Both the position numbers and the translations under genes were made by a program. A stretch of DNA of 32,000 nucleotides from Candidatus Saccharimonadota bacterium (lineage in GTDB: Bacteria; Patescibacteriota; Gracilibacteria; UBA1369; 2-02-FULL-48-14). The stretch is taken from NCBI GenBank assembly GCA_041661045.1, contig JBAZVE010000001.1:570001-602000 (forward strand), in the 5' to 3' direction. The notes beneath the pieces were generated by a model. That model was not told the origin of the DNA. It was given only the letters and a program-made list of their open reading frames with translations, and ran no database searches. This document shows, piece after piece, positions 1 to 32,000 of the stretch. Numbering within the stretch: the stretch's first letter is position 1; the number at the start of each line of letters is the position of its first letter.

Positions 1-33
1 TTCTTAAAAAGAAAAGTTAAAACCGCGCCAATA

Positions 34-897
34 ATGGAGAAGGATGTGGCGGATATTATGAAGGAAATCGGTACGCTGAAAGACTTTAAAAAAATGAGTG
101 AGGAAGAGGAAGATTTGGATGAAAATGAGGAGGTGAAAAGCTCCGGTGAGAAAAAACTTTATAGAGATCCCGATGATTCCACTATTGCCGGAGTGTGCAG
201 TGGGCTGGCTGCTTATTTTGGGATTGAAACGGTGCTCATGAGGCTGATTTTTGTCGTCACTATTTTCTTTGGCGGATTTGGAATTCTTATTTATTTAGTG
301 CTTTGGGCTGTTATGCCGGTGGCGGAGAGCACGGCGCAAAAAATGGAAATGCGTGGAGAGCGCCTCACTTTGCATGAAATTGAAAAGTCTGTGAAACGAG
401 AAGTGGAGATGCTTAAAAAAAAAGACTTAAGTGGCGTAAAAAAAGCAGGCAGTGAGCTTAAAGTTTTTCTTGAACAAGTCTTTGGTGGGAGTGGGAAGTT
501 TTTGCAAAGCTTTGGGGCCTTTTTGCAAAGACTCATTGGTCTTTTGTTTATCCTGATTGGAGTTGCGGGTGTTTGCAGCCTCAGTTTTGGACTTACCTGG
601 CAACTTTCCGGAGGCATGATTCCTCAAACGGGCCTGACGGTCCATGATTTTCTTGCGGTTGAGGGGGTCTTGTATTGGATTTTCCTCGCGGCAACTTATG
701 TGGTGACACTGGTGCCCATGCTGTTCTTTTTCTTGGGGGGGCTGAGCTTGGTGAGGAATAAAAACTTGATTTCGATGAATCTGTTCATCTTCCTTTTGTT
801 GCTCTTTTTTGTGGCCAGTGGAATCAGCGGGAGCGTGATCACTCAAAACTATCCTCTTATTCAACAAAGAGTTCAGGAGTTGGAGGCACGATATTAG
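34..897 (+). CDS. PspC domain-containing membrane protein
   Basis: 287 aa ORF with ATG at 34. Contains the PspC-domain signature STIAGVCSGLAAYFGIETVLMRLIFVVTIFFGGFGILIYLVLWAVMP, followed by several hydrophobic helices. The acidic N-terminus is predicted cytoplasmic. Confidence 0.8.
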   Translation: MEKDVADIMKEIGTLKDFKKMSEEEEDLDENEEVKSSGEKKLYRDPDDSTIAGVCSGLAAYFGIETVLMRLIFVVTIFFGGFGILIYLVLWAVMPVAESTAQKMEMRGERLTLHEIEKSVKREVEMLKKKDLSGVKKAGSELKVFLEQVFGGSGKFLQSFGAFLQRLIGLLFILIGVAGVCSLSFGLTWQLSGGMIPQTGLTVHDFLAVEGVLYWIFLAATYVVTLVPMLFFFLGGLSLVRNKNLISMNLFIFLLLLFFVASGISGSVITQNYPLIQQRVQELEARY

Positions 898-960
898 TTA
901 CGCCGCAGGTTTTTTGTGCTATGCTCCCTGCGCGCTCTGCGAGAAAAACTTAATTTAAAA

Positions 961-2043
961 ATGAAAAAAATTGAATTCCAGATCGATTCGATTCAGCCCA
1001 TTGGGGCTAATGTGGTGCATATAAAACTGGTTCCTAGAAATCCTGCTCAAAGAATTTTCTATCGGCCGGGTCAGTATGGCCTCATCTCTTTTTTTAATGG
1101 AGATTCGGTGTCTAAAGAAAGGCCGTTTTCTTTTTTAAGTTCACCTCTTGAGGATGGAACCCTAGAGTTTGGCTTCAAGGTTTTTGGAGAATTTACATCG
1201 CAATTTGCAGATCTAAAGAAGGGGGACCGCGTTTTTGTGCGTGGGCCCTTTGGATCCTTCACTTTTGATGAGAACAAATACAGTGACACCCTGTTTCTCA
1301 GTGCGGGGATTGGCATCACTCCCTTCGTCAGTATTTTCCGCTATGCAAGCGCGAAAAAACTCCCTAACAAATTGCGACTTCTCTACAGCAATAAGGCCAG
1401 CAAAGAGACGCCATTCTATGCTGAGCTCAAAGCTCTTGAAGCCACAAATCCCAATTTGAAAACTGATTTTTATGTTACCAGCAAAGATGAAATCGCTCCT
1501 CAAGGATTTACCGCTGGACGGATCAACCAAGAGGAAATTACGAAAGCCATCAGTGGCGATATTTCTGGAAAGACATTTTTCATTTGTGGGCCGCAGCTGT
1601 TTCACGATTCAATGGTGGATATTTTGAGGGCAATGGGAGTGAAAGAACGGAACATTAAAACGGAAGGATTCACGCTTTCACCGCGGTCTTTTTTTGAACG
1701 AGGGACTTGGGCCTTTCCAATGGTGGCGGGAGCTTCTGCCGTTGTAATACTGGCGAGCCTGTATGCGGTTTATGATTATGAGACAGAAAAGCAACTGGCC
1801 TACCAAGAGACCCAGGCTTTGACTCAGATGCAAATTGAAGAAATGACTTCGATGAATGAAGAAATCATAGAGAATAAAAATGCTTTGCTGACTGAACAAA
1901 AAGCGAATACTCGAACTATTTACACGACCACCACTCAAACAACTCCTTCCGTGATAGAGCCCACCACTCCTCCGGTTACAACCCCGACCACACCGCCCGC
2001 CACACCTCCAGTCACGGTTCCTCCTCGAACGACTGTTTCTTAA
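961..2043 (+). CDS. FNR-like FAD/NAD(P)H-binding oxidoreductase with C-terminal membrane anchor and Thr/Pro-rich tail
   Basis: Ferredoxin-reductase-type motifs are present: RPFSF (RxYS-type FAD site), GPFGSF, SAGIGITPF (NAD(P)H GxGxxP), FFICGP. One TM helix (WAFPMVAGASAVVILASLYAVY) is followed by a TTTTQTTPSVIEPTTPPVTTPTTPPATPPVTVPP tail (nt 1921-2040). The ORF track starts at GTG 916; ATG 961 (MKKIEF) is preferred. Confidence 0.75.
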   Translation: MKKIEFQIDSIQPIGANVVHIKLVPRNPAQRIFYRPGQYGLISFFNGDSVSKERPFSFLSSPLEDGTLEFGFKVFGEFTSQFADLKKGDRVFVRGPFGSFTFDENKYSDTLFLSAGIGITPFVSIFRYASAKKLPNKLRLLYSNKASKETPFYAELKALEATNPNLKTDFYVTSKDEIAPQGFTAGRINQEEITKAISGDISGKTFFICGPQLFHDSMVDILRAMGVKERNIKTEGFTLSPRSFFERGTWAFPMVAGASAVVILASLYAVYDYETEKQLAYQETQALTQMQIEEMTSMNEEIIENKNALLTEQKANTRTIYTTTTQTTPSVIEPTTPPVTTPTTPPATPPVTVPPRTTVS

Positions 2044-2052
2044 TCCAATTTT

Positions 2053-2340
2053 ATGAAAAAAACTTTATGCTTACTTTTGATTTTTTTGCTCACGCTTACG
2101 GGTGGTGTTTTTGTTTCGCAAAATGTGAGTGCTGAAGATGATGAGGACGAAGATGAGTATGAAGAGGAAGAGGAGGAAGATGAAGACGAGGAAGAAGGGG
2201 AGGATGAGCAAGTTCAAGTTGAAGAAACCGTCCCCACTCAAACCACGATCATCAAACAAGTTATTATTCCGGATATTGTTGTCACCGATGACAATGAAAA
2301 TGGAATTGTTGATGCGGTGGAAGAGCTCTTTTATCAGTAA
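2053..2340 (+). CDS. small secreted poly-acidic protein with EF-hand-like Ca-binding loop
   Basis: 95 aa. Signal-peptide-like N-terminus (MKKTLCLLLIFLLTLTGGVFVSQNVSA), a ~40-residue D/E tract, and a C-terminal DDNENGIVDAVE that fits the 12-residue DxNxNGxxDxxE loop. Sits tightly between flanking genes. Confidence 0.6.
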   Translation: MKKTLCLLLIFLLTLTGGVFVSQNVSAEDDEDEDEYEEEEEEDEDEEEGEDEQVQVEETVPTQTTIIKQVIIPDIVVTDDNENGIVDAVEELFYQ

Positions 2341-2344
2341 AAAA

Positions 2345-3244
2345 ATGTTTCGCACACATTCATTCAAGGCTTTCGATACCACAGTTGTGTTAGGGTTTAG
2401 TGCCGACGAAAGCGAAGCGCAAAAACTCATTCACTATTGTGAAAAAGAGGCGGAAAAGTTTGAGGCAAAGTTCAGTCGTTTTATCCCAACAAGTGAAGTG
2501 AGTCAGTTGAACACTGCCATGGGTGCAGAGCTTGAAGTGAGTGATGAAATGATCGAACTTGTCACTCAAGCAAAAAAAGCTTATGAACTGAGCAAGGGTC
2601 TCTTTGATCCCACGATTTTAAACGCCCTCAAGTTGATTGGTTACAATAAAAGTTTTAGTGTGGAGCCCGATGATAGCTCGGACGGCGAGCAAGATTTCAA
2701 TGAAAGGCCTCGACTGGAATCGCTGAAAATTGGCAAGAATACCTTGCAAGCCCCTGAAGGTTTTTGCCTTGATTTGGGCGGCATCGCAAAGGGCTATTGG
2801 GTCGATAAGATGGCAAAAGTCTTGGCGAAGTCCCATCAAAACTTTTGGATATCTGCAGGGGGGGACATGTATATGAAGGGGAAACAGGAGGATGGCAATC
2901 TTTGGGAAATAGGTGTACAAAATCCTAGGAGCTTGGAAGAAGATTTGCTCCGCTTGAAAATTCGGGAAGAAGGTCAGGGTATCGCCACTTCCGGTATCGC
3001 GAAAAGGCAGGGAATAAGAAACGGAATACCTTGGCATCACCTCATAGATCCGAGAACTGGTTTACCGACTCAAAACTCCATTCTGGCGGTTACTGTTCTC
3101 GCAAACTCCACCATGCAGGCGGATGTGATGGCGAAAGTCGTTCTTGTCCTGGGCGTTGAAAAGGGAATGGAATACTTGGCTGCGGACCCGAGCATAAAAG
3201 GTTTGATCATCGATCAGAATTTAAACATTCACTCCACATTATGA
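2345..3244 (+). CDS. apbE: ApbE-family FAD:protein FMN transferase
   Basis: Family motifs FDTTVVLGF, LGGIAKGYWVD and HHLIDPRTGLP are present. Start placed at ATG 2345 (MFRTHSF), because the upstream part of ORF 2129..3244 is a K/R-rich out-of-frame reading of the acidic-protein gene. The stop overlaps the next start (ATGA). Confidence 0.85.
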   Translation: MFRTHSFKAFDTTVVLGFSADESEAQKLIHYCEKEAEKFEAKFSRFIPTSEVSQLNTAMGAELEVSDEMIELVTQAKKAYELSKGLFDPTILNALKLIGYNKSFSVEPDDSSDGEQDFNERPRLESLKIGKNTLQAPEGFCLDLGGIAKGYWVDKMAKVLAKSHQNFWISAGGDMYMKGKQEDGNLWEIGVQNPRSLEEDLLRLKIREEGQGIATSGIAKRQGIRNGIPWHHLIDPRTGLPTQNSILAVTVLANSTMQADVMAKVVLVLGVEKGMEYLAADPSIKGLIIDQNLNIHSTL

Positions 3245-3972
3245 GCAGTTCACTCTACCAAAATTCATCACCTGTAGATACCGATTTAGACGGCCTCACC
3301 GATCAAGGCGAGCTTATGCTTTTTTTTACGGATCCCAATAATACTGATTCCGATGGGGATGGGTATTGGGATGGGACGGAGGTTTTGTATGAAACAAATC
3401 CTTTAGATGCCAATGATCCTGCTCAGGCGACAACGGAACTTCCGGATCAAGATATTGCATGGTCTTGGGTTCTTGCTCGAGTTTCTGGAATCACCAGTTA
3501 CTTGCTCCTTTTTGTTCTGATGATTTTAGGAGTGGGCATATCTTCGGGTTACATCTTTCGGCTGGTCGGTCCCATTGTTGCATGGCGCATTCACAGGGCA
3601 ACGGGGATCACGCTTATGGCTTTTGTATTCATCCACTTGGTGGCCTTGTTTCTCGATGACTTCATGAACTTTTCGATTCTCGATCTGTTCGTACCTTTTT
3701 ATTCTGAATTCAGCCCCACATACATGAGTTTGGGCATCATTGGTTTTTATCTTTTGGCGATCATCGTGCTGAGTTCCATCTTCATGATCGTCACCAAATA
3801 CAAGGCGTGGCGCTTTTTGCACTACTTAACTTTCCCCGTTTTTGTCGCACTCTTTATTCATGGCGTTTTTCTTGGTTCTGACACAGGCAGTTTAGCAATG
3901 CAAATCACATACTGGGTCACCGGTGTGCTCGTGGCGTTTTCCTTTGCATACCGCGTGGTGAAGGCTTTGTGA
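3241..3972 (+). CDS. ferric-reductase-domain (NOX/MsrQ-like) bis-heme membrane protein with N-terminal DxDxDG Ca-loop repeats
   Basis: 243 aa with about 5 TM helices. There are two histidine pairs in alternate helices: H118-x13-H132 (RIHRATGITLMAFVFIH) and H194-x12-H207 (HYLTFPVFVALFIH). This is the spacing of the heme ligands in NOX/FRE ferric-reductase domains. The N-terminus carries DTDLDGLTDQGE and DSDGDGYWDGTE loops. Confidence 0.7.
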   Translation: MSSSLYQNSSPVDTDLDGLTDQGELMLFFTDPNNTDSDGDGYWDGTEVLYETNPLDANDPAQATTELPDQDIAWSWVLARVSGITSYLLLFVLMILGVGISSGYIFRLVGPIVAWRIHRATGITLMAFVFIHLVALFLDDFMNFSILDLFVPFYSEFSPTYMSLGIIGFYLLAIIVLSSIFMIVTKYKAWRFLHYLTFPVFVALFIHGVFLGSDTGSLAMQITYWVTGVLVAFSFAYRVVKAL

Positions 3973-3981
3973 GGGTGGATT

Positions 3982-5649
3982 CTACGAGTTTTTTAAATGT
4001 TCCGCTTGTCGCTCTGCAGCTATCTGGTCCCTCTCATCTTGAGCAAGATTGCGTACATCGAATACAGGCCAATCTGGATTTTTTTCTGGGTCATCTTCTA
4101 TCTTTGGATCTTTTTGTCGCTGTTCTTGTATGGCAAAAGGATTAGACAATAAAGCGAGTCCTTTGTCCCCCTTTGCCTGATCCGAAAGGAAATGAACGAC
4201 TACACTGGTGATGCTCAAGGTTATTTCTTTGATCTTCTCCTCCATTGAGGCGATTTCCCTCACGAAGTCGGCTTGGCGTCCTATGCCATTTAGATACCTA
4301 TAAGTTCTTTCGAACTGAGCTTTATAATCTTTTACTCGTTCATCCTCCTCCAGTAAGCTTTCGACTTCTTCTTCGATGTGAACCGTCAAAGGGACTCCGG
4401 CATTTCCTTGGCGATTGTTGAACCAGGCTTGGAGGGTCTGGTTTTCTTTCAAAGCTTGGAAGACGATGTCCCGAATGGCGCAGTAGCTTGAACCCATATA
4501 ACCCCGATATTTTTCTCCGGCCGCAGGAAGCGTTAAGGCGCAAGCCTGAAGGAATAGGGGTTTTGGATAGAGGTCGGTTTTCATAAAATCGAGAAAAGCT
4601 TCCAGGGAAGGGAAAATGTCTCTTGCATCTATACCCTTCTTTAGTCGTTCAGTAGGTGCCTCCAGAACCTCTCGAAGTTTCCCCGTTTTTTCGTCTATCT
4701 CAAGGATCAAGCTGTCTTCTGGCGCAGGGGAAAAATGTTCGACGACGAGATTCTCTAGGATCGGGATCTCTGTATCAAAACTAAAAAAACTCACCGGGGA
4801 GTTTTTTCCGATTCGGAGTTCTTGAGCAAGAACCCCATGTTCTCTCAAGAGTCCGAGAAATTGTCGGGCTTGACCGGCATTTTTTAATCCAGCCAACTCT
4901 TCCTGCATGCGTGTTAAAATCAGTTTTTTTGCCTCTCGTATCACCAAATCGTAGTCCTCTCTTGCAATGCTATACTTTACTGTAGGGGTTGAGGGTTCCA
5001 CGTCAGAGTCCTGCCCTCCTTGGCTCTGAGAATATTCAGTATAAGCTGCATGGACTCGTTCGTCCTGCTCTCGAATGAGAGCAGTGAGTCTTTTGGCGGA
5101 GGCATCAACTTCAGGGTCTAAATCATCTCTGGAATAAGCGATTTCTGTTCCAGGAGCTTCAGATTCTGGGAAGAGGAGGGAAAGGTAGACTTCTTGAATG
5201 AATTGAGTGGCCGATAAACCTTGGAACACTTGCTCTACGGCCTGACCTTTACTTAGGGCTGCGAGCATCTTGATTGCGAAGGCTCGCTGAGGCATAGGGG
5301 CAGGGATGTGCATAATGTCTTCCTCTAGCTGGGTATCTCCCAAGCGAGCTCTGTTCAGTCTTTTTTCCTGTGTTTCAAGCATGTCACGCAAATATTTTTC
5401 GACAGCCCTTCGTACTTGTATTACCGCATCCAATCCTTTGGGGAATGCTTCGTCCCGCAGTAATTGGATAAAAGTATCGGACATTCGTTTGAGTACGGTG
5501 GCCATTTTGTCGGCTTCTCCTACTGGGCTTTGACGGATCACATTTGTAGTGCGCTCTTGAAGAATTCGGTCTAATTCAGCTAAATTCGTTTCCAATTCAG
5601 CAAAGAGGCCTGCATTTTCTGGCGAAACATCAAGGGGGGTAGGGGCCAT
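3982..5649 (-). CDS. hypothetical protein (555 aa, acidic, helical, no recognised domain)
   Basis: Long uninterrupted ORF with ATG start and protein-like composition, preceded by a good sigma70-like promoter. No motif recognised. Confidence 0.7.
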   Translation of the reverse strand: MAPTPLDVSPENAGLFAELETNLAELDRILQERTTNVIRQSPVGEADKMATVLKRMSDTFIQLLRDEAFPKGLDAVIQVRRAVEKYLRDMLETQEKRLNRARLGDTQLEEDIMHIPAPMPQRAFAIKMLAALSKGQAVEQVFQGLSATQFIQEVYLSLLFPESEAPGTEIAYSRDDLDPEVDASAKRLTALIREQDERVHAAYTEYSQSQGGQDSDVEPSTPTVKYSIAREDYDLVIREAKKLILTRMQEELAGLKNAGQARQFLGLLREHGVLAQELRIGKNSPVSFFSFDTEIPILENLVVEHFSPAPEDSLILEIDEKTGKLREVLEAPTERLKKGIDARDIFPSLEAFLDFMKTDLYPKPLFLQACALTLPAAGEKYRGYMGSSYCAIRDIVFQALKENQTLQAWFNNRQGNAGVPLTVHIEEEVESLLEEDERVKDYKAQFERTYRYLNGIGRQADFVREIASMEEKIKEITLSITSVVVHFLSDQAKGDKGLALLSNPFAIQEQRQKDPKIEDDPEKNPDWPVFDVRNLAQDERDQIAAERQAEHLKNS

Positions 5650-5671
5650 TTTATTTTAAATAAGTAGATTT

Positions 5672-5700
5672 ATTTTAAAACAAATCTCATATTTAGTCAA
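5672..5700 (-). promoter_or_regulatory. sigma70-like promoter for the 555 aa gene
   Basis: Minus strand reads TTGACT (5700-5695), a 17 nt spacer, then TAAAAT (5677-5672), about 22 nt upstream of ATG 5649. The intergenic region is AT-rich. Confidence 0.45.
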
Positions 5701-5730
5701 TAGCGTTGGACTCTCTTGTAAGTTGCTTCC

Positions 5731-7101
5731 TTACAAACCCCGTAAGAAGTCCCACATTTCGGAGCCGGCTTCTTTGGGCCAAGTGTGGGGGTAGTATTCG
5801 CCGGAGTATTCGTCGTAATCGATGGTGTGTGGACACCAGAGAGTGGGGGCGTCTTCCAAGCAGTTTTGGTATTCCACGCAGTTTCCCCAGGTGGGTTCCA
5901 CGGGGGTGCTTGCCGCCGAACATTGGTTTTGGGCCAGGTAATCGTCGCGCGCGGTTTCGCCGGTGGAAAAAGGGGCTAAGTTGTCGGCGGGATTGTGCCA
6001 CTGCATCACGGCCACAGGGCCGCTGCAAGTTCCGGTGCTGCGCGCGCCGCCCAAAGTAACGACTCCGCGCAAAACATCCCCGCGCGCGCAAGCCAGGCTG
6101 TTGGTGAACCAGGCGCCCAGGGAGTGTCCCGCCGCATAGACTTCATCTGTGTTCACGCAATAAGTGCTGGTGAGCTCCTCATACATAAGATCAAAAAACT
6201 CAAAATCCCTCAGCTCATCCGCGCTGTCTCCGGAATCGGACCAAGTGAAACTGGAGCCGTTGCTGAGTCCCGCGGGGTAGACAAAAATAGCCTCGCCTTC
6301 GCCCGCTTTTTCCAAGCGGTAATAACTTCTTACTTGTGTGTTTGGGTTCGTTCGTCCGTGAAAAGCAAAGAGGAGAGGCAGGGGCTCGTCTTTGTTGTAA
6401 TTTTCCGGAATCACCACAATGGCAGACCGTTCCACTCCGTTTACCGTGAAGGAAGTGGGGGCCTCCGCCGGTGGAGTGCTTCCGCAGCCCGCGGAGCCAG
6501 CACTGCGTTCGGTGGACACCTCTTGTACCCCGCTAAAAATCCGGAGCATCTGGTGAATGGTGAAGGCCATTTCATCCCGCTGTGCTGATTGATCGGGGAA
6601 ATAACTGTATTTGGAAAAAATATTATTGTTGTGGACAAAGTCTATGTAAGGTTCAAACCAATCTTCGCCCTCTTCCGCTTCTTCGTGCATCAAGCCAAAG
6701 GCCTCAATTGCGATTTTAAAAGCCTCCACCGCATTCACTTCTTGTTCGGGGTGGTACAAGCCGTCCGGATAACCCTGTACAATTCCGAGTTCCTTGGCCC
6801 TGCAAACAAAAGGTGCAAACCATTCTTCCTGAACATCCGGGAAACAGCCGCCGGGGCCCTCGGAGGCATCCTCATCGAGCGCCGCAAAAACAATCTTTAA
6901 GAGTTCCGCTCGGTTGATGCTTGCTTCCGGTTTAAAGCTGCCGTCCGGATAGCCCTCGAGAATTCCTTGTTCCTGCAACAACTCGATGCTTTCTTGGTAC
7001 GGGTTTCCTTCAATGTCTGAAAAACTGGCTTCAACTGTGAATGAGAAAGCAAGGCTCAAAAGGAGCACACTGGCCGAGCACTTTAGAAGAAAGGATTTCA
7101 T
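5731..7101 (-). CDS. secreted SLH-domain protein with C-terminal PHB-depolymerase/feruloyl-esterase-family serine esterase
   Basis: Start taken at MKSFLLKCSASVLLLSLAFSF (signal peptide; ATG at 7101). Repeated SLH-like units are present (FSDIEGNPYQESIELLQEQGILEGYPDGSFKPEASINRAELLKIVF; FPDVQEEWFAPFVCRAKELGIVQGYPDGLYHPEQEVNAVEAFKIAI). The esterase part carries FHGRTN and the GHSLG nucleophile elbow. Confidence 0.8.
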   Translation of the reverse strand: MKSFLLKCSASVLLLSLAFSFTVEASFSDIEGNPYQESIELLQEQGILEGYPDGSFKPEASINRAELLKIVFAALDEDASEGPGGCFPDVQEEWFAPFVCRAKELGIVQGYPDGLYHPEQEVNAVEAFKIAIEAFGLMHEEAEEGEDWFEPYIDFVHNNNIFSKYSYFPDQSAQRDEMAFTIHQMLRIFSGVQEVSTERSAGSAGCGSTPPAEAPTSFTVNGVERSAIVVIPENYNKDEPLPLLFAFHGRTNPNTQVRSYYRLEKAGEGEAIFVYPAGLSNGSSFTWSDSGDSADELRDFEFFDLMYEELTSTYCVNTDEVYAAGHSLGAWFTNSLACARGDVLRGVVTLGGARSTGTCSGPVAVMQWHNPADNLAPFSTGETARDDYLAQNQCSAASTPVEPTWGNCVEYQNCLEDAPTLWCPHTIDYDEYSGEYYPHTWPKEAGSEMWDFLRGL

Positions 7102-7163
7102 GTCTTGAGTATACAGCAGTTCAGCTTGTGTTAAAGTGTCCACGATATATAAACTTCCATTCT

Positions 7164-8153
7164 ATGACTATTCAATTGCCTGACGGACCCACGGTACAGC
7201 AGATACTCGAAACGCTTGCAAAAGCCCCGGATGCTTTGGAAAAAGTAAATGGAATACTCAAACGGTCGGGAGAAATTTTGCGTAAAACTCAAGCGTGGAT
7301 CGAACGGCTCATCGCGGTTTTTGGCCACGAGCTGCCCGCGCATCTTTCGGAATTGCACAACAGTTTGTTGGCAAAGGTGCAGGTGTTGAGCGAGCTGCTT
7401 TCCACGCTCAGCAGTCCTCTTCAAACTTATAATGAGAAAGCCCAGGACTTTAATCAGGGACTGGAGCGTGTGCAAAAGCATGAACTGGGCGTTTTATCGA
7501 GTGGGTTGTTGGCGGAAATTCTTGAAAATGAAGAAGAAGTTGAGGCCGTGATGTCTGCCGGGAAAACGGCTGCCGAAAAAATTGAAGAGCAATTCACGGA
7601 GGAACAAAAAGAAGAAATCCGAGCGTTTGCGGAACTTTTGTGGCATGAGCTTTTTCCCGAAACGCATGTGGATCGTTTCACCAAGTGGGCAACCGGGCAA
7701 AAAGATCTGGAGAATTACCAGGAAATCATCTTGGCACCGGCCAATGGTATTGAGGGTGTCCTTTCCGGGGTTTGGGATTTAGCCGCGCATCCCATTCAAA
7801 GTTATGAAGACATGCGCGAGGCGGTGCAACTGGTTTCGGGCATGAGCTATGAGGATTTTTGTTCTTGCGTGAAGGTTTTGAAATTCATGTATCGGGAGAT
7901 GGATAAAAAAGAACTTGTGGCTCCGTCCATCTCTTTTATTGCAGGAACGCTCTTCATTTTTGGTGGTGCCGCCAAAGTCTCTAAACTTCTTGGAGGTAGA
8001 CAGCTTCCGGCTGCCTTGGTGGACCTTACCGGTTCTTTGGGACGAGCCAATAATAAGAGTCAAAGCCTGGCCCGTGCCAAAGATATGCCCACGCAACTTT
8101 TGGAAGAAATTGATGCTCAGGCTATTTTGGAGGATTTACAGGAGGAAGATTAA
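7164..8153 (+). CDS. hypothetical protein (329 aa, helical, C-terminal TM segment)
   Basis: ORF 7041..8153 trimmed to ATG 7164 (MTIQLPDG), which avoids overlap with the divergent gene. Hydrophobic segment LVAPSISFIAGTLFIFGGAAKV lies near the C-terminus. No recognised domain. Confidence 0.6.
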   Translation: MTIQLPDGPTVQQILETLAKAPDALEKVNGILKRSGEILRKTQAWIERLIAVFGHELPAHLSELHNSLLAKVQVLSELLSTLSSPLQTYNEKAQDFNQGLERVQKHELGVLSSGLLAEILENEEEVEAVMSAGKTAAEKIEEQFTEEQKEEIRAFAELLWHELFPETHVDRFTKWATGQKDLENYQEIILAPANGIEGVLSGVWDLAAHPIQSYEDMREAVQLVSGMSYEDFCSCVKVLKFMYREMDKKELVAPSISFIAGTLFIFGGAAKVSKLLGGRQLPAALVDLTGSLGRANNKSQSLARAKDMPTQLLEEIDAQAILEDLQEED

Positions 8154-10447
8154 TTGAGGGACTCTTTGTCCGGGGGGATGCTGTAATAAGAGAAGAGGAA
8201 TTCCATGATTTTGTGAAAGACTTGGCCGGAGGTGCCTTCCGCCCATTCGGTGGCGCGCGGGCGATCCATTTTTACGAGGACTAAAAACTCTGCGTCGTCG
8301 ATGGGGCCATAACCCATAAAAGTGGTGATGGTGGTTCCCGGTCCACTGAGCACGCGGTTGCCTTTGTAAGTTTGAGCGGTTCCGGATTTGCCGGCGATGT
8401 AGTGATCTTCCAGAGCGATCTGGGAGGTGTATTGACCCACCACGGAAGTGAGCATGGCGGTGACCATTTGTGCGGTTTCGGGTTTGAGCACTTGAGACAC
8501 AATTTCCGGTTCAAACTCTTCCGTGCTTCCGTCCGCGTACTCAATTTTTTTCACCAAGTAGGGCTGCATCATTGTGCCGTCGTTGGCCAGAGCGGTGTAG
8601 GCTTGAATGAGCTGAAGGGGTGTCATGGAAATACCCTGACCGAAGGCTTTGGTGACCATTTCGGATTCCGTCCAGCCGTCGTAGTGTTCTACATCGCCCC
8701 GCACTTCATCATCGAGCCCAATGTCCGTTTTTTGAAGGAGGCCGTAACCCTTAATGTAGGAATAAAATAAGGCCGCACCCAATTTTTTTGAAATGAAAGT
8801 CATCCCCGTGTTGCAGGAATGTTCGAGCACCTGAGTCATGGTTTCGAGACCGTGATATTGCTTGTTGAAGGTTTCGATATAGTAGTCGTATTCGTTGGTG
8901 TAGACATTGAAGTCCACTCCAATGGCGCCAGTGTCCATAAAGGTCGTGGAAGCGGTGATTTCCCCCGCGTTGATGGCGGCCGCGGCCACCAAGGGCTTGA
9001 ACACGGATCCGGGCTCGTAGACCTCTTGGATCATCTTGTTTTTGTAAACCTCCGGCCCCCAAGTGTTTTTGTAGGAGTAGTATTTATTGGATATTTCGGG
9101 GTCTTTAAAAATTTCGATACGGACATCAGGCTCCACTTGCAGGTAGTACCAATATCGAGGCTCTTCTTCACTGCCAAAGACCACAATTTTGTCGCGCTTG
9201 TCTTCGGGAATGTCTATCTCCACCTTGTCAAAGACATCGCTAAAACTGTTGGGGTTGAAGCTGGGGTATTGGGCCATCGCCAAGATTGCGCCTGTTTTGG
9301 GGTTGATGACGATCACTTGTCCACTGTCCGGCCGGTATTCCTCCACGCCGGCCTTCAAGAATTCTTCCACTTTGGTTTGAATGGCTCGGTCGATGGTGAG
9401 CCACACATCCGCCCCATCCACGGCATTTTCAATAATACTGTCTCCCACGGTGATTTGGTTGCCGTTTGCATCTATTTTGGAGGTAAAAATTCCATCCACT
9501 CCTTGTAGGACTTCGTCATAAGTTCCTTCGATTCCATATTGTCCTCCATTTCCACTCACATAACCCAGAATTTGTGCGGCCAAGTCCTGTTCCGGGTAAA
9601 ATCGAAAATACTCATCCACGAGACGGATTCCCAGGAAGATGGGGTCGGTTTTTTCGGCTTTTGCCGTGGCCAAGTCCTCTTTAAGAATGGTCTCAATTTG
9701 TTCGGAAATCATGGGATCAAGCTTTCGTCTCAGTACGCTGTAACGGTTGGTTCCCTGGAGCACGGTTTGTAAATCCTTGGTATCCCAATCCAAAACGGCC
9801 CCCAGTTTTTCCGCGGCGGACTTTTTGTTGTCAATTTTTGCCGGGTAGGCATAAATGTCTCCATCGCTGGTCACTTCGACTCCTTCCAGATTTAAATCGG
9901 TGACCTCCTTGATGGTGTCTGGATCTTCTTGCTCCAAAAGGAGAATAATGTCTCTGGTTTTGTCCGCCAAAGTGTCTTCCAGTGCGGTTCCATAGGCAGC
10001 CAAGAGTTCCTCATCGGTCTTGAGTTTGAGTTTGGACAGCGCTTCGTTTCGCAAGACTTCACTCTCCATTTTCATGATGGCGGTGTATTCCTCGTCGTAG
10101 CGTTTTTGCTCCAATTCCCTCTCCGTTTCCAGGTCAAAGAGCAGGGGAGTGAGCGTTTCTGCCACGGTGTCCGGTTCGGAAATCAAAGTAGGGTCCGCAA
10201 AAACCATGGCTAGTGTGGTGTTGGTGGCCAAACTGTAACTTTCACCCGAGTGGTAATCTTCAATTAAAATTTCTCCACGGCGGGCGGGGAGGGTGGTGTA
10301 TCCGTATTGTTCACTTTGCGCGATTTCTTCATAGTACCCATGAGAGATGACTTGCAGGTAAAAAAGCCGCACAATAATGAGGCCGGTGATCAAATAGACG
10401 GCTAGGAAAAGAACACTAAGTCGATTGAGACCGATACGAGATTCCAT
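8150..10447 (-). CDS. class B penicillin-binding protein (FtsI/PBP2-type peptidoglycan D,D-transpeptidase)
   Basis: 765 aa with an N-terminal TM anchor. Transpeptidase motifs SVFK (SxxK), SCN (SxN) and KSGTA (K[ST]G) occur in the correct order and spacing. Confidence 0.9.
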   Translation of the reverse strand: MESRIGLNRLSVLFLAVYLITGLIIVRLFYLQVISHGYYEEIAQSEQYGYTTLPARRGEILIEDYHSGESYSLATNTTLAMVFADPTLISEPDTVAETLTPLLFDLETERELEQKRYDEEYTAIMKMESEVLRNEALSKLKLKTDEELLAAYGTALEDTLADKTRDIILLLEQEDPDTIKEVTDLNLEGVEVTSDGDIYAYPAKIDNKKSAAEKLGAVLDWDTKDLQTVLQGTNRYSVLRRKLDPMISEQIETILKEDLATAKAEKTDPIFLGIRLVDEYFRFYPEQDLAAQILGYVSGNGGQYGIEGTYDEVLQGVDGIFTSKIDANGNQITVGDSIIENAVDGADVWLTIDRAIQTKVEEFLKAGVEEYRPDSGQVIVINPKTGAILAMAQYPSFNPNSFSDVFDKVEIDIPEDKRDKIVVFGSEEEPRYWYYLQVEPDVRIEIFKDPEISNKYYSYKNTWGPEVYKNKMIQEVYEPGSVFKPLVAAAAINAGEITASTTFMDTGAIGVDFNVYTNEYDYYIETFNKQYHGLETMTQVLEHSCNTGMTFISKKLGAALFYSYIKGYGLLQKTDIGLDDEVRGDVEHYDGWTESEMVTKAFGQGISMTPLQLIQAYTALANDGTMMQPYLVKKIEYADGSTEEFEPEIVSQVLKPETAQMVTAMLTSVVGQYTSQIALEDHYIAGKSGTAQTYKGNRVLSGPGTTITTFMGYGPIDDAEFLVLVKMDRPRATEWAEGTSGQVFHKIMEFLFSYYSIPPDKESLN

Positions 10448-10508
10448 GGACTTCGATCTTACCTTTTGCTAGCATCGCCGCGCAATACTTTTCAATACCA
10501 GCTTCGTT

Positions 10509-11777
10509 ATGCATAGAAAAACCACACTCTCGAATGGACTTCGGGTTATTACAGATCGGATTCAAGGCACCGCAGCGGTCACCGCTTTGGTCTTGGTGAA
10601 GGCAGGGTCACGGTATGAGCACCGAGAGATCAACGGTATTTCTCACTTTTTGGAACACATGTTCTTTAAGGGAGCGAAAAAGTACACCAATGCGAAAGCG
10701 GTTTCAGAGGCGATTGATTCCGTGGGAGGCGAGTTCAACGCTTTCACCTCCAAGGAGTATGCCGGGTATTATGTCAAAACGGCTGCCGCCAATATGCGTT
10801 TGGCCATGGATGTGCTCTCCGACATGATGATGAATGCTCGATTTGATCAAGAAGAAATTGAAAAGGAACGAGGCGTGATTATGGAGGAATTCAATATGTA
10901 TCAAGATACGCCCATGTATCAAGTGGCGTGGAACTTTGAACGGGGGATTTTTGGAGATCAGCCGATCGGTTGGGACGAGGTGGGGACCAAGGATGTGATT
11001 CGAGCCCTGCAACGGGATGATTTTGTGGAATACAAGGAATCTTTGTACACGCCGGCCAACATGGTCATTTGTTTGGCGGGCAATGTGGATCATGATGAAG
11101 TGGTGGCCTTGGTTCAGGAACTTTTTCCGCTCCAAGCGCGCGAGGCTACTCGGACGATGCTTCCTTTTGCAGAAAATCTGCCGAGTCGAGCGCGCGTGTC
11201 TTTGCAAACCAAGAAAACGGAGCAGGGACATTTGGTGTGTGGAGTGCCGGGTTTCCCCGAGGAACACCCCGACCACTACACTCTTAAAGTGTTGTCCGCC
11301 ATTTTGGGCGGCAACATGAGCAGCCGCATGTTCCTTGCGGTGCGGGAGGAAAAGGGCCTTGCGTATTACATTTCTTGTGGAACCGAAGACTATTTGGACA
11401 CGGGAACCTTTTATACCCGTGCCGGGGTGGACATCACTCGCATCAAGGATGCGATCAAGGCCATTATTGAGGAGTATAAAAAAATGGCGGCGGAAGGTGT
11501 CCCTGAGACCGAACTTAAAAAAGGGAAAGAATTTTTGAAAGGGAAGTTGACGCTTTCTCTTGAAGATAGCGAAAGCGTGGCGCAAATGCATGCGCGCAAT
11601 GAACTTCTTTACGATAAAATCAAAACGCTCGCAGATATTTCTGCGGCGGTGGATAAAGTGACGGCGGCGGACATTCAACGGGTGGCGGCACAAATTCTAA
11701 AAGAAGAACTCATCCACCTGGCGGTGATTGGGCCCTACGACGACAAGGCGGAATTTGAAGCCTTATTGACGGTTTAA
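10509..11777 (+). CDS. M16-family (pitrilysin-like) zinc peptidase
   Basis: 422 aa. Inverted zinc motif HFLEHMFFKG (HxxEH) with a downstream acidic EE, and the typical M16 two-domain length. Confidence 0.9.
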   Translation: MHRKTTLSNGLRVITDRIQGTAAVTALVLVKAGSRYEHREINGISHFLEHMFFKGAKKYTNAKAVSEAIDSVGGEFNAFTSKEYAGYYVKTAAANMRLAMDVLSDMMMNARFDQEEIEKERGVIMEEFNMYQDTPMYQVAWNFERGIFGDQPIGWDEVGTKDVIRALQRDDFVEYKESLYTPANMVICLAGNVDHDEVVALVQELFPLQAREATRTMLPFAENLPSRARVSLQTKKTEQGHLVCGVPGFPEEHPDHYTLKVLSAILGGNMSSRMFLAVREEKGLAYYISCGTEDYLDTGTFYTRAGVDITRIKDAIKAIIEEYKKMAAEGVPETELKKGKEFLKGKLTLSLEDSESVAQMHARNELLYDKIKTLADISAAVDKVTAADIQRVAAQILKEELIHLAVIGPYDDKAEFEALLTV

Positions 11778-12250
11778 GCTTCCAGGTTTTCTTCTCTCCT
11801 CCAGCAAACCCTGAGAATGCCTGTGCTCGTCGCTTTTAGAATGATGGGGATATCTGTTGCACCGAGTCCCACCTCTTTCATTTGATTTGCGGCGAGTTCG
11901 TTGACCCGTCTTTGGATAGCCGCCTTGAGGCTTCTTTCAAGCCTAAGGGAGAGCGCAAACTCTTTATCTGCCAAACCGTAGTTGTCCTTTAAGTCTCGCA
12001 TTCTCTTTTCCGAGGGCCTTGAAAGATGATTCCTTTTGTAGTTGATCTGTTTTAATGCTCTTTGTATGTAGTGAGACTGATCTTTTTGGTATTCCATGAG
12101 CATATAAAAAAGCACCTCAAGCCCCTGCAAAGAGAGTTCTTCCAGTTGTGCAGAGTCCCACTCTTCTTGCATCAGTGTTGTCGCCAAAAATGCGCCCAAA
12201 TTTTCTTCGAGACCGAGTTCGGTGAGAGAATCACTGAGTATTGAATTCAT
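11774..12250 (-). CDS. hypothetical protein (158 aa)
   Basis: This is the lower part of ORF 11774..12817. The upper part runs antisense through ndk, so the start is placed at ATG 12250 (MNSILSD); ATG 12292 is an alternative. The stop overlaps the convergent M16 stop. No domain recognised. Confidence 0.45.
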   Translation of the reverse strand: MNSILSDSLTELGLEENLGAFLATTLMQEEWDSAQLEELSLQGLEVLFYMLMEYQKDQSHYIQRALKQINYKRNHLSRPSEKRMRDLKDNYGLADKEFALSLRLERSLKAAIQRRVNELAANQMKEVGLGATDIPIILKATSTGILRVCWRREENLEA

Positions 12251-12373
12251 GGGAAGCCTCTTGTGCACATATCTTACAAAATACTTTACCATAAAGTCAA
12301 TAAAACTGCGGGGTTCCTTTTTGACAAGAGGGAGAGTTTGCTGCAAAGTGCTGCCGTCTTTTAACAATTTTTT

Positions 12374-12844
12374 ATGGCAATGGAACGAACACTTGTTCTG
12401 GTTAAACCGGATGGAATCCAACGCGGACTTGTTGGAGAAATCATTACTCGATTTGAAAAGAAGGGTCTCAAGATGGTTGGGTGCAAAATGATGAGCCTGG
12501 ATGAGGCGATTTTGCGTGAGCACTATGCGCACATTGCGGACAAGCCGTTTTTCCCTGGGGTGGCTCAATTTATGAAAAGCTCTCCGGTCTTGGCCATGTG
12601 TTGGGAAGGTCTTGAATGTGTGGAGGCTGTTCGTCTCATCACGGGAGTGACCAAGGGACGAGCTGCGGATGCGGGAACTATTCGTGGAGACTTTGCCATG
12701 AGCGTTTCTTGCAATGTCATTCACACTTCCGATACTTCTGAAAACGCTGAAAAAGAGGTGGCACGATTCTTTGCTCAAGATGACTTGTTCAAATATCACA
12801 AAAGTGAATTTGAGCATGTTTATAATGATGAAGAGAGAGCTTAA
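12374..12844 (+). CDS. ndk: nucleoside diphosphate kinase
   Basis: ERTLVLVKPDGIQRGLVGEIITRFEKKGLKMVG N-terminus, and an active-site His in NVIHTSD (variant of NxxHGSD). Length is about 155 aa. Confidence 0.95.
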   Translation: MAMERTLVLVKPDGIQRGLVGEIITRFEKKGLKMVGCKMMSLDEAILREHYAHIADKPFFPGVAQFMKSSPVLAMCWEGLECVEAVRLITGVTKGRAADAGTIRGDFAMSVSCNVIHTSDTSENAEKEVARFFAQDDLFKYHKSEFEHVYNDEERA

Positions 12845-12846
12845 TC

Positions 12847-13266
12847 ATGCATGTCTTTTTAAGTCTGGAAAGTTCATCGGGGGACTTGGAAATGAATCTG
12901 GTCACGGCACGAGATCTTTTGATGAAGCACGATGTTTTGGTGCTTGGACAATCGAATGTTTTTGAAGAAAACGGGGCGCATCAAGTGGTGGAGTGTGGCA
13001 CGGAGCTTGTTCTTGCAGACCTGATTTTGGTTTGTAGGATCGTGGAGAAGGAAATGGGAAGTTCCGTGGAGATCCCGGTTGGGAATGTGAAGTTTGGAGC
13101 TCCCGTGCCGGGGAGTGCCGGGCTCATCAGCATTGGGGTGATTTTTTATGGAGACCAGGCGTTTGAGGCTCCATCCTTTGCATGGGAAGGTGTTTTGGAA
13201 CTGTCGCCGGATTTTGTCCATCCCGTTTTAAAAAAGCCGTTGAAAGCGCTTTTGGCTCAGGCATAA
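12847..13266 (+). CDS. hypothetical protein (139 aa)
   Basis: ATG lies 2 nt after the ndk stop, and the ORF fills the gap to the next gene in an operon-like arrangement. No motif recognised. Confidence 0.45.
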   Translation: MHVFLSLESSSGDLEMNLVTARDLLMKHDVLVLGQSNVFEENGAHQVVECGTELVLADLILVCRIVEKEMGSSVEIPVGNVKFGAPVPGSAGLISIGVIFYGDQAFEAPSFAWEGVLELSPDFVHPVLKKPLKALLAQA

Positions 13267-13273
13267 TGCTCAT

Positions 13274-14026
13274 ATGAATTCAAGGCAAAAGGCACTTCGA
13301 CTCGAGGCGTTGGAGCTCATTTCAAGAATGGGAGAGGGGTCCAGTGGGCGGATGCTTTCGTCCATTGATCTTATTGAAGGGCTTTATTTTGGAGAAGAAA
13401 ATGGTCGACAGATTTTTAAACATGACCCCCGTTTGCCCCAGTGGGAAGAGCGAGATTATTTTGTACTCTCAAAAATTGAAGCTTTGCCGGGACTCCACGC
13501 GGTTTTGAAAAAAGCGGGATATTCTTTGCCGGAGGTGTTGCCCTTTTTCCCAAATCGTAAGGTCCCGGGAGTGGAAGTGACCACAGAGCAACACGGGTAT
13601 GGACTTTGTATGGCGGTGGGGATGGCGCAGGCGATTCAAATTGGGCGACTCAATCAACATGTTTTTTGTTTGGTTGGAGATTATGAATTGGATCATGGCT
13701 CTGCTTGGGAGGCGATTATGGTTGCGGCGGAGCGAAAGCTGGATCGCTTGTGTTTGATTTTGGATGAGAACAGTCCCAATGACATTTTGTGGCAAGAACG
13801 CTTTGAATCTTTTGGGTGGAAAGTGATTAAACTGCGGGATGCCCACGATCACGATGAAATTGTGTATGGAATCATGAAGGCTCGCCTCACGCTGCGAAAA
13901 CCCACTTGTATCTGGGCACCCACCAAGAAATCGGCCGGAGTCCCTTTTGCGGAGCGAAAAGTTGAATATGATGACGCTGTTTTTTCGGAAATGGAACTGC
14001 AGGAAATCCGTACCCATCTTCTCTGA
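13274..14026 (+). CDS. transketolase N-terminal-subunit-like protein (divergent, probably degenerate)
   Basis: Collinear by hand with split-transketolase N subunits: LSSIDLIEGLYF, RDYFVLSK, PGVEVTT, VGDYELDHGSAWEAIMVAA, LILDEN, FGWKVI. However, positions normally holding conserved His or Gly residues are substituted (see findings). Confidence 0.7.
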   Translation: MNSRQKALRLEALELISRMGEGSSGRMLSSIDLIEGLYFGEENGRQIFKHDPRLPQWEERDYFVLSKIEALPGLHAVLKKAGYSLPEVLPFFPNRKVPGVEVTTEQHGYGLCMAVGMAQAIQIGRLNQHVFCLVGDYELDHGSAWEAIMVAAERKLDRLCLILDENSPNDILWQERFESFGWKVIKLRDAHDHDEIVYGIMKARLTLRKPTCIWAPTKKSAGVPFAERKVEYDDAVFSEMELQEIRTHLL

Positions 14027-14035
14027 CCCCTTTTT

Positions 14036-14383
14036 ATGCTGCTAGACATCAAACTCACTCAACTCGGCCTCAAGATAAAAAATCTGGTGATTCTGGACCT
14101 CAGTTTTCCCACCGGAAAATTCCCGGAATTCAAAAAAGCCTATGAGTCTCGATTCATTCATTTGCCCGGTCGCACGGAGTTGGCCCTCCCTTTTGCAGGA
14201 GGACTTTCCGCTTTTGGGAAAATTGTACTTATTTATGGGATGGATAGTGACGACTGTGAATTGCCGGATCGCACGCTCAATGTGAAGTTGGTGGAGGAGG
14301 GGCCCGAAGGCAAATGGGATATCCTTGAAGAAGAGCTCAAAGTTTTTGGCCCTGCGGTTTTGTTGATTCCTGAGGAAGATTAA
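14036..14383 (+). CDS. truncated transketolase C-terminal-subunit-like protein (115 aa fragment of the pyrimidine-binding domain)
   Basis: LTQLGLKIKNLVILDLSFPTGKFPEFKKAYESRFIHLPGRTELALPFAGGLSAFGKIVLIYG aligns by hand with the start of transketolase C subunits (L.ELG..N.VVLDADL..ST....F...FP.RF...GIAEQ....AAGLA..GK). The ORF ends after about 115 aa, versus about 300 aa for a normal C subunit. Confidence 0.5.
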   Translation: MLLDIKLTQLGLKIKNLVILDLSFPTGKFPEFKKAYESRFIHLPGRTELALPFAGGLSAFGKIVLIYGMDSDDCELPDRTLNVKLVEEGPEGKWDILEEELKVFGPAVLLIPEED

Positions 14384-14421
14384 AGTAATTTGTAGGCACT
14401 CGGCCACAACCCTCCAACGAC

Positions 14422-15366
14422 ATGGCTAACGCAAAAAATCTCCGCGTCTTCTCCGGCTCTTCCAATCCCGCATTGGCGATGGCCATTGCCAAGGCATTGA
14501 AACTGCCGCTTTCTAAGATGCAAATCACTCGGTTTGCCTGCAACGAAATTTACGCGAAACCGGAGGAAACGGTACGAGGCATGGATGTGTTTTTGGTGCA
14601 AACTTGTACGGATAATGTGAATGAAGATTACATGGAACTTTTCATCATGATTGATGCGCTCAAGCGTTCTTTTGCCAAGACGGTGCACCTTGTGATTCCC
14701 CATTTTGGATATGCGAGGCAAGACCGCGTGGCTTCACCACGAGAACCGATTTCGGCCAAACTCATGGCCAGTCTCATTGCGGCCGCTGGGGCGGATCATG
14801 TGATTTCCATTCACTTTCATAGCGATCAAACGCAGGGATTTTTCCCTTTCCCAATGGACAACTTGAAGACCAAACGCTTATTTGCGGATTATTTGAAGAA
14901 GAAAAAACTCAAAAATGCGGTGATTGTGGCTCCGGATGCCGGTGCGGCCAAGGAAGCCGGGCGGCTCGCCAGCTTTTTGGACATGCCTTTGGCGGTGCTC
15001 ACCAAAGAGCGACCCAAGTTCAATGTTGCGGAGGTCACCTCGGTGGTGGGGGATGTGGAAGGGAAAACTTGTATTTTGTTGGACGACATGGTCGACACGG
15101 CCGGATCGGTTTGTGCCGCTCACCAAGCTTTGCTCAAGAGTGGGGCCAAGAAAGACATTTATTTGATGGCGACGCATGCGGTGTTTTCCGGTCCCGCTGT
15201 GGAACGGCTCAAGAAAACCAAGTTCAAGGAAGTGATTGTAACCGATACGATTCCGGTTCCAAAAGAAAAACAATTCCCCGGCCTCACCGTGCTTTCGGTG
15301 GCGCCCATGCTCGCGAAAGTGATTCAATGTGTGCATGAAGATAAATCTGTAACCGATGCATTATGA
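14422..15366 (+). CDS. prs: ribose-phosphate pyrophosphokinase (PRPP synthetase)
   Basis: 314 aa with the typical Prs N-terminus (LRVFSGSSNPALA), YARQDRV, VIVAPDAGAAKEA and the PRPP loop ILLDDMVDTAGS. Confidence 0.95.
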   Translation: MANAKNLRVFSGSSNPALAMAIAKALKLPLSKMQITRFACNEIYAKPEETVRGMDVFLVQTCTDNVNEDYMELFIMIDALKRSFAKTVHLVIPHFGYARQDRVASPREPISAKLMASLIAAAGADHVISIHFHSDQTQGFFPFPMDNLKTKRLFADYLKKKKLKNAVIVAPDAGAAKEAGRLASFLDMPLAVLTKERPKFNVAEVTSVVGDVEGKTCILLDDMVDTAGSVCAAHQALLKSGAKKDIYLMATHAVFSGPAVERLKKTKFKEVIVTDTIPVPKEKQFPGLTVLSVAPMLAKVIQCVHEDKSVTDAL

Positions 15367-15806
15367 AGGTTTATATTGGGGCCGATCACGCTGGGTTTCC
15401 TCTTAAAGAAATTTTGCGTGAGCATATAAAAGGGCAGGGGCATGAGGTGATTGATCTTGGGACTTTTAACGAAGACTCTGTGGATTACCCGGACTTGGCA
15501 AGGGAGGTGGGGGAAAAAGTGCGGGAAAATCGGGAGAGCCGCGGCGTTTTGGTGTGTGGCACGGGTATTGGGGTGGCGATTGCCGCTAATAAGCTCAAAG
15601 GTATTCGTGCCGCCAATGTGCACGACCGCAGCGAGGCCGAGCTTTCCAGAAAACACAACAATGCCAATATTGTGACGATTGGAGGACGAGTGATGGATGA
15701 AGACACCGCAAAAGGAGTGGTGGACATCTTTTTAAGTACCGCTTTTGAAGGTGGACGGCATGAGGCTCGCATCGCAAAAATAACCGCCATTGAGAATGAA
15801 GAATAA
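15363..15806 (+). CDS. rpiB: ribose-5-phosphate isomerase B
   Basis: MKVYIGADHAGFPLKE and GVLVCGTGIGVAIAANKLKGIRAA are present. 147 aa. ATGA overlap with the prs stop. Confidence 0.95.
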   Translation: MKVYIGADHAGFPLKEILREHIKGQGHEVIDLGTFNEDSVDYPDLAREVGEKVRENRESRGVLVCGTGIGVAIAANKLKGIRAANVHDRSEAELSRKHNNANIVTIGGRVMDEDTAKGVVDIFLSTAFEGGRHEARIAKITAIENEE

Positions 15807-16431
15807 AATTCAAATCGCCCCCTCCATTTTGTCGGCTGATTTTGGGAAGCTCAATGAAGAAATTGCGAGTGTGGAAGAATACGCGGACATTATTAGTGTG
15901 GACATTATGGATGGACATTTTGTCCCAAACATCACGGTGGGCATGCCCGTGGTGAAATGCATCAAAACCAAACTCCCCATTGAATGTCATTTGATGATTG
16001 AGAACCCGGAACGCTACATTGAAGGTTTTGCGAAGGCAGGGGCCTCCATCATTTCCGTTCACTTTGAAGCCACCGGTGCCAACACAGCCGCCGTTCTCCA
16101 AAAAATCCGTGATTTGGGTTGTCGTGCATCTTTGGCCATTAAACCCGCTACGCCCGCCGCTGCTATTGAAGAATTTTTGCCGCTTATGGATGCCTGTGTG
16201 GTGATGAGTGTGGAACCCGGTTTTGGCGGACAGGAATTCATGCCGCAAGCTCTGGAAAAAATCACCTTTTTGCGAGCTAAAAAACCGGATCTGGATATTA
16301 TTGTGGATGGGGGGATCAATGCCGAGACCGCCAAACTCTGCGTCCAGGCCGGAGCCAACATCTTGGTGGCAGGTTCAACTATTTTTACCGCGGACAACCG
16401 AATTTCCGCTATCGCAAGCCTAAGATCTTGA
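15796..16431 (+). CDS. rpe: ribulose-phosphate 3-epimerase
   Basis: IAPSILSADFGKLNEEI, DIMDGHFVPNIT, VEPGFGGQEF and VDGGIN are present. ATG 15796 is preferred over TTG 15790. Overlaps the rpiB 3' end by 11 nt. Confidence 0.95.
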   Translation: MKNKIQIAPSILSADFGKLNEEIASVEEYADIISVDIMDGHFVPNITVGMPVVKCIKTKLPIECHLMIENPERYIEGFAKAGASIISVHFEATGANTAAVLQKIRDLGCRASLAIKPATPAAAIEEFLPLMDACVVMSVEPGFGGQEFMPQALEKITFLRAKKPDLDIIVDGGINAETAKLCVQAGANILVAGSTIFTADNRISAIASLRS

Positions 16432-16485
16432 CCAAAACCCCTCCTGTGTTAGCGTATGGGTGCTTTTATTATTAACTTTTAATTT

Positions 16486-16653
16486 ATGGGTGATAAAATG
16501 CATACAGAGTGTGATCTTGGAGATGAGCATGTAGAGCGAAGAGGAGCTCCTACTTTGTGTGATGGAGGGTCTGCCGGTGTAGAATCAGAGGAGAAACAAA
16601 TTAGTGATATGGTTCGCGAGCTGCTTCCTCTCTCTGACGGAGCGCACGATTAA
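16486..16653 (+). CDS. possible small acidic ORF (55 aa), unverified
   Basis: Hand translation: MGDKMHTECDLGDEHVERRGAPTLCDGGSAGVESEEKQISDMVRELLPLSDGAHD. It is the only ORF in the 222 nt gap after rpe, and its stop abuts the stop of the convergent gene. It falls below the ORF-track size cut-off. Confidence 0.2.
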   Translation: MGDKMHTECDLGDEHVERRGAPTLCDGGSAGVESEEKQISDMVRELLPLSDGAHD

Positions 16654-17304
16654 TTACCCCAGCTTCAGTTTCTTCTTTTCTTTGTGAATCCAGAAGATTC
16701 CGCCGAAGAAGAGGAGGGTGAAGATGGTGAGGAAGAGGGGGTCGGTGAAGGCCGCGCCACTTCCAATATAGGCAAGGCTGAAGGCGCAGATAGCATTGGC
16801 GAGTATGGAAACGGGGACAAACACCCGTTTCTTTAGTTTAGAAAATCCCATGAAATAGGCGGCGTAGTCGCCGGGGAGTAAGGGGATGGAACAAAGGACA
16901 AAGTAGAATAAGACTGCTTTTTCTGATTCAATGAGTTCATCGTATTTGTGAAGCTCTTCTTCTTCCACAAATATTTTTAAAATGTTGCGACCAAAGCGAC
17001 GGCCTAAAAAGAAATTGATTTCGGTGGCCACAATGCGGGCGACCCAAGTGAGCAAGAAGGCGGGGAGCGTTCCATACACAAAACCGCCCGCCAGACCCAC
17101 CAGGGTGGAGTTGAGCGGCACCACAATCACTGTGATGGTGGTTATGATGAAGTAGAGCAGAAAACCCCAGACGCCCCATCCTTGGATAAGTTCCTGCAGG
17201 GCTTCACGGTCGGGGATTTCTTGGAAAACAAGATACGGCACTACAAAAGCGAAGAAGATAAAGGCCAAGAAAGCCACTAGGCTGACTTGAATCTTTTTAC
17301 TCAT
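16654..17304 (-). CDS. TVP38/TMEM64 (DedA/VTT-domain) family membrane protein
   Basis: 216 aa polytopic membrane protein. The pattern VVPLNSTLVGLAGGFVYGTLPAFLLTWVARIVATEINFFLGRRFGRNIL and LPGDYAAYFMGFSKLK is typical of this family. Confidence 0.8.
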   Translation of the reverse strand: MSKKIQVSLVAFLAFIFFAFVVPYLVFQEIPDREALQELIQGWGVWGFLLYFIITTITVIVVPLNSTLVGLAGGFVYGTLPAFLLTWVARIVATEINFFLGRRFGRNILKIFVEEEELHKYDELIESEKAVLFYFVLCSIPLLPGDYAAYFMGFSKLKKRVFVPVSILANAICAFSLAYIGSGAAFTDPLFLTIFTLLFFGGIFWIHKEKKKLKLG

Positions 17305-17707
17305 TTATAGACCCCGTAGGGTTGGGCTGCGTGTTATCAGGCCCGTTTGCGTCCTCTTTGGGTTGGTCGATTTGAGCGTCATCAAGATCACCGTCATTGC
17401 CTCCTTGCATGATTTGTGCAGTTATCACATCGTCGGCGGAATCCAGTGGATCCATCTTGTTTGCTAATTCTGTTCCATCGGGAGCTCCTCCGCCGTCACT
17501 GTCCTTCTCTTTTGGATCGGTGCCCAAATCCGCCTCAAGGGCATCCGTCAAACCGTCTCCATCTGTGTCCACGGATTGGACTTTACCCCAACGACCCTCC
17601 AAGAAGTCTGCGTCACTTAGGGCAAAGGCGCCAAGACCTAAAACTAAAACACCGGCGAGCATCAAGAGTTGAGGGTTTTTCATGGGATTTTTTAAAGATT
17701 TCTTCAT
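17297..17707 (-). CDS. secreted protein with thrombospondin-type-3/EF-hand-like DxDxDG repeats
   Basis: Start preferred at MKKSLKNPMKNPQLLMLAGVLVLGLGAFA (ATG 17707; ATG 17683 is also possible). The longer form from 17770 would overlap the divergent promoter. Loops DTDGDGLTDALE and DSDGGGAPDGTE are present. 8 nt overlap with the downstream gene. Confidence 0.65.
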   Translation of the reverse strand: MKKSLKNPMKNPQLLMLAGVLVLGLGAFALSDADFLEGRWGKVQSVDTDGDGLTDALEADLGTDPKEKDSDGGGAPDGTELANKMDPLDSADDVITAQIMQGGNDGDLDDAQIDQPKEDANGPDNTQPNPTGSINE

Positions 17708-17761
17708 GGGTTCTTTGTACCCCTTTCCCGGCGGCTTTTCAATGGTGAGTTTTTGGAAATA

Positions 17762-17789
17762 TTGACTCAATAATTTCGAGTGTTATGAT
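17762..17789 (+). promoter_or_regulatory. sigma70-like promoter for the 17811 gene
   Basis: TTGACT (17762-17767), a 16 nt spacer, then TATGAT (17784-17789), about 21 nt upstream of ATG 17811. Confidence 0.4.
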
Positions 17790-17810
17790 TAAGGCTATTC
17801 CAGTTTTATT

Positions 17811-18443
17811 ATGAAAAATTCTCCTCGTGAAATAGGGCTCGCAAGCGTTTTGGCACTGGGTTTAACGGCTTCGGATGCGCGTGCGGATGAGGGGAATGGA
17901 TTTGTCCAGTGTTTTGATGGGTTGAGGAAAGATGGGTATCCACTGAGCCGACTTTCAAATTTATGTGACCCTTGCGATAAGAAGGAAGAAAAATCGATTG
18001 GCAACGCCATTGATGTTATTAGGGGAAGAGACCTTTCTCCTCTCCTTTTGAGCATGTGTGGAGGAGACGAGGCTTGTAGACAGTCTCATGAAGAGATCCA
18101 GCCTCAAGTAGTAAGAGAACTCCAAAGGGCTCAAGTTTTTTGTCCTGAAGCACCGATACAATCCATTGATGGAGAGCCGTTGTCTACGCTTGCGCCGGTT
18201 TCCCCAAATGCAGATCATCCCGGGCAAATTGTAGTTTCCCCTGTGGTGATTGAGGATTTGGATGCACTGGCGCTTGCGTTGTTTAAGCAAGGGACAGCTT
18301 GGGTCTTTGAAGAACAGGAGTCTCAGGATTCACTTACACCCACGGCTCCTTCGAAACCTGGTCGAGAAAACCGCACCCCGTATTTTTTAAGGCGACAGAC
18401 AGTTCTGGCGAGTGTGGAGGGACCTGATGTTCAAAAATGGTGA
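17811..18443 (+). CDS. secreted hypothetical protein (210 aa)
   Basis: Signal-peptide-like MKNSPREIGLASVLALGLTASDARA. Cys-containing with no recognised domain. The last codon and stop (TGG TGA) lie inside repeat copy R1. Confidence 0.6.
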   Translation: MKNSPREIGLASVLALGLTASDARADEGNGFVQCFDGLRKDGYPLSRLSNLCDPCDKKEEKSIGNAIDVIRGRDLSPLLLSMCGGDEACRQSHEEIQPQVVRELQRAQVFCPEAPIQSIDGEPLSTLAPVSPNADHPGQIVVSPVVIEDLDALALALFKQGTAWVFEEQESQDSLTPTAPSKPGRENRTPYFLRRQTVLASVEGPDVQKW

Positions 18444-18572
18444 TCGCGGCAGGAGGACGCTCACTTCGTTCGCTAGACGGTCGCTAAAGCTCCCTTACGA
18501 ACCTTTTACGGTTCGACCGCTTCTGACGAAGCACACCATTCCACTGGTGGGCAAGCCACCATCGAAATGGTG
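18438..18572 (-). repeat. direct repeat R1 (~135 bp), ending (minus-strand sense) in a copy of the tRNA-Arg 3' end
   Basis: Differs from 22288-22423 by only one 1-nt indel and one C/T substitution. 18438-18455 (tggtgatcgcggcaggag) matches the tRNA 3' end at 22419-22436 (tggtggtcgcggcaggag) at 17 of 18 positions. Confidence 0.9.
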
Positions 18573-18622
18573 TCCAGCTACGGAAAGGTTACTTTCTCAT
18601 TACCCTCCGTGCAACACTGAAA

Positions 18623-18646
18623 AGGCCCACAGAGTTTCAGGGGCCT
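18623..18646 (-). terminator. possible intrinsic terminator of the 1098 aa gene
   Basis: Minus strand reads AGGCCC, a 12 nt loop, GGGCCT, then TTTC, starting about 40 nt downstream of the stop at 18687. The stem is 6 bp and the U-tract is short. Confidence 0.35.
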
Positions 18647-18686
18647 AGCAGTTTGAAATATTGGATCTTAAAGGGGAAGTAGGCAC

Positions 18687-21600
18687 TTATGAGTCCAGCT
18701 TTAAAAGCGTTTTAATCTCTTGAAGTAGTCCGAGCTCGTCGGTCGTACTGTCGCCAGTTAGGCAGCCCTCCGCCAATTCTTTGAATTGGGGGCGCTCTTT
18801 CTCTGATGAGAGCCTGTAGGCAGTCAGCCAAAGAGCTTTGATAAAGTCCTTGAAAAGTTCCTTTTCACTATCCTCTTGAAGGGCAAGTGTTTTGTAGTGA
18901 CCTAGCATAATGCGAGTCATGGCTTTGAGCATATTTACCTTGTCCTCAAAGAGGATTCCAGTTTTGAAGAAACGTTCTATGAAGTTCAAAATTACCCCGT
19001 AAAAACTCGAAACAGTTGAGCCTGGAAAGGTGATTTCATTGAGCAGGTGATACATCCGTATCGAAATAGTGAAGGTCACCCCAGTGGGAGTTTTAAATTC
19101 AAGGGAAGGAAGCTGTTTCCGTTCAATTTTCTCTAAATCGTCGAGAGCAATGTAAAACAGGTCTGCACCGTTATAAGGAATGAATTTATAAAGAAGCTCG
19201 GCTACCCCTCCTTTGATTAACGCAAACTGCTTTTCATCAATGTACTTTTCCTCCAGCGCTTCTTCAAAGATCGCGAAAGTGTTGGAAGTTGCGATGCCTT
19301 CGTTCTCGAGAGCTATGGAAAGTTGAGCGTCGTCGGTAATGAATGTAATCCCATCTCTTTCAGCGATCCTTACGCTGTTTATAAGCCATCTTGGGAAAAG
19401 CTCTTCGATGCCTTTCACATTGAACACCCCACTGGTAATGTCGTCGTCGTAGAGTAAGACGCTCTCTGAGTTTGCATTGATGAACTGCCATAGTCTGCGA
19501 AGGGCTGGATCTTCTTCCGAAAGAAGGTCGTTTTGTACCTGTTGAAAAAGTTCACGGTGAATGACGAGAGTCTTATTGAACATGATTAAAAGACCCAGCT
19601 GGTTGCTTTTGGAAAGATTGATCAGCGCATTGTAATCCATCACTACCAAGTTTTTTGCCAGGAAGGATTTCCTTTGTTTTGGACTGCGTGGACAGTCGTG
19701 GTAGTCAATCGTAAAAGTGGTATCACCGCTCGCTGCCCCAACCACAAGAGCCTTTGGGTAGCTCTTCCCGAAGTACCTTTGGAGCCAATAGGTAGTGAGC
19801 TTTTTTTCTTGGTAGAGCTTCTTTCCCTTTTCGTAAAATTCCTTTTGTCTTTTGAATATATCTAAAGCTTCTTCACTGAGTTGATCGTTTGCATCCAGGA
19901 CTCTAACTGGTTTCATAACCGTTACATACTTATTCAACTCCATCATATTTTTAACAAGACGATCGGTTTCCTCTGTAGAGCCATACCTCATTGCCAGAGC
20001 CATGTACTGAGAGAGTATTTGTGGCAGCACTTCCTTATCTTCTTCAAAAATTCTTTTTGCCTCTTCTATAGTGGCAATCGCCTGGTTTTTTTCATCAGCC
20101 AAGGCATATGCAGTGCTTAGGTTGAGCCAGTAGTTGGGGTCTCCTGCTTCCACGGCGTAGGCCTTGAGTTCTTTCAGTACCTTGATTGCCTGCTGTGGTG
20201 CGCCGCTCTGTAAGAACTTGTGAGCAATATAAAATTTTTCTCGATAATCCATGTCATTGTAAGATTCCCATTGCATCAAAGAGTTGTAAGCCTCATCAAA
20301 GAGCCGCTCATTTAACTTTTTGTGAAATACAGCAACCCGAAGTTGTTGGAGTTGATTTTCACCCAAGTCTTCAAGAGTGATGCTTTTAAGTAGGGAGTCG
20401 CTTTTTTTCCCTAGCCACTCAAGGCAGATAACGAGATCTACCTTCATGTTGTTCACAAGACGAGGGCCCTGTCCTTCTGACTTTGCCAACTCAATCGCTT
20501 CCTCTATTTCTTTGGCGGCCATGGCAACTTTGCTGCCATTTTTAAGGAAAGGAATTGGGGTAGGTTTTTCACGATCTACATCTTCCTTTTGAGCAACGAC
20601 TAGGAGTGCACGAGCATGTGAGTATCTAACTTGGGAGGACTGTGGAAACACCTCTTTTAGTTCTGTAGAAAGAACCAATGCATCTGTGCTTTCATCAAAA
20701 ATCAGAAGCGAGTCGATCAACCCCGCAGCGAGGAACTCGTCATCATGAGAAAGTTTTTTAAGCTCATCCAGATGGTCAAATACAAACAGCTTCATCTCAT
20801 CAAGCTTTTGAGCTCTCAAGAAGGCTTGAAGTTTTAACCCCTGAAGCTCTGCAGATTGATCTTTGCCCGCCATTAACGCGGTAATACGCTTCTCAGCCTC
20901 TTTGAATGTCTCTTTGGTTGCCACATTCAGCAGCGCTTTCACCAAGTTAATTTGGGCATTTTTCTGCTCAGGGTCAACCTCAAGGGCCTTTCTAAACCAC
21001 TGCACGGCTTTATCAAAGTCTCCACCAGCAGAAGGGGATCTGTTGTAACATGCTCCTAAATTATTATAAGCACGCGCCAGGTCAGGATCTTCGGGACTTG
21101 TCTTCTCCAATCCTGTTATGAGGATGTGAAGTTTCTTTTTTGCCTCCTCAACATCTCTTTGAAGTAAGCCCTGAACCTCTCGGAAGATTCGCTCCTTCCC
21201 TTTCAAGACATCAAATTGAGAGAGGAGCAGCTCATGCGAGGCGAGCCCAACGGCTTTGATGTCATGGAGCTCACTTTGTGTTTCAAGGCTTTCCTCTAAG
21301 ATCTGATCTTGCTTATGGAGGAGCTCAAAGTTCGTGCCTTTGAAAAATTCCCTCATTAAGTGTTCGTCCTCAACGACAAGGCTGCTTAAGTTTTCAACAT
21401 CCCAAATCTCTGGCAAAGGCAGTCCGATTCCCTTTGCATACTTTCGCACTTCGTCCTTACTCGTTGGAGATGCGGTACACGACAAACAAAAAATGATTTC
21501 GGCAGGCTTACCGTCTATGTGCGTTTGATTGAAGTAACGATTTTTTATACCATCCAGTTCTTTCTTGAGTTCCGCAGTTGAATTAGATTTCCACCGTTTG

Positions 21601-21983
21601 CATTGAAAAAGGACAAACCCTCCTTCTTTTCTTGATATTACATCACGGTTTTTATCCCCAGGCCCTCCATACTTGAGAGGGTTGGGGTATTTACCGACGC
21701 GGCTTACAAGTCCAAGAATTAAATCTTCAAAACGATCTGCACTGAGGCCGTTCAGAGGGAGTGATCCTTCAATCATCACAGAGGGCCTTGACTCCTGCTG
21801 ACCCCCAAAAGTGACTCCAAGAGCTTTTGATAACTTGTCTAAAGTTTTTGAGGTAGGCTGATTACGCCCTTGCTCGATTTTGAAGAGGGTGTTAAGGCTC
21901 ACCTCTGACTTCTCTGCTAGTTGTTTTTGCGTCAGTCCGCGGTTCTTTCTAGCCTCCGCGATTTCTTGTCCGATGTTTCTCAT
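18687..21983 (-). CDS. 1098 aa multidomain protein: XRE-type HTH + Mrr-like restriction-endonuclease (PD-(D/E)xK) domain + TPR/helical repeats + PIN-like domain
   Basis: Domain calls are by eye.
- HTH: aa 1-58, GLTQKQLAEKSEVSLNTLFKIEQGRNQ.
- Mrr_cat-like: aa ~83-215, FEDLILGLV..GGPGDKNRDVISRKEGGFVLFQCKRW..IIFCLSC..EIWDVENLSSLV (QCKRW at nt 21591-21605).
- TPR-like: for example ARAYNNLGACYNRSPSAGGDFDKAVQWFRKALEVDPEQ and NYWLNLSTAYALADEKNQAIATIEEAKRIF.
- PIN-like: aa ~778-905, LVVMDYNALINL..LLYDDD..ITFITDDAQLSIALENEGI (nt ~19269-19652).
No Walker A motif was seen. It is certainly a CDS; the confidence value refers to the domain interpretation. Confidence 0.6.
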   Translation of the reverse strand: MRNIGQEIAEARKNRGLTQKQLAEKSEVSLNTLFKIEQGRNQPTSKTLDKLSKALGVTFGGQQESRPSVMIEGSLPLNGLSADRFEDLILGLVSRVGKYPNPLKYGGPGDKNRDVISRKEGGFVLFQCKRWKSNSTAELKKELDGIKNRYFNQTHIDGKPAEIIFCLSCTASPTSKDEVRKYAKGIGLPLPEIWDVENLSSLVVEDEHLMREFFKGTNFELLHKQDQILEESLETQSELHDIKAVGLASHELLLSQFDVLKGKERIFREVQGLLQRDVEEAKKKLHILITGLEKTSPEDPDLARAYNNLGACYNRSPSAGGDFDKAVQWFRKALEVDPEQKNAQINLVKALLNVATKETFKEAEKRITALMAGKDQSAELQGLKLQAFLRAQKLDEMKLFVFDHLDELKKLSHDDEFLAAGLIDSLLIFDESTDALVLSTELKEVFPQSSQVRYSHARALLVVAQKEDVDREKPTPIPFLKNGSKVAMAAKEIEEAIELAKSEGQGPRLVNNMKVDLVICLEWLGKKSDSLLKSITLEDLGENQLQQLRVAVFHKKLNERLFDEAYNSLMQWESYNDMDYREKFYIAHKFLQSGAPQQAIKVLKELKAYAVEAGDPNYWLNLSTAYALADEKNQAIATIEEAKRIFEEDKEVLPQILSQYMALAMRYGSTEETDRLVKNMMELNKYVTVMKPVRVLDANDQLSEEALDIFKRQKEFYEKGKKLYQEKKLTTYWLQRYFGKSYPKALVVGAASGDTTFTIDYHDCPRSPKQRKSFLAKNLVVMDYNALINLSKSNQLGLLIMFNKTLVIHRELFQQVQNDLLSEEDPALRRLWQFINANSESVLLYDDDITSGVFNVKGIEELFPRWLINSVRIAERDGITFITDDAQLSIALENEGIATSNTFAIFEEALEEKYIDEKQFALIKGGVAELLYKFIPYNGADLFYIALDDLEKIERKQLPSLEFKTPTGVTFTISIRMYHLLNEITFPGSTVSSFYGVILNFIERFFKTGILFEDKVNMLKAMTRIMLGHYKTLALQEDSEKELFKDFIKALWLTAYRLSSEKERPQFKELAEGCLTGDSTTDELGLLQEIKTLLKLDS

Positions 21984-22005
21984 AGAAGAATTAAAGAGTG
22001 CCCCC

Positions 22006-22035
22006 AGTATATCATGTAGCTTGTAGTCCCGTCAA
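22006..22035 (-). promoter_or_regulatory. sigma70-like promoter for the 1098 aa gene
   Basis: Minus strand reads TTGACG (22035-22030), an 18 nt spacer, then TATACT (22011-22006), about 22 nt upstream of ATG 21983. Confidence 0.4.
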
Positions 22036-22077
22036 GGCTAGTGGTATAAAAAGAGCTACTAAATTGAACCCAACAGG

Positions 22078-22269
22078 TTAAACATCAACCTTTTCAACTG
22101 TGTTTATCAGTCTATTCCTTGCAGCAGTCGCCATACTTACTACACTTTTGCCCTCAAACTCGAAGAAGGTCTCATGCTCAAATTTTCCTTGCATCCACTT
22201 GATAGTGAGGTAAGCCAACTCATCTTTCTTTTTCTGCTTTAGTGCGAAGGTAAACAAGGCTCTTGACAA
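22078..22269 (-). CDS. possible small ORF (63 aa from TTG, or 38 aa from internal ATG), unverified
   Basis: It is the only other ORF inside the repeat-bounded cassette, on the same strand and upstream of the 1098 aa gene. It has a TTG start, no recognisable motif and no obvious RBS. Confidence 0.2.
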   Translation of the reverse strand: MSRALFTFALKQKKKDELAYLTIKWMQGKFEHETFFEFEGKSVVSMATAARNRLINTVEKVDV

Positions 22270-22287
22270 AGAGCCAAACAGTATTGT

Positions 22288-22423
22288 TGGTGATCGCCGG
22301 CAGGAGGACGCTCACTTCGTTCGCTAGACGGTCGCTAAAGCTCCCTTACGAACCTTTTACGGTTCGACCGCTTCTGACGAAGCACACCATTTCACTGGTG
22401 GGCAAGCCACCATCGAAATGGTG
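22288..22423 (-). repeat. direct repeat R2 (~136 bp), immediately 3' of tRNA-Arg and overlapping its CACCA end
   Basis: Near-identical to 18438-18572. 22288-22306 (tggtgatcgccggcaggag) is a second degenerate copy of the tRNA 3' end. The proximal end shares tggtg (22419-22423) with the tRNA. Confidence 0.9.
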
Positions 22424-22495
22424 GTCGCGGCAGGAGTCGAACCTGCGACCCTCAGCTCCGCAAGCTGATGCTCTATCCAACTGAGCTACGCGACC
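22419..22495 (-). tRNA. tRNA-Arg (anticodon GCG), CCA encoded
   Basis: Hand-folded cloverleaf from the reverse complement: GGTCGCG-TA-GCTC-AGTTGGATA-GAGC-A-TCAGC-TTGCGGA-GCTGA-GGGTC-GCAGG-TTCGACT-CCTGC-CGCGACC-A-CCA. All four stems are fully Watson-Crick paired. 77 nt. Confidence 0.9.
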
Positions 22496-22555
22496 ACGGT
22501 AGGCGCATCCTAAGACAAAAGATGGATTTAGGCAAGATCAGCTTGGATGCGGTGC

Positions 22556-24673
22556 CTAGTTTTGGAAGCGGGCGGGTTTTAGGGACCAGCTGCTGTCCAG
22601 GCAGTCCACGCAGCCCAAATCCTCCAAAAGAGGGTAGAAGCTGTTGTAAGGAGTGCTCTGTCCAATCTGGATTTCACTGATGTCCCATCCCTCAGCTTTG
22701 CCCACGGTTGCGTAGGCGAGCGCATAAAGCACTTGTGCGGGGTTCCACTCAGCTCCGGAAAGGGTGAAGCTTTCGGGGATTTCTTCGCCGTTCCAGCTTC
22801 CGATCCAAGTCTCCAAGTCTTCGAGGTCGATTGCACCCGCTGTGTTTGCACTGCCGTCTGCAGACCAAGGCCCGATCATCCATTCCAAGGAAACAGAGCT
22901 TGTGCTGTTGTAACCTTCCGCCAAGGCGTAGAAGGACTCGGTGAGGGTATAGAAATCTTCTCCGTCATATGCCCAGTCCGGGGGTCCTGATCGCCAGCTG
23001 TTGAGGAGCCAAAGCGCTAGGTTTTGGCGCTCTTCGGCACTTAAAGATTCAGAGTCTGTTGAGGTGAACAAGGAAACCAGTTCGTCGCTATCCACAAAGT
23101 TGATCTTGCTGTCGTTGGTGCTTTTTTCAATCAAAAATTCCAAAGAATCCTTGATTTTAGCGTAGTTGCTCGCAATGGTGCTGGTTGAATTGATTTGGCT
23201 GCTGGGCAGTTCCGGAGTTTCGGGATATTGATAAGCCCATTGAGTGGGGCTGATGCCGGTTTTTGCGTACACCCATTTGCTCACCACACTTGTATTGAGC
23301 ACATGTGGCCCGGTATTTTCCAGTGATTCCAGTACCGTTTCAACGGAGGTGGCGCCTTTTTCCAGGTCCAAAATTCCAATGTCCATACCGGGGATTCCAT
23401 CATTCATTCGTAGCGTGTTGTTCAGCCAAAAAATACTCGTATCGGTTTCGTTGGTGGGGTCCAGTTTTGCGAGGATGGCATCTCGGCTACTCTCGTAGTC
23501 CGCTTGTGAAAGACTGGCTCCGTGATCTGAGAATCCAAAGCCCAAAACTCGACTGGGAAGGAGTTCATGAATGGCGTCGCTGCCCCCGCTTCGTTCCATT
23601 AAAAAGCCTTCAAACAACCCCACGCCACTGACCAATTCGACTGTGCCGAAGGCGTTTAGCACCGCTTCAATTCCTCCGCCACTTTCATCCACGCAACCCC
23701 CGTAAACGGGGTCTTTTTCGCAACGGACCCAAGAGGAGATGGCATCAAAGGCTTCTTGATAGCTGTAGGTTTCGCCAAGATCTTTTTGTGGACGATTCAA
23801 ATATGTGGGTTCGTGGTGACCGTGGTAGCCGAATTCAACCCAACCGTTGTCCGAAAGGTCTTCCAAATAATCCACAAGTCCCGTTTCGGAATTGCGCTCA
23901 GAGACGGTTTGCGCGTCGGCTCCTTGAAATTGGATGGTCCATGTGAAGTCTGAATCGGGATAGGAAGGCATGATGTCCTCCAAGTAGCCTCCAATGTTCC
24001 AATAACGGTCTTCGGAGAGTTCGTGATTGATGTGATCTTCGGTGTGCGCAAAGGCAAAAAGATAGGTGATATCTGCGGGGGATCCGGAAGTGTCCAAAGA
24101 AGGCCCTTCGGGGAAATCCGTTGCTACATAGGAGTCCATATTGACCATCAGCTGAGCCATTTCACCCCGAGTCACCGAATGAGCGATGTCCGTGTTTACT
24201 TTTTCCAAAATTCCTCGCGGAGCCGCCCACCAATAGTAAGGCTCGTACCATATGGAATAACAGGATTCACAGATCACCACGCCATCGGCTTCGAGCACAA
24301 TTTTTAAAGCTTCCGCCAGATTGATGAGGTTTCCGGGTTTGAAGGAGCCGTCATCATAACCATCCACAATGCCAAGGGTTTTAGCCTTGCAAATGTAGGG
24401 GGCGTACCAAGCGGCCGTTACATCATTGAAACAGAATGTTCCCTCCGACTGGCCGGGATATTTTGCCTCAATTAAAATTTTAACAAACTCCGCTCGGTTG
24501 ATGGTGCTGTCCGGGCGATAAGTCCCGTCGGCATAACCCTCCACCACTCCACTTGCATAGAGGGAGTCGATGGCCGCCTCATTCGTGTGGCCACTCGTAT
24601 CGGTGAACGCCAGTGCGGTGGGAACCGCCAGTAGACTGCAAAGGCTGACGAGAGCCAGGAGGGCTTTTTTCAT
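22556..24673 (-). CDS. secreted SLH-domain protein with large C-terminal domain of unknown function
   Basis: 705 aa with signal peptide MKKALLALVSLCSLLAVPTALA. SLH-like units are present (FTDTSGHTNEAAIDSLYASGVVEGYADGTYRPDSTINRAEFVKILIEA; FNDVTAAWYAPYICKAKTLGIVDGYDDGSFKPGNLINLAEALKIVLEA). The remainder is unassigned and could be a carbohydrate-active fold, but that is not supported by motifs I can name. Confidence 0.75.
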   Translation of the reverse strand: MKKALLALVSLCSLLAVPTALAFTDTSGHTNEAAIDSLYASGVVEGYADGTYRPDSTINRAEFVKILIEAKYPGQSEGTFCFNDVTAAWYAPYICKAKTLGIVDGYDDGSFKPGNLINLAEALKIVLEADGVVICESCYSIWYEPYYWWAAPRGILEKVNTDIAHSVTRGEMAQLMVNMDSYVATDFPEGPSLDTSGSPADITYLFAFAHTEDHINHELSEDRYWNIGGYLEDIMPSYPDSDFTWTIQFQGADAQTVSERNSETGLVDYLEDLSDNGWVEFGYHGHHEPTYLNRPQKDLGETYSYQEAFDAISSWVRCEKDPVYGGCVDESGGGIEAVLNAFGTVELVSGVGLFEGFLMERSGGSDAIHELLPSRVLGFGFSDHGASLSQADYESSRDAILAKLDPTNETDTSIFWLNNTLRMNDGIPGMDIGILDLEKGATSVETVLESLENTGPHVLNTSVVSKWVYAKTGISPTQWAYQYPETPELPSSQINSTSTIASNYAKIKDSLEFLIEKSTNDSKINFVDSDELVSLFTSTDSESLSAEERQNLALWLLNSWRSGPPDWAYDGEDFYTLTESFYALAEGYNSTSSVSLEWMIGPWSADGSANTAGAIDLEDLETWIGSWNGEEIPESFTLSGAEWNPAQVLYALAYATVGKAEGWDISEIQIGQSTPYNSFYPLLEDLGCVDCLDSSWSLKPARFQN

Positions 24674-24690
24674 GGGATTGATTTATAGAA

Positions 24691-25512
24691 TTAAAGTTTG
24701 TCTCCACCGAGATCTTTGATGATCCTGAGCATCTCGGAGTGGAGGATGCCATTGCTGGCGGCTATGTTTTTGAGTTTGGGATTGAAGGAACTTCCATCCA
24801 TATTGGTGAGCGTTCCGCCGGCTTCTTCCAGGATGATTTTTCCGGCCGCGATGTCCCAAGGTTCGAGGTCATATTCCCAAAAACCATCGAAGCGGCCACA
24901 GGCCAAAAAGCACAGATCTACGGCAGCGGAACCAAAACGGCGTACGCCCTGAGTTTTGCTGTAAAAGGCATCGAAAAGTTCAATATTCTTTTTGTAGCGG
25001 GCTTCACGGGCATAAGGGAAACCGGTCCCCAATAAGCTTTTTTCCAGGGTGGCGACTTTAGAAACTTGAATGGGTTTCATGCCCATGAACGCGCCTTTGC
25101 CCTCTTGTCCCCAAAAAGTTTCACCCAAGCCCGGAATTTCAACCACGCCGATGATGGGCTTTCCTTTATAAACCACGGCAATGGATACGCCGAAGAGGGG
25201 AAGACCGTGGGCAAAATTGGTGGTTCCGTCGATGGGATCGATGATCCATTTGTATTCACCGGTTCCCCCTGAAATCCCAGACTCTTCGCTGAGGATGGAG
25301 TGATCTGGAAAATGGCTGTGAATGGTTTTGGTGAGGAATTCATCGCAGATTTTGTCGACATCAGTGACCAGGTCACTGGAGTTGCTTTTTGTTTCAATAT
25401 TGAAGCCTTTTTTCTGATAAGTCAGGGCCATTTTACCCGCGTCGTACGCGAGTTTTTTTGCGAATTGGAGGAGATGAGTTGGCATAGGATTAAAATTGCT
25501 TGCTGCCATCAT
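24691..25512 (-). CDS. inositol monophosphatase family protein (IMPase/FBPase-like)
   Basis: ILSEESG, WIIDPIDGTTNFAHG and WDIAAG motifs are present. 273 aa; the start could instead be at the MPTHLL methionine. Confidence 0.9.
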   Translation of the reverse strand: MMAASNFNPMPTHLLQFAKKLAYDAGKMALTYQKKGFNIETKSNSSDLVTDVDKICDEFLTKTIHSHFPDHSILSEESGISGGTGEYKWIIDPIDGTTNFAHGLPLFGVSIAVVYKGKPIIGVVEIPGLGETFWGQEGKGAFMGMKPIQVSKVATLEKSLLGTGFPYAREARYKKNIELFDAFYSKTQGVRRFGSAAVDLCFLACGRFDGFWEYDLEPWDIAAGKIILEEAGGTLTNMDGSSFNPKLKNIAASNGILHSEMLRIIKDLGGDKL

Positions 25513-25563
25513 ACTTGATGTAAGCGCTTTCTGCAGGGGATAGCATTGACAAATACAGATAAA

Positions 25564-26271
25564 ATGTTAATATTCCAGTACGATGATTTTCCTACAAAGT
25601 CTTTACGGGTTGATTCTGGCCGAGCTGTTGGGTATTCACTTGAGTGCACGGGCGCAACTTCGACTCGCACAAGTGATTTCTGTGGAGAGAAAACACCGGA
25701 CTTTAACGCGTTGATTATGCACAGACTTCTTGGGAAAGATCCTTTGGATGCTCCTGTCGGGCCGCTTGCGGAGCACCTTCAAGTTTCTCAAAGGAAGGAG
25801 CGCGCAGATGGAGATCTCCTTTTGTCACTTTTGGGATCAGACTTTGGTGAAGTGGAGCAACTGTGGTGGCAGCACTTAAAAACAGGGACTTTTTTGCCGA
25901 GTTTTGGGCCTCGTTTGCACCAGGTTCTTCAGCGCTCTGGCTGGCAACTTTTGGATGAAAGATTTATGTCCCAAGCGCCCATTTCTCGTCACGCTTTGGC
26001 CACTAGAGCGATGCTCGGAGGTTTTCCAGATCTTTCCATGGGCATTTGTGTTCAACGAGCTTTACAAGAAACTTTACAGCCTGCTTTACAGGTTTCTTTT
26101 CGGACTCAAGGGCCGAAAACGCTTGGGCGTTTATGGCCGGGCTTTGTGGAAATGGTTCGTGGACCGTCTGGCTCCAAACCTGAACCCTTTTTTTGTGCCG
26201 AGTCTAACTTCCAAGTTTTGGAGGCCGCTTCTCCACTGACTTTTGTAAGGCCCCCTAATCCTAAGAAATGA
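25564..26271 (+). CDS. hypothetical protein (235 aa from ATG 25564; TTG 25546 alternative)
   Basis: Long ORF with no motif recognised. Its stop overlaps the next start (ATGA). Confidence 0.5.
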   Translation: MLIFQYDDFPTKSLRVDSGRAVGYSLECTGATSTRTSDFCGEKTPDFNALIMHRLLGKDPLDAPVGPLAEHLQVSQRKERADGDLLLSLLGSDFGEVEQLWWQHLKTGTFLPSFGPRLHQVLQRSGWQLLDERFMSQAPISRHALATRAMLGGFPDLSMGICVQRALQETLQPALQVSFRTQGPKTLGRLWPGFVEMVRGPSGSKPEPFFCAESNFQVLEAASPLTFVRPPNPKK

Positions 26272-26825
26272 GAGGACATAAACGAAGGCTTTCTGAACTT
26301 TCACGCCTTGATCGGGAAGCCGTTTTAGAAGGAGTTCGAAACCGGTATAGAGCCCCTGAACCCCAAATGGGTGTGGCAGATCTTTTGCAAATGGCTCAAA
26401 TGGATTTTTCTCGGCCGGCGGTTCGGCGCGACTGGGAGGCCTTTTTGCCTTTGTTCGTGGACCCTGAGGTGGTGGGTGAGCTCAGAAAAGTTTTGGGTGC
26501 CGCGGCCTTTTTTCGACTGGATCCCGCATTTTTGGGGCATTCCAATGAGGCGGCTGCGATTTTTGCGGACCGGGTTACGGAAAGGGGGTATCCAGACCTC
26601 GGCACGATTGAAGCCCGAACTCCAGGCGGGTTTGATCATCAAGCTTGGCTCCCTGCTTTATCTCTTAGCGCAGCGCTCCGGAGTGATAGAAGGACTCCGG
26701 TCACTGCGTCCACAGGCTTTTTACGCCGTCCTTTGCAGAGTGACCTTGAGCCGACTTTTTGGGATGGGAGGACCTTCACTTCTCTTGAAAGGCTTTCGCC
26801 ATGGACATATTTTAAGAGAGTTTGA
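26268..26825 (+). CDS. hypothetical protein (185 aa)
   Basis: ATGA-coupled to the upstream ORF. Its composition is more protein-like than the alternative-frame ORF 26371..26880. No motif recognised. Confidence 0.5.
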   Translation: MRGHKRRLSELSRLDREAVLEGVRNRYRAPEPQMGVADLLQMAQMDFSRPAVRRDWEAFLPLFVDPEVVGELRKVLGAAAFFRLDPAFLGHSNEAAAIFADRVTERGYPDLGTIEARTPGGFDHQAWLPALSLSAALRSDRRTPVTASTGFLRRPLQSDLEPTFWDGRTFTSLERLSPWTYFKRV

Positions 26826-26860
26826 TTCTTGCGTGAGTTCTGCTAAAATCCTTGGGCTTT

Positions 26861-28834
26861 ATGCTCAAGAAGAAATTTAAAATCAGCACGGCGATGCAGC
26901 CCAAGGGAGACCAGCCCAAGGCTATTGAAGGATTGGTGAAGGGTCTGGAAAAGGGCCTGCATGACCAGGTGCTTTTGGGAGCCACGGGGACCGGAAAAAC
27001 TTTTACGATCGGCAATGTGATTCAGCAGGTACAGAGGCCCACTCTGGTTTTGGCGCACAATAAAACTTTGGCGGCGCAACTGTGCACGGAGCTCAAGGAA
27101 ATGTTTCCGGACAATGCGGTGTGTTACTTCGTCTCTTATTATGATTACTATCAGCCGGAGGCCTATTTGCCCAGCACGGATACTTATATAGAAAAGGACG
27201 CGCAGATTAATGACGAAATCAATAAATATCGGCACAAGGCGACGGAAAGTTTGCTGACGCGCCGGGACTGTATTGTGGTGGCCTCGGTCTCCTGTATTTA
27301 TGGGCTCGGTTCTCCAAAAGAATATTTGGACATGCGCATTGAACTTAAGGAGGGCGGACACATTCAACGCGATGCGCTTTTGAGGAAATTGACGGATTTG
27401 CAGTACACGCGAGCAGCCATGGATTTTAAGCATGGGATGTTCCATGTGCTTGGAGATGTTCTTGAGATCTTTCCTCCCGGGGGAGACAGTGCGGTTCGTT
27501 TGGAATTCTGGGACGATGAAATCGAAAAAATTTCAGAAGTGGACCCTTTCACCGGGGAACTTTTGGGTGAGCTGGAAGAGGTTGCAATTTTCCCCGCCAA
27601 GCATGCGGTGACGACGGAAGAAAAAATCAAAGTGGCGGTTGTCCACATTCGAGAGGAGCTTGAGGAGCGAGTGAAACAACTTCAAGAAATGGGTAAAATA
27701 GTGGAGGCGCATCGTTTACGAAGTCGTACGGAATACGACATTGAGATTTTGCTTGAAACGGGCTACTGCTCTGGAATTGAAAACTATGTACGGTACTTTA
27801 ATGAAACCGGTCCAAAGGGAAGGCCCGCTACTTTGCTCGATTATTTCCCCGACGACTTTTTGATGGTGATTGATGAGTCTCACATGTCCATTCCTCAGGT
27901 TGGAGCGATGTTCAATGGCAATCTTTCACGCAAACAAACTTTGGTGGAACACGGGTTTAGGCTTCCTTCCGCTTTTGACAACAGACCGCTTAAGTTCGAG
28001 GAGTTTGAGGAATACATGAAGAGCACGATTTATGTTTCTGCCACGCCCGCCAAATATGAAATGGGCAAAAAAGACAATTTGGTGGAACAGATTATTCGTC
28101 CCACGGGGCTCATTGATCCGGAAATCTCGGTGCGGACCAAGGAGGGCCAGATCGATGATCTTATGAGTGAAATCCAAAAACGAACGACAAAAGGAGACCG
28201 TGTGCTTGTGACCACTTTGACCAAGCGCAGTGCGGAAGATTTGACCGAATATTTGACGGAAGCGGGGGTGAAGGTGCGTTATTTGCACTCCGATATTGAT
28301 ACTTTGGAACGGATCGAAATTTTGAGGGACCTTCGATTGGGAATTTTTGATGTGCTTGTGGGGATCAACCTTTTGCGTGAGGGGTTGGATCTGCCGGAGG
28401 TTTCTTTGGTGGCGATTTTGGATGCGGACAAGGAAGGATTTTTGCGGAGCACGCCGGCGCTTATTCAAACGATTGGACGGGCCGCGCGAAACGCCGATGG
28501 CTTTGTGATTATGTATGCCACTCGAGTGACGGCCGGCATGCAAGGGGCCATTGATGAGACCAATCGTCGTCGTGAGATCCAGGTGGCGTACAATACAAAA
28601 CATGGGATTACTCCTCAAACCATTAAGAAAGCGGTGAAGGATATTGAAATGCATCGAAAGCAGGAAGAAGCCAAGCAGGTGCGCCGCTACGACACCAAAA
28701 AAGTGCCCAAAGAAGAACTCTTTCGATTGGCGCAACATTTGGAGGCGGAGATGGATTTGGCGGCGCAAAACATGGAATTTGAGAAGGCCGCCGTGCTTCG
28801 AGATGAGATTGAAGAACTCCGAGGAAGGCTCTAA
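26861..28834 (+). CDS. uvrB: excinuclease ABC subunit B
   Basis: [16 protein letters not shown], Walker [13 protein letters not shown] box (VIDESHMS), helicase motifs and a C-terminal UVR domain ([17 protein letters not shown]) are present. ATG 26861 is preferred over TTG 26852. Confidence 0.95.
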
Positions 28835-28866
28835 ATGTCTCGAAGTTAGAGTGAGTTTTAAGGGCC

Positions 28867-28894
28867 TTGATTTTCTTGTGAAGATGAGTACACT
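28867..28894 (+). promoter_or_regulatory. possible promoter of the atp operon
   Basis: TTGATT (28867-28872), a 16 nt spacer, then TACACT (28889-28894), about 24 nt upstream of ATG 28918. Confidence 0.3.
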
Positions 28895-28917
28895 ATCGGC
28901 GTCTCAATTACGCATTA

Positions 28918-29190
28918 ATGAGCCATTCCTCCGTTATGAACAGCAAAAACGAATCCCAGAAAACCATTATGCTGCGCGCGTGGAGACACTATAGAGAGAT
29001 CACTTCTCGTGTTCTAGCCGCCACGGTGGGGACCATTGCGATTTTGGGGATTCCCGCTTACTTTTTGGACAAGTGGATTGGCAGCTTCCCATTGATTTTC
29101 GGCATTGTCCTGGTACTCTCACTACCGATTTCACAATTTGCGACCATAAAATTGATGCAAAAATACTTAAAAGATAACCCTCAAGATTGA
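28918..29190 (+). CDS. AtpZ/AtpI-like small membrane protein of the ATP synthase operon
   Basis: 90 aa with two hydrophobic helices. It lies immediately upstream of atpB and overlaps it. Assignment rests on position and topology only. Confidence 0.55.
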   Translation: MSHSSVMNSKNESQKTIMLRAWRHYREITSRVLAATVGTIAILGIPAYFLDKWIGSFPLIFGIVLVLSLPISQFATIKLMQKYLKDNPQD

Positions 29191-30044
29191 TGTCTGCAGA
29201 AGTTCTCGATATCGACGAAACGGGTGCCATAGCCGAAGAGGCTGAGCACGAAGAAGAAAGTGGCATGCACATTCAGCTCGCCACTGAACCCGCTTTTGAA
29301 ATCGGCAACTTCACCGTGACCAATGCCATGACCGCAACGGTGGTTACCACGCTTCTGGTTATTGTTTTTGCTATTATGGTTCGATGGAAGGCCGGGGTGA
29401 TCCCCAGCCGTATGCAGGTGCTTTTTGAAGATCTTTTTATGATGTTCTTTACTCAACTTGAGGATGCGGTGGGGGAAAAGAAAGCTCGCATGATTGCTCC
29501 TCTCGTTGTGACCTTGTTCCTTTTTGTGCTGGTGGCCAACTCGTTTATTTTAATTCCTATTTTGGGCAGTTTTGTTACGGAGCACGGACACTTTTTCCGC
29601 ACGCCCACCACGGATTACAGTTTAACGATTGCGCTCGCCATCATCACGATGGGTGCAGCTCACTTGATCGCCTTCACGGCGTCTCCACTTCAGCACATTG
29701 GAAATTACATTCGAGTGAAACCTTTGTTTCAAGTTTTGACGGGTAAAAGGCCGGTTTCTGAACTCTTCAACGCCGGGATTGAAATCTTCCTTGGAGTGCT
29801 CGAAATTTTGGGAGACTTTATTAAAATCATTTCCCTTGGAACTCGTTTGTTTGGAAACTTACTCGCCGGGGAGGTGGTGATTATTGTGATCTCCGGGCTC
29901 ATGTTCGCAACTCAGTTTGTGGTGCCCATTCCATTCATTATTCTGGCGGTCTTTGCCGGGCTTATTCAGGCCTTTGTATTCACGCTTTTGTCCACGATCT
30001 TTATATCAAACAATTTGATTCACGCGACTTCGCATGATCACTAA
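29190..30044 (+). CDS. atpB: F-type ATP synthase subunit a
   Basis: Conserved LGTRLFGNLLAGE (essential Arg) in a polytopic membrane protein. ATG 29190 overlaps the upstream TGA by 1 nt. Confidence 0.9.
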   Translation: MSAEVLDIDETGAIAEEAEHEEESGMHIQLATEPAFEIGNFTVTNAMTATVVTTLLVIVFAIMVRWKAGVIPSRMQVLFEDLFMMFFTQLEDAVGEKKARMIAPLVVTLFLFVLVANSFILIPILGSFVTEHGHFFRTPTTDYSLTIALAIITMGAAHLIAFTASPLQHIGNYIRVKPLFQVLTGKRPVSELFNAGIEIFLGVLEILGDFIKIISLGTRLFGNLLAGEVVIIVISGLMFATQFVVPIPFIILAVFAGLIQAFVFTLLSTIFISNNLIHATSHDH

Positions 30045-30093
30045 AAACAAAAAATTTCCTTTATTCATCCTTTAATCCCTTAACCCAAATTAT

Positions 30094-30324
30094 ATGGATG
30101 CAGAAATGATGAAAATGCTCGCCGCTGCGCTCGCAGTTGCAGTGGGAGTTACCGCTCCGGCCCTCGGAGAAGCCCACATCGCCGCTAAGACGATGGAATC
30201 TGTTAGCCGTAACCCAGAAATGGGAGGAAAGATGTTCACCAACATGTTGATCAGCATGGCCTTCGTGGAATCTCTTGGAGTTTACTCCTTCCTTGTTGCT
30301 TTGATCATTATGTTCGTTTTGTAA
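30094..30324 (+). CDS. atpE: F-type ATP synthase subunit c
   Basis: 76 aa hairpin protein with the loop SRNPE (RQPE-type) and an ion-binding Glu in AFVESLGVY. Confidence 0.9.
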   Translation: MDAEMMKMLAAALAVAVGVTAPALGEAHIAAKTMESVSRNPEMGGKMFTNMLISMAFVESLGVYSFLVALIIMFVL

Positions 30325-30335
30325 TTTTTATTTAA

Positions 30336-30350
30336 CCCCGCTTAGCGGGG
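30336..30350 (+). other. intra-operon RNA hairpin after atpE
   Basis: ccccgc-tta-gcgggg forms a 6 bp GC stem with a 3 nt loop, 12 nt after the atpE stop. No U-tract follows. Confidence 0.35.
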
Positions 30351-30369
30351 TGTTAACAGCCCCTTACTT

Positions 30370-30879
30370 ATGCAAGGTTTAGCTACCCTCGGAATTGATC
30401 CGCTGAGTATCCTATTGTATCTGCTCAATACGGGGCTGCTTCTTGTCGTTTTAATTTACGTTCTTTATAAGCCAATTCTTCGCTACCTCGATCAAAGAAG
30501 AGATCAAATAAGAAGGAGCGTGGAAGAGGCACAACTTTTGAAAGTCGAGCTCGATAAAAAGTCCGTTGAAGCTGAAGAAGCTTCCAAGAAAGCAGAAGAA
30601 ACGCTCAAACGCGAAATGGAAAATCTCCGCAAGTTTACGGAGGACAAACGCGCTGAGTTGACTGCCGAAATGGAAATGGCCCGCAATGAAATGCTGGCCA
30701 AGGCGGATGCAGACATCACTCGTCGAAAAGAGGAGCTCATGAAAGATGCCGAACGGGCAACCATGGACCTCATCAAGAAAGTTGTGCTCCACATTGTTCA
30801 GAATAAAGTTCCTGAAGAAGTGGTGGAAGCCAGCATCCAGGACAGTTGGAAGCAATTTAACAGCGCCGACAGGCGTTAA
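30370..30879 (+). CDS. atpF: F-type ATP synthase subunit b
   Basis: 169 aa. A single N-terminal TM helix is followed by a long charged helix, and the operon position fits. Confidence 0.85.
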   Translation: MQGLATLGIDPLSILLYLLNTGLLLVVLIYVLYKPILRYLDQRRDQIRRSVEEAQLLKVELDKKSVEAEEASKKAEETLKREMENLRKFTEDKRAELTAEMEMARNEMLAKADADITRRKEELMKDAERATMDLIKKVVLHIVQNKVPEEVVEASIQDSWKQFNSADRR

Positions 30880-30884
30880 TCAAA

Positions 30885-31520
30885 ATGTTTAAAGATTTCC
30901 TCAGCGCACTCGTTCTAGAAATCCTTCGTTCCTTCAAAAAGGAAGGTGGTTTCGCGGGCCCAAAAATCTACAAAGATTATTTGGACGGTGTGAGTGAAGA
31001 GGATTTGATGAGTGATCTCCGTTTGGTCTTTCAAGTGATCAACGGGATGGACCTCAACTCCCTCAACCTAAAAGGAAGTGCGTTTTTTAAAAGCACTTTA
31101 CGGTTCTTTGCTGAAGATTTCGCTTCTAAACTGGATGCACTGGGGGGCAGTTTCTATTTGCTCCCCTATGAAGAACGCAAGAAAAAGGCAGAGCAGCTCA
31201 TTGAGGGCGACTCCCACACGGTAGCGGCGCTTCGAGATCTTTTGGTTACGAATTCATACCAGGAAATCACCGAAGCCATTGAACAACTTTCCAAAAGTGT
31301 TGCCGATGCAGGTACCATTGTGGTGCAGACACCCCGGGACATTGATCCCGAACTTAAAAAAGAAATGCGCGCGAAACTTGCGGCGGATTTTCCGCTCACT
31401 TTTCCCGCTTTTCAAATCAACCGTCAACTCATTGGCGGGTTTCGAGTCTTTGTTAACGGCAAGTCTCATGACCTTTCTTGGTTCTCTCAAGTTCAAAAAC
31501 TCACTTCTCTAAAATCTTAA
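30885..31520 (+). CDS. atpH: F-type ATP synthase subunit delta (OSCP)
   Basis: Operon position fits, and the C-terminal LIGGFRVFVNGKSHDLS is typical of OSCP/delta. At 211 aa it is longer than usual at the N-terminus. Confidence 0.8.
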   Translation: MFKDFLSALVLEILRSFKKEGGFAGPKIYKDYLDGVSEEDLMSDLRLVFQVINGMDLNSLNLKGSAFFKSTLRFFAEDFASKLDALGGSFYLLPYEERKKKAEQLIEGDSHTVAALRDLLVTNSYQEITEAIEQLSKSVADAGTIVVQTPRDIDPELKKEMRAKLAADFPLTFPAFQINRQLIGGFRVFVNGKSHDLSWFSQVQKLTSLKS

Positions 31521-31526
31521 CAATTT

Positions 31527-32000
31527 ATGGCTAAAGAAACTTTACATCAATTTCTGGCTCACATTGAGACCGCGCTCACGCAGTCTGAAGAAGCTAGTGA
31601 GGCCGGCGGAAACCATGGGGTTATTCAGTCTTATAAAGACGGAGTAATTTGGATTAAAGGCCTTTCCAATTTAAAAATGAACGAGGTAGTGAAAATTGAA
31701 GGTGTAGAAGTGGAAGCGCTCGTGATGAATCTTGAAAAAGACTCTGCGTACGCTCTGGTACTGCAGGCTAATCGTGGAGTTCGTGAAGGACTCTTCGTTC
31801 GCGCGACTGGACAATCCATGTCTCTTCCCGTGAGTGAAGAACTCCTCGGACGCGTGGTGGACCCTCTTGGGACTCCGCTCGATGGACAAAGCCCCATTAA
31901 AGGGGACAAGCGGATGCCACATGAGGCTCCGGCTCCATCCGTGATGGTTCGAAAATCCGTGCACCAACCGGTGCAGACCGGAATCGTGGCCATCGACTCT
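31527..32000 (+). CDS. atpA: F-type ATP synthase subunit alpha, N-terminal part (truncated by window end)
   Basis: Hand translation from ATG 31527: MAKETLHQ...GVIQSYKDGVIWIKGL...LLGRVVDPLGTPLDGQ...VHQPVQTGIVAIDS. The reading frame is open to the window end, so it is absent from the ORF track. Confidence 0.9.
   Translation, partial: MAKETLHQFLAHIETALTQSEEASEAGGNHGVIQSYKDGVIWIKGLSNLKMNEVVKIEGVEVEALVMNLEKDSAYALVLQANRGVREGLFVRATGQSMSLPVSEELLGRVVDPLGTPLDGQSPIKGDKRMPHEAPAPSVMVRKSVHQPVQTGIVAIDS

What the first reader, a model, noticed from the sequence alone, without database searches (positions are those of the whole stretch)
961..3972. Split NOX-like transmembrane electron-transfer cluster: FNR-like reductase + acidic secreted protein + ApbE flavin transferase + bis-heme ferric-reductase-domain protein
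Four tightly packed co-directional genes make up the cluster:
- A membrane-anchored FAD/NAD(P)H reductase with RPFSF, GIGITPF and CGP motifs.
- A secreted poly-acidic protein.
- ApbE.
- A membrane protein whose His pairs are spaced H-x13-H and H-x12-H in alternate helices. In eukaryotic NOX2, H101/H115 and H209/H222 show the same spacing, as do ferric-reductase domains generally.

Together the first and last genes reconstitute, as separate polypeptides, the dehydrogenase and heme domains of an NADPH-oxidase/ferric-reductase. ApbE next to them suggests a flavinylated extracytoplasmic partner. However, I could not find a [ST]GA[ST]-type flavinylation motif in any neighbouring protein, and this ApbE has no obvious signal peptide or lipobox. 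For an organism with otherwise minimal redox metabolism, this may be its route for moving electrons across the membrane, for example to iron, oxygen or a surface protein.
Basis: partly seen in the sequence, partly recalled or inferred. Interest (0 to 1): 0.65.

Follow-up and report, generated by a model that had tools for sequence, protein, structure and literature searches.

The report
Split NOX-like electron exporter with ApbE
A tiny-genome (CPR, Peribacteria) bacterium carries a conserved four-gene module that should move electrons from NAD(P)H across the membrane through two haems, and it is paired with a signal-less flavin-attaching enzyme and an unusual tethered tail that may be a new kind of flavin carrier.

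Summary
Window 961-3972 holds four tightly packed + strand genes:
- an FNR-like FAD/NAD(P)H reductase with one membrane helix and a tail;
- a secreted acidic protein;
- ApbE with no signal peptide;
- a ferric-reductase-domain (FRD) cytochrome b. Its only four His are the H-x13-H and H-x12-H ligands, invariant in 23 homologs.

ApbE and the FRD gene are adjacent in all 18 loci examined, from several CPR lineages and Chloroflexota. A relative (P0085) fuses TSP3, FRD and FNR in one chain. The "split NOX" reading is therefore supported.

The system belongs to the published "MsrQ-like" class of ApbE-associated electron-transfer systems, but as a new variant:
- The FRD is NOX-type (two haems), not MsrQ-type.
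- No FMN-bind, DUF2271 or DUF3570 acceptor is present.
- ApbE is leaderless throughout the clade.
- The reductase's membrane helix and tail form a conserved module that stands alone in other loci. It consists of an anchor, a stalk helix, a disordered Thr/Pro linker and a terminal motif (P-R-T-x-V-S-COOH, core T-x-x-S).

I propose this tail end as a non-canonical flavinylation site. That step is inferred, and it conflicts topologically with a cytoplasmic ApbE unless the tail is modified before export. The terminal electron acceptor is unknown.

The parts
961..2043 (+). FNR-like reductase fused to the 'tail module' (360 aa). The true start is ATG 961, not GTG 916.
   Evidence: Pfam FAD_binding_6 and NAD_binding_1. 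Orthologs start MKKIEF / MRKIEF. The AF2 model has mean pLDDT 85.4.
961..1671 (+). Cytoplasmic FAD/NAD(P)H-binding FNR-fold domain (aa 1-237). It carries RPFSF (nt 1120-1134), GIGITPF (1306-1326), CGP (1585-1593) and the terminal aromatic TEGF (1660-1671).
   Evidence: pLDDT is above 90. Foldseek matches: flavohaemoglobin reductase domain 2e-20, NqrF, cytochrome b5 reductase, SpNOX dehydrogenase domain 1.3e-18.
1705..1776 (+). Single transmembrane helix (aa 249-272), predicted N-in / C-out.
   Evidence: Hydropathy 1.98. Flanks are basic before and acidic after the helix (sequence). It is the start of one continuous helix 251-316 in the AF2 model.
1777..1908 (+). Extracytoplasmic stalk helix (aa 273-316) with the conserved segment ..IIENKNALLTEQKANT..
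   Evidence: AF2 helix with pLDDT 80-90. Similar segments occur in stand-alone tail proteins.
1909..2022 (+). Disordered Thr/Pro-rich linker (aa 317-354).
   Evidence: pLDDT 40-58 with no secondary structure. After the membrane helix the chain is 27% Thr and 13% Pro.
2023..2040 (+). Conserved C-terminal motif P-R-T-T-V-S-COOH (aa 355-360). It is the candidate non-canonical ApbE acceptor site (inferred).
   Evidence: In 34 homologs ending T-x-x-S: P(-6) 32/34, R(-5) 23/34, T(-4) 34/34, V(-2) 23/34, S(-1) 34/34. The background frequency of T..S in the linkers is 1.8%. The same T-x-x-S end occurs on stand-alone tail proteins.
2053..2340 (+). Secreted acidic protein (95 aa): signal peptide about aa 1-27, poly-Asp/Glu run aa 28-60, EF-hand-type Ca2+ loop DDNENGIVDAVE (nt 2287-2322).
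   Evidence: The loop is present in 9/9 orthologous small proteins. A related module, whose loop does not match the pattern used, is fused to the N-terminus of the FRD in P0022, P0023 and P0027.
2345..3244 (+). Leaderless ApbE-family FAD:protein FMN transferase (299 aa). The catalytic His is aa 232 (nt 3038-3040).
   Evidence: PF02424 2.6e-61. Best solved relatives are Listeria FmnB 7esa (2.8e-28) and V. cholerae ApbE 6nxi, and the His aligned with the residue mutated in 6nxj is conserved. There is no hydrophobic segment, and 33/33 sampled homologs are leaderless.
3241..3972 (+). NOX-type ferric-reductase-domain cytochrome b (243 aa, 5 TM). Its start overlaps the ApbE stop (ATGA).
   Evidence: PF01794 36.8 bits. 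AF2 pLDDT 85.9. Foldseek top hits are NOX5, SpNOX, DUOX1, STEAP2 and NOX2. The profile hits STEAP4 and SpNOX by sequence.
3277..3411 (+). N-terminal acidic tail with two bacterial TSP3 (Ca2+-binding) repeats. There is no signal peptide or TM1 in this lineage.
   Evidence: PF18884. D13, D15, D17, D36, D38 and D40 are invariant. Homologs have a signal peptide or TM1 in front, but the window and its closest relative L007 do not.
3592..3861 (+). Four haem-ligand His codons: H118 (3592-3594), H132 (3634-3636), H194 (3820-3822), H207 (3859-3861). Predicted pairs are H118/H194 (inner haem) and H132/H207 (outer haem).
   Evidence: These are the only four His in the protein and are invariant in 23 homologs. 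The pairing is by analogy with NOX, from established knowledge and PMC12525009.

Best explanation
The four genes encode one membrane complex that carries electrons from cytoplasmic NAD(P)H to the outside of the cell. It is a NOX or ferric reductase built from separate polypeptides, in a Peribacteria (CPR) cell that has no respiratory chain.

Proposed path:
1. NAD(P)H reduces non-covalent FAD in the FNR-like domain of gene 1. The domain is held at the membrane by its own helix.
2. FAD reduces the inner haem (H118/H194) and then the outer haem (H132/H207) of the FRD protein.
3. The outer haem reduces an extracytoplasmic carrier, which reduces an external acceptor.

The carrier I propose is FMN attached by the co-encoded ApbE to the terminal Ser (or the Thr three residues before it) of the P-R-T-T-V-S tail. 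This tail ends a roughly 44-residue stalk helix and a roughly 44-residue disordered linker on the reductase itself, making a tethered flavin. Because ApbE has no export signal, the tail would be flavinylated in the cytoplasm, where FAD is available, and then threaded out as an unfolded chain.

The acidic EF-hand protein and the TSP3 repeats form a Ca2+-dependent, cation-binding cap on the outer face. Likely end acceptors are Fe(III) or another metal cation, or O2. The benefit would be NAD(P)+ regeneration and/or iron reduction.

Shown here: domain identities, ligand conservation, gene linkage, gene fusions, motif conservation and predicted topology. Inferred: cofactor loading, direction of electron flow, tail flavinylation and its timing, and the acceptor.
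For: Domains and motifs.

NOX-type FRD:
- Four invariant His, which are the only His in the protein.
- Structural matches to NOX5, SpNOX, DUOX, STEAP and NOX2.
- His rather than the Arg of MsrQ/STEAP at the inner site.

FNR fold that reduces haem partners in its relatives.

Gene fusions linking the parts:
- P0085 fuses TSP3, FRD and FNR.
- P0022, P0023 and P0027 fuse an acidic Ca-binding-type module to the FRD.

Gene linkage:
- ApbE is adjacent to the FRD gene in 18/18 loci, from Peribacteria, Peregrinibacteria, Gracilibacteria, Niyogibacteria, Falkowbacteria, Saccharimonadales, other Patescibacteria and Anaerolineales.
- The flanking genes are not conserved.

Tail module:
- It is present in the 15 loci whose upstream sequence could be read, either fused to FNR or alone. 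The locus without DNA has two small upstream genes at the same position.
- It always ends in T-x-x-S or variants: a Cys loop C-Q-T-T-P-S-G-R-C-I, or repeated T-S-A-S.
- T-x-x-S has the same spacing as the canonical [S/T]-G-A-[S/T] motif.

No canonical acceptor domain appears in any neighbourhood table or in the window.

Literature precedents:
- ApbE + PF01794 + PF00175 clusters form a recognised electron-transfer class (PMC8238504).
- Experimentally confirmed flavinylation sites lie on an unstructured C-terminal extension of FMN_red proteins (PMC11334425).
- Cytosolic ApbEs exist and work with cytosolic FAD (PMC12052999).
- D-to-A, G-to-A and A-to-V substitutions in the motif are tolerated in part.

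AF2 of gene 1 gives a confident FNR domain, one long TM-plus-stalk helix and a disordered end.
Against: - No cofactor, activity or modification has been measured.
- The tail motif lacks the Gly-Ala core and the Asp that every proven ApbE substrate has.
- ApbE is predicted to be cytoplasmic, while the tail end is predicted to be outside. Export of a pre-flavinylated tail has no precedent that I know of.
- The FNR-like domain is missing from 7 loci, so NAD(P)H is not the universal donor, or the reductase is encoded elsewhere.
- The window FRD lacks TM1 or a signal peptide in front of a 73-aa acidic N-tail.
- CPR bacteria are not known to make haem (own knowledge).
- The Foldseek E-values for the FRD model are weak (0.15), although the probabilities are 0.97-1.0.
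- Many loci are related, so the counts are not all independent.
Confidence: 0.55

Rival explanations
1. The electron-transfer core is the same, but ApbE works only in the cytoplasm on a cytoplasmic site. Candidates are the FNR-like domain, or the cytoplasmic face of the FRD near the invariant S179, where MsrQ and STEAP hold a flavin. This would install a covalent FMN relay between NAD(P)H/FAD and the inner haem. The conserved tail end then has another role, such as docking onto the FRD/Ca2+ cap, attachment to the wall or S-layer, or glycosylation.
For: - ApbE is leaderless in the window and in 33/33 homologs.
- Cytosolic ApbEs flavinylate cytosolic enzymes.
- MsrQ and STEAP bind a flavin at the inner site, with a conserved Ser near N5.
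- S179 is invariant here.
- Flavinylation can evolve from non-covalent flavin sites.
Against: - Both inner-site His are invariant, so the inner site should hold haem, not flavin.
- The cytoplasmic loops of the FRD are only about 6-13 residues long and carry no [ST]-x-x-[ST] motif conserved across the family.
- The FNR-like domain is absent from 7 loci that still keep ApbE.
- This reading gives no explanation for the strict conservation of the tail terminus next to apbE.
Confidence: 0.2
2. The module is a dedicated assimilatory ferric (metal) reductase. Poly-acidic, Ca2+-type loops concentrate Fe(III) or other cations at the outer haem, which reduces them directly. ApbE and the tail are accessory or unrelated to catalysis.
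For: - The family name and relatives (STEAP, FRE) are metalloreductases.
- Acidic stretches recur as the separate acidic protein, the TSP3 N-tail and the poly-Asp ends of the Falkowbacteria-type tails.
- Meheust et al. link MsrQ-like clusters to iron uptake via VIT1.
Against: - No iron transporter (VIT1, FeoB, etc.) is in the window cluster or in the neighbourhood tables.
- It does not explain why ApbE is adjacent to the FRD gene in all 18 loci.
- The acidic/TSP3 parts are missing in Falkowbacteria, Saccharimonadales and Anaerolineales loci.
- This rival concerns the end acceptor and is compatible with the best explanation.
Confidence: 0.15
3. It is an MsrPQ-like repair system. The haem protein feeds electrons to an extracytoplasmic methionine-sulfoxide or other molybdo-reductase.
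For: PF01794 includes MsrQ. Source databases name some homologs 'methionine sulfoxide reductase heme-binding subunit' or 'YedYZ'.
Against: - No MsrP or molybdoenzyme gene is in the window or in any of the loci.
- The defining MsrQ feature, Arg in place of the inner His with one haem plus FMN, is not met.
Confidence: 0.03
4. The adjacency is fortuitous, and the four genes act independently.
For: No promoter or terminator signal above background was found to define an operon.
Against: - Spacers are 9 nt, 4 nt and a 4-nt overlap.
- The ApbE-FRD pair is kept in 18/18 loci across phylum-level distances, while the flanks change.
- Two kinds of gene fusion join the parts.
Confidence: 0.02

Closest known systems
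'MsrQ-like' flavinylation-associated transmembrane electron-transfer systems (Meheust et al. 2021, eLife, PMC8238504; Huang et al. 2024, mSystems, PMC11334425)
   Same: - apbE sits next to a PF01794 dihaem membrane protein.
- A PF00175 NAD-binding domain serves as the presumed cytosolic electron entry.
- The proposed flow runs from the cytosol to an extracytosolic flavin.
   Different: - The published clusters are mostly actinobacterial.
- They have an FMN-bind domain acceptor with an [S/T]GA[S/T] site and a secreted or lipidated component.
- The NAD-binding domain is usually fused to the C-terminus of the MsrQ-like protein.

In the window:
- There is no FMN-bind, DUF2271 or DUF3570 acceptor.
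- ApbE is leaderless.
- The reductase is a separate membrane-anchored chain.
- There is a conserved tail module and Ca2+-binding acidic parts.

That survey kept only clusters with a signal peptide on ApbE or on the acceptor. It reported CPR as strikingly under-represented, so clusters like this one would have been filtered out.
Prokaryotic and eukaryotic NADPH oxidases (CsNOX5, SpNOX, NOX2, DUOX)
   Same: - Two His pairs with 13/12 spacing on two helices.
- The FRD fold.
- An FNR-fold FAD/NAD(P)H dehydrogenase whose solved relatives include the SpNOX dehydrogenase domain.
- A fused homolog exists (P0085).
   Different: - In the window the dehydrogenase and haem domains are separate genes.
- The dehydrogenase's own TM helix follows it rather than preceding it.
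- TM1 of the FRD is absent.
- ApbE, the tail and the acidic protein have no NOX counterpart.
- O2 reduction is untested.
E. coli MsrQ-Fre two-component NOX-like system (cited in PMC12525009 and PMC8238504)
   Same: An FRD-family membrane protein is reduced by a separate FNR-family NAD(P)H flavin reductase.
   Different: - MsrQ has one haem plus non-covalent FMN (Arg77 replaces a His) and serves the molybdoenzyme MsrP.
- Fre is soluble and encoded elsewhere.
- The window protein has four His, there is no MsrP, and the reductase is membrane-tethered and co-transcribed.
Listeria flavin-based extracellular electron transfer (FmnB/PplA; cited in PMC8238504 and PMC9973259)
   Same: - An envelope that is Gram-positive-like (own knowledge).
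- An ApbE-family enzyme: FmnB is the best solved match of the window ApbE.
- A membrane-tethered flavinylated carrier outside the cell serves NAD+ regeneration.
   Different: - Listeria uses Ndh2, demethylmenaquinone and EetA/B, not a dihaem FRD.
- FmnB is a lipoprotein.
- PplA has folded FMN-bind domains with canonical motifs.
- FAD is exported by a dedicated transporter.
Cytosolic ApbE enzymes (Klebsiella pneumoniae second ApbE; trypanosomatid fumarate reductase ApbE domain; PMC12052999)
   Same: They have no signal peptide and act with cytosolic FAD.
   Different: Their substrates are soluble cytoplasmic reductases with canonical FMN-bind motifs. No such substrate is linked to the window ApbE.
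ApbE-flavinylated FMN_red proteins with C-terminal extension (Huang et al. 2024)
   Same: The flavinylated Ser/Thr sits on an unstructured C-terminal extension rather than in an FMN-bind domain.
   Different: - Those extensions carry canonical motif-like sequences and fold back onto a flavin pocket of the same soluble protein.
- Here the extension crosses the membrane and ends in T-x-x-S without Gly-Ala.

Membership tests
Ferric-reductase-domain (FRD) superfamily, NOX-type (two haems) | Match to the Pfam Ferric_reduct (PF01794) profile above the curated cut-off | tested here: met
   36.8 bits against a cut-off of 28, E 4.5e-9, profile positions 2-120 of 121.
Ferric-reductase-domain (FRD) superfamily, NOX-type (two haems) | Two bis-His pairs, H-x13-H and H-x12-H, on two alternate TM helices, conserved in the family | tested here: met
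   H118/H132 and H194/H207. They are the only His in the protein and are invariant in 23 homologs.
Ferric-reductase-domain (FRD) superfamily, NOX-type (two haems) | Cofactor-binding helical core (h2-h5) with the FRD fold. Six TM helices are usual, but h1 and h6 vary between members (PMC12525009). | tested here: met
   AF2 model pLDDT 85.9. Foldseek top hits are NOX5 TM 5o0t, SpNOX, DUOX1, STEAP2 and NOX2, with probability 0.97-1.0 but E about 0.15. The window protein has 5 TM because h1 is missing, whereas most homologs have it.
Ferric-reductase-domain (FRD) superfamily, NOX-type (two haems) | Binds two b-type haems | not testable with these tools
   Needs spectroscopy of the expressed protein.
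MsrQ proper (MsrPQ) | Inner-site His replaced by Arg (one haem plus non-covalent FMN) | tested here: not met
   The window has W-R-I-H118-R with the His invariant. The MsrQ/STEAP rule is taken from PMC12525009.
MsrQ proper (MsrPQ) | Encoded with the periplasmic molybdoenzyme MsrP | tested here: not met
   No such gene is in the window or in any neighbourhood table.
Single-chain NADPH oxidase (NOX) | FRD and FAD/NADPH dehydrogenase domains on one polypeptide | tested here: not met
   They are separate genes at 961-2043 and 3241-3972. A fused relative, P0085, exists.
Single-chain NADPH oxidase (NOX) | FNR-type FAD and NAD(P)H binding motifs | tested here: met
   RPFSF, GIGITPF and CGP. Pfam PF00970 and PF00175, with weaker PF08030 and PF08022. 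Foldseek to the SpNOX dehydrogenase domain 1.3e-18.
Single-chain NADPH oxidase (NOX) | Reduces O2 to superoxide or H2O2 | not testable with these tools
   Needs an enzyme assay.
ApbE FAD:protein FMN transferase | ApbE domain with catalytic His and FAD/Mg2+ motifs | tested here: met
   PF02424 2.6e-61. DLGGIAKGY, SAGGDMY, ATSG and WHHLIDPRTG are present. H232 aligns with the His mutated in 6nxj.
ApbE FAD:protein FMN transferase | N-terminal signal peptide or lipobox. This is usual but not universal, since cytosolic ApbEs are known. | tested here: not met
   The protein starts MFRTHSFKAFDTT, at the start of the ApbE domain (profile position 15 of 266), and has no hydrophobic segment. The same holds in 33/33 homologs.
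ApbE FAD:protein FMN transferase | A substrate with the D-x-x-[S/T]-G-A-[S/T] motif encoded nearby | tested here: not met
   None in any ORF of 80 aa or more in the window. No FMN-bind, DUF2271 or DUF3570 in the neighbourhood tables. The rest of the genome was not searchable.
Flavinylation-associated 'MsrQ-like' system (Meheust 2021) | A PF01794 gene within five genes of apbE | tested here: met
   They are adjacent and overlapping in the window and adjacent in all 18 loci.
Flavinylation-associated 'MsrQ-like' system (Meheust 2021) | Signal peptide or lipidation site on ApbE or on an FMN-bind/DUF2271/DUF3570 gene (their operational filter), and an FMN-bind acceptor | tested here: not met
   ApbE is leaderless and no acceptor domain is present. 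The filter is described.
Flavinylation-associated 'MsrQ-like' system (Meheust 2021) | NAD-binding (PF00175) domain as the cytosolic donor module | tested here: met
   Present, but on a separate membrane-anchored polypeptide.
Tail module (undescribed family proposed here) | N-in single TM anchor, helical stalk, low-complexity Thr/Pro/Ala linker and a terminal T-x-x-S (commonly P-R-T-x-V-S-COOH), encoded beside a leaderless apbE and an FRD gene | tested here: met
   Window aa 249-360. No Pfam family matches the stand-alone tail proteins.
Tail module (undescribed family proposed here) | Terminal Ser/Thr carries covalent FMN | not testable with these tools
   Needs co-expression with ApbE followed by fluorescence and mass spectrometry.

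The most novel reading that the evidence does not exclude
A large clade of signal-less ApbE enzymes in CPR bacteria and Chloroflexota has a new kind of substrate. The substrate is not a folded FMN-bind domain but the very end of an intrinsically disordered, membrane-tethered tail (P-R-T-x-V-S-COOH, Cys-loop and T-S-A-S repeat variants).

The tail would be flavinylated in the cytoplasm and then exported unfolded. This would remove the need to secrete FAD. The result is a 'flavin on a leash' that picks up electrons from the outer haem of a NOX-type cytochrome b and carries them through the wall or S-layer to external acceptors. CPR bacteria, thought to be nearly devoid of extracytosolic flavinylation and of membrane redox chemistry, would then have a widespread dedicated route for dumping NAD(P)H electrons outside the cell.
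Probability: 0.3. Interest if true: 0.85.

Novelty: new variant of a known kind. Interest (0 to 1): 0.7.

Why it matters
- **Redox balance in CPR.** CPR/Patescibacteria are fermentative, have no respiratory chain, and their redox balancing is an acknowledged gap. The Peribacteria genome paper calls redox recycling unclear. A conserved NAD(P)H-to-outside electron path would fill part of that gap and bear on how these episymbionts interact with hosts, iron and oxygen.
- **Flavinylation biology.** The main survey reported CPR as strikingly under-represented, but it required a signal peptide on ApbE or on the acceptor. This cluster shows a leaderless ApbE clade, tied in all 18 loci examined to a dihaem FRD and to a tail with a non-canonical motif. 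If the tail is the substrate, the ApbE recognition rule and the assumed site of flavinylation both need widening. The short terminal tag could also be useful for protein labelling.
- **Even without tail flavinylation.** The split, permuted NOX architecture with Ca2+-binding outer parts adds an unusual architecture to the bacterial NOX/FRD family.

Tried and rejected
- **Gene starts.** GTG 916 for gene 1 and GTG 2129 for ApbE were rejected in favour of ATG 961 and ATG 2345. Orthologs start there, and the 2129 extension is an out-of-frame reading of the acidic gene.
- **Acidic protein and ApbE as one frameshifted secreted ApbE.** Rejected. The two genes are in different frames in the window and separated by stops in the orthologs. 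In L005 the acidic module is fused to the FRD instead.
- **Stop-codon read-through joining tail and ApbE.** The genes are in frame only in L016 and L017, which is about the chance rate.
- **Missing TM1 or signal peptide of the window FRD as an assembly error.** Rejected. The closest relative L007 (83% identity) has the same start and the same ATGA overlap.
- **TGAT in ORF 25546-26271 as the ApbE site.** The ORF has no signal peptide or domain and lies 22 kb away. About one such tetrapeptide is expected by chance in the window's coding sequence (my rough estimate).
- **The search for related loci with the 14-sequence alignment.** It failed because there was no conserved stretch. A 5-sequence alignment gave only 5 loci.
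- **A1 profile against 1.8 billion representatives.** The TSP3 repeats attracted giant repeat proteins. Only about 30 full-length clusters and a few fused forms could be read from the top 150.
- **Promoter and terminator scan.** Nothing above the shuffled background.
- **Pfam on 10 tail and accessory proteins from other loci.** Nothing above threshold.
- **Literature.** No paper in the library combines Patescibacteria with ApbE, and the Saccharibacteria / ferric reductase / flavin transferase search returned nothing relevant.
- **MsrPQ reading.** Rejected; see the rival explanations.

Full report
**1. What is in the sequence**

Between 961 and 3972 there are four + strand genes separated by 9 nt, 4 nt and a 4-nt ATGA overlap. 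The next gene (3982-5649) is on the other strand, and the upstream gene (34-897) encodes a PspC-domain protein. Neither flank is conserved in related loci.

*Gene 1 (961-2043, 360 aa)*
- It matches FAD_binding_6 and NAD_binding_1, and more weakly the ferric-reductase versions NAD_binding_6 and FAD_binding_8.
- It carries RPFSF, GIGITPF and CGP.
- It has a single hydrophobic helix at aa 249-272.

*Gene 2 (2053-2340, 95 aa)*
- It has a signal-like N-terminus and a run that is 76% Asp/Glu.
- Near its end is a 12-residue EF-hand-type loop, DDNENGIVDAVE.

*Gene 3 (ApbE)*
- It is ApbE at 2.6e-61.
- Its real start is ATG 2345. The product, MFRTHSFKAFDTT..., begins at the start of the ApbE domain and has no hydrophobic segment.
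- The FAD/Mg2+ motifs and the catalytic His (H232) are intact. The best solved relatives are Listeria FmnB and V. cholerae ApbE.

*Gene 4 (3241-3972, 243 aa)*
- It matches Ferric_reduct above the curated cut-off, plus a bacterial TSP3 Ca2+-binding repeat.
- It has exactly four His, arranged H118-x13-H132 and H194-x12-H207.

That includes the two negatives: no leader on ApbE, and no canonical flavinylation motif nearby.

**2. Organism**

The window's proteins come from a 1,316,577-bp contig. The nearest loci are titled Candidatus Peribacteria (83% identity) and Peregrinibacteria. The rest of the window fits a CPR genome:
- pentose-phosphate enzymes, with the N-terminal half of transketolase as a separate ORF;
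- SLH-domain proteins;
- a penicillin-binding transpeptidase;
- ATP synthase subunit a.

The published Peribacteria genomes are described as lacking respiratory chains and having unclear redox recycling. That paper does not mention this cluster.

**3. The haem protein is NOX-type, not MsrQ-type**

- In an alignment of 23 homologs (29-64% identity) all four His are invariant.
- The MsrQ/STEAP subgroup replaces the first inner His by Arg and holds one haem plus a flavin. NOX and DUOX keep four His and two haems (PMC12525009).
- The window has W-R-I-H118-R, so the His is kept.
- An AlphaFold model (pLDDT 85.9) retrieves the NOX5 membrane domain, S. pneumoniae NOX, DUOX1, STEAP2, human NOX5 and NOX2 as its top solved matches. 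Probabilities are 0.97-1.0, TM-scores 0.38-0.51 and E about 0.15.
- The family profile also hits STEAP4 and SpNOX by sequence.
- With the N-terminus outside, H118/H194 lie near the cytoplasmic face and H132/H207 near the outer face, as in NOX.

One oddity concerns the N-terminus. All other homologs have a signal peptide or TM1 before the TSP3 repeats. The window and its closest relative start directly with the acidic TSP3 tail and share the same ATGA overlap. The loss is therefore real and lineage-specific.

**4. Linkage and fusions**

I examined 18 loci:
- the window;
- L001-L017 (L018 duplicates part of L017 and ends before the FRD position);
- one JGI contig without DNA.

ApbE and the FRD gene are adjacent in all of them. 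The lineages are named Peribacteria, Peregrinibacteria, Gracilibacteria, Niyogibacteria, Falkowbacteria, Saccharimonadales, unclassified Patescibacteria and Anaerolineales (Chloroflexota).

Two kinds of fusion tie the other genes in:
- P0085 (495 aa, Patescibacteria) is TSP3 + Ferric_reduct + FAD_binding_6 + NAD_binding_1 in one chain, a conventional NOX layout. Its FNR part is 41% identical to gene 1.
- P0022, P0023 and P0027 (about 400 aa) carry an acidic Ca-binding-type module at the N-terminus of the FRD.

The AF2 model of gene 1 has a confident FNR fold. Its closest solved relatives are reductase domains that feed haem partners: flavohaemoglobin, cytochrome b5 reductase, NqrF and the SpNOX dehydrogenase domain. 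The "split NOX" interpretation is thus well supported at the level of sequence, structure prediction and comparative genomics.

**5.

In seven loci there is no FNR-like gene (L004, L005, L006, L012, L014, L017 and the JGI contig). In the six with DNA a small protein of 84-179 aa sits there instead. The JGI contig shows two small genes of about 106 aa at the same position. The small protein has:
- an N-in membrane anchor;
- a helical segment;
- a Thr/Pro/Ala/Ser-rich linker;
- an end such as ...TKTKTS...KKTKTS...TTTRTS...PRTTIS...TTTKTS or ...FMTSGS.

The C-terminal third of gene 1 has the same design and ends in ...PPRTTVS. AF2 gives one continuous helix 251-316 (TM plus stalk), then a disordered stretch to the end. 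Gene 1 is therefore an FNR-like domain fused onto a conserved tail protein.

The 120 best homologs of gene 1 fall into these groups:

| Group | Count |
|---|---|
| End in T-x-x-S (P at -6 in 32, R at -5 in 23, T at -4 in 34, V at -2 in 23, S at -1 in 34) | 34 |
| Same motif followed by 1-4 residues | 9 |
| End in a Cys-bounded loop, C-Q-T-T-P-S-G-R-C-I (mostly Saccharimonadales-type) | 43 |
| Long tails (Falkowbacteria-type) with several P-x-T-S-A-S-A-P repeats and a poly-Asp end | a few |

The surrounding linkers cannot be aligned, and T..S occurs at only 1.8% of their positions. The common core is T-x-x-S. This is the same spacing as the canonical ApbE site [S/T]-G-A-[S/T], in which the last residue receives FMN. 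No tail protein matches any Pfam family.

**6. ApbE without a leader**

The 33 close ApbE homologs that I read all start no more than about 25 residues before the first conserved strand. They include Chloroflexota sequences. This is a clade property and not an annotation slip.

Cytosolic ApbEs are known, and they flavinylate cytosolic fumarate reductases. No such substrate is linked here. No neighbourhood table lists FMN_bind, DUF2271, DUF3570 or NqrB/RnfD, and the window has no canonical motif.

**7. Mechanism proposed, and how sure each step is**

*Well supported (about 0.75).* NAD(P)H reduces FAD in the FNR-like domain, FAD reduces the inner and then the outer haem, and electrons leave the cell.

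*Inferred (about 0.4).* The immediate acceptor is FMN esterified by ApbE to the tail terminus.

Points in favour of the tail:
- Apart from the FRD gene itself, it is the one partner found next to apbE in each of the 15 loci whose upstream sequence could be read.
- Its conserved residues are hydroxyl residues with the right spacing.
- Confirmed flavinylation on an unstructured C-terminal extension exists for FMN_red proteins.
- Mutational work shows that the Asp, Gly and Ala positions of the motif are partly dispensable, with A-to-V keeping about 50% flavinylation.

Points against:
- No proven substrate lacks the Gly-Ala core.
- The tail end should be outside the cell, judging by the positive-inside rule, the PT-rich linker and the disulfide-loop variant, whereas ApbE should be inside.

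The simplest reconciliation is modification in the cytoplasm before the unfolded C-tail is translocated. This would also spare the cell from exporting FAD, but it has no precedent that I know of.

The main rival keeps ApbE's action in the cytoplasm, on the FRD or the FNR domain. It leaves the tail with a docking or anchoring role (0.2).

*Acidic parts.* The acidic EF-hand protein (present in 9 of 9 loci of the Peregrinibacteria-to-Parcubacteria group), the TSP3 repeats and the poly-Asp tail ends all point to cation binding at the outer face. That fits Ca2+-dependent assembly, metal (Fe(III)) reduction, or both. These parts are absent from the Falkowbacteria, Saccharimonadales and Anaerolineales loci, so they are accessory.

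**8. Comparison with what is known**

ApbE + PF01794 + PF00175 clusters were described as "MsrQ-like" flavinylation-associated systems in 2021. They were mostly actinobacterial and had an FMN-bind acceptor. That survey required a signal peptide on ApbE or on the acceptor and found CPR strikingly under-represented. The window cluster would have failed that filter.

The E. coli MsrQ-Fre pair is the known two-component NOX-like precedent, but it differs in cofactors and partner. No paper in the searched library combines ApbE with Patescibacteria, and the Saccharibacteria search returned nothing relevant.

I therefore class the finding as a new variant of a known kind. The electron-transfer logic is known. 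The new elements are:
- the leaderless ApbE clade;
- the tail module with its terminal motif;
- the Ca2+-binding parts;
- the permuted, split architecture.

**9. Caveats**

- Everything is computational.
- Many loci are related, and the counts are not phylogenetically corrected.
- The genome outside the window could not be scanned for a canonical acceptor.
- Haem supply in a CPR cell is unexplained.
- The electron donor in loci without the FNR-like domain is unknown.
- How the window FRD exports its N-tail without a signal sequence is unknown.

Noticed in passing
window 3241-3460; L007 about 5780-6470: The window FRD protein and its closest relative lack the signal peptide or TM1 that all other homologs have. 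They start directly with a 73-aa acidic TSP3 tail (MSSSLYQNSSP...). The single TM helix of gene 1 might substitute structurally for the lost helix.
   Followed up: partly
window 17297-17770 (-) and 16654-17304 (-): A second small protein with a bacterial TSP3 repeat (157 aa) is encoded next to a VTT/DedA-family membrane protein. TSP3-type Ca2+ modules seem to be used repeatedly on this organism's surface.
   Followed up: no
window 5731-7143 (-) and 22556-24673 (-): Two SLH-domain proteins. The first also resembles an extracellular short-chain PHA depolymerase or esterase (NCBIfam 5e-20). This implies an S-layer-anchoring wall polymer that any exported electron carrier would have to cross.
   Followed up: no
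window 3982-5649 (-): A 555-aa ORF convergent with the cluster has no Pfam or NCBIfam match, and no homolog in any of the fetched loci.
   Followed up: partly
window 25546-26271 (+): A 241-aa ORF with no family match contains the window's only [ST]GA[ST] tetrapeptide (ECTGATST). It has no signal peptide and is judged to be chance.
   Followed up: partly
window 13274-14026 (+): Only the N-terminal (thiamine-diphosphate) half of transketolase is encoded by this ORF, as in split transketolases. PRPP synthase, RpiB and Rpe follow at 14422-16431.
   Followed up: no
window 18687-21983 (-): A 1098-aa protein combines an N-terminal Cro/C1-type HTH with many TPR repeats.
   Followed up: no
L014 1881-2480: A second tail-like protein (199 aa) lies upstream of the regular tail gene. 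It ends in a Cys-rich segment (...CGSSDSS...CKGKAPGSNLCSVG...WTCAGQDGGSSATCRCS). It may be a disulfide-stabilised variant of the acceptor, like the Saccharimonadales Cys loop.
   Followed up: no
L015 6001-7551 (P0072) and relatives P0066, P0067, P0078: Falkowbacteria-type reductases have 250-aa tails with 3-5 repeats of P-[TV]-T-S-A-S-A-P and a poly-Asp C-terminus. The same locus also has a separate tail protein ending PTTKVS. The repeats could be multiple flavin sites.
   Followed up: partly
L006 5018-5980: The ApbE gene in this metagenomic contig is called as 223 aa, and the rest of the domain continues in another frame. This is either a frameshift or an assembly error.
   Followed up: no
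L016 757-2174: In the Saccharimonadales locus an FMN_red-family gene and a sortase gene lie 4-5 kb upstream of the cluster. Their relevance is unknown.
   Followed up: no
L017 4351-4734: The Anaerolineales cluster has an extra 127-aa membrane-anchored, Gln-rich coiled-coil protein in front of the tail gene, in place of the acidic protein.
   Followed up: no

Follow-up and report, generated by a model that had tools for sequence, protein, structure and literature searches.

Prophages and genomic islands of the classical type enter tRNA genes by means of a tyrosine integrase that targets the 3' part of the gene, such that the tRNA is rebuilt while its former 3' end comes to lie at the far boundary; a scheme for the sublocations of tRNA-gene integration is reportedly due to Williams (2002). 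The islet considered here lies in a 32,000-nt stretch of DNA (the window) from Candidatus Saccharimonadota bacterium (GCA_041661045.1, JBAZVE010000001.1 positions 570,001-602,000, forward strand), whose genome is about 1.3 Mb and which we place among the Peribacteria, CPR bacteria with tiny genomes. Like the classical islands, it shows insertion at the 3' end of a tRNA gene that is left intact, a displaced old 3' end, bounding direct repeats that carry the tRNA end, and absence from relatives. Unlike them, it has no integrase gene of its own next to the tRNA, its composition and codon usage are not atypical, and its direct repeat (R) runs 113 nt beyond the tRNA-derived block.

The geometry described for elements that target tRNA and tmRNA genes (PMC3146451) is the same as that of R and of the displaced tRNA end within it (O). 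In the Dehalococcoides ssrA islands, as in the window, a small RNA gene is followed downstream by several direct repeats of its 3' end, insertion falls within the T-loop, strains differ in the region, and islands occur in tandem; 15 tandem islands without an integration module have been read as possible CIMEs (PMC3146451). However, the repeats of those islands are 20 bp, and the islands span many kilobases and mostly have a serine recombinase module, whereas in the window the repeat is 135 bp and no recombinase was seen.

A close parallel is with the CIMEs (cis-mobilizable elements) and tandem accretion at att sites of the ICESt1/ICESt3 family in Streptococcus (reviewed in PMC5704250). A three-step scheme, in which CIME decay is followed by accretion into attR, has been documented (PMC5704250). 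Like a CIME from which the genes for integration and transfer are gone, the islet holds a single cargo gene, with neither a recombinase nor transfer genes; near-intact copies of the tRNA end stand at both of its boundaries in the manner of attL and attR (at the level of sequence), it lies in tandem with another att-bounded segment, and it would be expected to rely on the integrase of another element. It differs from the CIMEs in having no ICE- or IME-derived genes and no known cognate integrase, in being tiny (3.85 kb, one gene), in that its repeat is not a short core but a composite of 135 bp (trailer hairpin, X, tRNA end), and in that its host is a CPR bacterium. We know of no conjugation system in such a host.

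Layout of the tRNA-Arg locus and its repeats

The tRNA-Arg(GCG) gene is the sole tRNA in the window (ARAGORN and Rfam) and is intact; the adjoining repeat, R2, starts at its CACCA (Table 1). The minus-strand order given in the original prediction was recovered, i.e. tRNA, R2, a 63-aa ORF, a 1098-aa gene (the cargo, read from 21983 to 18687), a weak hairpin and R1. The 63-aa ORF matches no family, resembles neither AbiEii nor the N-terminal extension seen in homologues of the cargo, and is probably not a gene; a terminator scan made no call for the weak hairpin at 18620..18646.

Table 1. Positions of the features of the tRNA-Arg locus, in window coordinates
Feature	Position	Strand	Support
tRNA-Arg, anticodon GCG, CCA encoded; target gene	22419..22495	(-)	ARAGORN; Rfam RF00005, 71.7 bits
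R2, tRNA-proximal repeat, 136 nt: CACCA common with tRNA, X (113 nt), displaced tRNA 3' end	22288..22423	(-)	nhmmer E=1.7e-42
Hairpin 1, 16-bp stem-loop: CACCA of the tRNA and first 35 nt of X	22384..22423	(-)	
O(R2), tRNA 3' end copy with extra G, TCCTGCCGGCGATCACCA	22288..22305	(-)	
Terminator-like hairpin and T-rich tail, directly after R2	22258..22275	(-)	consensus match only
63-aa ORF, TTG start	22078..22269	(-)	
Promoter-like site TTGACG-18-TATACT, TG-extended, upstream of cargo gene	22006..22035	(-)	consensus match only
Cargo gene, 1098 aa	18687..21983	(-)	
Weak hairpin GGCCC...GGGCC then TTTT, after cargo stop codon	18620..18646	(-)	read from sequence
R1, distal repeat, 135 nt; preceded by cargo DNA	18438..18572	(-)	
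O(R1), displaced tRNA 3' end TCCTGCCGCGATCACCA	18438..18454	(-)	
Convergent 210-aa gene bounding the unit; last codons TGG TGA inside O(R1)	17811..18443	(+)	

R1 and R2, direct repeats in the same orientation as the tRNA, are as nearly identical as had been claimed: a repeat search of the window returned a 126-nt direct repeat (18447-18572 / 22298-22423, 99% identity, spacing 3851), and in global alignment the 135 and 136 nt differ by one A/G change (C/T on the plus strand) and one 1-nt G indel (98.5% identity). R consists of CACCA, the 113-nt X and then O, and has no terminal inverted repeats. R2 and the tRNA overlap only in the last 5 nt of the tRNA (CACCA), and no tRNA remnant beyond CACCA was found upstream of R1. 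The three predicted copies of the tRNA 3'-end motif are present, two of them exact (TCCTGCCGCGAYCACCA at 22419-22435 and 18438-18454; chance expectation 0.01) and one, at 22288-22305, with an extra G. O spans from C59/T60 of the T-loop to CCA; O(R1) is identical to the functional tRNA-Arg 3' end in the relative L011, and the TTTTTGAAC that follows it is similar to the native trailer in the relative L021.

The identity block starts in the T-loop/T-stem and runs to CCA, which points to integration there, and to this extent the footprint of tRNA-site integration originally proposed stands; the three 18-mers, however, are not serial integrase scars of equal standing. R behaves as one unit, which stands alone in other species, and it is this unit as a whole, in duplicate, that brackets the cargo. 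The 98.5% identity of R1 and R2, together with the lack of a tRNA remnant upstream of R1, argues for duplication of the whole of R by recombination rather than for independent scars and, since the right junction of the cargo keeps only the CACCA of the tRNA end, recombination of two R-bearing molecules fits better than two independent integrations. Pfam, PADLOC and NCBIfam searches, run on the ORFs of the cassette and on every major ORF of the window, revealed no recombinase or integrase in the 3850-bp unit, in agreement with the earlier claim, nor in the 32-kb window; none was found in the gaps of the relatives' syntenic loci.

The locus in related genomes

The order IMPase, tRNA-Arg, variable gap, rpe/rpiB/prs is kept in eight related species (L011, L013, L014, L019-L021, L026 and L027). 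The comparison for empty sites, suggested along with the original prediction, was informative in that all eight lack the cargo and two distant relatives among them, L020 and L026, have a single R-like module. Within the window and 24 related loci, no copy of R was found other than at tRNA-Arg. In L020 the tRNA is followed by X and decayed tRNA-end copies; in L026 what follows is an X-like insert of 154 nt and 21 nt that exactly repeat the end of its own tRNA. L027-L029, L021 and L013 are without R. The closest relatives, L027, L028 and L029 (Rpe 77%), have neither R nor cargo, a VTT gene following 6 nt after the tRNA, and L013 has the trailer hairpin alone, with the first 22-35 nt of X directly after the tRNA and no displaced tRNA end, such that at least the hairpin may be native tRNA trailer rather than element DNA.

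The distribution of the R module on the Rpe tree is patchy, and the three module-carrying lineages are not each other's closest relatives. Their flush O-X-O structure is awkward to explain by random decay of large elements. At a diagnostic acceptor position O matches the tRNA of its host (a G in the window; an A in both L020 and L026), an argument based on one to four positions only. Three AGCG motifs, 11-13 nt apart, precede O(R2), and such motifs are enriched in all three modules (shuffle counts 78, 13 and 24 in 20000), as would be expected of protein-binding sites beside a recombination core.

X matches between the window and L020 at 99 of 113 positions (87.6%), as against approximately 43% identity at the saturated 4-fold sites of the adjacent housekeeping genes; X is therefore not a neutral scar, and its conservation, along with its patchiness on the Rpe tree, fits a mobile or constrained element. 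Hairpin 1 is kept in L020, with one compensatory and two wobble-compatible changes, kept in a shifted register in L026, and partly kept in L013. Within the first 80 nt, the window and L020 differ by eight substitutions, all of which lie in loops or bulges or preserve pairing, including one compensatory pair, and the z-score of the fold is -3.55. A 1-nt indel in L020 excludes protein coding. In the Rfam search only the tRNA passes, all other matches being far below their gathering scores.

Origin of the repeat and of the islet

On balance, we consider it rather more likely than not that R is an att-type module derived from integration at the T-loop/3' end of the tRNA, and that the cargo was joined to it by recombination at R; the resulting islet would be trans-dependent and of CIME-like type. 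R would then be what an element left behind on integrating site-specifically at tRNA-Arg(GCG), with X as 113 nt of element-associated DNA (a post-CCA hairpin plus AGCG repeats) and O as a displaced copy of the last 17-18 nt of the host tRNA. A module of this type stands alone at the same tRNA in other Peribacteria. A circular DNA with one R and a single cargo gene would have recombined with the resident R, either through accretion, with a trans-supplied integrase acting at O, or through a RecA-mediated insertion of the Campbell type; the outcome would be tRNA-R-cargo-R, i.e. a 3.85-kb recombinase-less CIME-like islet that may be able to loop out again via recombination between the two R copies. 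The sequences show the anatomy, the absence of the cassette from relatives, the states with a single R, the conservation of X and the lack of an integrase nearby, from which we infer a circular intermediate, an enzyme, an order in which events took place and mobility at the present day. Several observations stand against the att reading: no integrase of matching specificity was found in the window or the relatives' gaps; viral, genome and metagenome collections yielded no intact parent element with X; the composition of the cargo is typical of the window's genes; the homologues of the cargo elsewhere are neither at tRNAs nor flanked by repeats; and the hairpin part of X follows the L013 tRNA without a displaced end.

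An explanation that overlaps with the att reading, but makes the stronger claim that R is itself the mobile unit, is that R is a MITE-like miniature non-autonomous element of approximately 130-175 bp, derived from an element targeting tRNA-Arg and inserted repeatedly and independently by a trans integrase, with two tandem copies having trapped a gene; such trapping would make R the module of a cassette system. We regard this as unlikely, despite the flush arrangement of tRNA end, X and tRNA end in three lineages that are not closest relatives, the perfect 21-nt repeat around only 154 nt in L026, the conservation of X relative to saturated synonymous sites, the AGCG repeats common to the modules, and the perfect tandem dimer, (X-O)x2, that is left when the cargo and one CACCA are taken out. 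Only three carriers are known, the copies are solely at tRNA-Arg, no integrase has been identified, a circle of approximately 130 bp is mechanically unfavourable, L013 has the hairpin alone, and the cargo has no terminal inverted repeats; the 5-nt CACCA 'duplication' around it may be simple microhomology. The corollary that R is a trans-mobilised mini-element (att arm plus core) that has spread among deeply diverged Peribacteria, its tandem copies capturing or exchanging single genes next to tRNA-Arg, is similarly doubtful. Somewhat less likely again is that X is a functional, conserved part of the tRNA-Arg locus, e.g. a structured trailer-derived RNA ending in ACCA, which was inherited vertically and lost in several lineages, and that the cargo arrived through homologous recombination, with an integrase never involved; the repeat around the cargo would then come from a relative's foreign DNA with a homologous copy. 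The high conservation of X, the sparing of pairing by the substitutions between the window and L020 (with one compensatory pair), the fold z-score, the hairpin in L013, the terminator-like hairpin after R2 and the non-coding nature implied by the L020 indel are all consistent with such an RNA, but it matches no Rfam family, the comparison comprises four sequences with one truly compensatory pair, and helix 2 is not kept in L026. Vertical inheritance moreover requires at least three or four independent losses and leaves the match of O to each host's tRNA unexplained, whereas a duplicated tRNA 3' end is a textbook product of integration.

We also considered whether the tandem arrangement reflects a choice made in assembly, the chromosome having only the tRNA, a single R and the flank, with the 3,851-bp cargo plus R present as a separate circle or in part of the population only. 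A de Bruijn graph gives the same junctions for both layouts: all four R junctions recur in an independent assembly of SRR18595301 from Logan, in which contigs L006, L007 and L008 end exactly at the repeat, stopping k-1 = 30 nt past the R boundaries or variants, and two R variants approximately 95 nt apart are not linked by k=31. A precedent exists in Peribacteria, in which each genome has been described as having one direct repeat of this kind and an alternative path that would drop approximately 3 kb (PMC4736985). This arrangement is nevertheless improbable, given that the source is a single 1.32-Mb contig, that the segment has no replication gene, and that each R copy has distinct variants tied to a specific flank, as expected of two physical copies. 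In Vibrio superintegrons the cassettes have repeats of similar length and one gene per repeat, a resemblance (approximately 135 bp here) that raises the idea of R as an integron-type attC, with the unit as a gene cassette in an attC cluster that lacks an integrase (CALIN). This is very improbable indeed: on neither strand do the ends of R pair with each other, and the four boundaries lack GTTRRRY and RYYYAAC cores, which largely refutes attC identity, and, in addition, there is no integron integrase in the window and the cargo has its own promoter-like site.

Gene acquisition in the CPR/Patescibacteria, whose genomes are very small, is poorly understood, and the locus provides a concrete route, i.e. 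a one-gene, defence-like cassette docked at a tRNA gene without a recombinase of its own. The locus further brings to light a short non-coding module, conserved to a much greater degree than neutral sites, which recurs at this tRNA across species with saturated synonymous sites. Should R be a mini-element mobilised in trans, or a landing pad for recombination, hot spots of variable genes in these genomes would be marked by it, and it would point to the integrase that serves them; as a mini-element whose tandem copies exchange single genes, it would amount to a tRNA-gene cassette system in CPR genomes that are ultra-small and otherwise show few mobile elements. Were X a structured RNA, a new RNA linked to a tRNA would have been found; if neither applies, the locus is an ordinary decayed tRNA islet.

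The cargo gene

With respect to the cargo only, the islet resembles AbiE-type two-gene conflict modules, in that the full-length homologues of the cargo are the second gene of an operon with AbiEii, a nucleotidyltransferase, first in four of the five contexts examined, and in that it has an N-terminal HTH as in AbiEi-type partners. It is unlike them in that the window copy is without AbiEii, a tblastn of the window with three upstream partners of the homologues giving no match, and without the ~105-aa N-terminal extension of the homologues, and in that the partner is a nuclease-TPR-PIN protein of 1100-1200 aa, not a canonical AbiEi. Checks of GC and codon usage, suggested earlier, did not mark the cargo as foreign: none of its values for GC (0.442), GC3 (0.466) and codon distance (0.82) lies outside the range found for genes of the window, and the sliding GC profile is only slightly lower across it.

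The cargo is a single, defence-like gene. In its product an XRE-type HTH (residues 3-59) is followed by an Mrr-like PD-(D/E)xK nuclease, in which D114 and Q127-x-K129 are invariant, a TPR array, a C-terminal PIN-like domain and a helical tail. Pfam gave no match to the PIN-like region in the window's copy, and PF20698 is only 'faint' in the homologues. The best Foldseek matches of the C terminus are PIN/VapC proteins (target-normalised TM 0.6-0.67, probability 1.0, E-values only 5e-3 to 0.2), and D783 and D884/D885 of the PIN-like domain are invariant.

Repeats and tRNA-Arg at the locus

The repeat search recovered the pair of direct repeats that the original prediction had described (18447-18572 and 22298-22423, 99% identity, spacing 3851), and in a global alignment the full copies, R2 adjoining the tRNA (136 nt) and R1 beyond the cargo gene (135 nt), differ by a single transition (T at 22392, C at 18541) and a 1-nt G indel (22297-22298). 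Three copies of the tRNA 3' end are present, as had been claimed: TCCTGCCGCGAYCACCA, for which the chance expectation is 0.01, occurs at the end of the tRNA and at 18438-18454, with an extra-G copy at 22288-22305. Each repeat consists of CACCA, a 113-nt segment (X) and a displaced copy of the tRNA 3' end (O). On the tRNA strand the order is tRNA...GCGAC(CACCA)-X-TCCTGCCGGCGAT(CACCA), i.e. R2, then ACAATACTG...cargo on the tRNA side, and cargo...GCTGGA, then (CACCA)-X-TCCTGCCGCGAT(CACCA), i.e. R1, then TTTTTGAAC... on the distal side.

The overlap between R and the tRNA is CACCA only. X starts with a 16-bp hairpin, with the tRNA's CACCA forming part of the stem, and ends with three AGCG motifs spaced by 11-13 nt, immediately before O; O itself spans the last T-loop bases to CCA. 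On the far side, a convergent gene for a 210-aa protein ends (TGG TGA, the TGA being 18441-18443) within O of R1, and before any insertion the end of this gene would have overlapped the ACCA end of the tRNA. A decayed tRNA upstream of R1 was considered and rejected, there being no likeness beyond the 5 nt of CACCA (678/2000 shuffles equalled the alignment score).

Features of the locus, of loci at tRNA-Arg in relatives and of contigs with cargo homologues
Feature	Location	Position	Strand	Remarks
tRNA-Arg(GCG)	window	22419-22495	minus	ARAGORN and Rfam; sole tRNA of the window
R2	window	22288-22423		adjoins the tRNA
X of R2	window	22306-22418		
AGCG motifs at end of X	window	22306-22340	minus	
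Terminator-like hairpin	window			after R2, before the 63-aa ORF
63-aa ORF	window			after R2; TTG start; no homologue or family match
Promoter-like site	window			between the 63-aa ORF and the cargo gene
Cargo gene, 1098 aa	window	18687-21983	minus	
R1	window	18438-18572		
X of R1	window	18455-18567		
SLH-domain protein, 705 aa	window	22556-24673		between IMPase and the tRNA
SLH-domain protein	window	5731-7143		
TSP3-repeat proteins	window	17297-17770; 3241-3972		
X counterpart	L020	6177-6309	minus	then decayed tRNA end, 45-nt module common to L026, second decayed end
Diverged X-like insert, 154 nt	L026	between 1849-1869 and 2024-2044		bounded by exact 21-nt repeats of its own tRNA end
First 22 nt of X (hairpin)	L013			then csaA
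VTT gene	L027 = L028/L029			closest relative, Rpe 77% identical; 6 nt past the tRNA; without R or cargo
MazE-PIN (VapBC-like) pair	L027; L028	612-1246; 3412-3995		
AbiEii and cargo-homologue operon	L001	9288-13603		stop/start overlap
AbiEii and cargo-homologue operon	L005	9270-13579		stop/start overlap
AbiEii and cargo-homologue operon	L031	1619-5943		stop/start overlap
AbiEii and cargo-homologue operon	L033	1507-5825		stop/start overlap
Phage-like region with P0007	L004	4199-13066		

In the independent Logan assembly of SRR18595301, the locus is represented by three contigs covering the tRNA side (L006), the cargo (L008, 3785 bp) and the side of the 210-aa gene (L007). Their ends fall k-1 = 30 nt beyond repeat boundaries or variants, implying that all four junctions are present in the reads. 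The assembly graph is the same for the integrated form and for a one-R chromosome plus a 3,851-bp circle; we favour the integrated form, because the R1 and R2 variants are distinct and each is linked to its own flank, and because the source is a single 1.32-Mb contig. The five complete Ca. Peribacter riflensis genomes have one direct-repeat region each, for which an alternative assembly path would exclude ~3 kb (PMC4736985); these genomes belong to another Peribacteria lineage (58% GC), and their repeats may bound a segment of the same type.

The R module among relatives

The best relatives of the source genome are Peribacteria/Peregrinibacteria. Scanning species-representative genomes with a tRNA-internal 29-mer gave 17 loci, and the order IMPase, tRNA-Arg, variable gap, rpe-rpiB-prs is kept in 8 of these (blastn), with gaps of 6 nt to ~4 kb that hold unrelated ordinary genes and, in all 8, no recombinase. 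The original prediction had named a repeat-gene-repeat arrangement conserved throughout relatives, or a dispersed, multi-copy repeat unrelated to this tRNA, as evidence against integration; the arrangement is not conserved among the syntenic relatives, and within the window and the fetched loci R occurs only at this tRNA, an nhmmer profile of R finding no further copy in either. Homologues of the 705-aa SLH protein, followed for synteny, occur in unrelated surroundings and are without the SLH domain. The VTT neighbour has only two homologues, one being from the L027 species again. The att-bounded insert of L026 is far too small to encode anything.

Three observations speak against X being a neutral leftover: its conservation, its distribution and its AGCG motifs. 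Between the window and its counterpart in L020, X is identical at 99/113 positions (87.6%), level with second codon positions, whereas in prs, rpiB and rpe the 4-fold sites have reached saturation in each comparison of the window with a relative (identity 0.32-0.43; 43% for L020). The distribution is patchy, with the three R carriers falling in three separate clades of an Rpe tree, each beside non-carriers, although this is one gene and a weak phylogeny. AGCG occurs 4-5 times per R module and is enriched in all three carriers, i.e. the window, L020 and the diverged L026 (78, 13 and 24 of 20000 shuffles, respectively), a series that looks like iterated protein-binding sites.

The displaced ends also appear to track their hosts, albeit over few positions: at the diagnostic acceptor position O matches the host (G in the window, A in L020 and L026), and in L026 the displaced end equals the host tRNA over 21 nt. 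The window O (the GAT variant at 18438-18454, …GCGATCACCA, with a G2-U71 wobble) is the same as the functional tRNA-Arg 3' end of another relative (L011, 3785-3801, tRNA sense), and the window's own tRNA now has the fully paired GAC version. Together, the conservation of X, its patchy distribution, the AGCG repeats and the host-tracking O are in keeping with separate integration events at the T-loop/3' end, each of which would bring in a new tRNA end with the element and displace the old one; X would then be an arm of that element bearing putative protein-binding sites.

Other accounts of X have to be weighed against independent integration. The short O-X-O module may itself be the unit that moves, as its same flush form in three lineages would suggest, and the hairpin of X may be the native tRNA trailer, as in L013. 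That X is a structured RNA seems improbable to us; the substitutions that separate the window from L020 spare the predicted helices or are compensated within them, but the comparison involves four sequences, only one pair is truly compensatory, and Rfam contains no matching family. A decayed second tRNA or a tmRNA piece was rejected (Rfam scores far below threshold, one tRNA by ARAGORN), as were a protein-coding X, the frame of which is broken by a 1-nt indel in L020, and R as an attC site.

A parent element for the proposed integrations was sought by exact-pattern scans of sequence collections, with patterns taken from X (two different 23-28-mers), from the Y module and from the tRNA 3' half. 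The viral collection gave zero exact matches to the X patterns, the Y module or the tRNA 3' half, and the genome and metagenome collections gave zero to either X pattern; the first X 26-mer misses L020 owing to a single substitution.

The cargo protein and its homologues

The cargo protein begins with an XRE-type HTH domain (residues 3-59, E=8e-16), followed by a sub-threshold Mrr_cat match (residues ~80-200, 20.2 bits versus a cutoff of 21), with PD-(D/E)xK-type residues (D114, Q127-x-K129) that are invariant across the family, and by a TPR array in its mid-part. The best structural neighbours of its last 338 residues (AlphaFold model, pLDDT 75.8) are PIN/VapC proteins, with target-normalised TM values of 0.6-0.67, yet E-values of only 5e-3 to 0.2; within the family, D783 and D884/D885 do not vary. 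A fold search with the full-length model was dominated by TPR proteins and was uninformative. The family is rare, with 11 full-length homologues of ~30% identity in a word-indexed search and 65 representatives of the C-terminal domain at E<=1e-30 among 1.84 billion proteins.

Of five contexts examined, four show the cargo homologue as the second gene of an operon, its start overlapped by the AbiEii gene that precedes it. No PADLOC system model matched this pairing of AbiEii with a ~1200-aa HTH-Mrr-TPR-PIN protein beyond the HTH domain. The fifth context is a phage-like contig that also encodes a terminase large subunit and a ParB-methyltransferase; the homologue there (P0007) lacks the HTH, and its partner upstream is not AbiEii but a different protein of 317 aa. 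Neither an AbiEii remnant nor the ~105-aa N-terminal extension of the homologues was found upstream of the window cargo, which is a solo, N-terminally shortened copy. None of the homologues adjoins a tRNA or has flanking direct repeats. With the cargo or R as query, phage and plasmid records yielded nothing but tRNA matches and, in Ralstonia megaplasmids, a weak HTH-Mrr match; viral contigs contained no relatives. Given its domain make-up, the AbiEii pairing and the location of its homologues away from tRNAs and repeats, we take the cargo gene to encode a protein of defence or conflict type rather than a mobility function. The GC and codon-usage comparison proposed with the original prediction gave no foreign sign for the cargo, which implies either that the event is old or that the donor was similar in composition.

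Origin of the cassette and comparison with known systems

Because R1 and R2 are near-identical and the 12 nt that precede the CACCA of R1 bear no relation to a tRNA end, the cargo does not simply lie between two equivalent scars. The most economical path would be recombination of a single R already in place, as found in L020 and L026, with circular DNA carrying the cargo and R. The recombination may have been catalysed at O by an integrase, in the manner of the attR accretion described for CIME-IME tandems (PMC5704250), or may equally have been a homologous (Campbell-type) insertion; both would give tRNA-R-cargo-R and both would permit loss through R x R recombination. Equivalently, one can picture an (X-O)x2 tandem dimer whose O/X junction is interrupted by the cargo, flanked on either side by CACCA.

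To judge from its sequence, the locus resembles an att-bounded islet that lacks an integrase, the closest analogues of which are cis-mobilizable elements (CIMEs) with tandem accretion (PMC5704250) and the Dehalococcoides ssrA islands without an integration module (PMC3146451). Compared with a classical tRNA island, it has neither its own integrase nor an atypical composition. It differs from CIMEs and the ssrA islands in its 135-bp composite repeat, its single-gene size and its CPR host, and in that its R repeat is also found as a stand-alone module in distant species. What is of interest here is less the cassette, which is unremarkable in itself, than the R module, with its conservation and patchy distribution.

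The other side of the tRNA is variable too, with the 705-aa SLH-domain protein of the window being replaced at that place in the closest relative by a MazE-PIN pair. SLH domains are present in several window proteins and bacterial TSP3 repeats in two, which fits the wealth of surface proteins in this group of bacteria.

What the first reader, a model, noticed from the sequence alone, without database searches (positions are those of the whole stretch)
18687..21983. Giant single-gene candidate defence protein: HTH + Mrr-like nuclease + TPR array + PIN-like nuclease, with no NTPase
This is the largest ORF in the window (1098 aa), and it has its own promoter-like and terminator-like signals.

Read by eye, it combines four parts:
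- An XRE-family HTH (aa 1-58).
- A segment fitting the Mrr/restriction-endonuclease catalytic-domain pattern (FEDL...GGPGDKNRDV...FQCKRW...EIWDVENL), i.e. a PD-(D/E)xK D...QxK core.
- About 400 aa of TPR-like or helical repeats.
- A PIN-like segment with spaced acidic residues (VVMDYNALI / LLYDDD / FITDDAQL), followed by a ~190 aa helical tail.

No GxxxxGK[ST] P-loop was found, so it is not a STAND/Avs-type ATPase. A repeat-scaffold sensor fused to two different nuclease-type effectors and a DNA-binding head follows the design logic of single-polypeptide immune or abortive-infection proteins. I do not recognise this exact combination as a named system. It is also the sole cargo of a repeat-bounded cassette at a tRNA gene (next finding).
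Basis: partly seen in the sequence, partly recalled or inferred. Interest (0 to 1): 0.85.

Follow-up and report, generated by a model that had tools for sequence, protein, structure and literature searches.

The report
Giant HTH–nuclease–TPR–PIN defence-type protein
The 1098-residue gene really does encode a DNA-binding head, a restriction-type DNase domain, a long TPR repeat scaffold and a PIN RNase domain; it is a previously undescribed, GreA/B-C-less variant of the 'TPR–GreA/B-C–PIN' family of predicted anti-phage proteins, and it sits alone in a small repeat-bounded island at a tRNA gene of a tiny Gracilibacteria genome.

Summary
ORF 18687..21983(-) encodes 1098 aa with an XRE HTH (Pfam E 8e-16), an Mrr/LmuA-type PD-(D/E)xK domain, about 400 aa of TPR solenoid and a PIN domain followed by a conserved helical extension. 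There is no P-loop.

Nuclease calls. Both rest on relatives that pass Pfam thresholds (Mrr_cat; PF20698 PIN-TPR-GreABC), on conserved catalytic residues (D114…Q127-x-K129; D783/E824/D885/D916) and on AlphaFold models. The C-terminal model has pLDDT 87, and its PIN part matches solved PIN domains.

Family. About 180 clusters share the linker–PIN–tail module and carry varied N-termini. The distant members are canonical TPR–GreA/B-C–PIN proteins (Kaur et al. 2021; Bab/Agp protects against phage T5). The window's clade has no GreA/B-C domain; this was tested and not met.

Contexts of close relatives:
- Some are standalone genes beside a Type IIG R-M enzyme with a serine recombinase, DRT8 with PDC-S20, MazF, or phage-like genes.
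- A sister clade is always coupled to an AbiEii toxin gene, which is absent here.

In the window, the gene is the main cargo of a 3.85-kb unit. The unit has lower GC and is bounded by 126-nt direct repeats at tRNA-Arg.

Verdict: a real feature and a new variant of a known kind. Its function is inferred, not shown.

The parts
18687..21983 (-). Whole gene, 1098 aa (NCBI MFA6024117.1, annotated only as 'helix-turn-helix domain-containing protein')
21807..21974 (-). XRE-family helix-turn-helix, aa 4-59
   Evidence: Pfam HTH_3 E 7.8e-16. PADLOC HTH_VI, capH and control-protein models match only this region.
21339..21761 (-). Mrr/LmuA-type PD-(D/E)xK nuclease domain, aa 75-215. Catalytic candidates are D110/D114 and Q127-C-K129.
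   Evidence: Mrr_cat scores 20.4 bits on the isolated domain against a cut-off of 21. It passes the cut-off in relatives. PADLOC LmuA E 4.8e-6; 15 of 16 family domains hit LmuA. D110, K111, D114, Q127, K129 and R130 are invariant. The AF2 model shows alpha-beta-beta-beta-alpha-beta-alpha-beta.
21198..21338 (-). Low-confidence helical/disordered linker, aa 216-262
   Evidence: pLDDT below 50 at aa 217-260; poorly conserved.
19980..21197 (-). TPR/helical-repeat solenoid, aa 263-668
   Evidence: Pfam TPR_19, TPR_12, TPR_14 and others. PDB sequence hits to consensus TPR proteins. Fold hits to OGT, Ski3, Ctr9, SPY and IFIT5 TPR superhelices.
19659..19979 (-). Conserved pre-PIN linker domain, aa 669-775. 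It is mostly helical with a small beta-hairpin and occupies the place just downstream of where canonical relatives carry GreA/B-C.
   Evidence: C-terminal model pLDDT 82-94. Module-HMM census. The GreA/B-C block is absent.
19191..19658 (-). PIN-fold nuclease domain, aa 776-931. Acidic tetrad D783, E824, D885 (plus D884) and D916.
   Evidence: PF20698 passes its cut-off in relatives and hits 24 of 43 members. Foldseek hits to AF0591, VapC4, PAE2754 and SMG6 PIN domains with prob 0.95-1.0 (the listed PIN hits) and target-normalised TM 0.46-0.66. D783 and D885 are at least 90% conserved over 103 sequences.
18690..19190 (-). C-terminal helical extension with a beta-hairpin insert (aa 960-974), aa 932-1098. 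It packs with the PIN domain into one unit.
   Evidence: C-terminal model pTM 0.85. Canonical GreA/B-C-containing relatives align up to about aa 1005. The hairpin insert is shared only with the closest subfamily.
22006..22035 (-). Sigma-70-like promoter candidate, TTGACG-18-TG-TATACT, 22 nt upstream of the ATG
   Evidence: 10 of 12 matches; regional count not above chance
18620..18645 (-). Weak terminator-like hairpin GGCCCCUGAAACUCUGUGGGCC followed by UUUUC
   Evidence: not exceptional energetically
18438..18573 (.). Distal copy of the ~136-nt direct repeat. It begins with an 18-nt copy of the tRNA-Arg 3' end.
22288..22423 (.). Proximal copy of the direct repeat (126 nt at 99% identity). It abuts and overlaps the 3' end of tRNA-Arg.
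22419..22495 (-). tRNA-Arg (anticodon GCG): the integration landmark
22078..22269 (-). 63-aa ORF between the repeat and the giant gene. It has no family match, and its start lies in a terminator-like hairpin, so it may not be a gene.

Best explanation
The gene encodes a stand-alone, NTPase-free conflict (anti-phage or abortive-infection type) protein. It belongs to the superfamily built on a 'TPR scaffold + PF20698-type PIN module' with an exchangeable N-terminal effector.

Shown:
- The domain order is HTH – Mrr/LmuA-type DNase – TPR solenoid – linker–PIN–helical extension.
- The catalytic residues of both nuclease domains are intact.
- The window clade has no GreA/B-C domain.
- The gene sits in a small, lower-GC, repeat-bounded unit at the 3' end of tRNA-Arg.
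- Its closest relatives are single genes in mobile or defence neighbourhoods.

Inferred mechanism:
- The TPR solenoid is the sensor or oligomerisation platform. It holds the two nuclease domains inactive until it binds an invader-derived protein or peptide, or an altered host complex.
- Activation then lets the PIN module cut RNA and the Mrr-type domain cut DNA, which stops the infection or the cell.
- The N-terminal XRE HTH most likely autoregulates the gene's own promoter, as in the control proteins of R-M and CBASS systems. Alternatively it targets the DNase to DNA.
- Because the GreA/B-C domain is missing, docking into the RNA polymerase secondary channel, as proposed for canonical family members, is not expected here.
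For: Domains and residues:
- Domain calls.
- Catalytic residues are invariant in 12 sequences at about 30% identity.
- In the closest subfamily: D110, D114, K129, D783, E824 and D885 are invariant; Q127 is nearly invariant.

Structure:
- The full-length model shows the PD-(D/E)xK and PIN topologies.
- The C-terminal model has pLDDT 86.9 and pTM 0.85. Its PIN part matches solved PIN domains.

Family:
- 183 representative clusters carry the C-terminal module.
- Module census of members of at least 800 aa: 14 HTH–Mrr, 12 N-ext–HTH–Mrr, 13 Mrr without the XRE HTH, 28 with other N-termini, and about 25 with a GreA/B-C block.
- Kaur et al. 2021 describe exactly this 'variable N-terminal effector + constant TPR/GreA/B-C/PIN' logic and list REase among the effectors (PMC8195603).

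Contexts of the window's own subfamily:
- L036: next to a Type IIG R-M enzyme, a large serine recombinase and a NucS-like gene.
- L054: next to DRT8 (RT + PD-DExK) and a PDC-S20 KAP NTPase.
- L039: next to MazF.
- L051: next to terminase-like and excisionase-like genes.
- L004 (P0007): in phage-like DNA.

Window:
- 126-nt direct repeats at 99% identity, three copies of the tRNA 3' end, and GC 44.1% against 48.0% for the rest.
- The flanking genes are housekeeping.
Against: - No activity of any kind has been measured for this clade.
- The window protein alone stays just under the Pfam cut-off for Mrr_cat and gives no direct PF20698 hit, so both assignments lean on relatives.
- PADLOC recognises no complete system.
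- The only experimentally studied relative (Agp) needs a partner, and no autonomous PIN-dependent activity was detected for it.
- The TPR ligand, the nuclease substrates and the role of the HTH are all conjecture.
- The GC deviation is modest, and the cassette holds no integrase.
- Only about six neighbourhoods were examined.
Confidence: 0.6

Rival explanations
1. It is primarily a selfish stabilisation (addiction/toxin–antitoxin-like) module of a mobile island rather than an immune protein. The nucleases act as a built-in toxin, kept off by the protein's own regulatory parts and by HTH autorepression.
For: - The sister clade is always translationally coupled to an AbiEii toxin gene: 4-nt overlaps or 0-2 nt gaps in at least 9 distinct loci.
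- The upstream protein matches AbiEii in Pfam at E 2.6e-21 and in PADLOC.
- A relative sits beside MazF.
- The window gene lies in a repeat-bounded unit at a tRNA.
Against: - The window has no AbiEii gene or remnant and lacks the ~110-aa N-terminal domain that accompanies AbiEii.
- No separate antitoxin candidate is present.
- A 400-residue TPR sensor is unnecessary for simple addiction.
- TA modules and abortive-infection defence overlap, so this rival is only partly distinct from the best explanation.
Confidence: 0.15
2. It is essentially a restriction-type DNase: an HTH DNA-binding head plus an Mrr catalytic domain, as in modification-dependent type IV enzymes. The TPR–PIN part would be structural or regulatory, and the PIN domain not a working RNase.
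For: - Mrr_cat and PADLOC LmuA, mREase_IV and Aga_REase matches.
- The HTH lies directly upstream of the nuclease domain.
- In Bab/Agp, no autonomous PIN-dependent first-line activity was seen.
Against: - The PIN acidic tetrad is conserved in the window clade, and D783 and D885 are conserved even across the distant canonical relatives.
- The constant part of the superfamily is the PIN module, while the Mrr domain is one of many exchangeable heads.
Confidence: 0.12
3. It is a transcription regulator of the HTH + TPR, peptide-sensing kind (RRNPP/AimR-like), with nuclease-derived domains that are no longer catalytic.
For: - An XRE HTH followed by TPR repeats is the hallmark of that regulator class (established knowledge).
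- The databases annotate the protein only as an HTH/TPR regulator.
Against: - It is three to four times larger than such regulators.
- A nuclease domain separates the HTH from the TPR.
- Both nuclease active sites are strictly conserved.
- Many family members have no HTH at all.
- No signalling-peptide gene or regulated operon lies nearby; the neighbours are a tRNA and housekeeping genes.
Confidence: 0.08
4. It is a housekeeping RNA- or DNA-processing factor of the host.
For: PIN and PD-(D/E)xK domains also occur in housekeeping nucleases (established knowledge).
Against: - Distribution is sporadic, in Omnitrophota, Planctomycetia, Gracilibacteria and unclassified MAGs.
- Every neighbourhood examined is different.
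- The gene sits in a repeat-flanked, lower-GC unit.
Confidence: 0.03

Closest known systems
TPR–GreA/B-C–PIN ('TGP') conflict systems (Kaur, Iyer, Burroughs & Aravind 2021, eLife 10:e70394; Pfam PF20698 PIN-TPR-GreABC)
   Same: - Same order: variable N-terminal effector, then TPR array, then the same PIN family followed by a shared helical extension.
- Mostly stand-alone genes.
- REase is the commonest N-terminal effector in their source data.
- A profile of the window's C-terminal module retrieves GreA/B-C-containing members.
   Different: - The window clade has no GreA/B-C domain. An HMM of that block finds nothing at E<=10 in the window protein or in P0001-P0106, although the block itself matches E. 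coli GreA/GreB at 96% probability.
- It adds an XRE HTH in front of the REase; 'HTH+REase+TPR' occurs 0 times in their tables.
- A sister clade is coupled to AbiEii; in the TPR–GreAB-C–PIN part of their main source-data table no AbiEii was found.
Bab/Agp of E. coli ECOR25 (bioRxiv 10.1101/2024.11.07.622273)
   Same: Agp is a TPR + PIN(PF20698-type) protein. It is the only experimentally tested relative and gives abortive-infection protection against T5-like phages.
   Different: - Agp has a GreA/B-C domain, in which a mutation abolishes T5-induced signalling.
- Agp carries an N-terminal amyloid motif and signals to a separate membrane-targeting partner, Bab.
- The window protein has none of these. 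It carries its own DNase head and has no partner gene.
Lamassu LmuA (Mrr-type effector) and type IV Mrr restriction endonucleases
   Same: The nuclease domain (aa 75-215) matches PADLOC LmuA PDLC03852 and Pfam Mrr_cat, and carries the D…QxK motif.
   Different: The match covers only about 75-140 residues of the nuclease domain. There is no LmuB/SMC partner and no Mrr N-terminal winged-helix domain.
AbiE type IV toxin–antitoxin/abortive-infection system (AbiEi + AbiEii)
   Same: In the sister clade, an AbiEii nucleotidyltransferase gene is translationally coupled to the giant gene. That giant gene's extra N-terminal domain + HTH occupies the antitoxin-like position.
   Different: - The gene order is reversed (AbiEii first).
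- No AbiEi family match was found.
- The window locus has neither AbiEii nor the extra N-terminal domain.
STAND/Avs-type single-polypeptide sensors with nuclease effectors
   Same: One polypeptide combines a repeat sensor with an N-terminal nuclease effector.
   Different: There is no NTPase: no Walker A motif and no NTPase family hit.

Membership tests
TPR–GreA/B-C–PIN (TGP) systems | TPR repeat array N-terminal to the PIN module | tested here: met
   Pfam TPR hits at aa 277-393 and 563-657; helical repeats over aa 263-668 in the model.
TPR–GreA/B-C–PIN (TGP) systems | GreA/B C-terminal-like domain between the TPR array and the PIN | tested here: not met
   An ~80-aa block in 31 distant relatives (28 of them at least 800 aa) matches E. 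coli GreA/GreB (hhalign 96%, E 1.3e-9). An HMM of that block gives no hit at E<=10 in the window protein or its clade. The window has a gap at that position.
TPR–GreA/B-C–PIN (TGP) systems | PIN domain of the PF20698 family | tested here: met
   The window sequence alone gives no PF20698 hit. P0005, P0006 and P0007 pass the cut-off (29-31 bits against 27.8). 24 of 43 members retrieved with the window-clade profile hit PF20698, best E 4.7e-22. The requirement is therefore met at family level, by homology.
TPR–GreA/B-C–PIN (TGP) systems | Exchangeable N-terminal effector domain; mostly a stand-alone gene | tested here: met
   N-termini vary among members: XRE-HTH+Mrr, MerR-HTH+Mrr, Mrr alone, TM and others. 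The window gene and its subfamily have no conserved neighbour.
TPR–GreA/B-C–PIN (TGP) systems | Protection against phage | not testable with these tools
   Known only for Bab/Agp.
Mrr_cat / PD-(D/E)xK restriction endonuclease fold | Match to Pfam PF04471 above the gathering score | tested here: inconclusive
   The window scores 16.3 bits (whole protein) and 20.4 bits (isolated domain) against a cut-off of 21. Relatives score 25-36 bits. PADLOC LmuA hits the window domain at E 4.8e-6. A profile search against PDB sequences found nothing.
Mrr_cat / PD-(D/E)xK restriction endonuclease fold | Catalytic D…(E/Q)xK on the beta2/beta3 strands of an alpha-beta-beta-beta-alpha-beta core | tested here: met
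   D110, D114 and K129 are invariant in both family alignments; Q127 is invariant in one and nearly so in the other. Model elements: H82-96, E103-105, E114-119, E122-129, H136-151, E160-167.
PIN domain nucleases | PIN (Rossmann-like beta-alpha-beta) fold | tested here: met
   Foldseek against the PDB returns AF0591, SSO1118, VapC4, PAE2754, SMG6 and EST1A PIN domains, with prob 0.95-1.0 and target-normalised TM 0.46-0.66. E-values are only 0.03-0.5.
PIN domain nucleases | Four conserved acidic residues at strand ends and helix starts | tested here: met
   D783, E824, D885 and D916 are invariant in A1 and A8. D783 and D885 are at least 90% conserved over 103 sequences.
AbiE type IV TA / Abi system | Adjacent AbiEii nucleotidyltransferase gene | tested here: not met
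   tblastn of six AbiEii partners against the window found nothing better than E 0.006, and that hit is elsewhere in the window. The partner is present in the sister clade only.
STAND / Avs NTPase sensors | P-loop NTPase domain (Walker A) | tested here: not met
   Regex [AG]xxxxGK[ST] gives no match. No NTPase family in Pfam, NCBIfam or PADLOC.
Lamassu | LmuA effector together with an LmuB SMC-like partner | tested here: not met
   Only the nuclease domain matches LmuA. There is no neighbouring SMC-like gene.
RRNPP/AimR-type HTH–TPR regulators | An HTH directly followed by a peptide-binding TPR domain, about 300-450 aa, with a cognate peptide gene | tested here: not met
   The protein is 1098 aa, a nuclease domain lies between the HTH and the TPR array, and no adjacent small secreted-peptide gene was identified.

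The most novel reading that the evidence does not exclude
The GreA/B-C-less HTH–Mrr–TPR–PIN proteins may be a distinct, autonomous single-gene immune system that senses invaders through its TPR solenoid without touching RNA polymerase, and fires a DNase and an RNase from one polypeptide.

In the sister clade, the same protein would double as the antitoxin/sensor of an AbiEii nucleotidyltransferase toxin, through its extra N-terminal domain plus HTH. That would be a hybrid in which a type IV toxin–antitoxin pair is wired to a giant repeat sensor.

Finding it as a mini-island at a tRNA in a 1.3-Mb Gracilibacteria (CPR) genome would make it one of the few dedicated defence genes of such reduced, episymbiotic bacteria.
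Probability: 0.3. Interest if true: 0.7.

Novelty: new variant of a known kind. Interest (0 to 1): 0.55.

Why it matters
- It extends the TPR–PIN conflict-system superfamily, which was predicted in 2021 and has a single experimental example. The extension is a well-populated clade of roughly 40 clusters at 50% identity with an Mrr head.
- That clade has dropped the GreA/B-C domain on which the published mechanistic model (docking to RNA polymerase) rests. Either sensing works differently here, or the TPR/PIN core is sufficient on its own. This gives a natural 'deletion mutant' for testing that model.
- The obligate coupling of a sister clade to AbiEii links two kinds of abortive-infection machinery that were not previously connected.
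- The host is an uncultivated, reduced-genome CPR bacterium, whose defence repertoire is poorly known. A 3.3-kb gene is 0.25% of its genome.
- The two active sites give clean, testable mutants.

Tried and rejected
- Profile search of the Mrr-domain alignment against all PDB sequences found only chance hits (SRP72, E 0.03).
- Fold search of the full-length model returned only TPR proteins and said nothing about the Mrr domain.
- The BFVD viral fold search gave one weak PIN hit.
- A second word-index homologue search with the subfamily alignment returned nothing new.
- Viral-contig scans found no full-length relative and no copy of the repeat unit.
- The ~110-aa N-terminal domain of the sister clade, the 317-aa protein upstream of P0007 and the 63-aa ORF have no Pfam or PADLOC family.
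- No inverted-repeat operator was found in the promoter region.
- Rfam and ARAGORN find no RNA gene in the repeat unit.
- I considered that the 3785-bp Logan contig carrying the identical gene might be an excised circle. I rejected this: its length equals the unique DNA between the repeats (3725 bp) plus 30 nt at each end, its ends lie inside the repeats, and they do not overlap, so it is a k=31 assembly break.
- I considered genetic code 25, because of the Gracilibacteria label. I rejected it: TGA terminates 8 of 28 long ORFs and 92% of the window is coding under table 11.
- I considered synteny with the closest relative (P0041), because both loci have an SLH-domain gene nearby. I rejected it: only the SLH repeats match, and at different positions.

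Full report
OBSERVATION

The ORF at 18687..21983 on the minus strand is real. It runs 1098 codons from ATG to TAA and is the longest ORF in the window. The window comes from a 1.317-Mb contig of a Candidatus Gracilibacteria MAG. NCBI names the protein only 'helix-turn-helix domain-containing protein' (MFA6024117.1). Some Gracilibacteria read UGA as glycine, so I checked the genetic code. TGA ends 8 of 28 long ORFs and 92% of the window is coding under table 11, so the standard code applies and the ORF is not an artefact.

DOMAINS

- HTH. Pfam gives HTH_3 at aa 8-59 (E 7.8e-16) and several TPR families at aa 277-393 and 563-657.
- Mrr-type nuclease. Mrr_cat is sub-threshold on the window protein: 16.3 bits for the whole protein and 20.4 bits for the isolated domain, against a cut-off of 21.
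  - Eleven full-length relatives at about 30% identity reach 25-36 bits.
  - The isolated window domain hits the PADLOC Lamassu-LmuA nuclease model at E 4.8e-6, and 15 of 16 family domains hit it.
  - D110, K111, D114, Q127, C128, K129 and R130 are invariant.
  - In the AlphaFold model they sit on the beta2/beta3 strands of an alpha-beta-beta-beta-alpha-beta core. This is the D…QxK version of the PD-(D/E)xK site.
- PIN. The window sequence has no direct Pfam hit.
  - Three relatives pass the cut-off of PF20698, 'PIN domain associated with the TPR-GreAB-C-PIN system'.
  - 24 of 43 members collected with a profile of the window's C-terminal part hit PF20698, with best E 4.7e-22.
  - A model of aa 670-1098 built on 18 sequences is confident (pLDDT 86.9, pTM 0.85).
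  - Its central part matches solved PIN domains (AF0591, VapC4, PAE2754, SMG6) with Foldseek probabilities of 0.95-1.0 and target-normalised TM of 0.46-0.66, although E-values are only 0.03-0.5.
  - The acidic tetrad is D783, E824, D885 and D916. These are invariant, and D783 and D885 are at least 90% conserved over 103 sequences.
'LLYDDD' is in a variable loop, and 'D894/D895' should read D884/D885.
- C-terminal module. The ~110 residues before the PIN and the ~170 residues after it fold with the PIN into one unit and are conserved with it.
- No NTPase. There is no Walker A motif.

THE FAMILY

An exhaustive profile search with the C-terminal module found 183 representative clusters. I built HMMs of each module and counted architectures among members of at least 800 aa:

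- 14 are HTH–Mrr–…–PIN–tail, like the window.
- 12 have the same architecture plus an extra ~110-aa N-terminal domain.
- 13 have Mrr without the XRE HTH; several of these have a MerR-type HTH instead.
- 28 have unrelated N-termini (transmembrane, other nucleases, a phosphoesterase).
- About 25 distant members (31 proteins of any length) carry an ~80-aa block between the TPR array and the linker.

That block aligns to the C-terminal domain of E. coli GreA/GreB with 96% probability (E 1.3e-9). An HMM of the block finds nothing at E<=10 in the window protein or in any member of its clade.

The distant members are therefore the TPR–GreA/B-C–PIN systems described by Kaur et al. 2021 (PMC8195603). 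Those authors noted a variable N-terminal effector, including REase, and mostly stand-alone genes. They proposed that GreA/B-C docks on RNA polymerase so that the PIN can cut viral transcripts, with the N-terminal effector as a back-up suicide device.

Their source tables list REase+TPR+GreAB-C+PIN hundreds of times and REase+TPR+PIN three times. HTH+REase+TPR never appears, and no AbiEii is listed in the TPR–GreAB-C–PIN part of their main table. One member, Agp, has been shown to confer abortive-infection resistance to T5 together with its partner Bab.

The window protein thus shares the TPR, the PIN family and the architectural logic. It fails the GreA/B-C criterion, so I file it as a new variant rather than as a member.

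CONTEXT

In the window:

- The gene and a doubtful 63-aa ORF are the only content between two 126-nt direct repeats that are 99% identical (18447-18572 and 22298-22423).
- Each repeat unit begins with an 18-nt copy of the 3' end of the adjacent tRNA-Arg (22419-22495). This tRNA end therefore occurs three times.
- The unit has 44.1% GC against 48.0% for the rest of the window.
- It is embedded among housekeeping genes: transketolase, PRPP synthase, ribulose-phosphate epimerase and inositol monophosphatase.
- There is no integrase. This looks like a decayed or tandem integration at a tRNA.

Contexts of the window's closest subfamily (31-35% identity, HTH at the very N-terminus):

- L036: beside a large serine recombinase, a Type IIG R-M enzyme and a NucS-like gene.
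- L054: followed by a 968-aa unknown protein, DRT8 (reverse transcriptase plus PD-DExK) and a PDC-S20 KAP NTPase.
- L039: beside MazF.
- L051: beside terminase-like and excisionase-like genes.

No neighbour is conserved across these loci. The clade with the extra N-terminal domain is different: in at least nine distinct loci an AbiEii nucleotidyltransferase gene lies immediately upstream, overlapping by 1-4 nt or separated by only a couple of nucleotides. The window has no AbiEii and no remnant of one.

MECHANISM (INFERRED)

The protein is most likely a self-contained conflict protein. The TPR solenoid would sense an invader-derived or infection-altered partner. It would then release or assemble the two nuclease domains, the PIN on RNA and the Mrr-type domain on DNA. 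The XRE HTH would autoregulate the gene from its promoter-like site 22 nt upstream, or tether the DNase to DNA. Without GreA/B-C, the RNA polymerase docking proposed for canonical members is not expected. Nothing here has been measured.

Rivals, with the evidence for and against each listed separately in the report sections:

- an addiction-type module;
- a restriction enzyme with an accessory TPR–PIN part;
- an HTH–TPR regulator;
- a housekeeping nuclease.

VERDICT

The protein is not unprecedented: it is a GreA/B-C-less, HTH-headed variant of a computationally described superfamily that has one experimental example. Interest is moderate. It offers a natural test of the published mechanism, an unexpected link to AbiEii in a sister clade, and a candidate defence gene in a reduced CPR genome.

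Noticed in passing
window 18438-18573, 22288-22423, 22419-22436: The ~136-nt repeat unit starts with an 18-nt copy of the tRNA-Arg 3' end. On the minus strand the order is tRNA(att1) – 118 nt – att2 – cargo – 118 nt – att3. This pattern is expected from two tandem integrations, or from a decayed island plus a newer one, and there is no integrase left. The 118-nt part contains a 40-nt hairpin but matches no Rfam family or tRNA.
   Followed up: partly
L001 9288-9998, L005 9270-10001, L006 1619-2380, L008 1507-2241, L012-L015 about 4900-5670: In the sister clade, an AbiEii nucleotidyltransferase toxin gene is always translationally coupled upstream of the giant gene. That giant gene then carries an extra ~110-aa N-terminal domain (MKKDWLWDKN…YWQAIYDTLKK) with no Pfam match. 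The domain may be an AbiEii-neutralising module fused to the sensor–nuclease protein.
   Followed up: partly
L054 7070-13917: Directly downstream of a close relative (P0069) lie a 968-aa protein with no Pfam or PADLOC match, a DRT8 reverse transcriptase split into two ORFs, its PD-DExK partner, and a PDC-S20 KAP NTPase. This is a compact defence island. The 968-aa unknown could be a further uncharacterised defence gene.
   Followed up: no
L004 9046-9999: P0007 lacks the HTH and the N-terminal domain. It is preceded, with a 1-nt gap, by a 317-aa protein of unknown family, in a region with terminase and ParB-methyltransferase genes. This may be a phage-borne version with a different partner.
   Followed up: no
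window 22078-22269 (-): A 63-aa ORF lies between the proximal repeat and the giant gene. It has no family match, and its start codon sits inside a terminator-like hairpin (22275->22258) that follows the tRNA/repeat. It is probably not a gene.
   Followed up: partly
window 13274-14026 and neighbours: A transketolase N-terminal-half ORF (250 aa), PRPP synthase and ribulose-phosphate 3-epimerase are clustered. There is also a 705-aa SLH-domain surface protein at 22556-24673. These are consistent with a reduced Gracilibacteria/Peregrinibacteria-like genome that uses the standard genetic code despite its taxonomic label.
   Followed up: partly
L056 6001-6213, L057 6001-6207 (IMG/VR contigs): Two viral contigs encode stand-alone matches to the Mrr-type nuclease domain only (36-41% identity over about 65 residues).
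   Followed up: no
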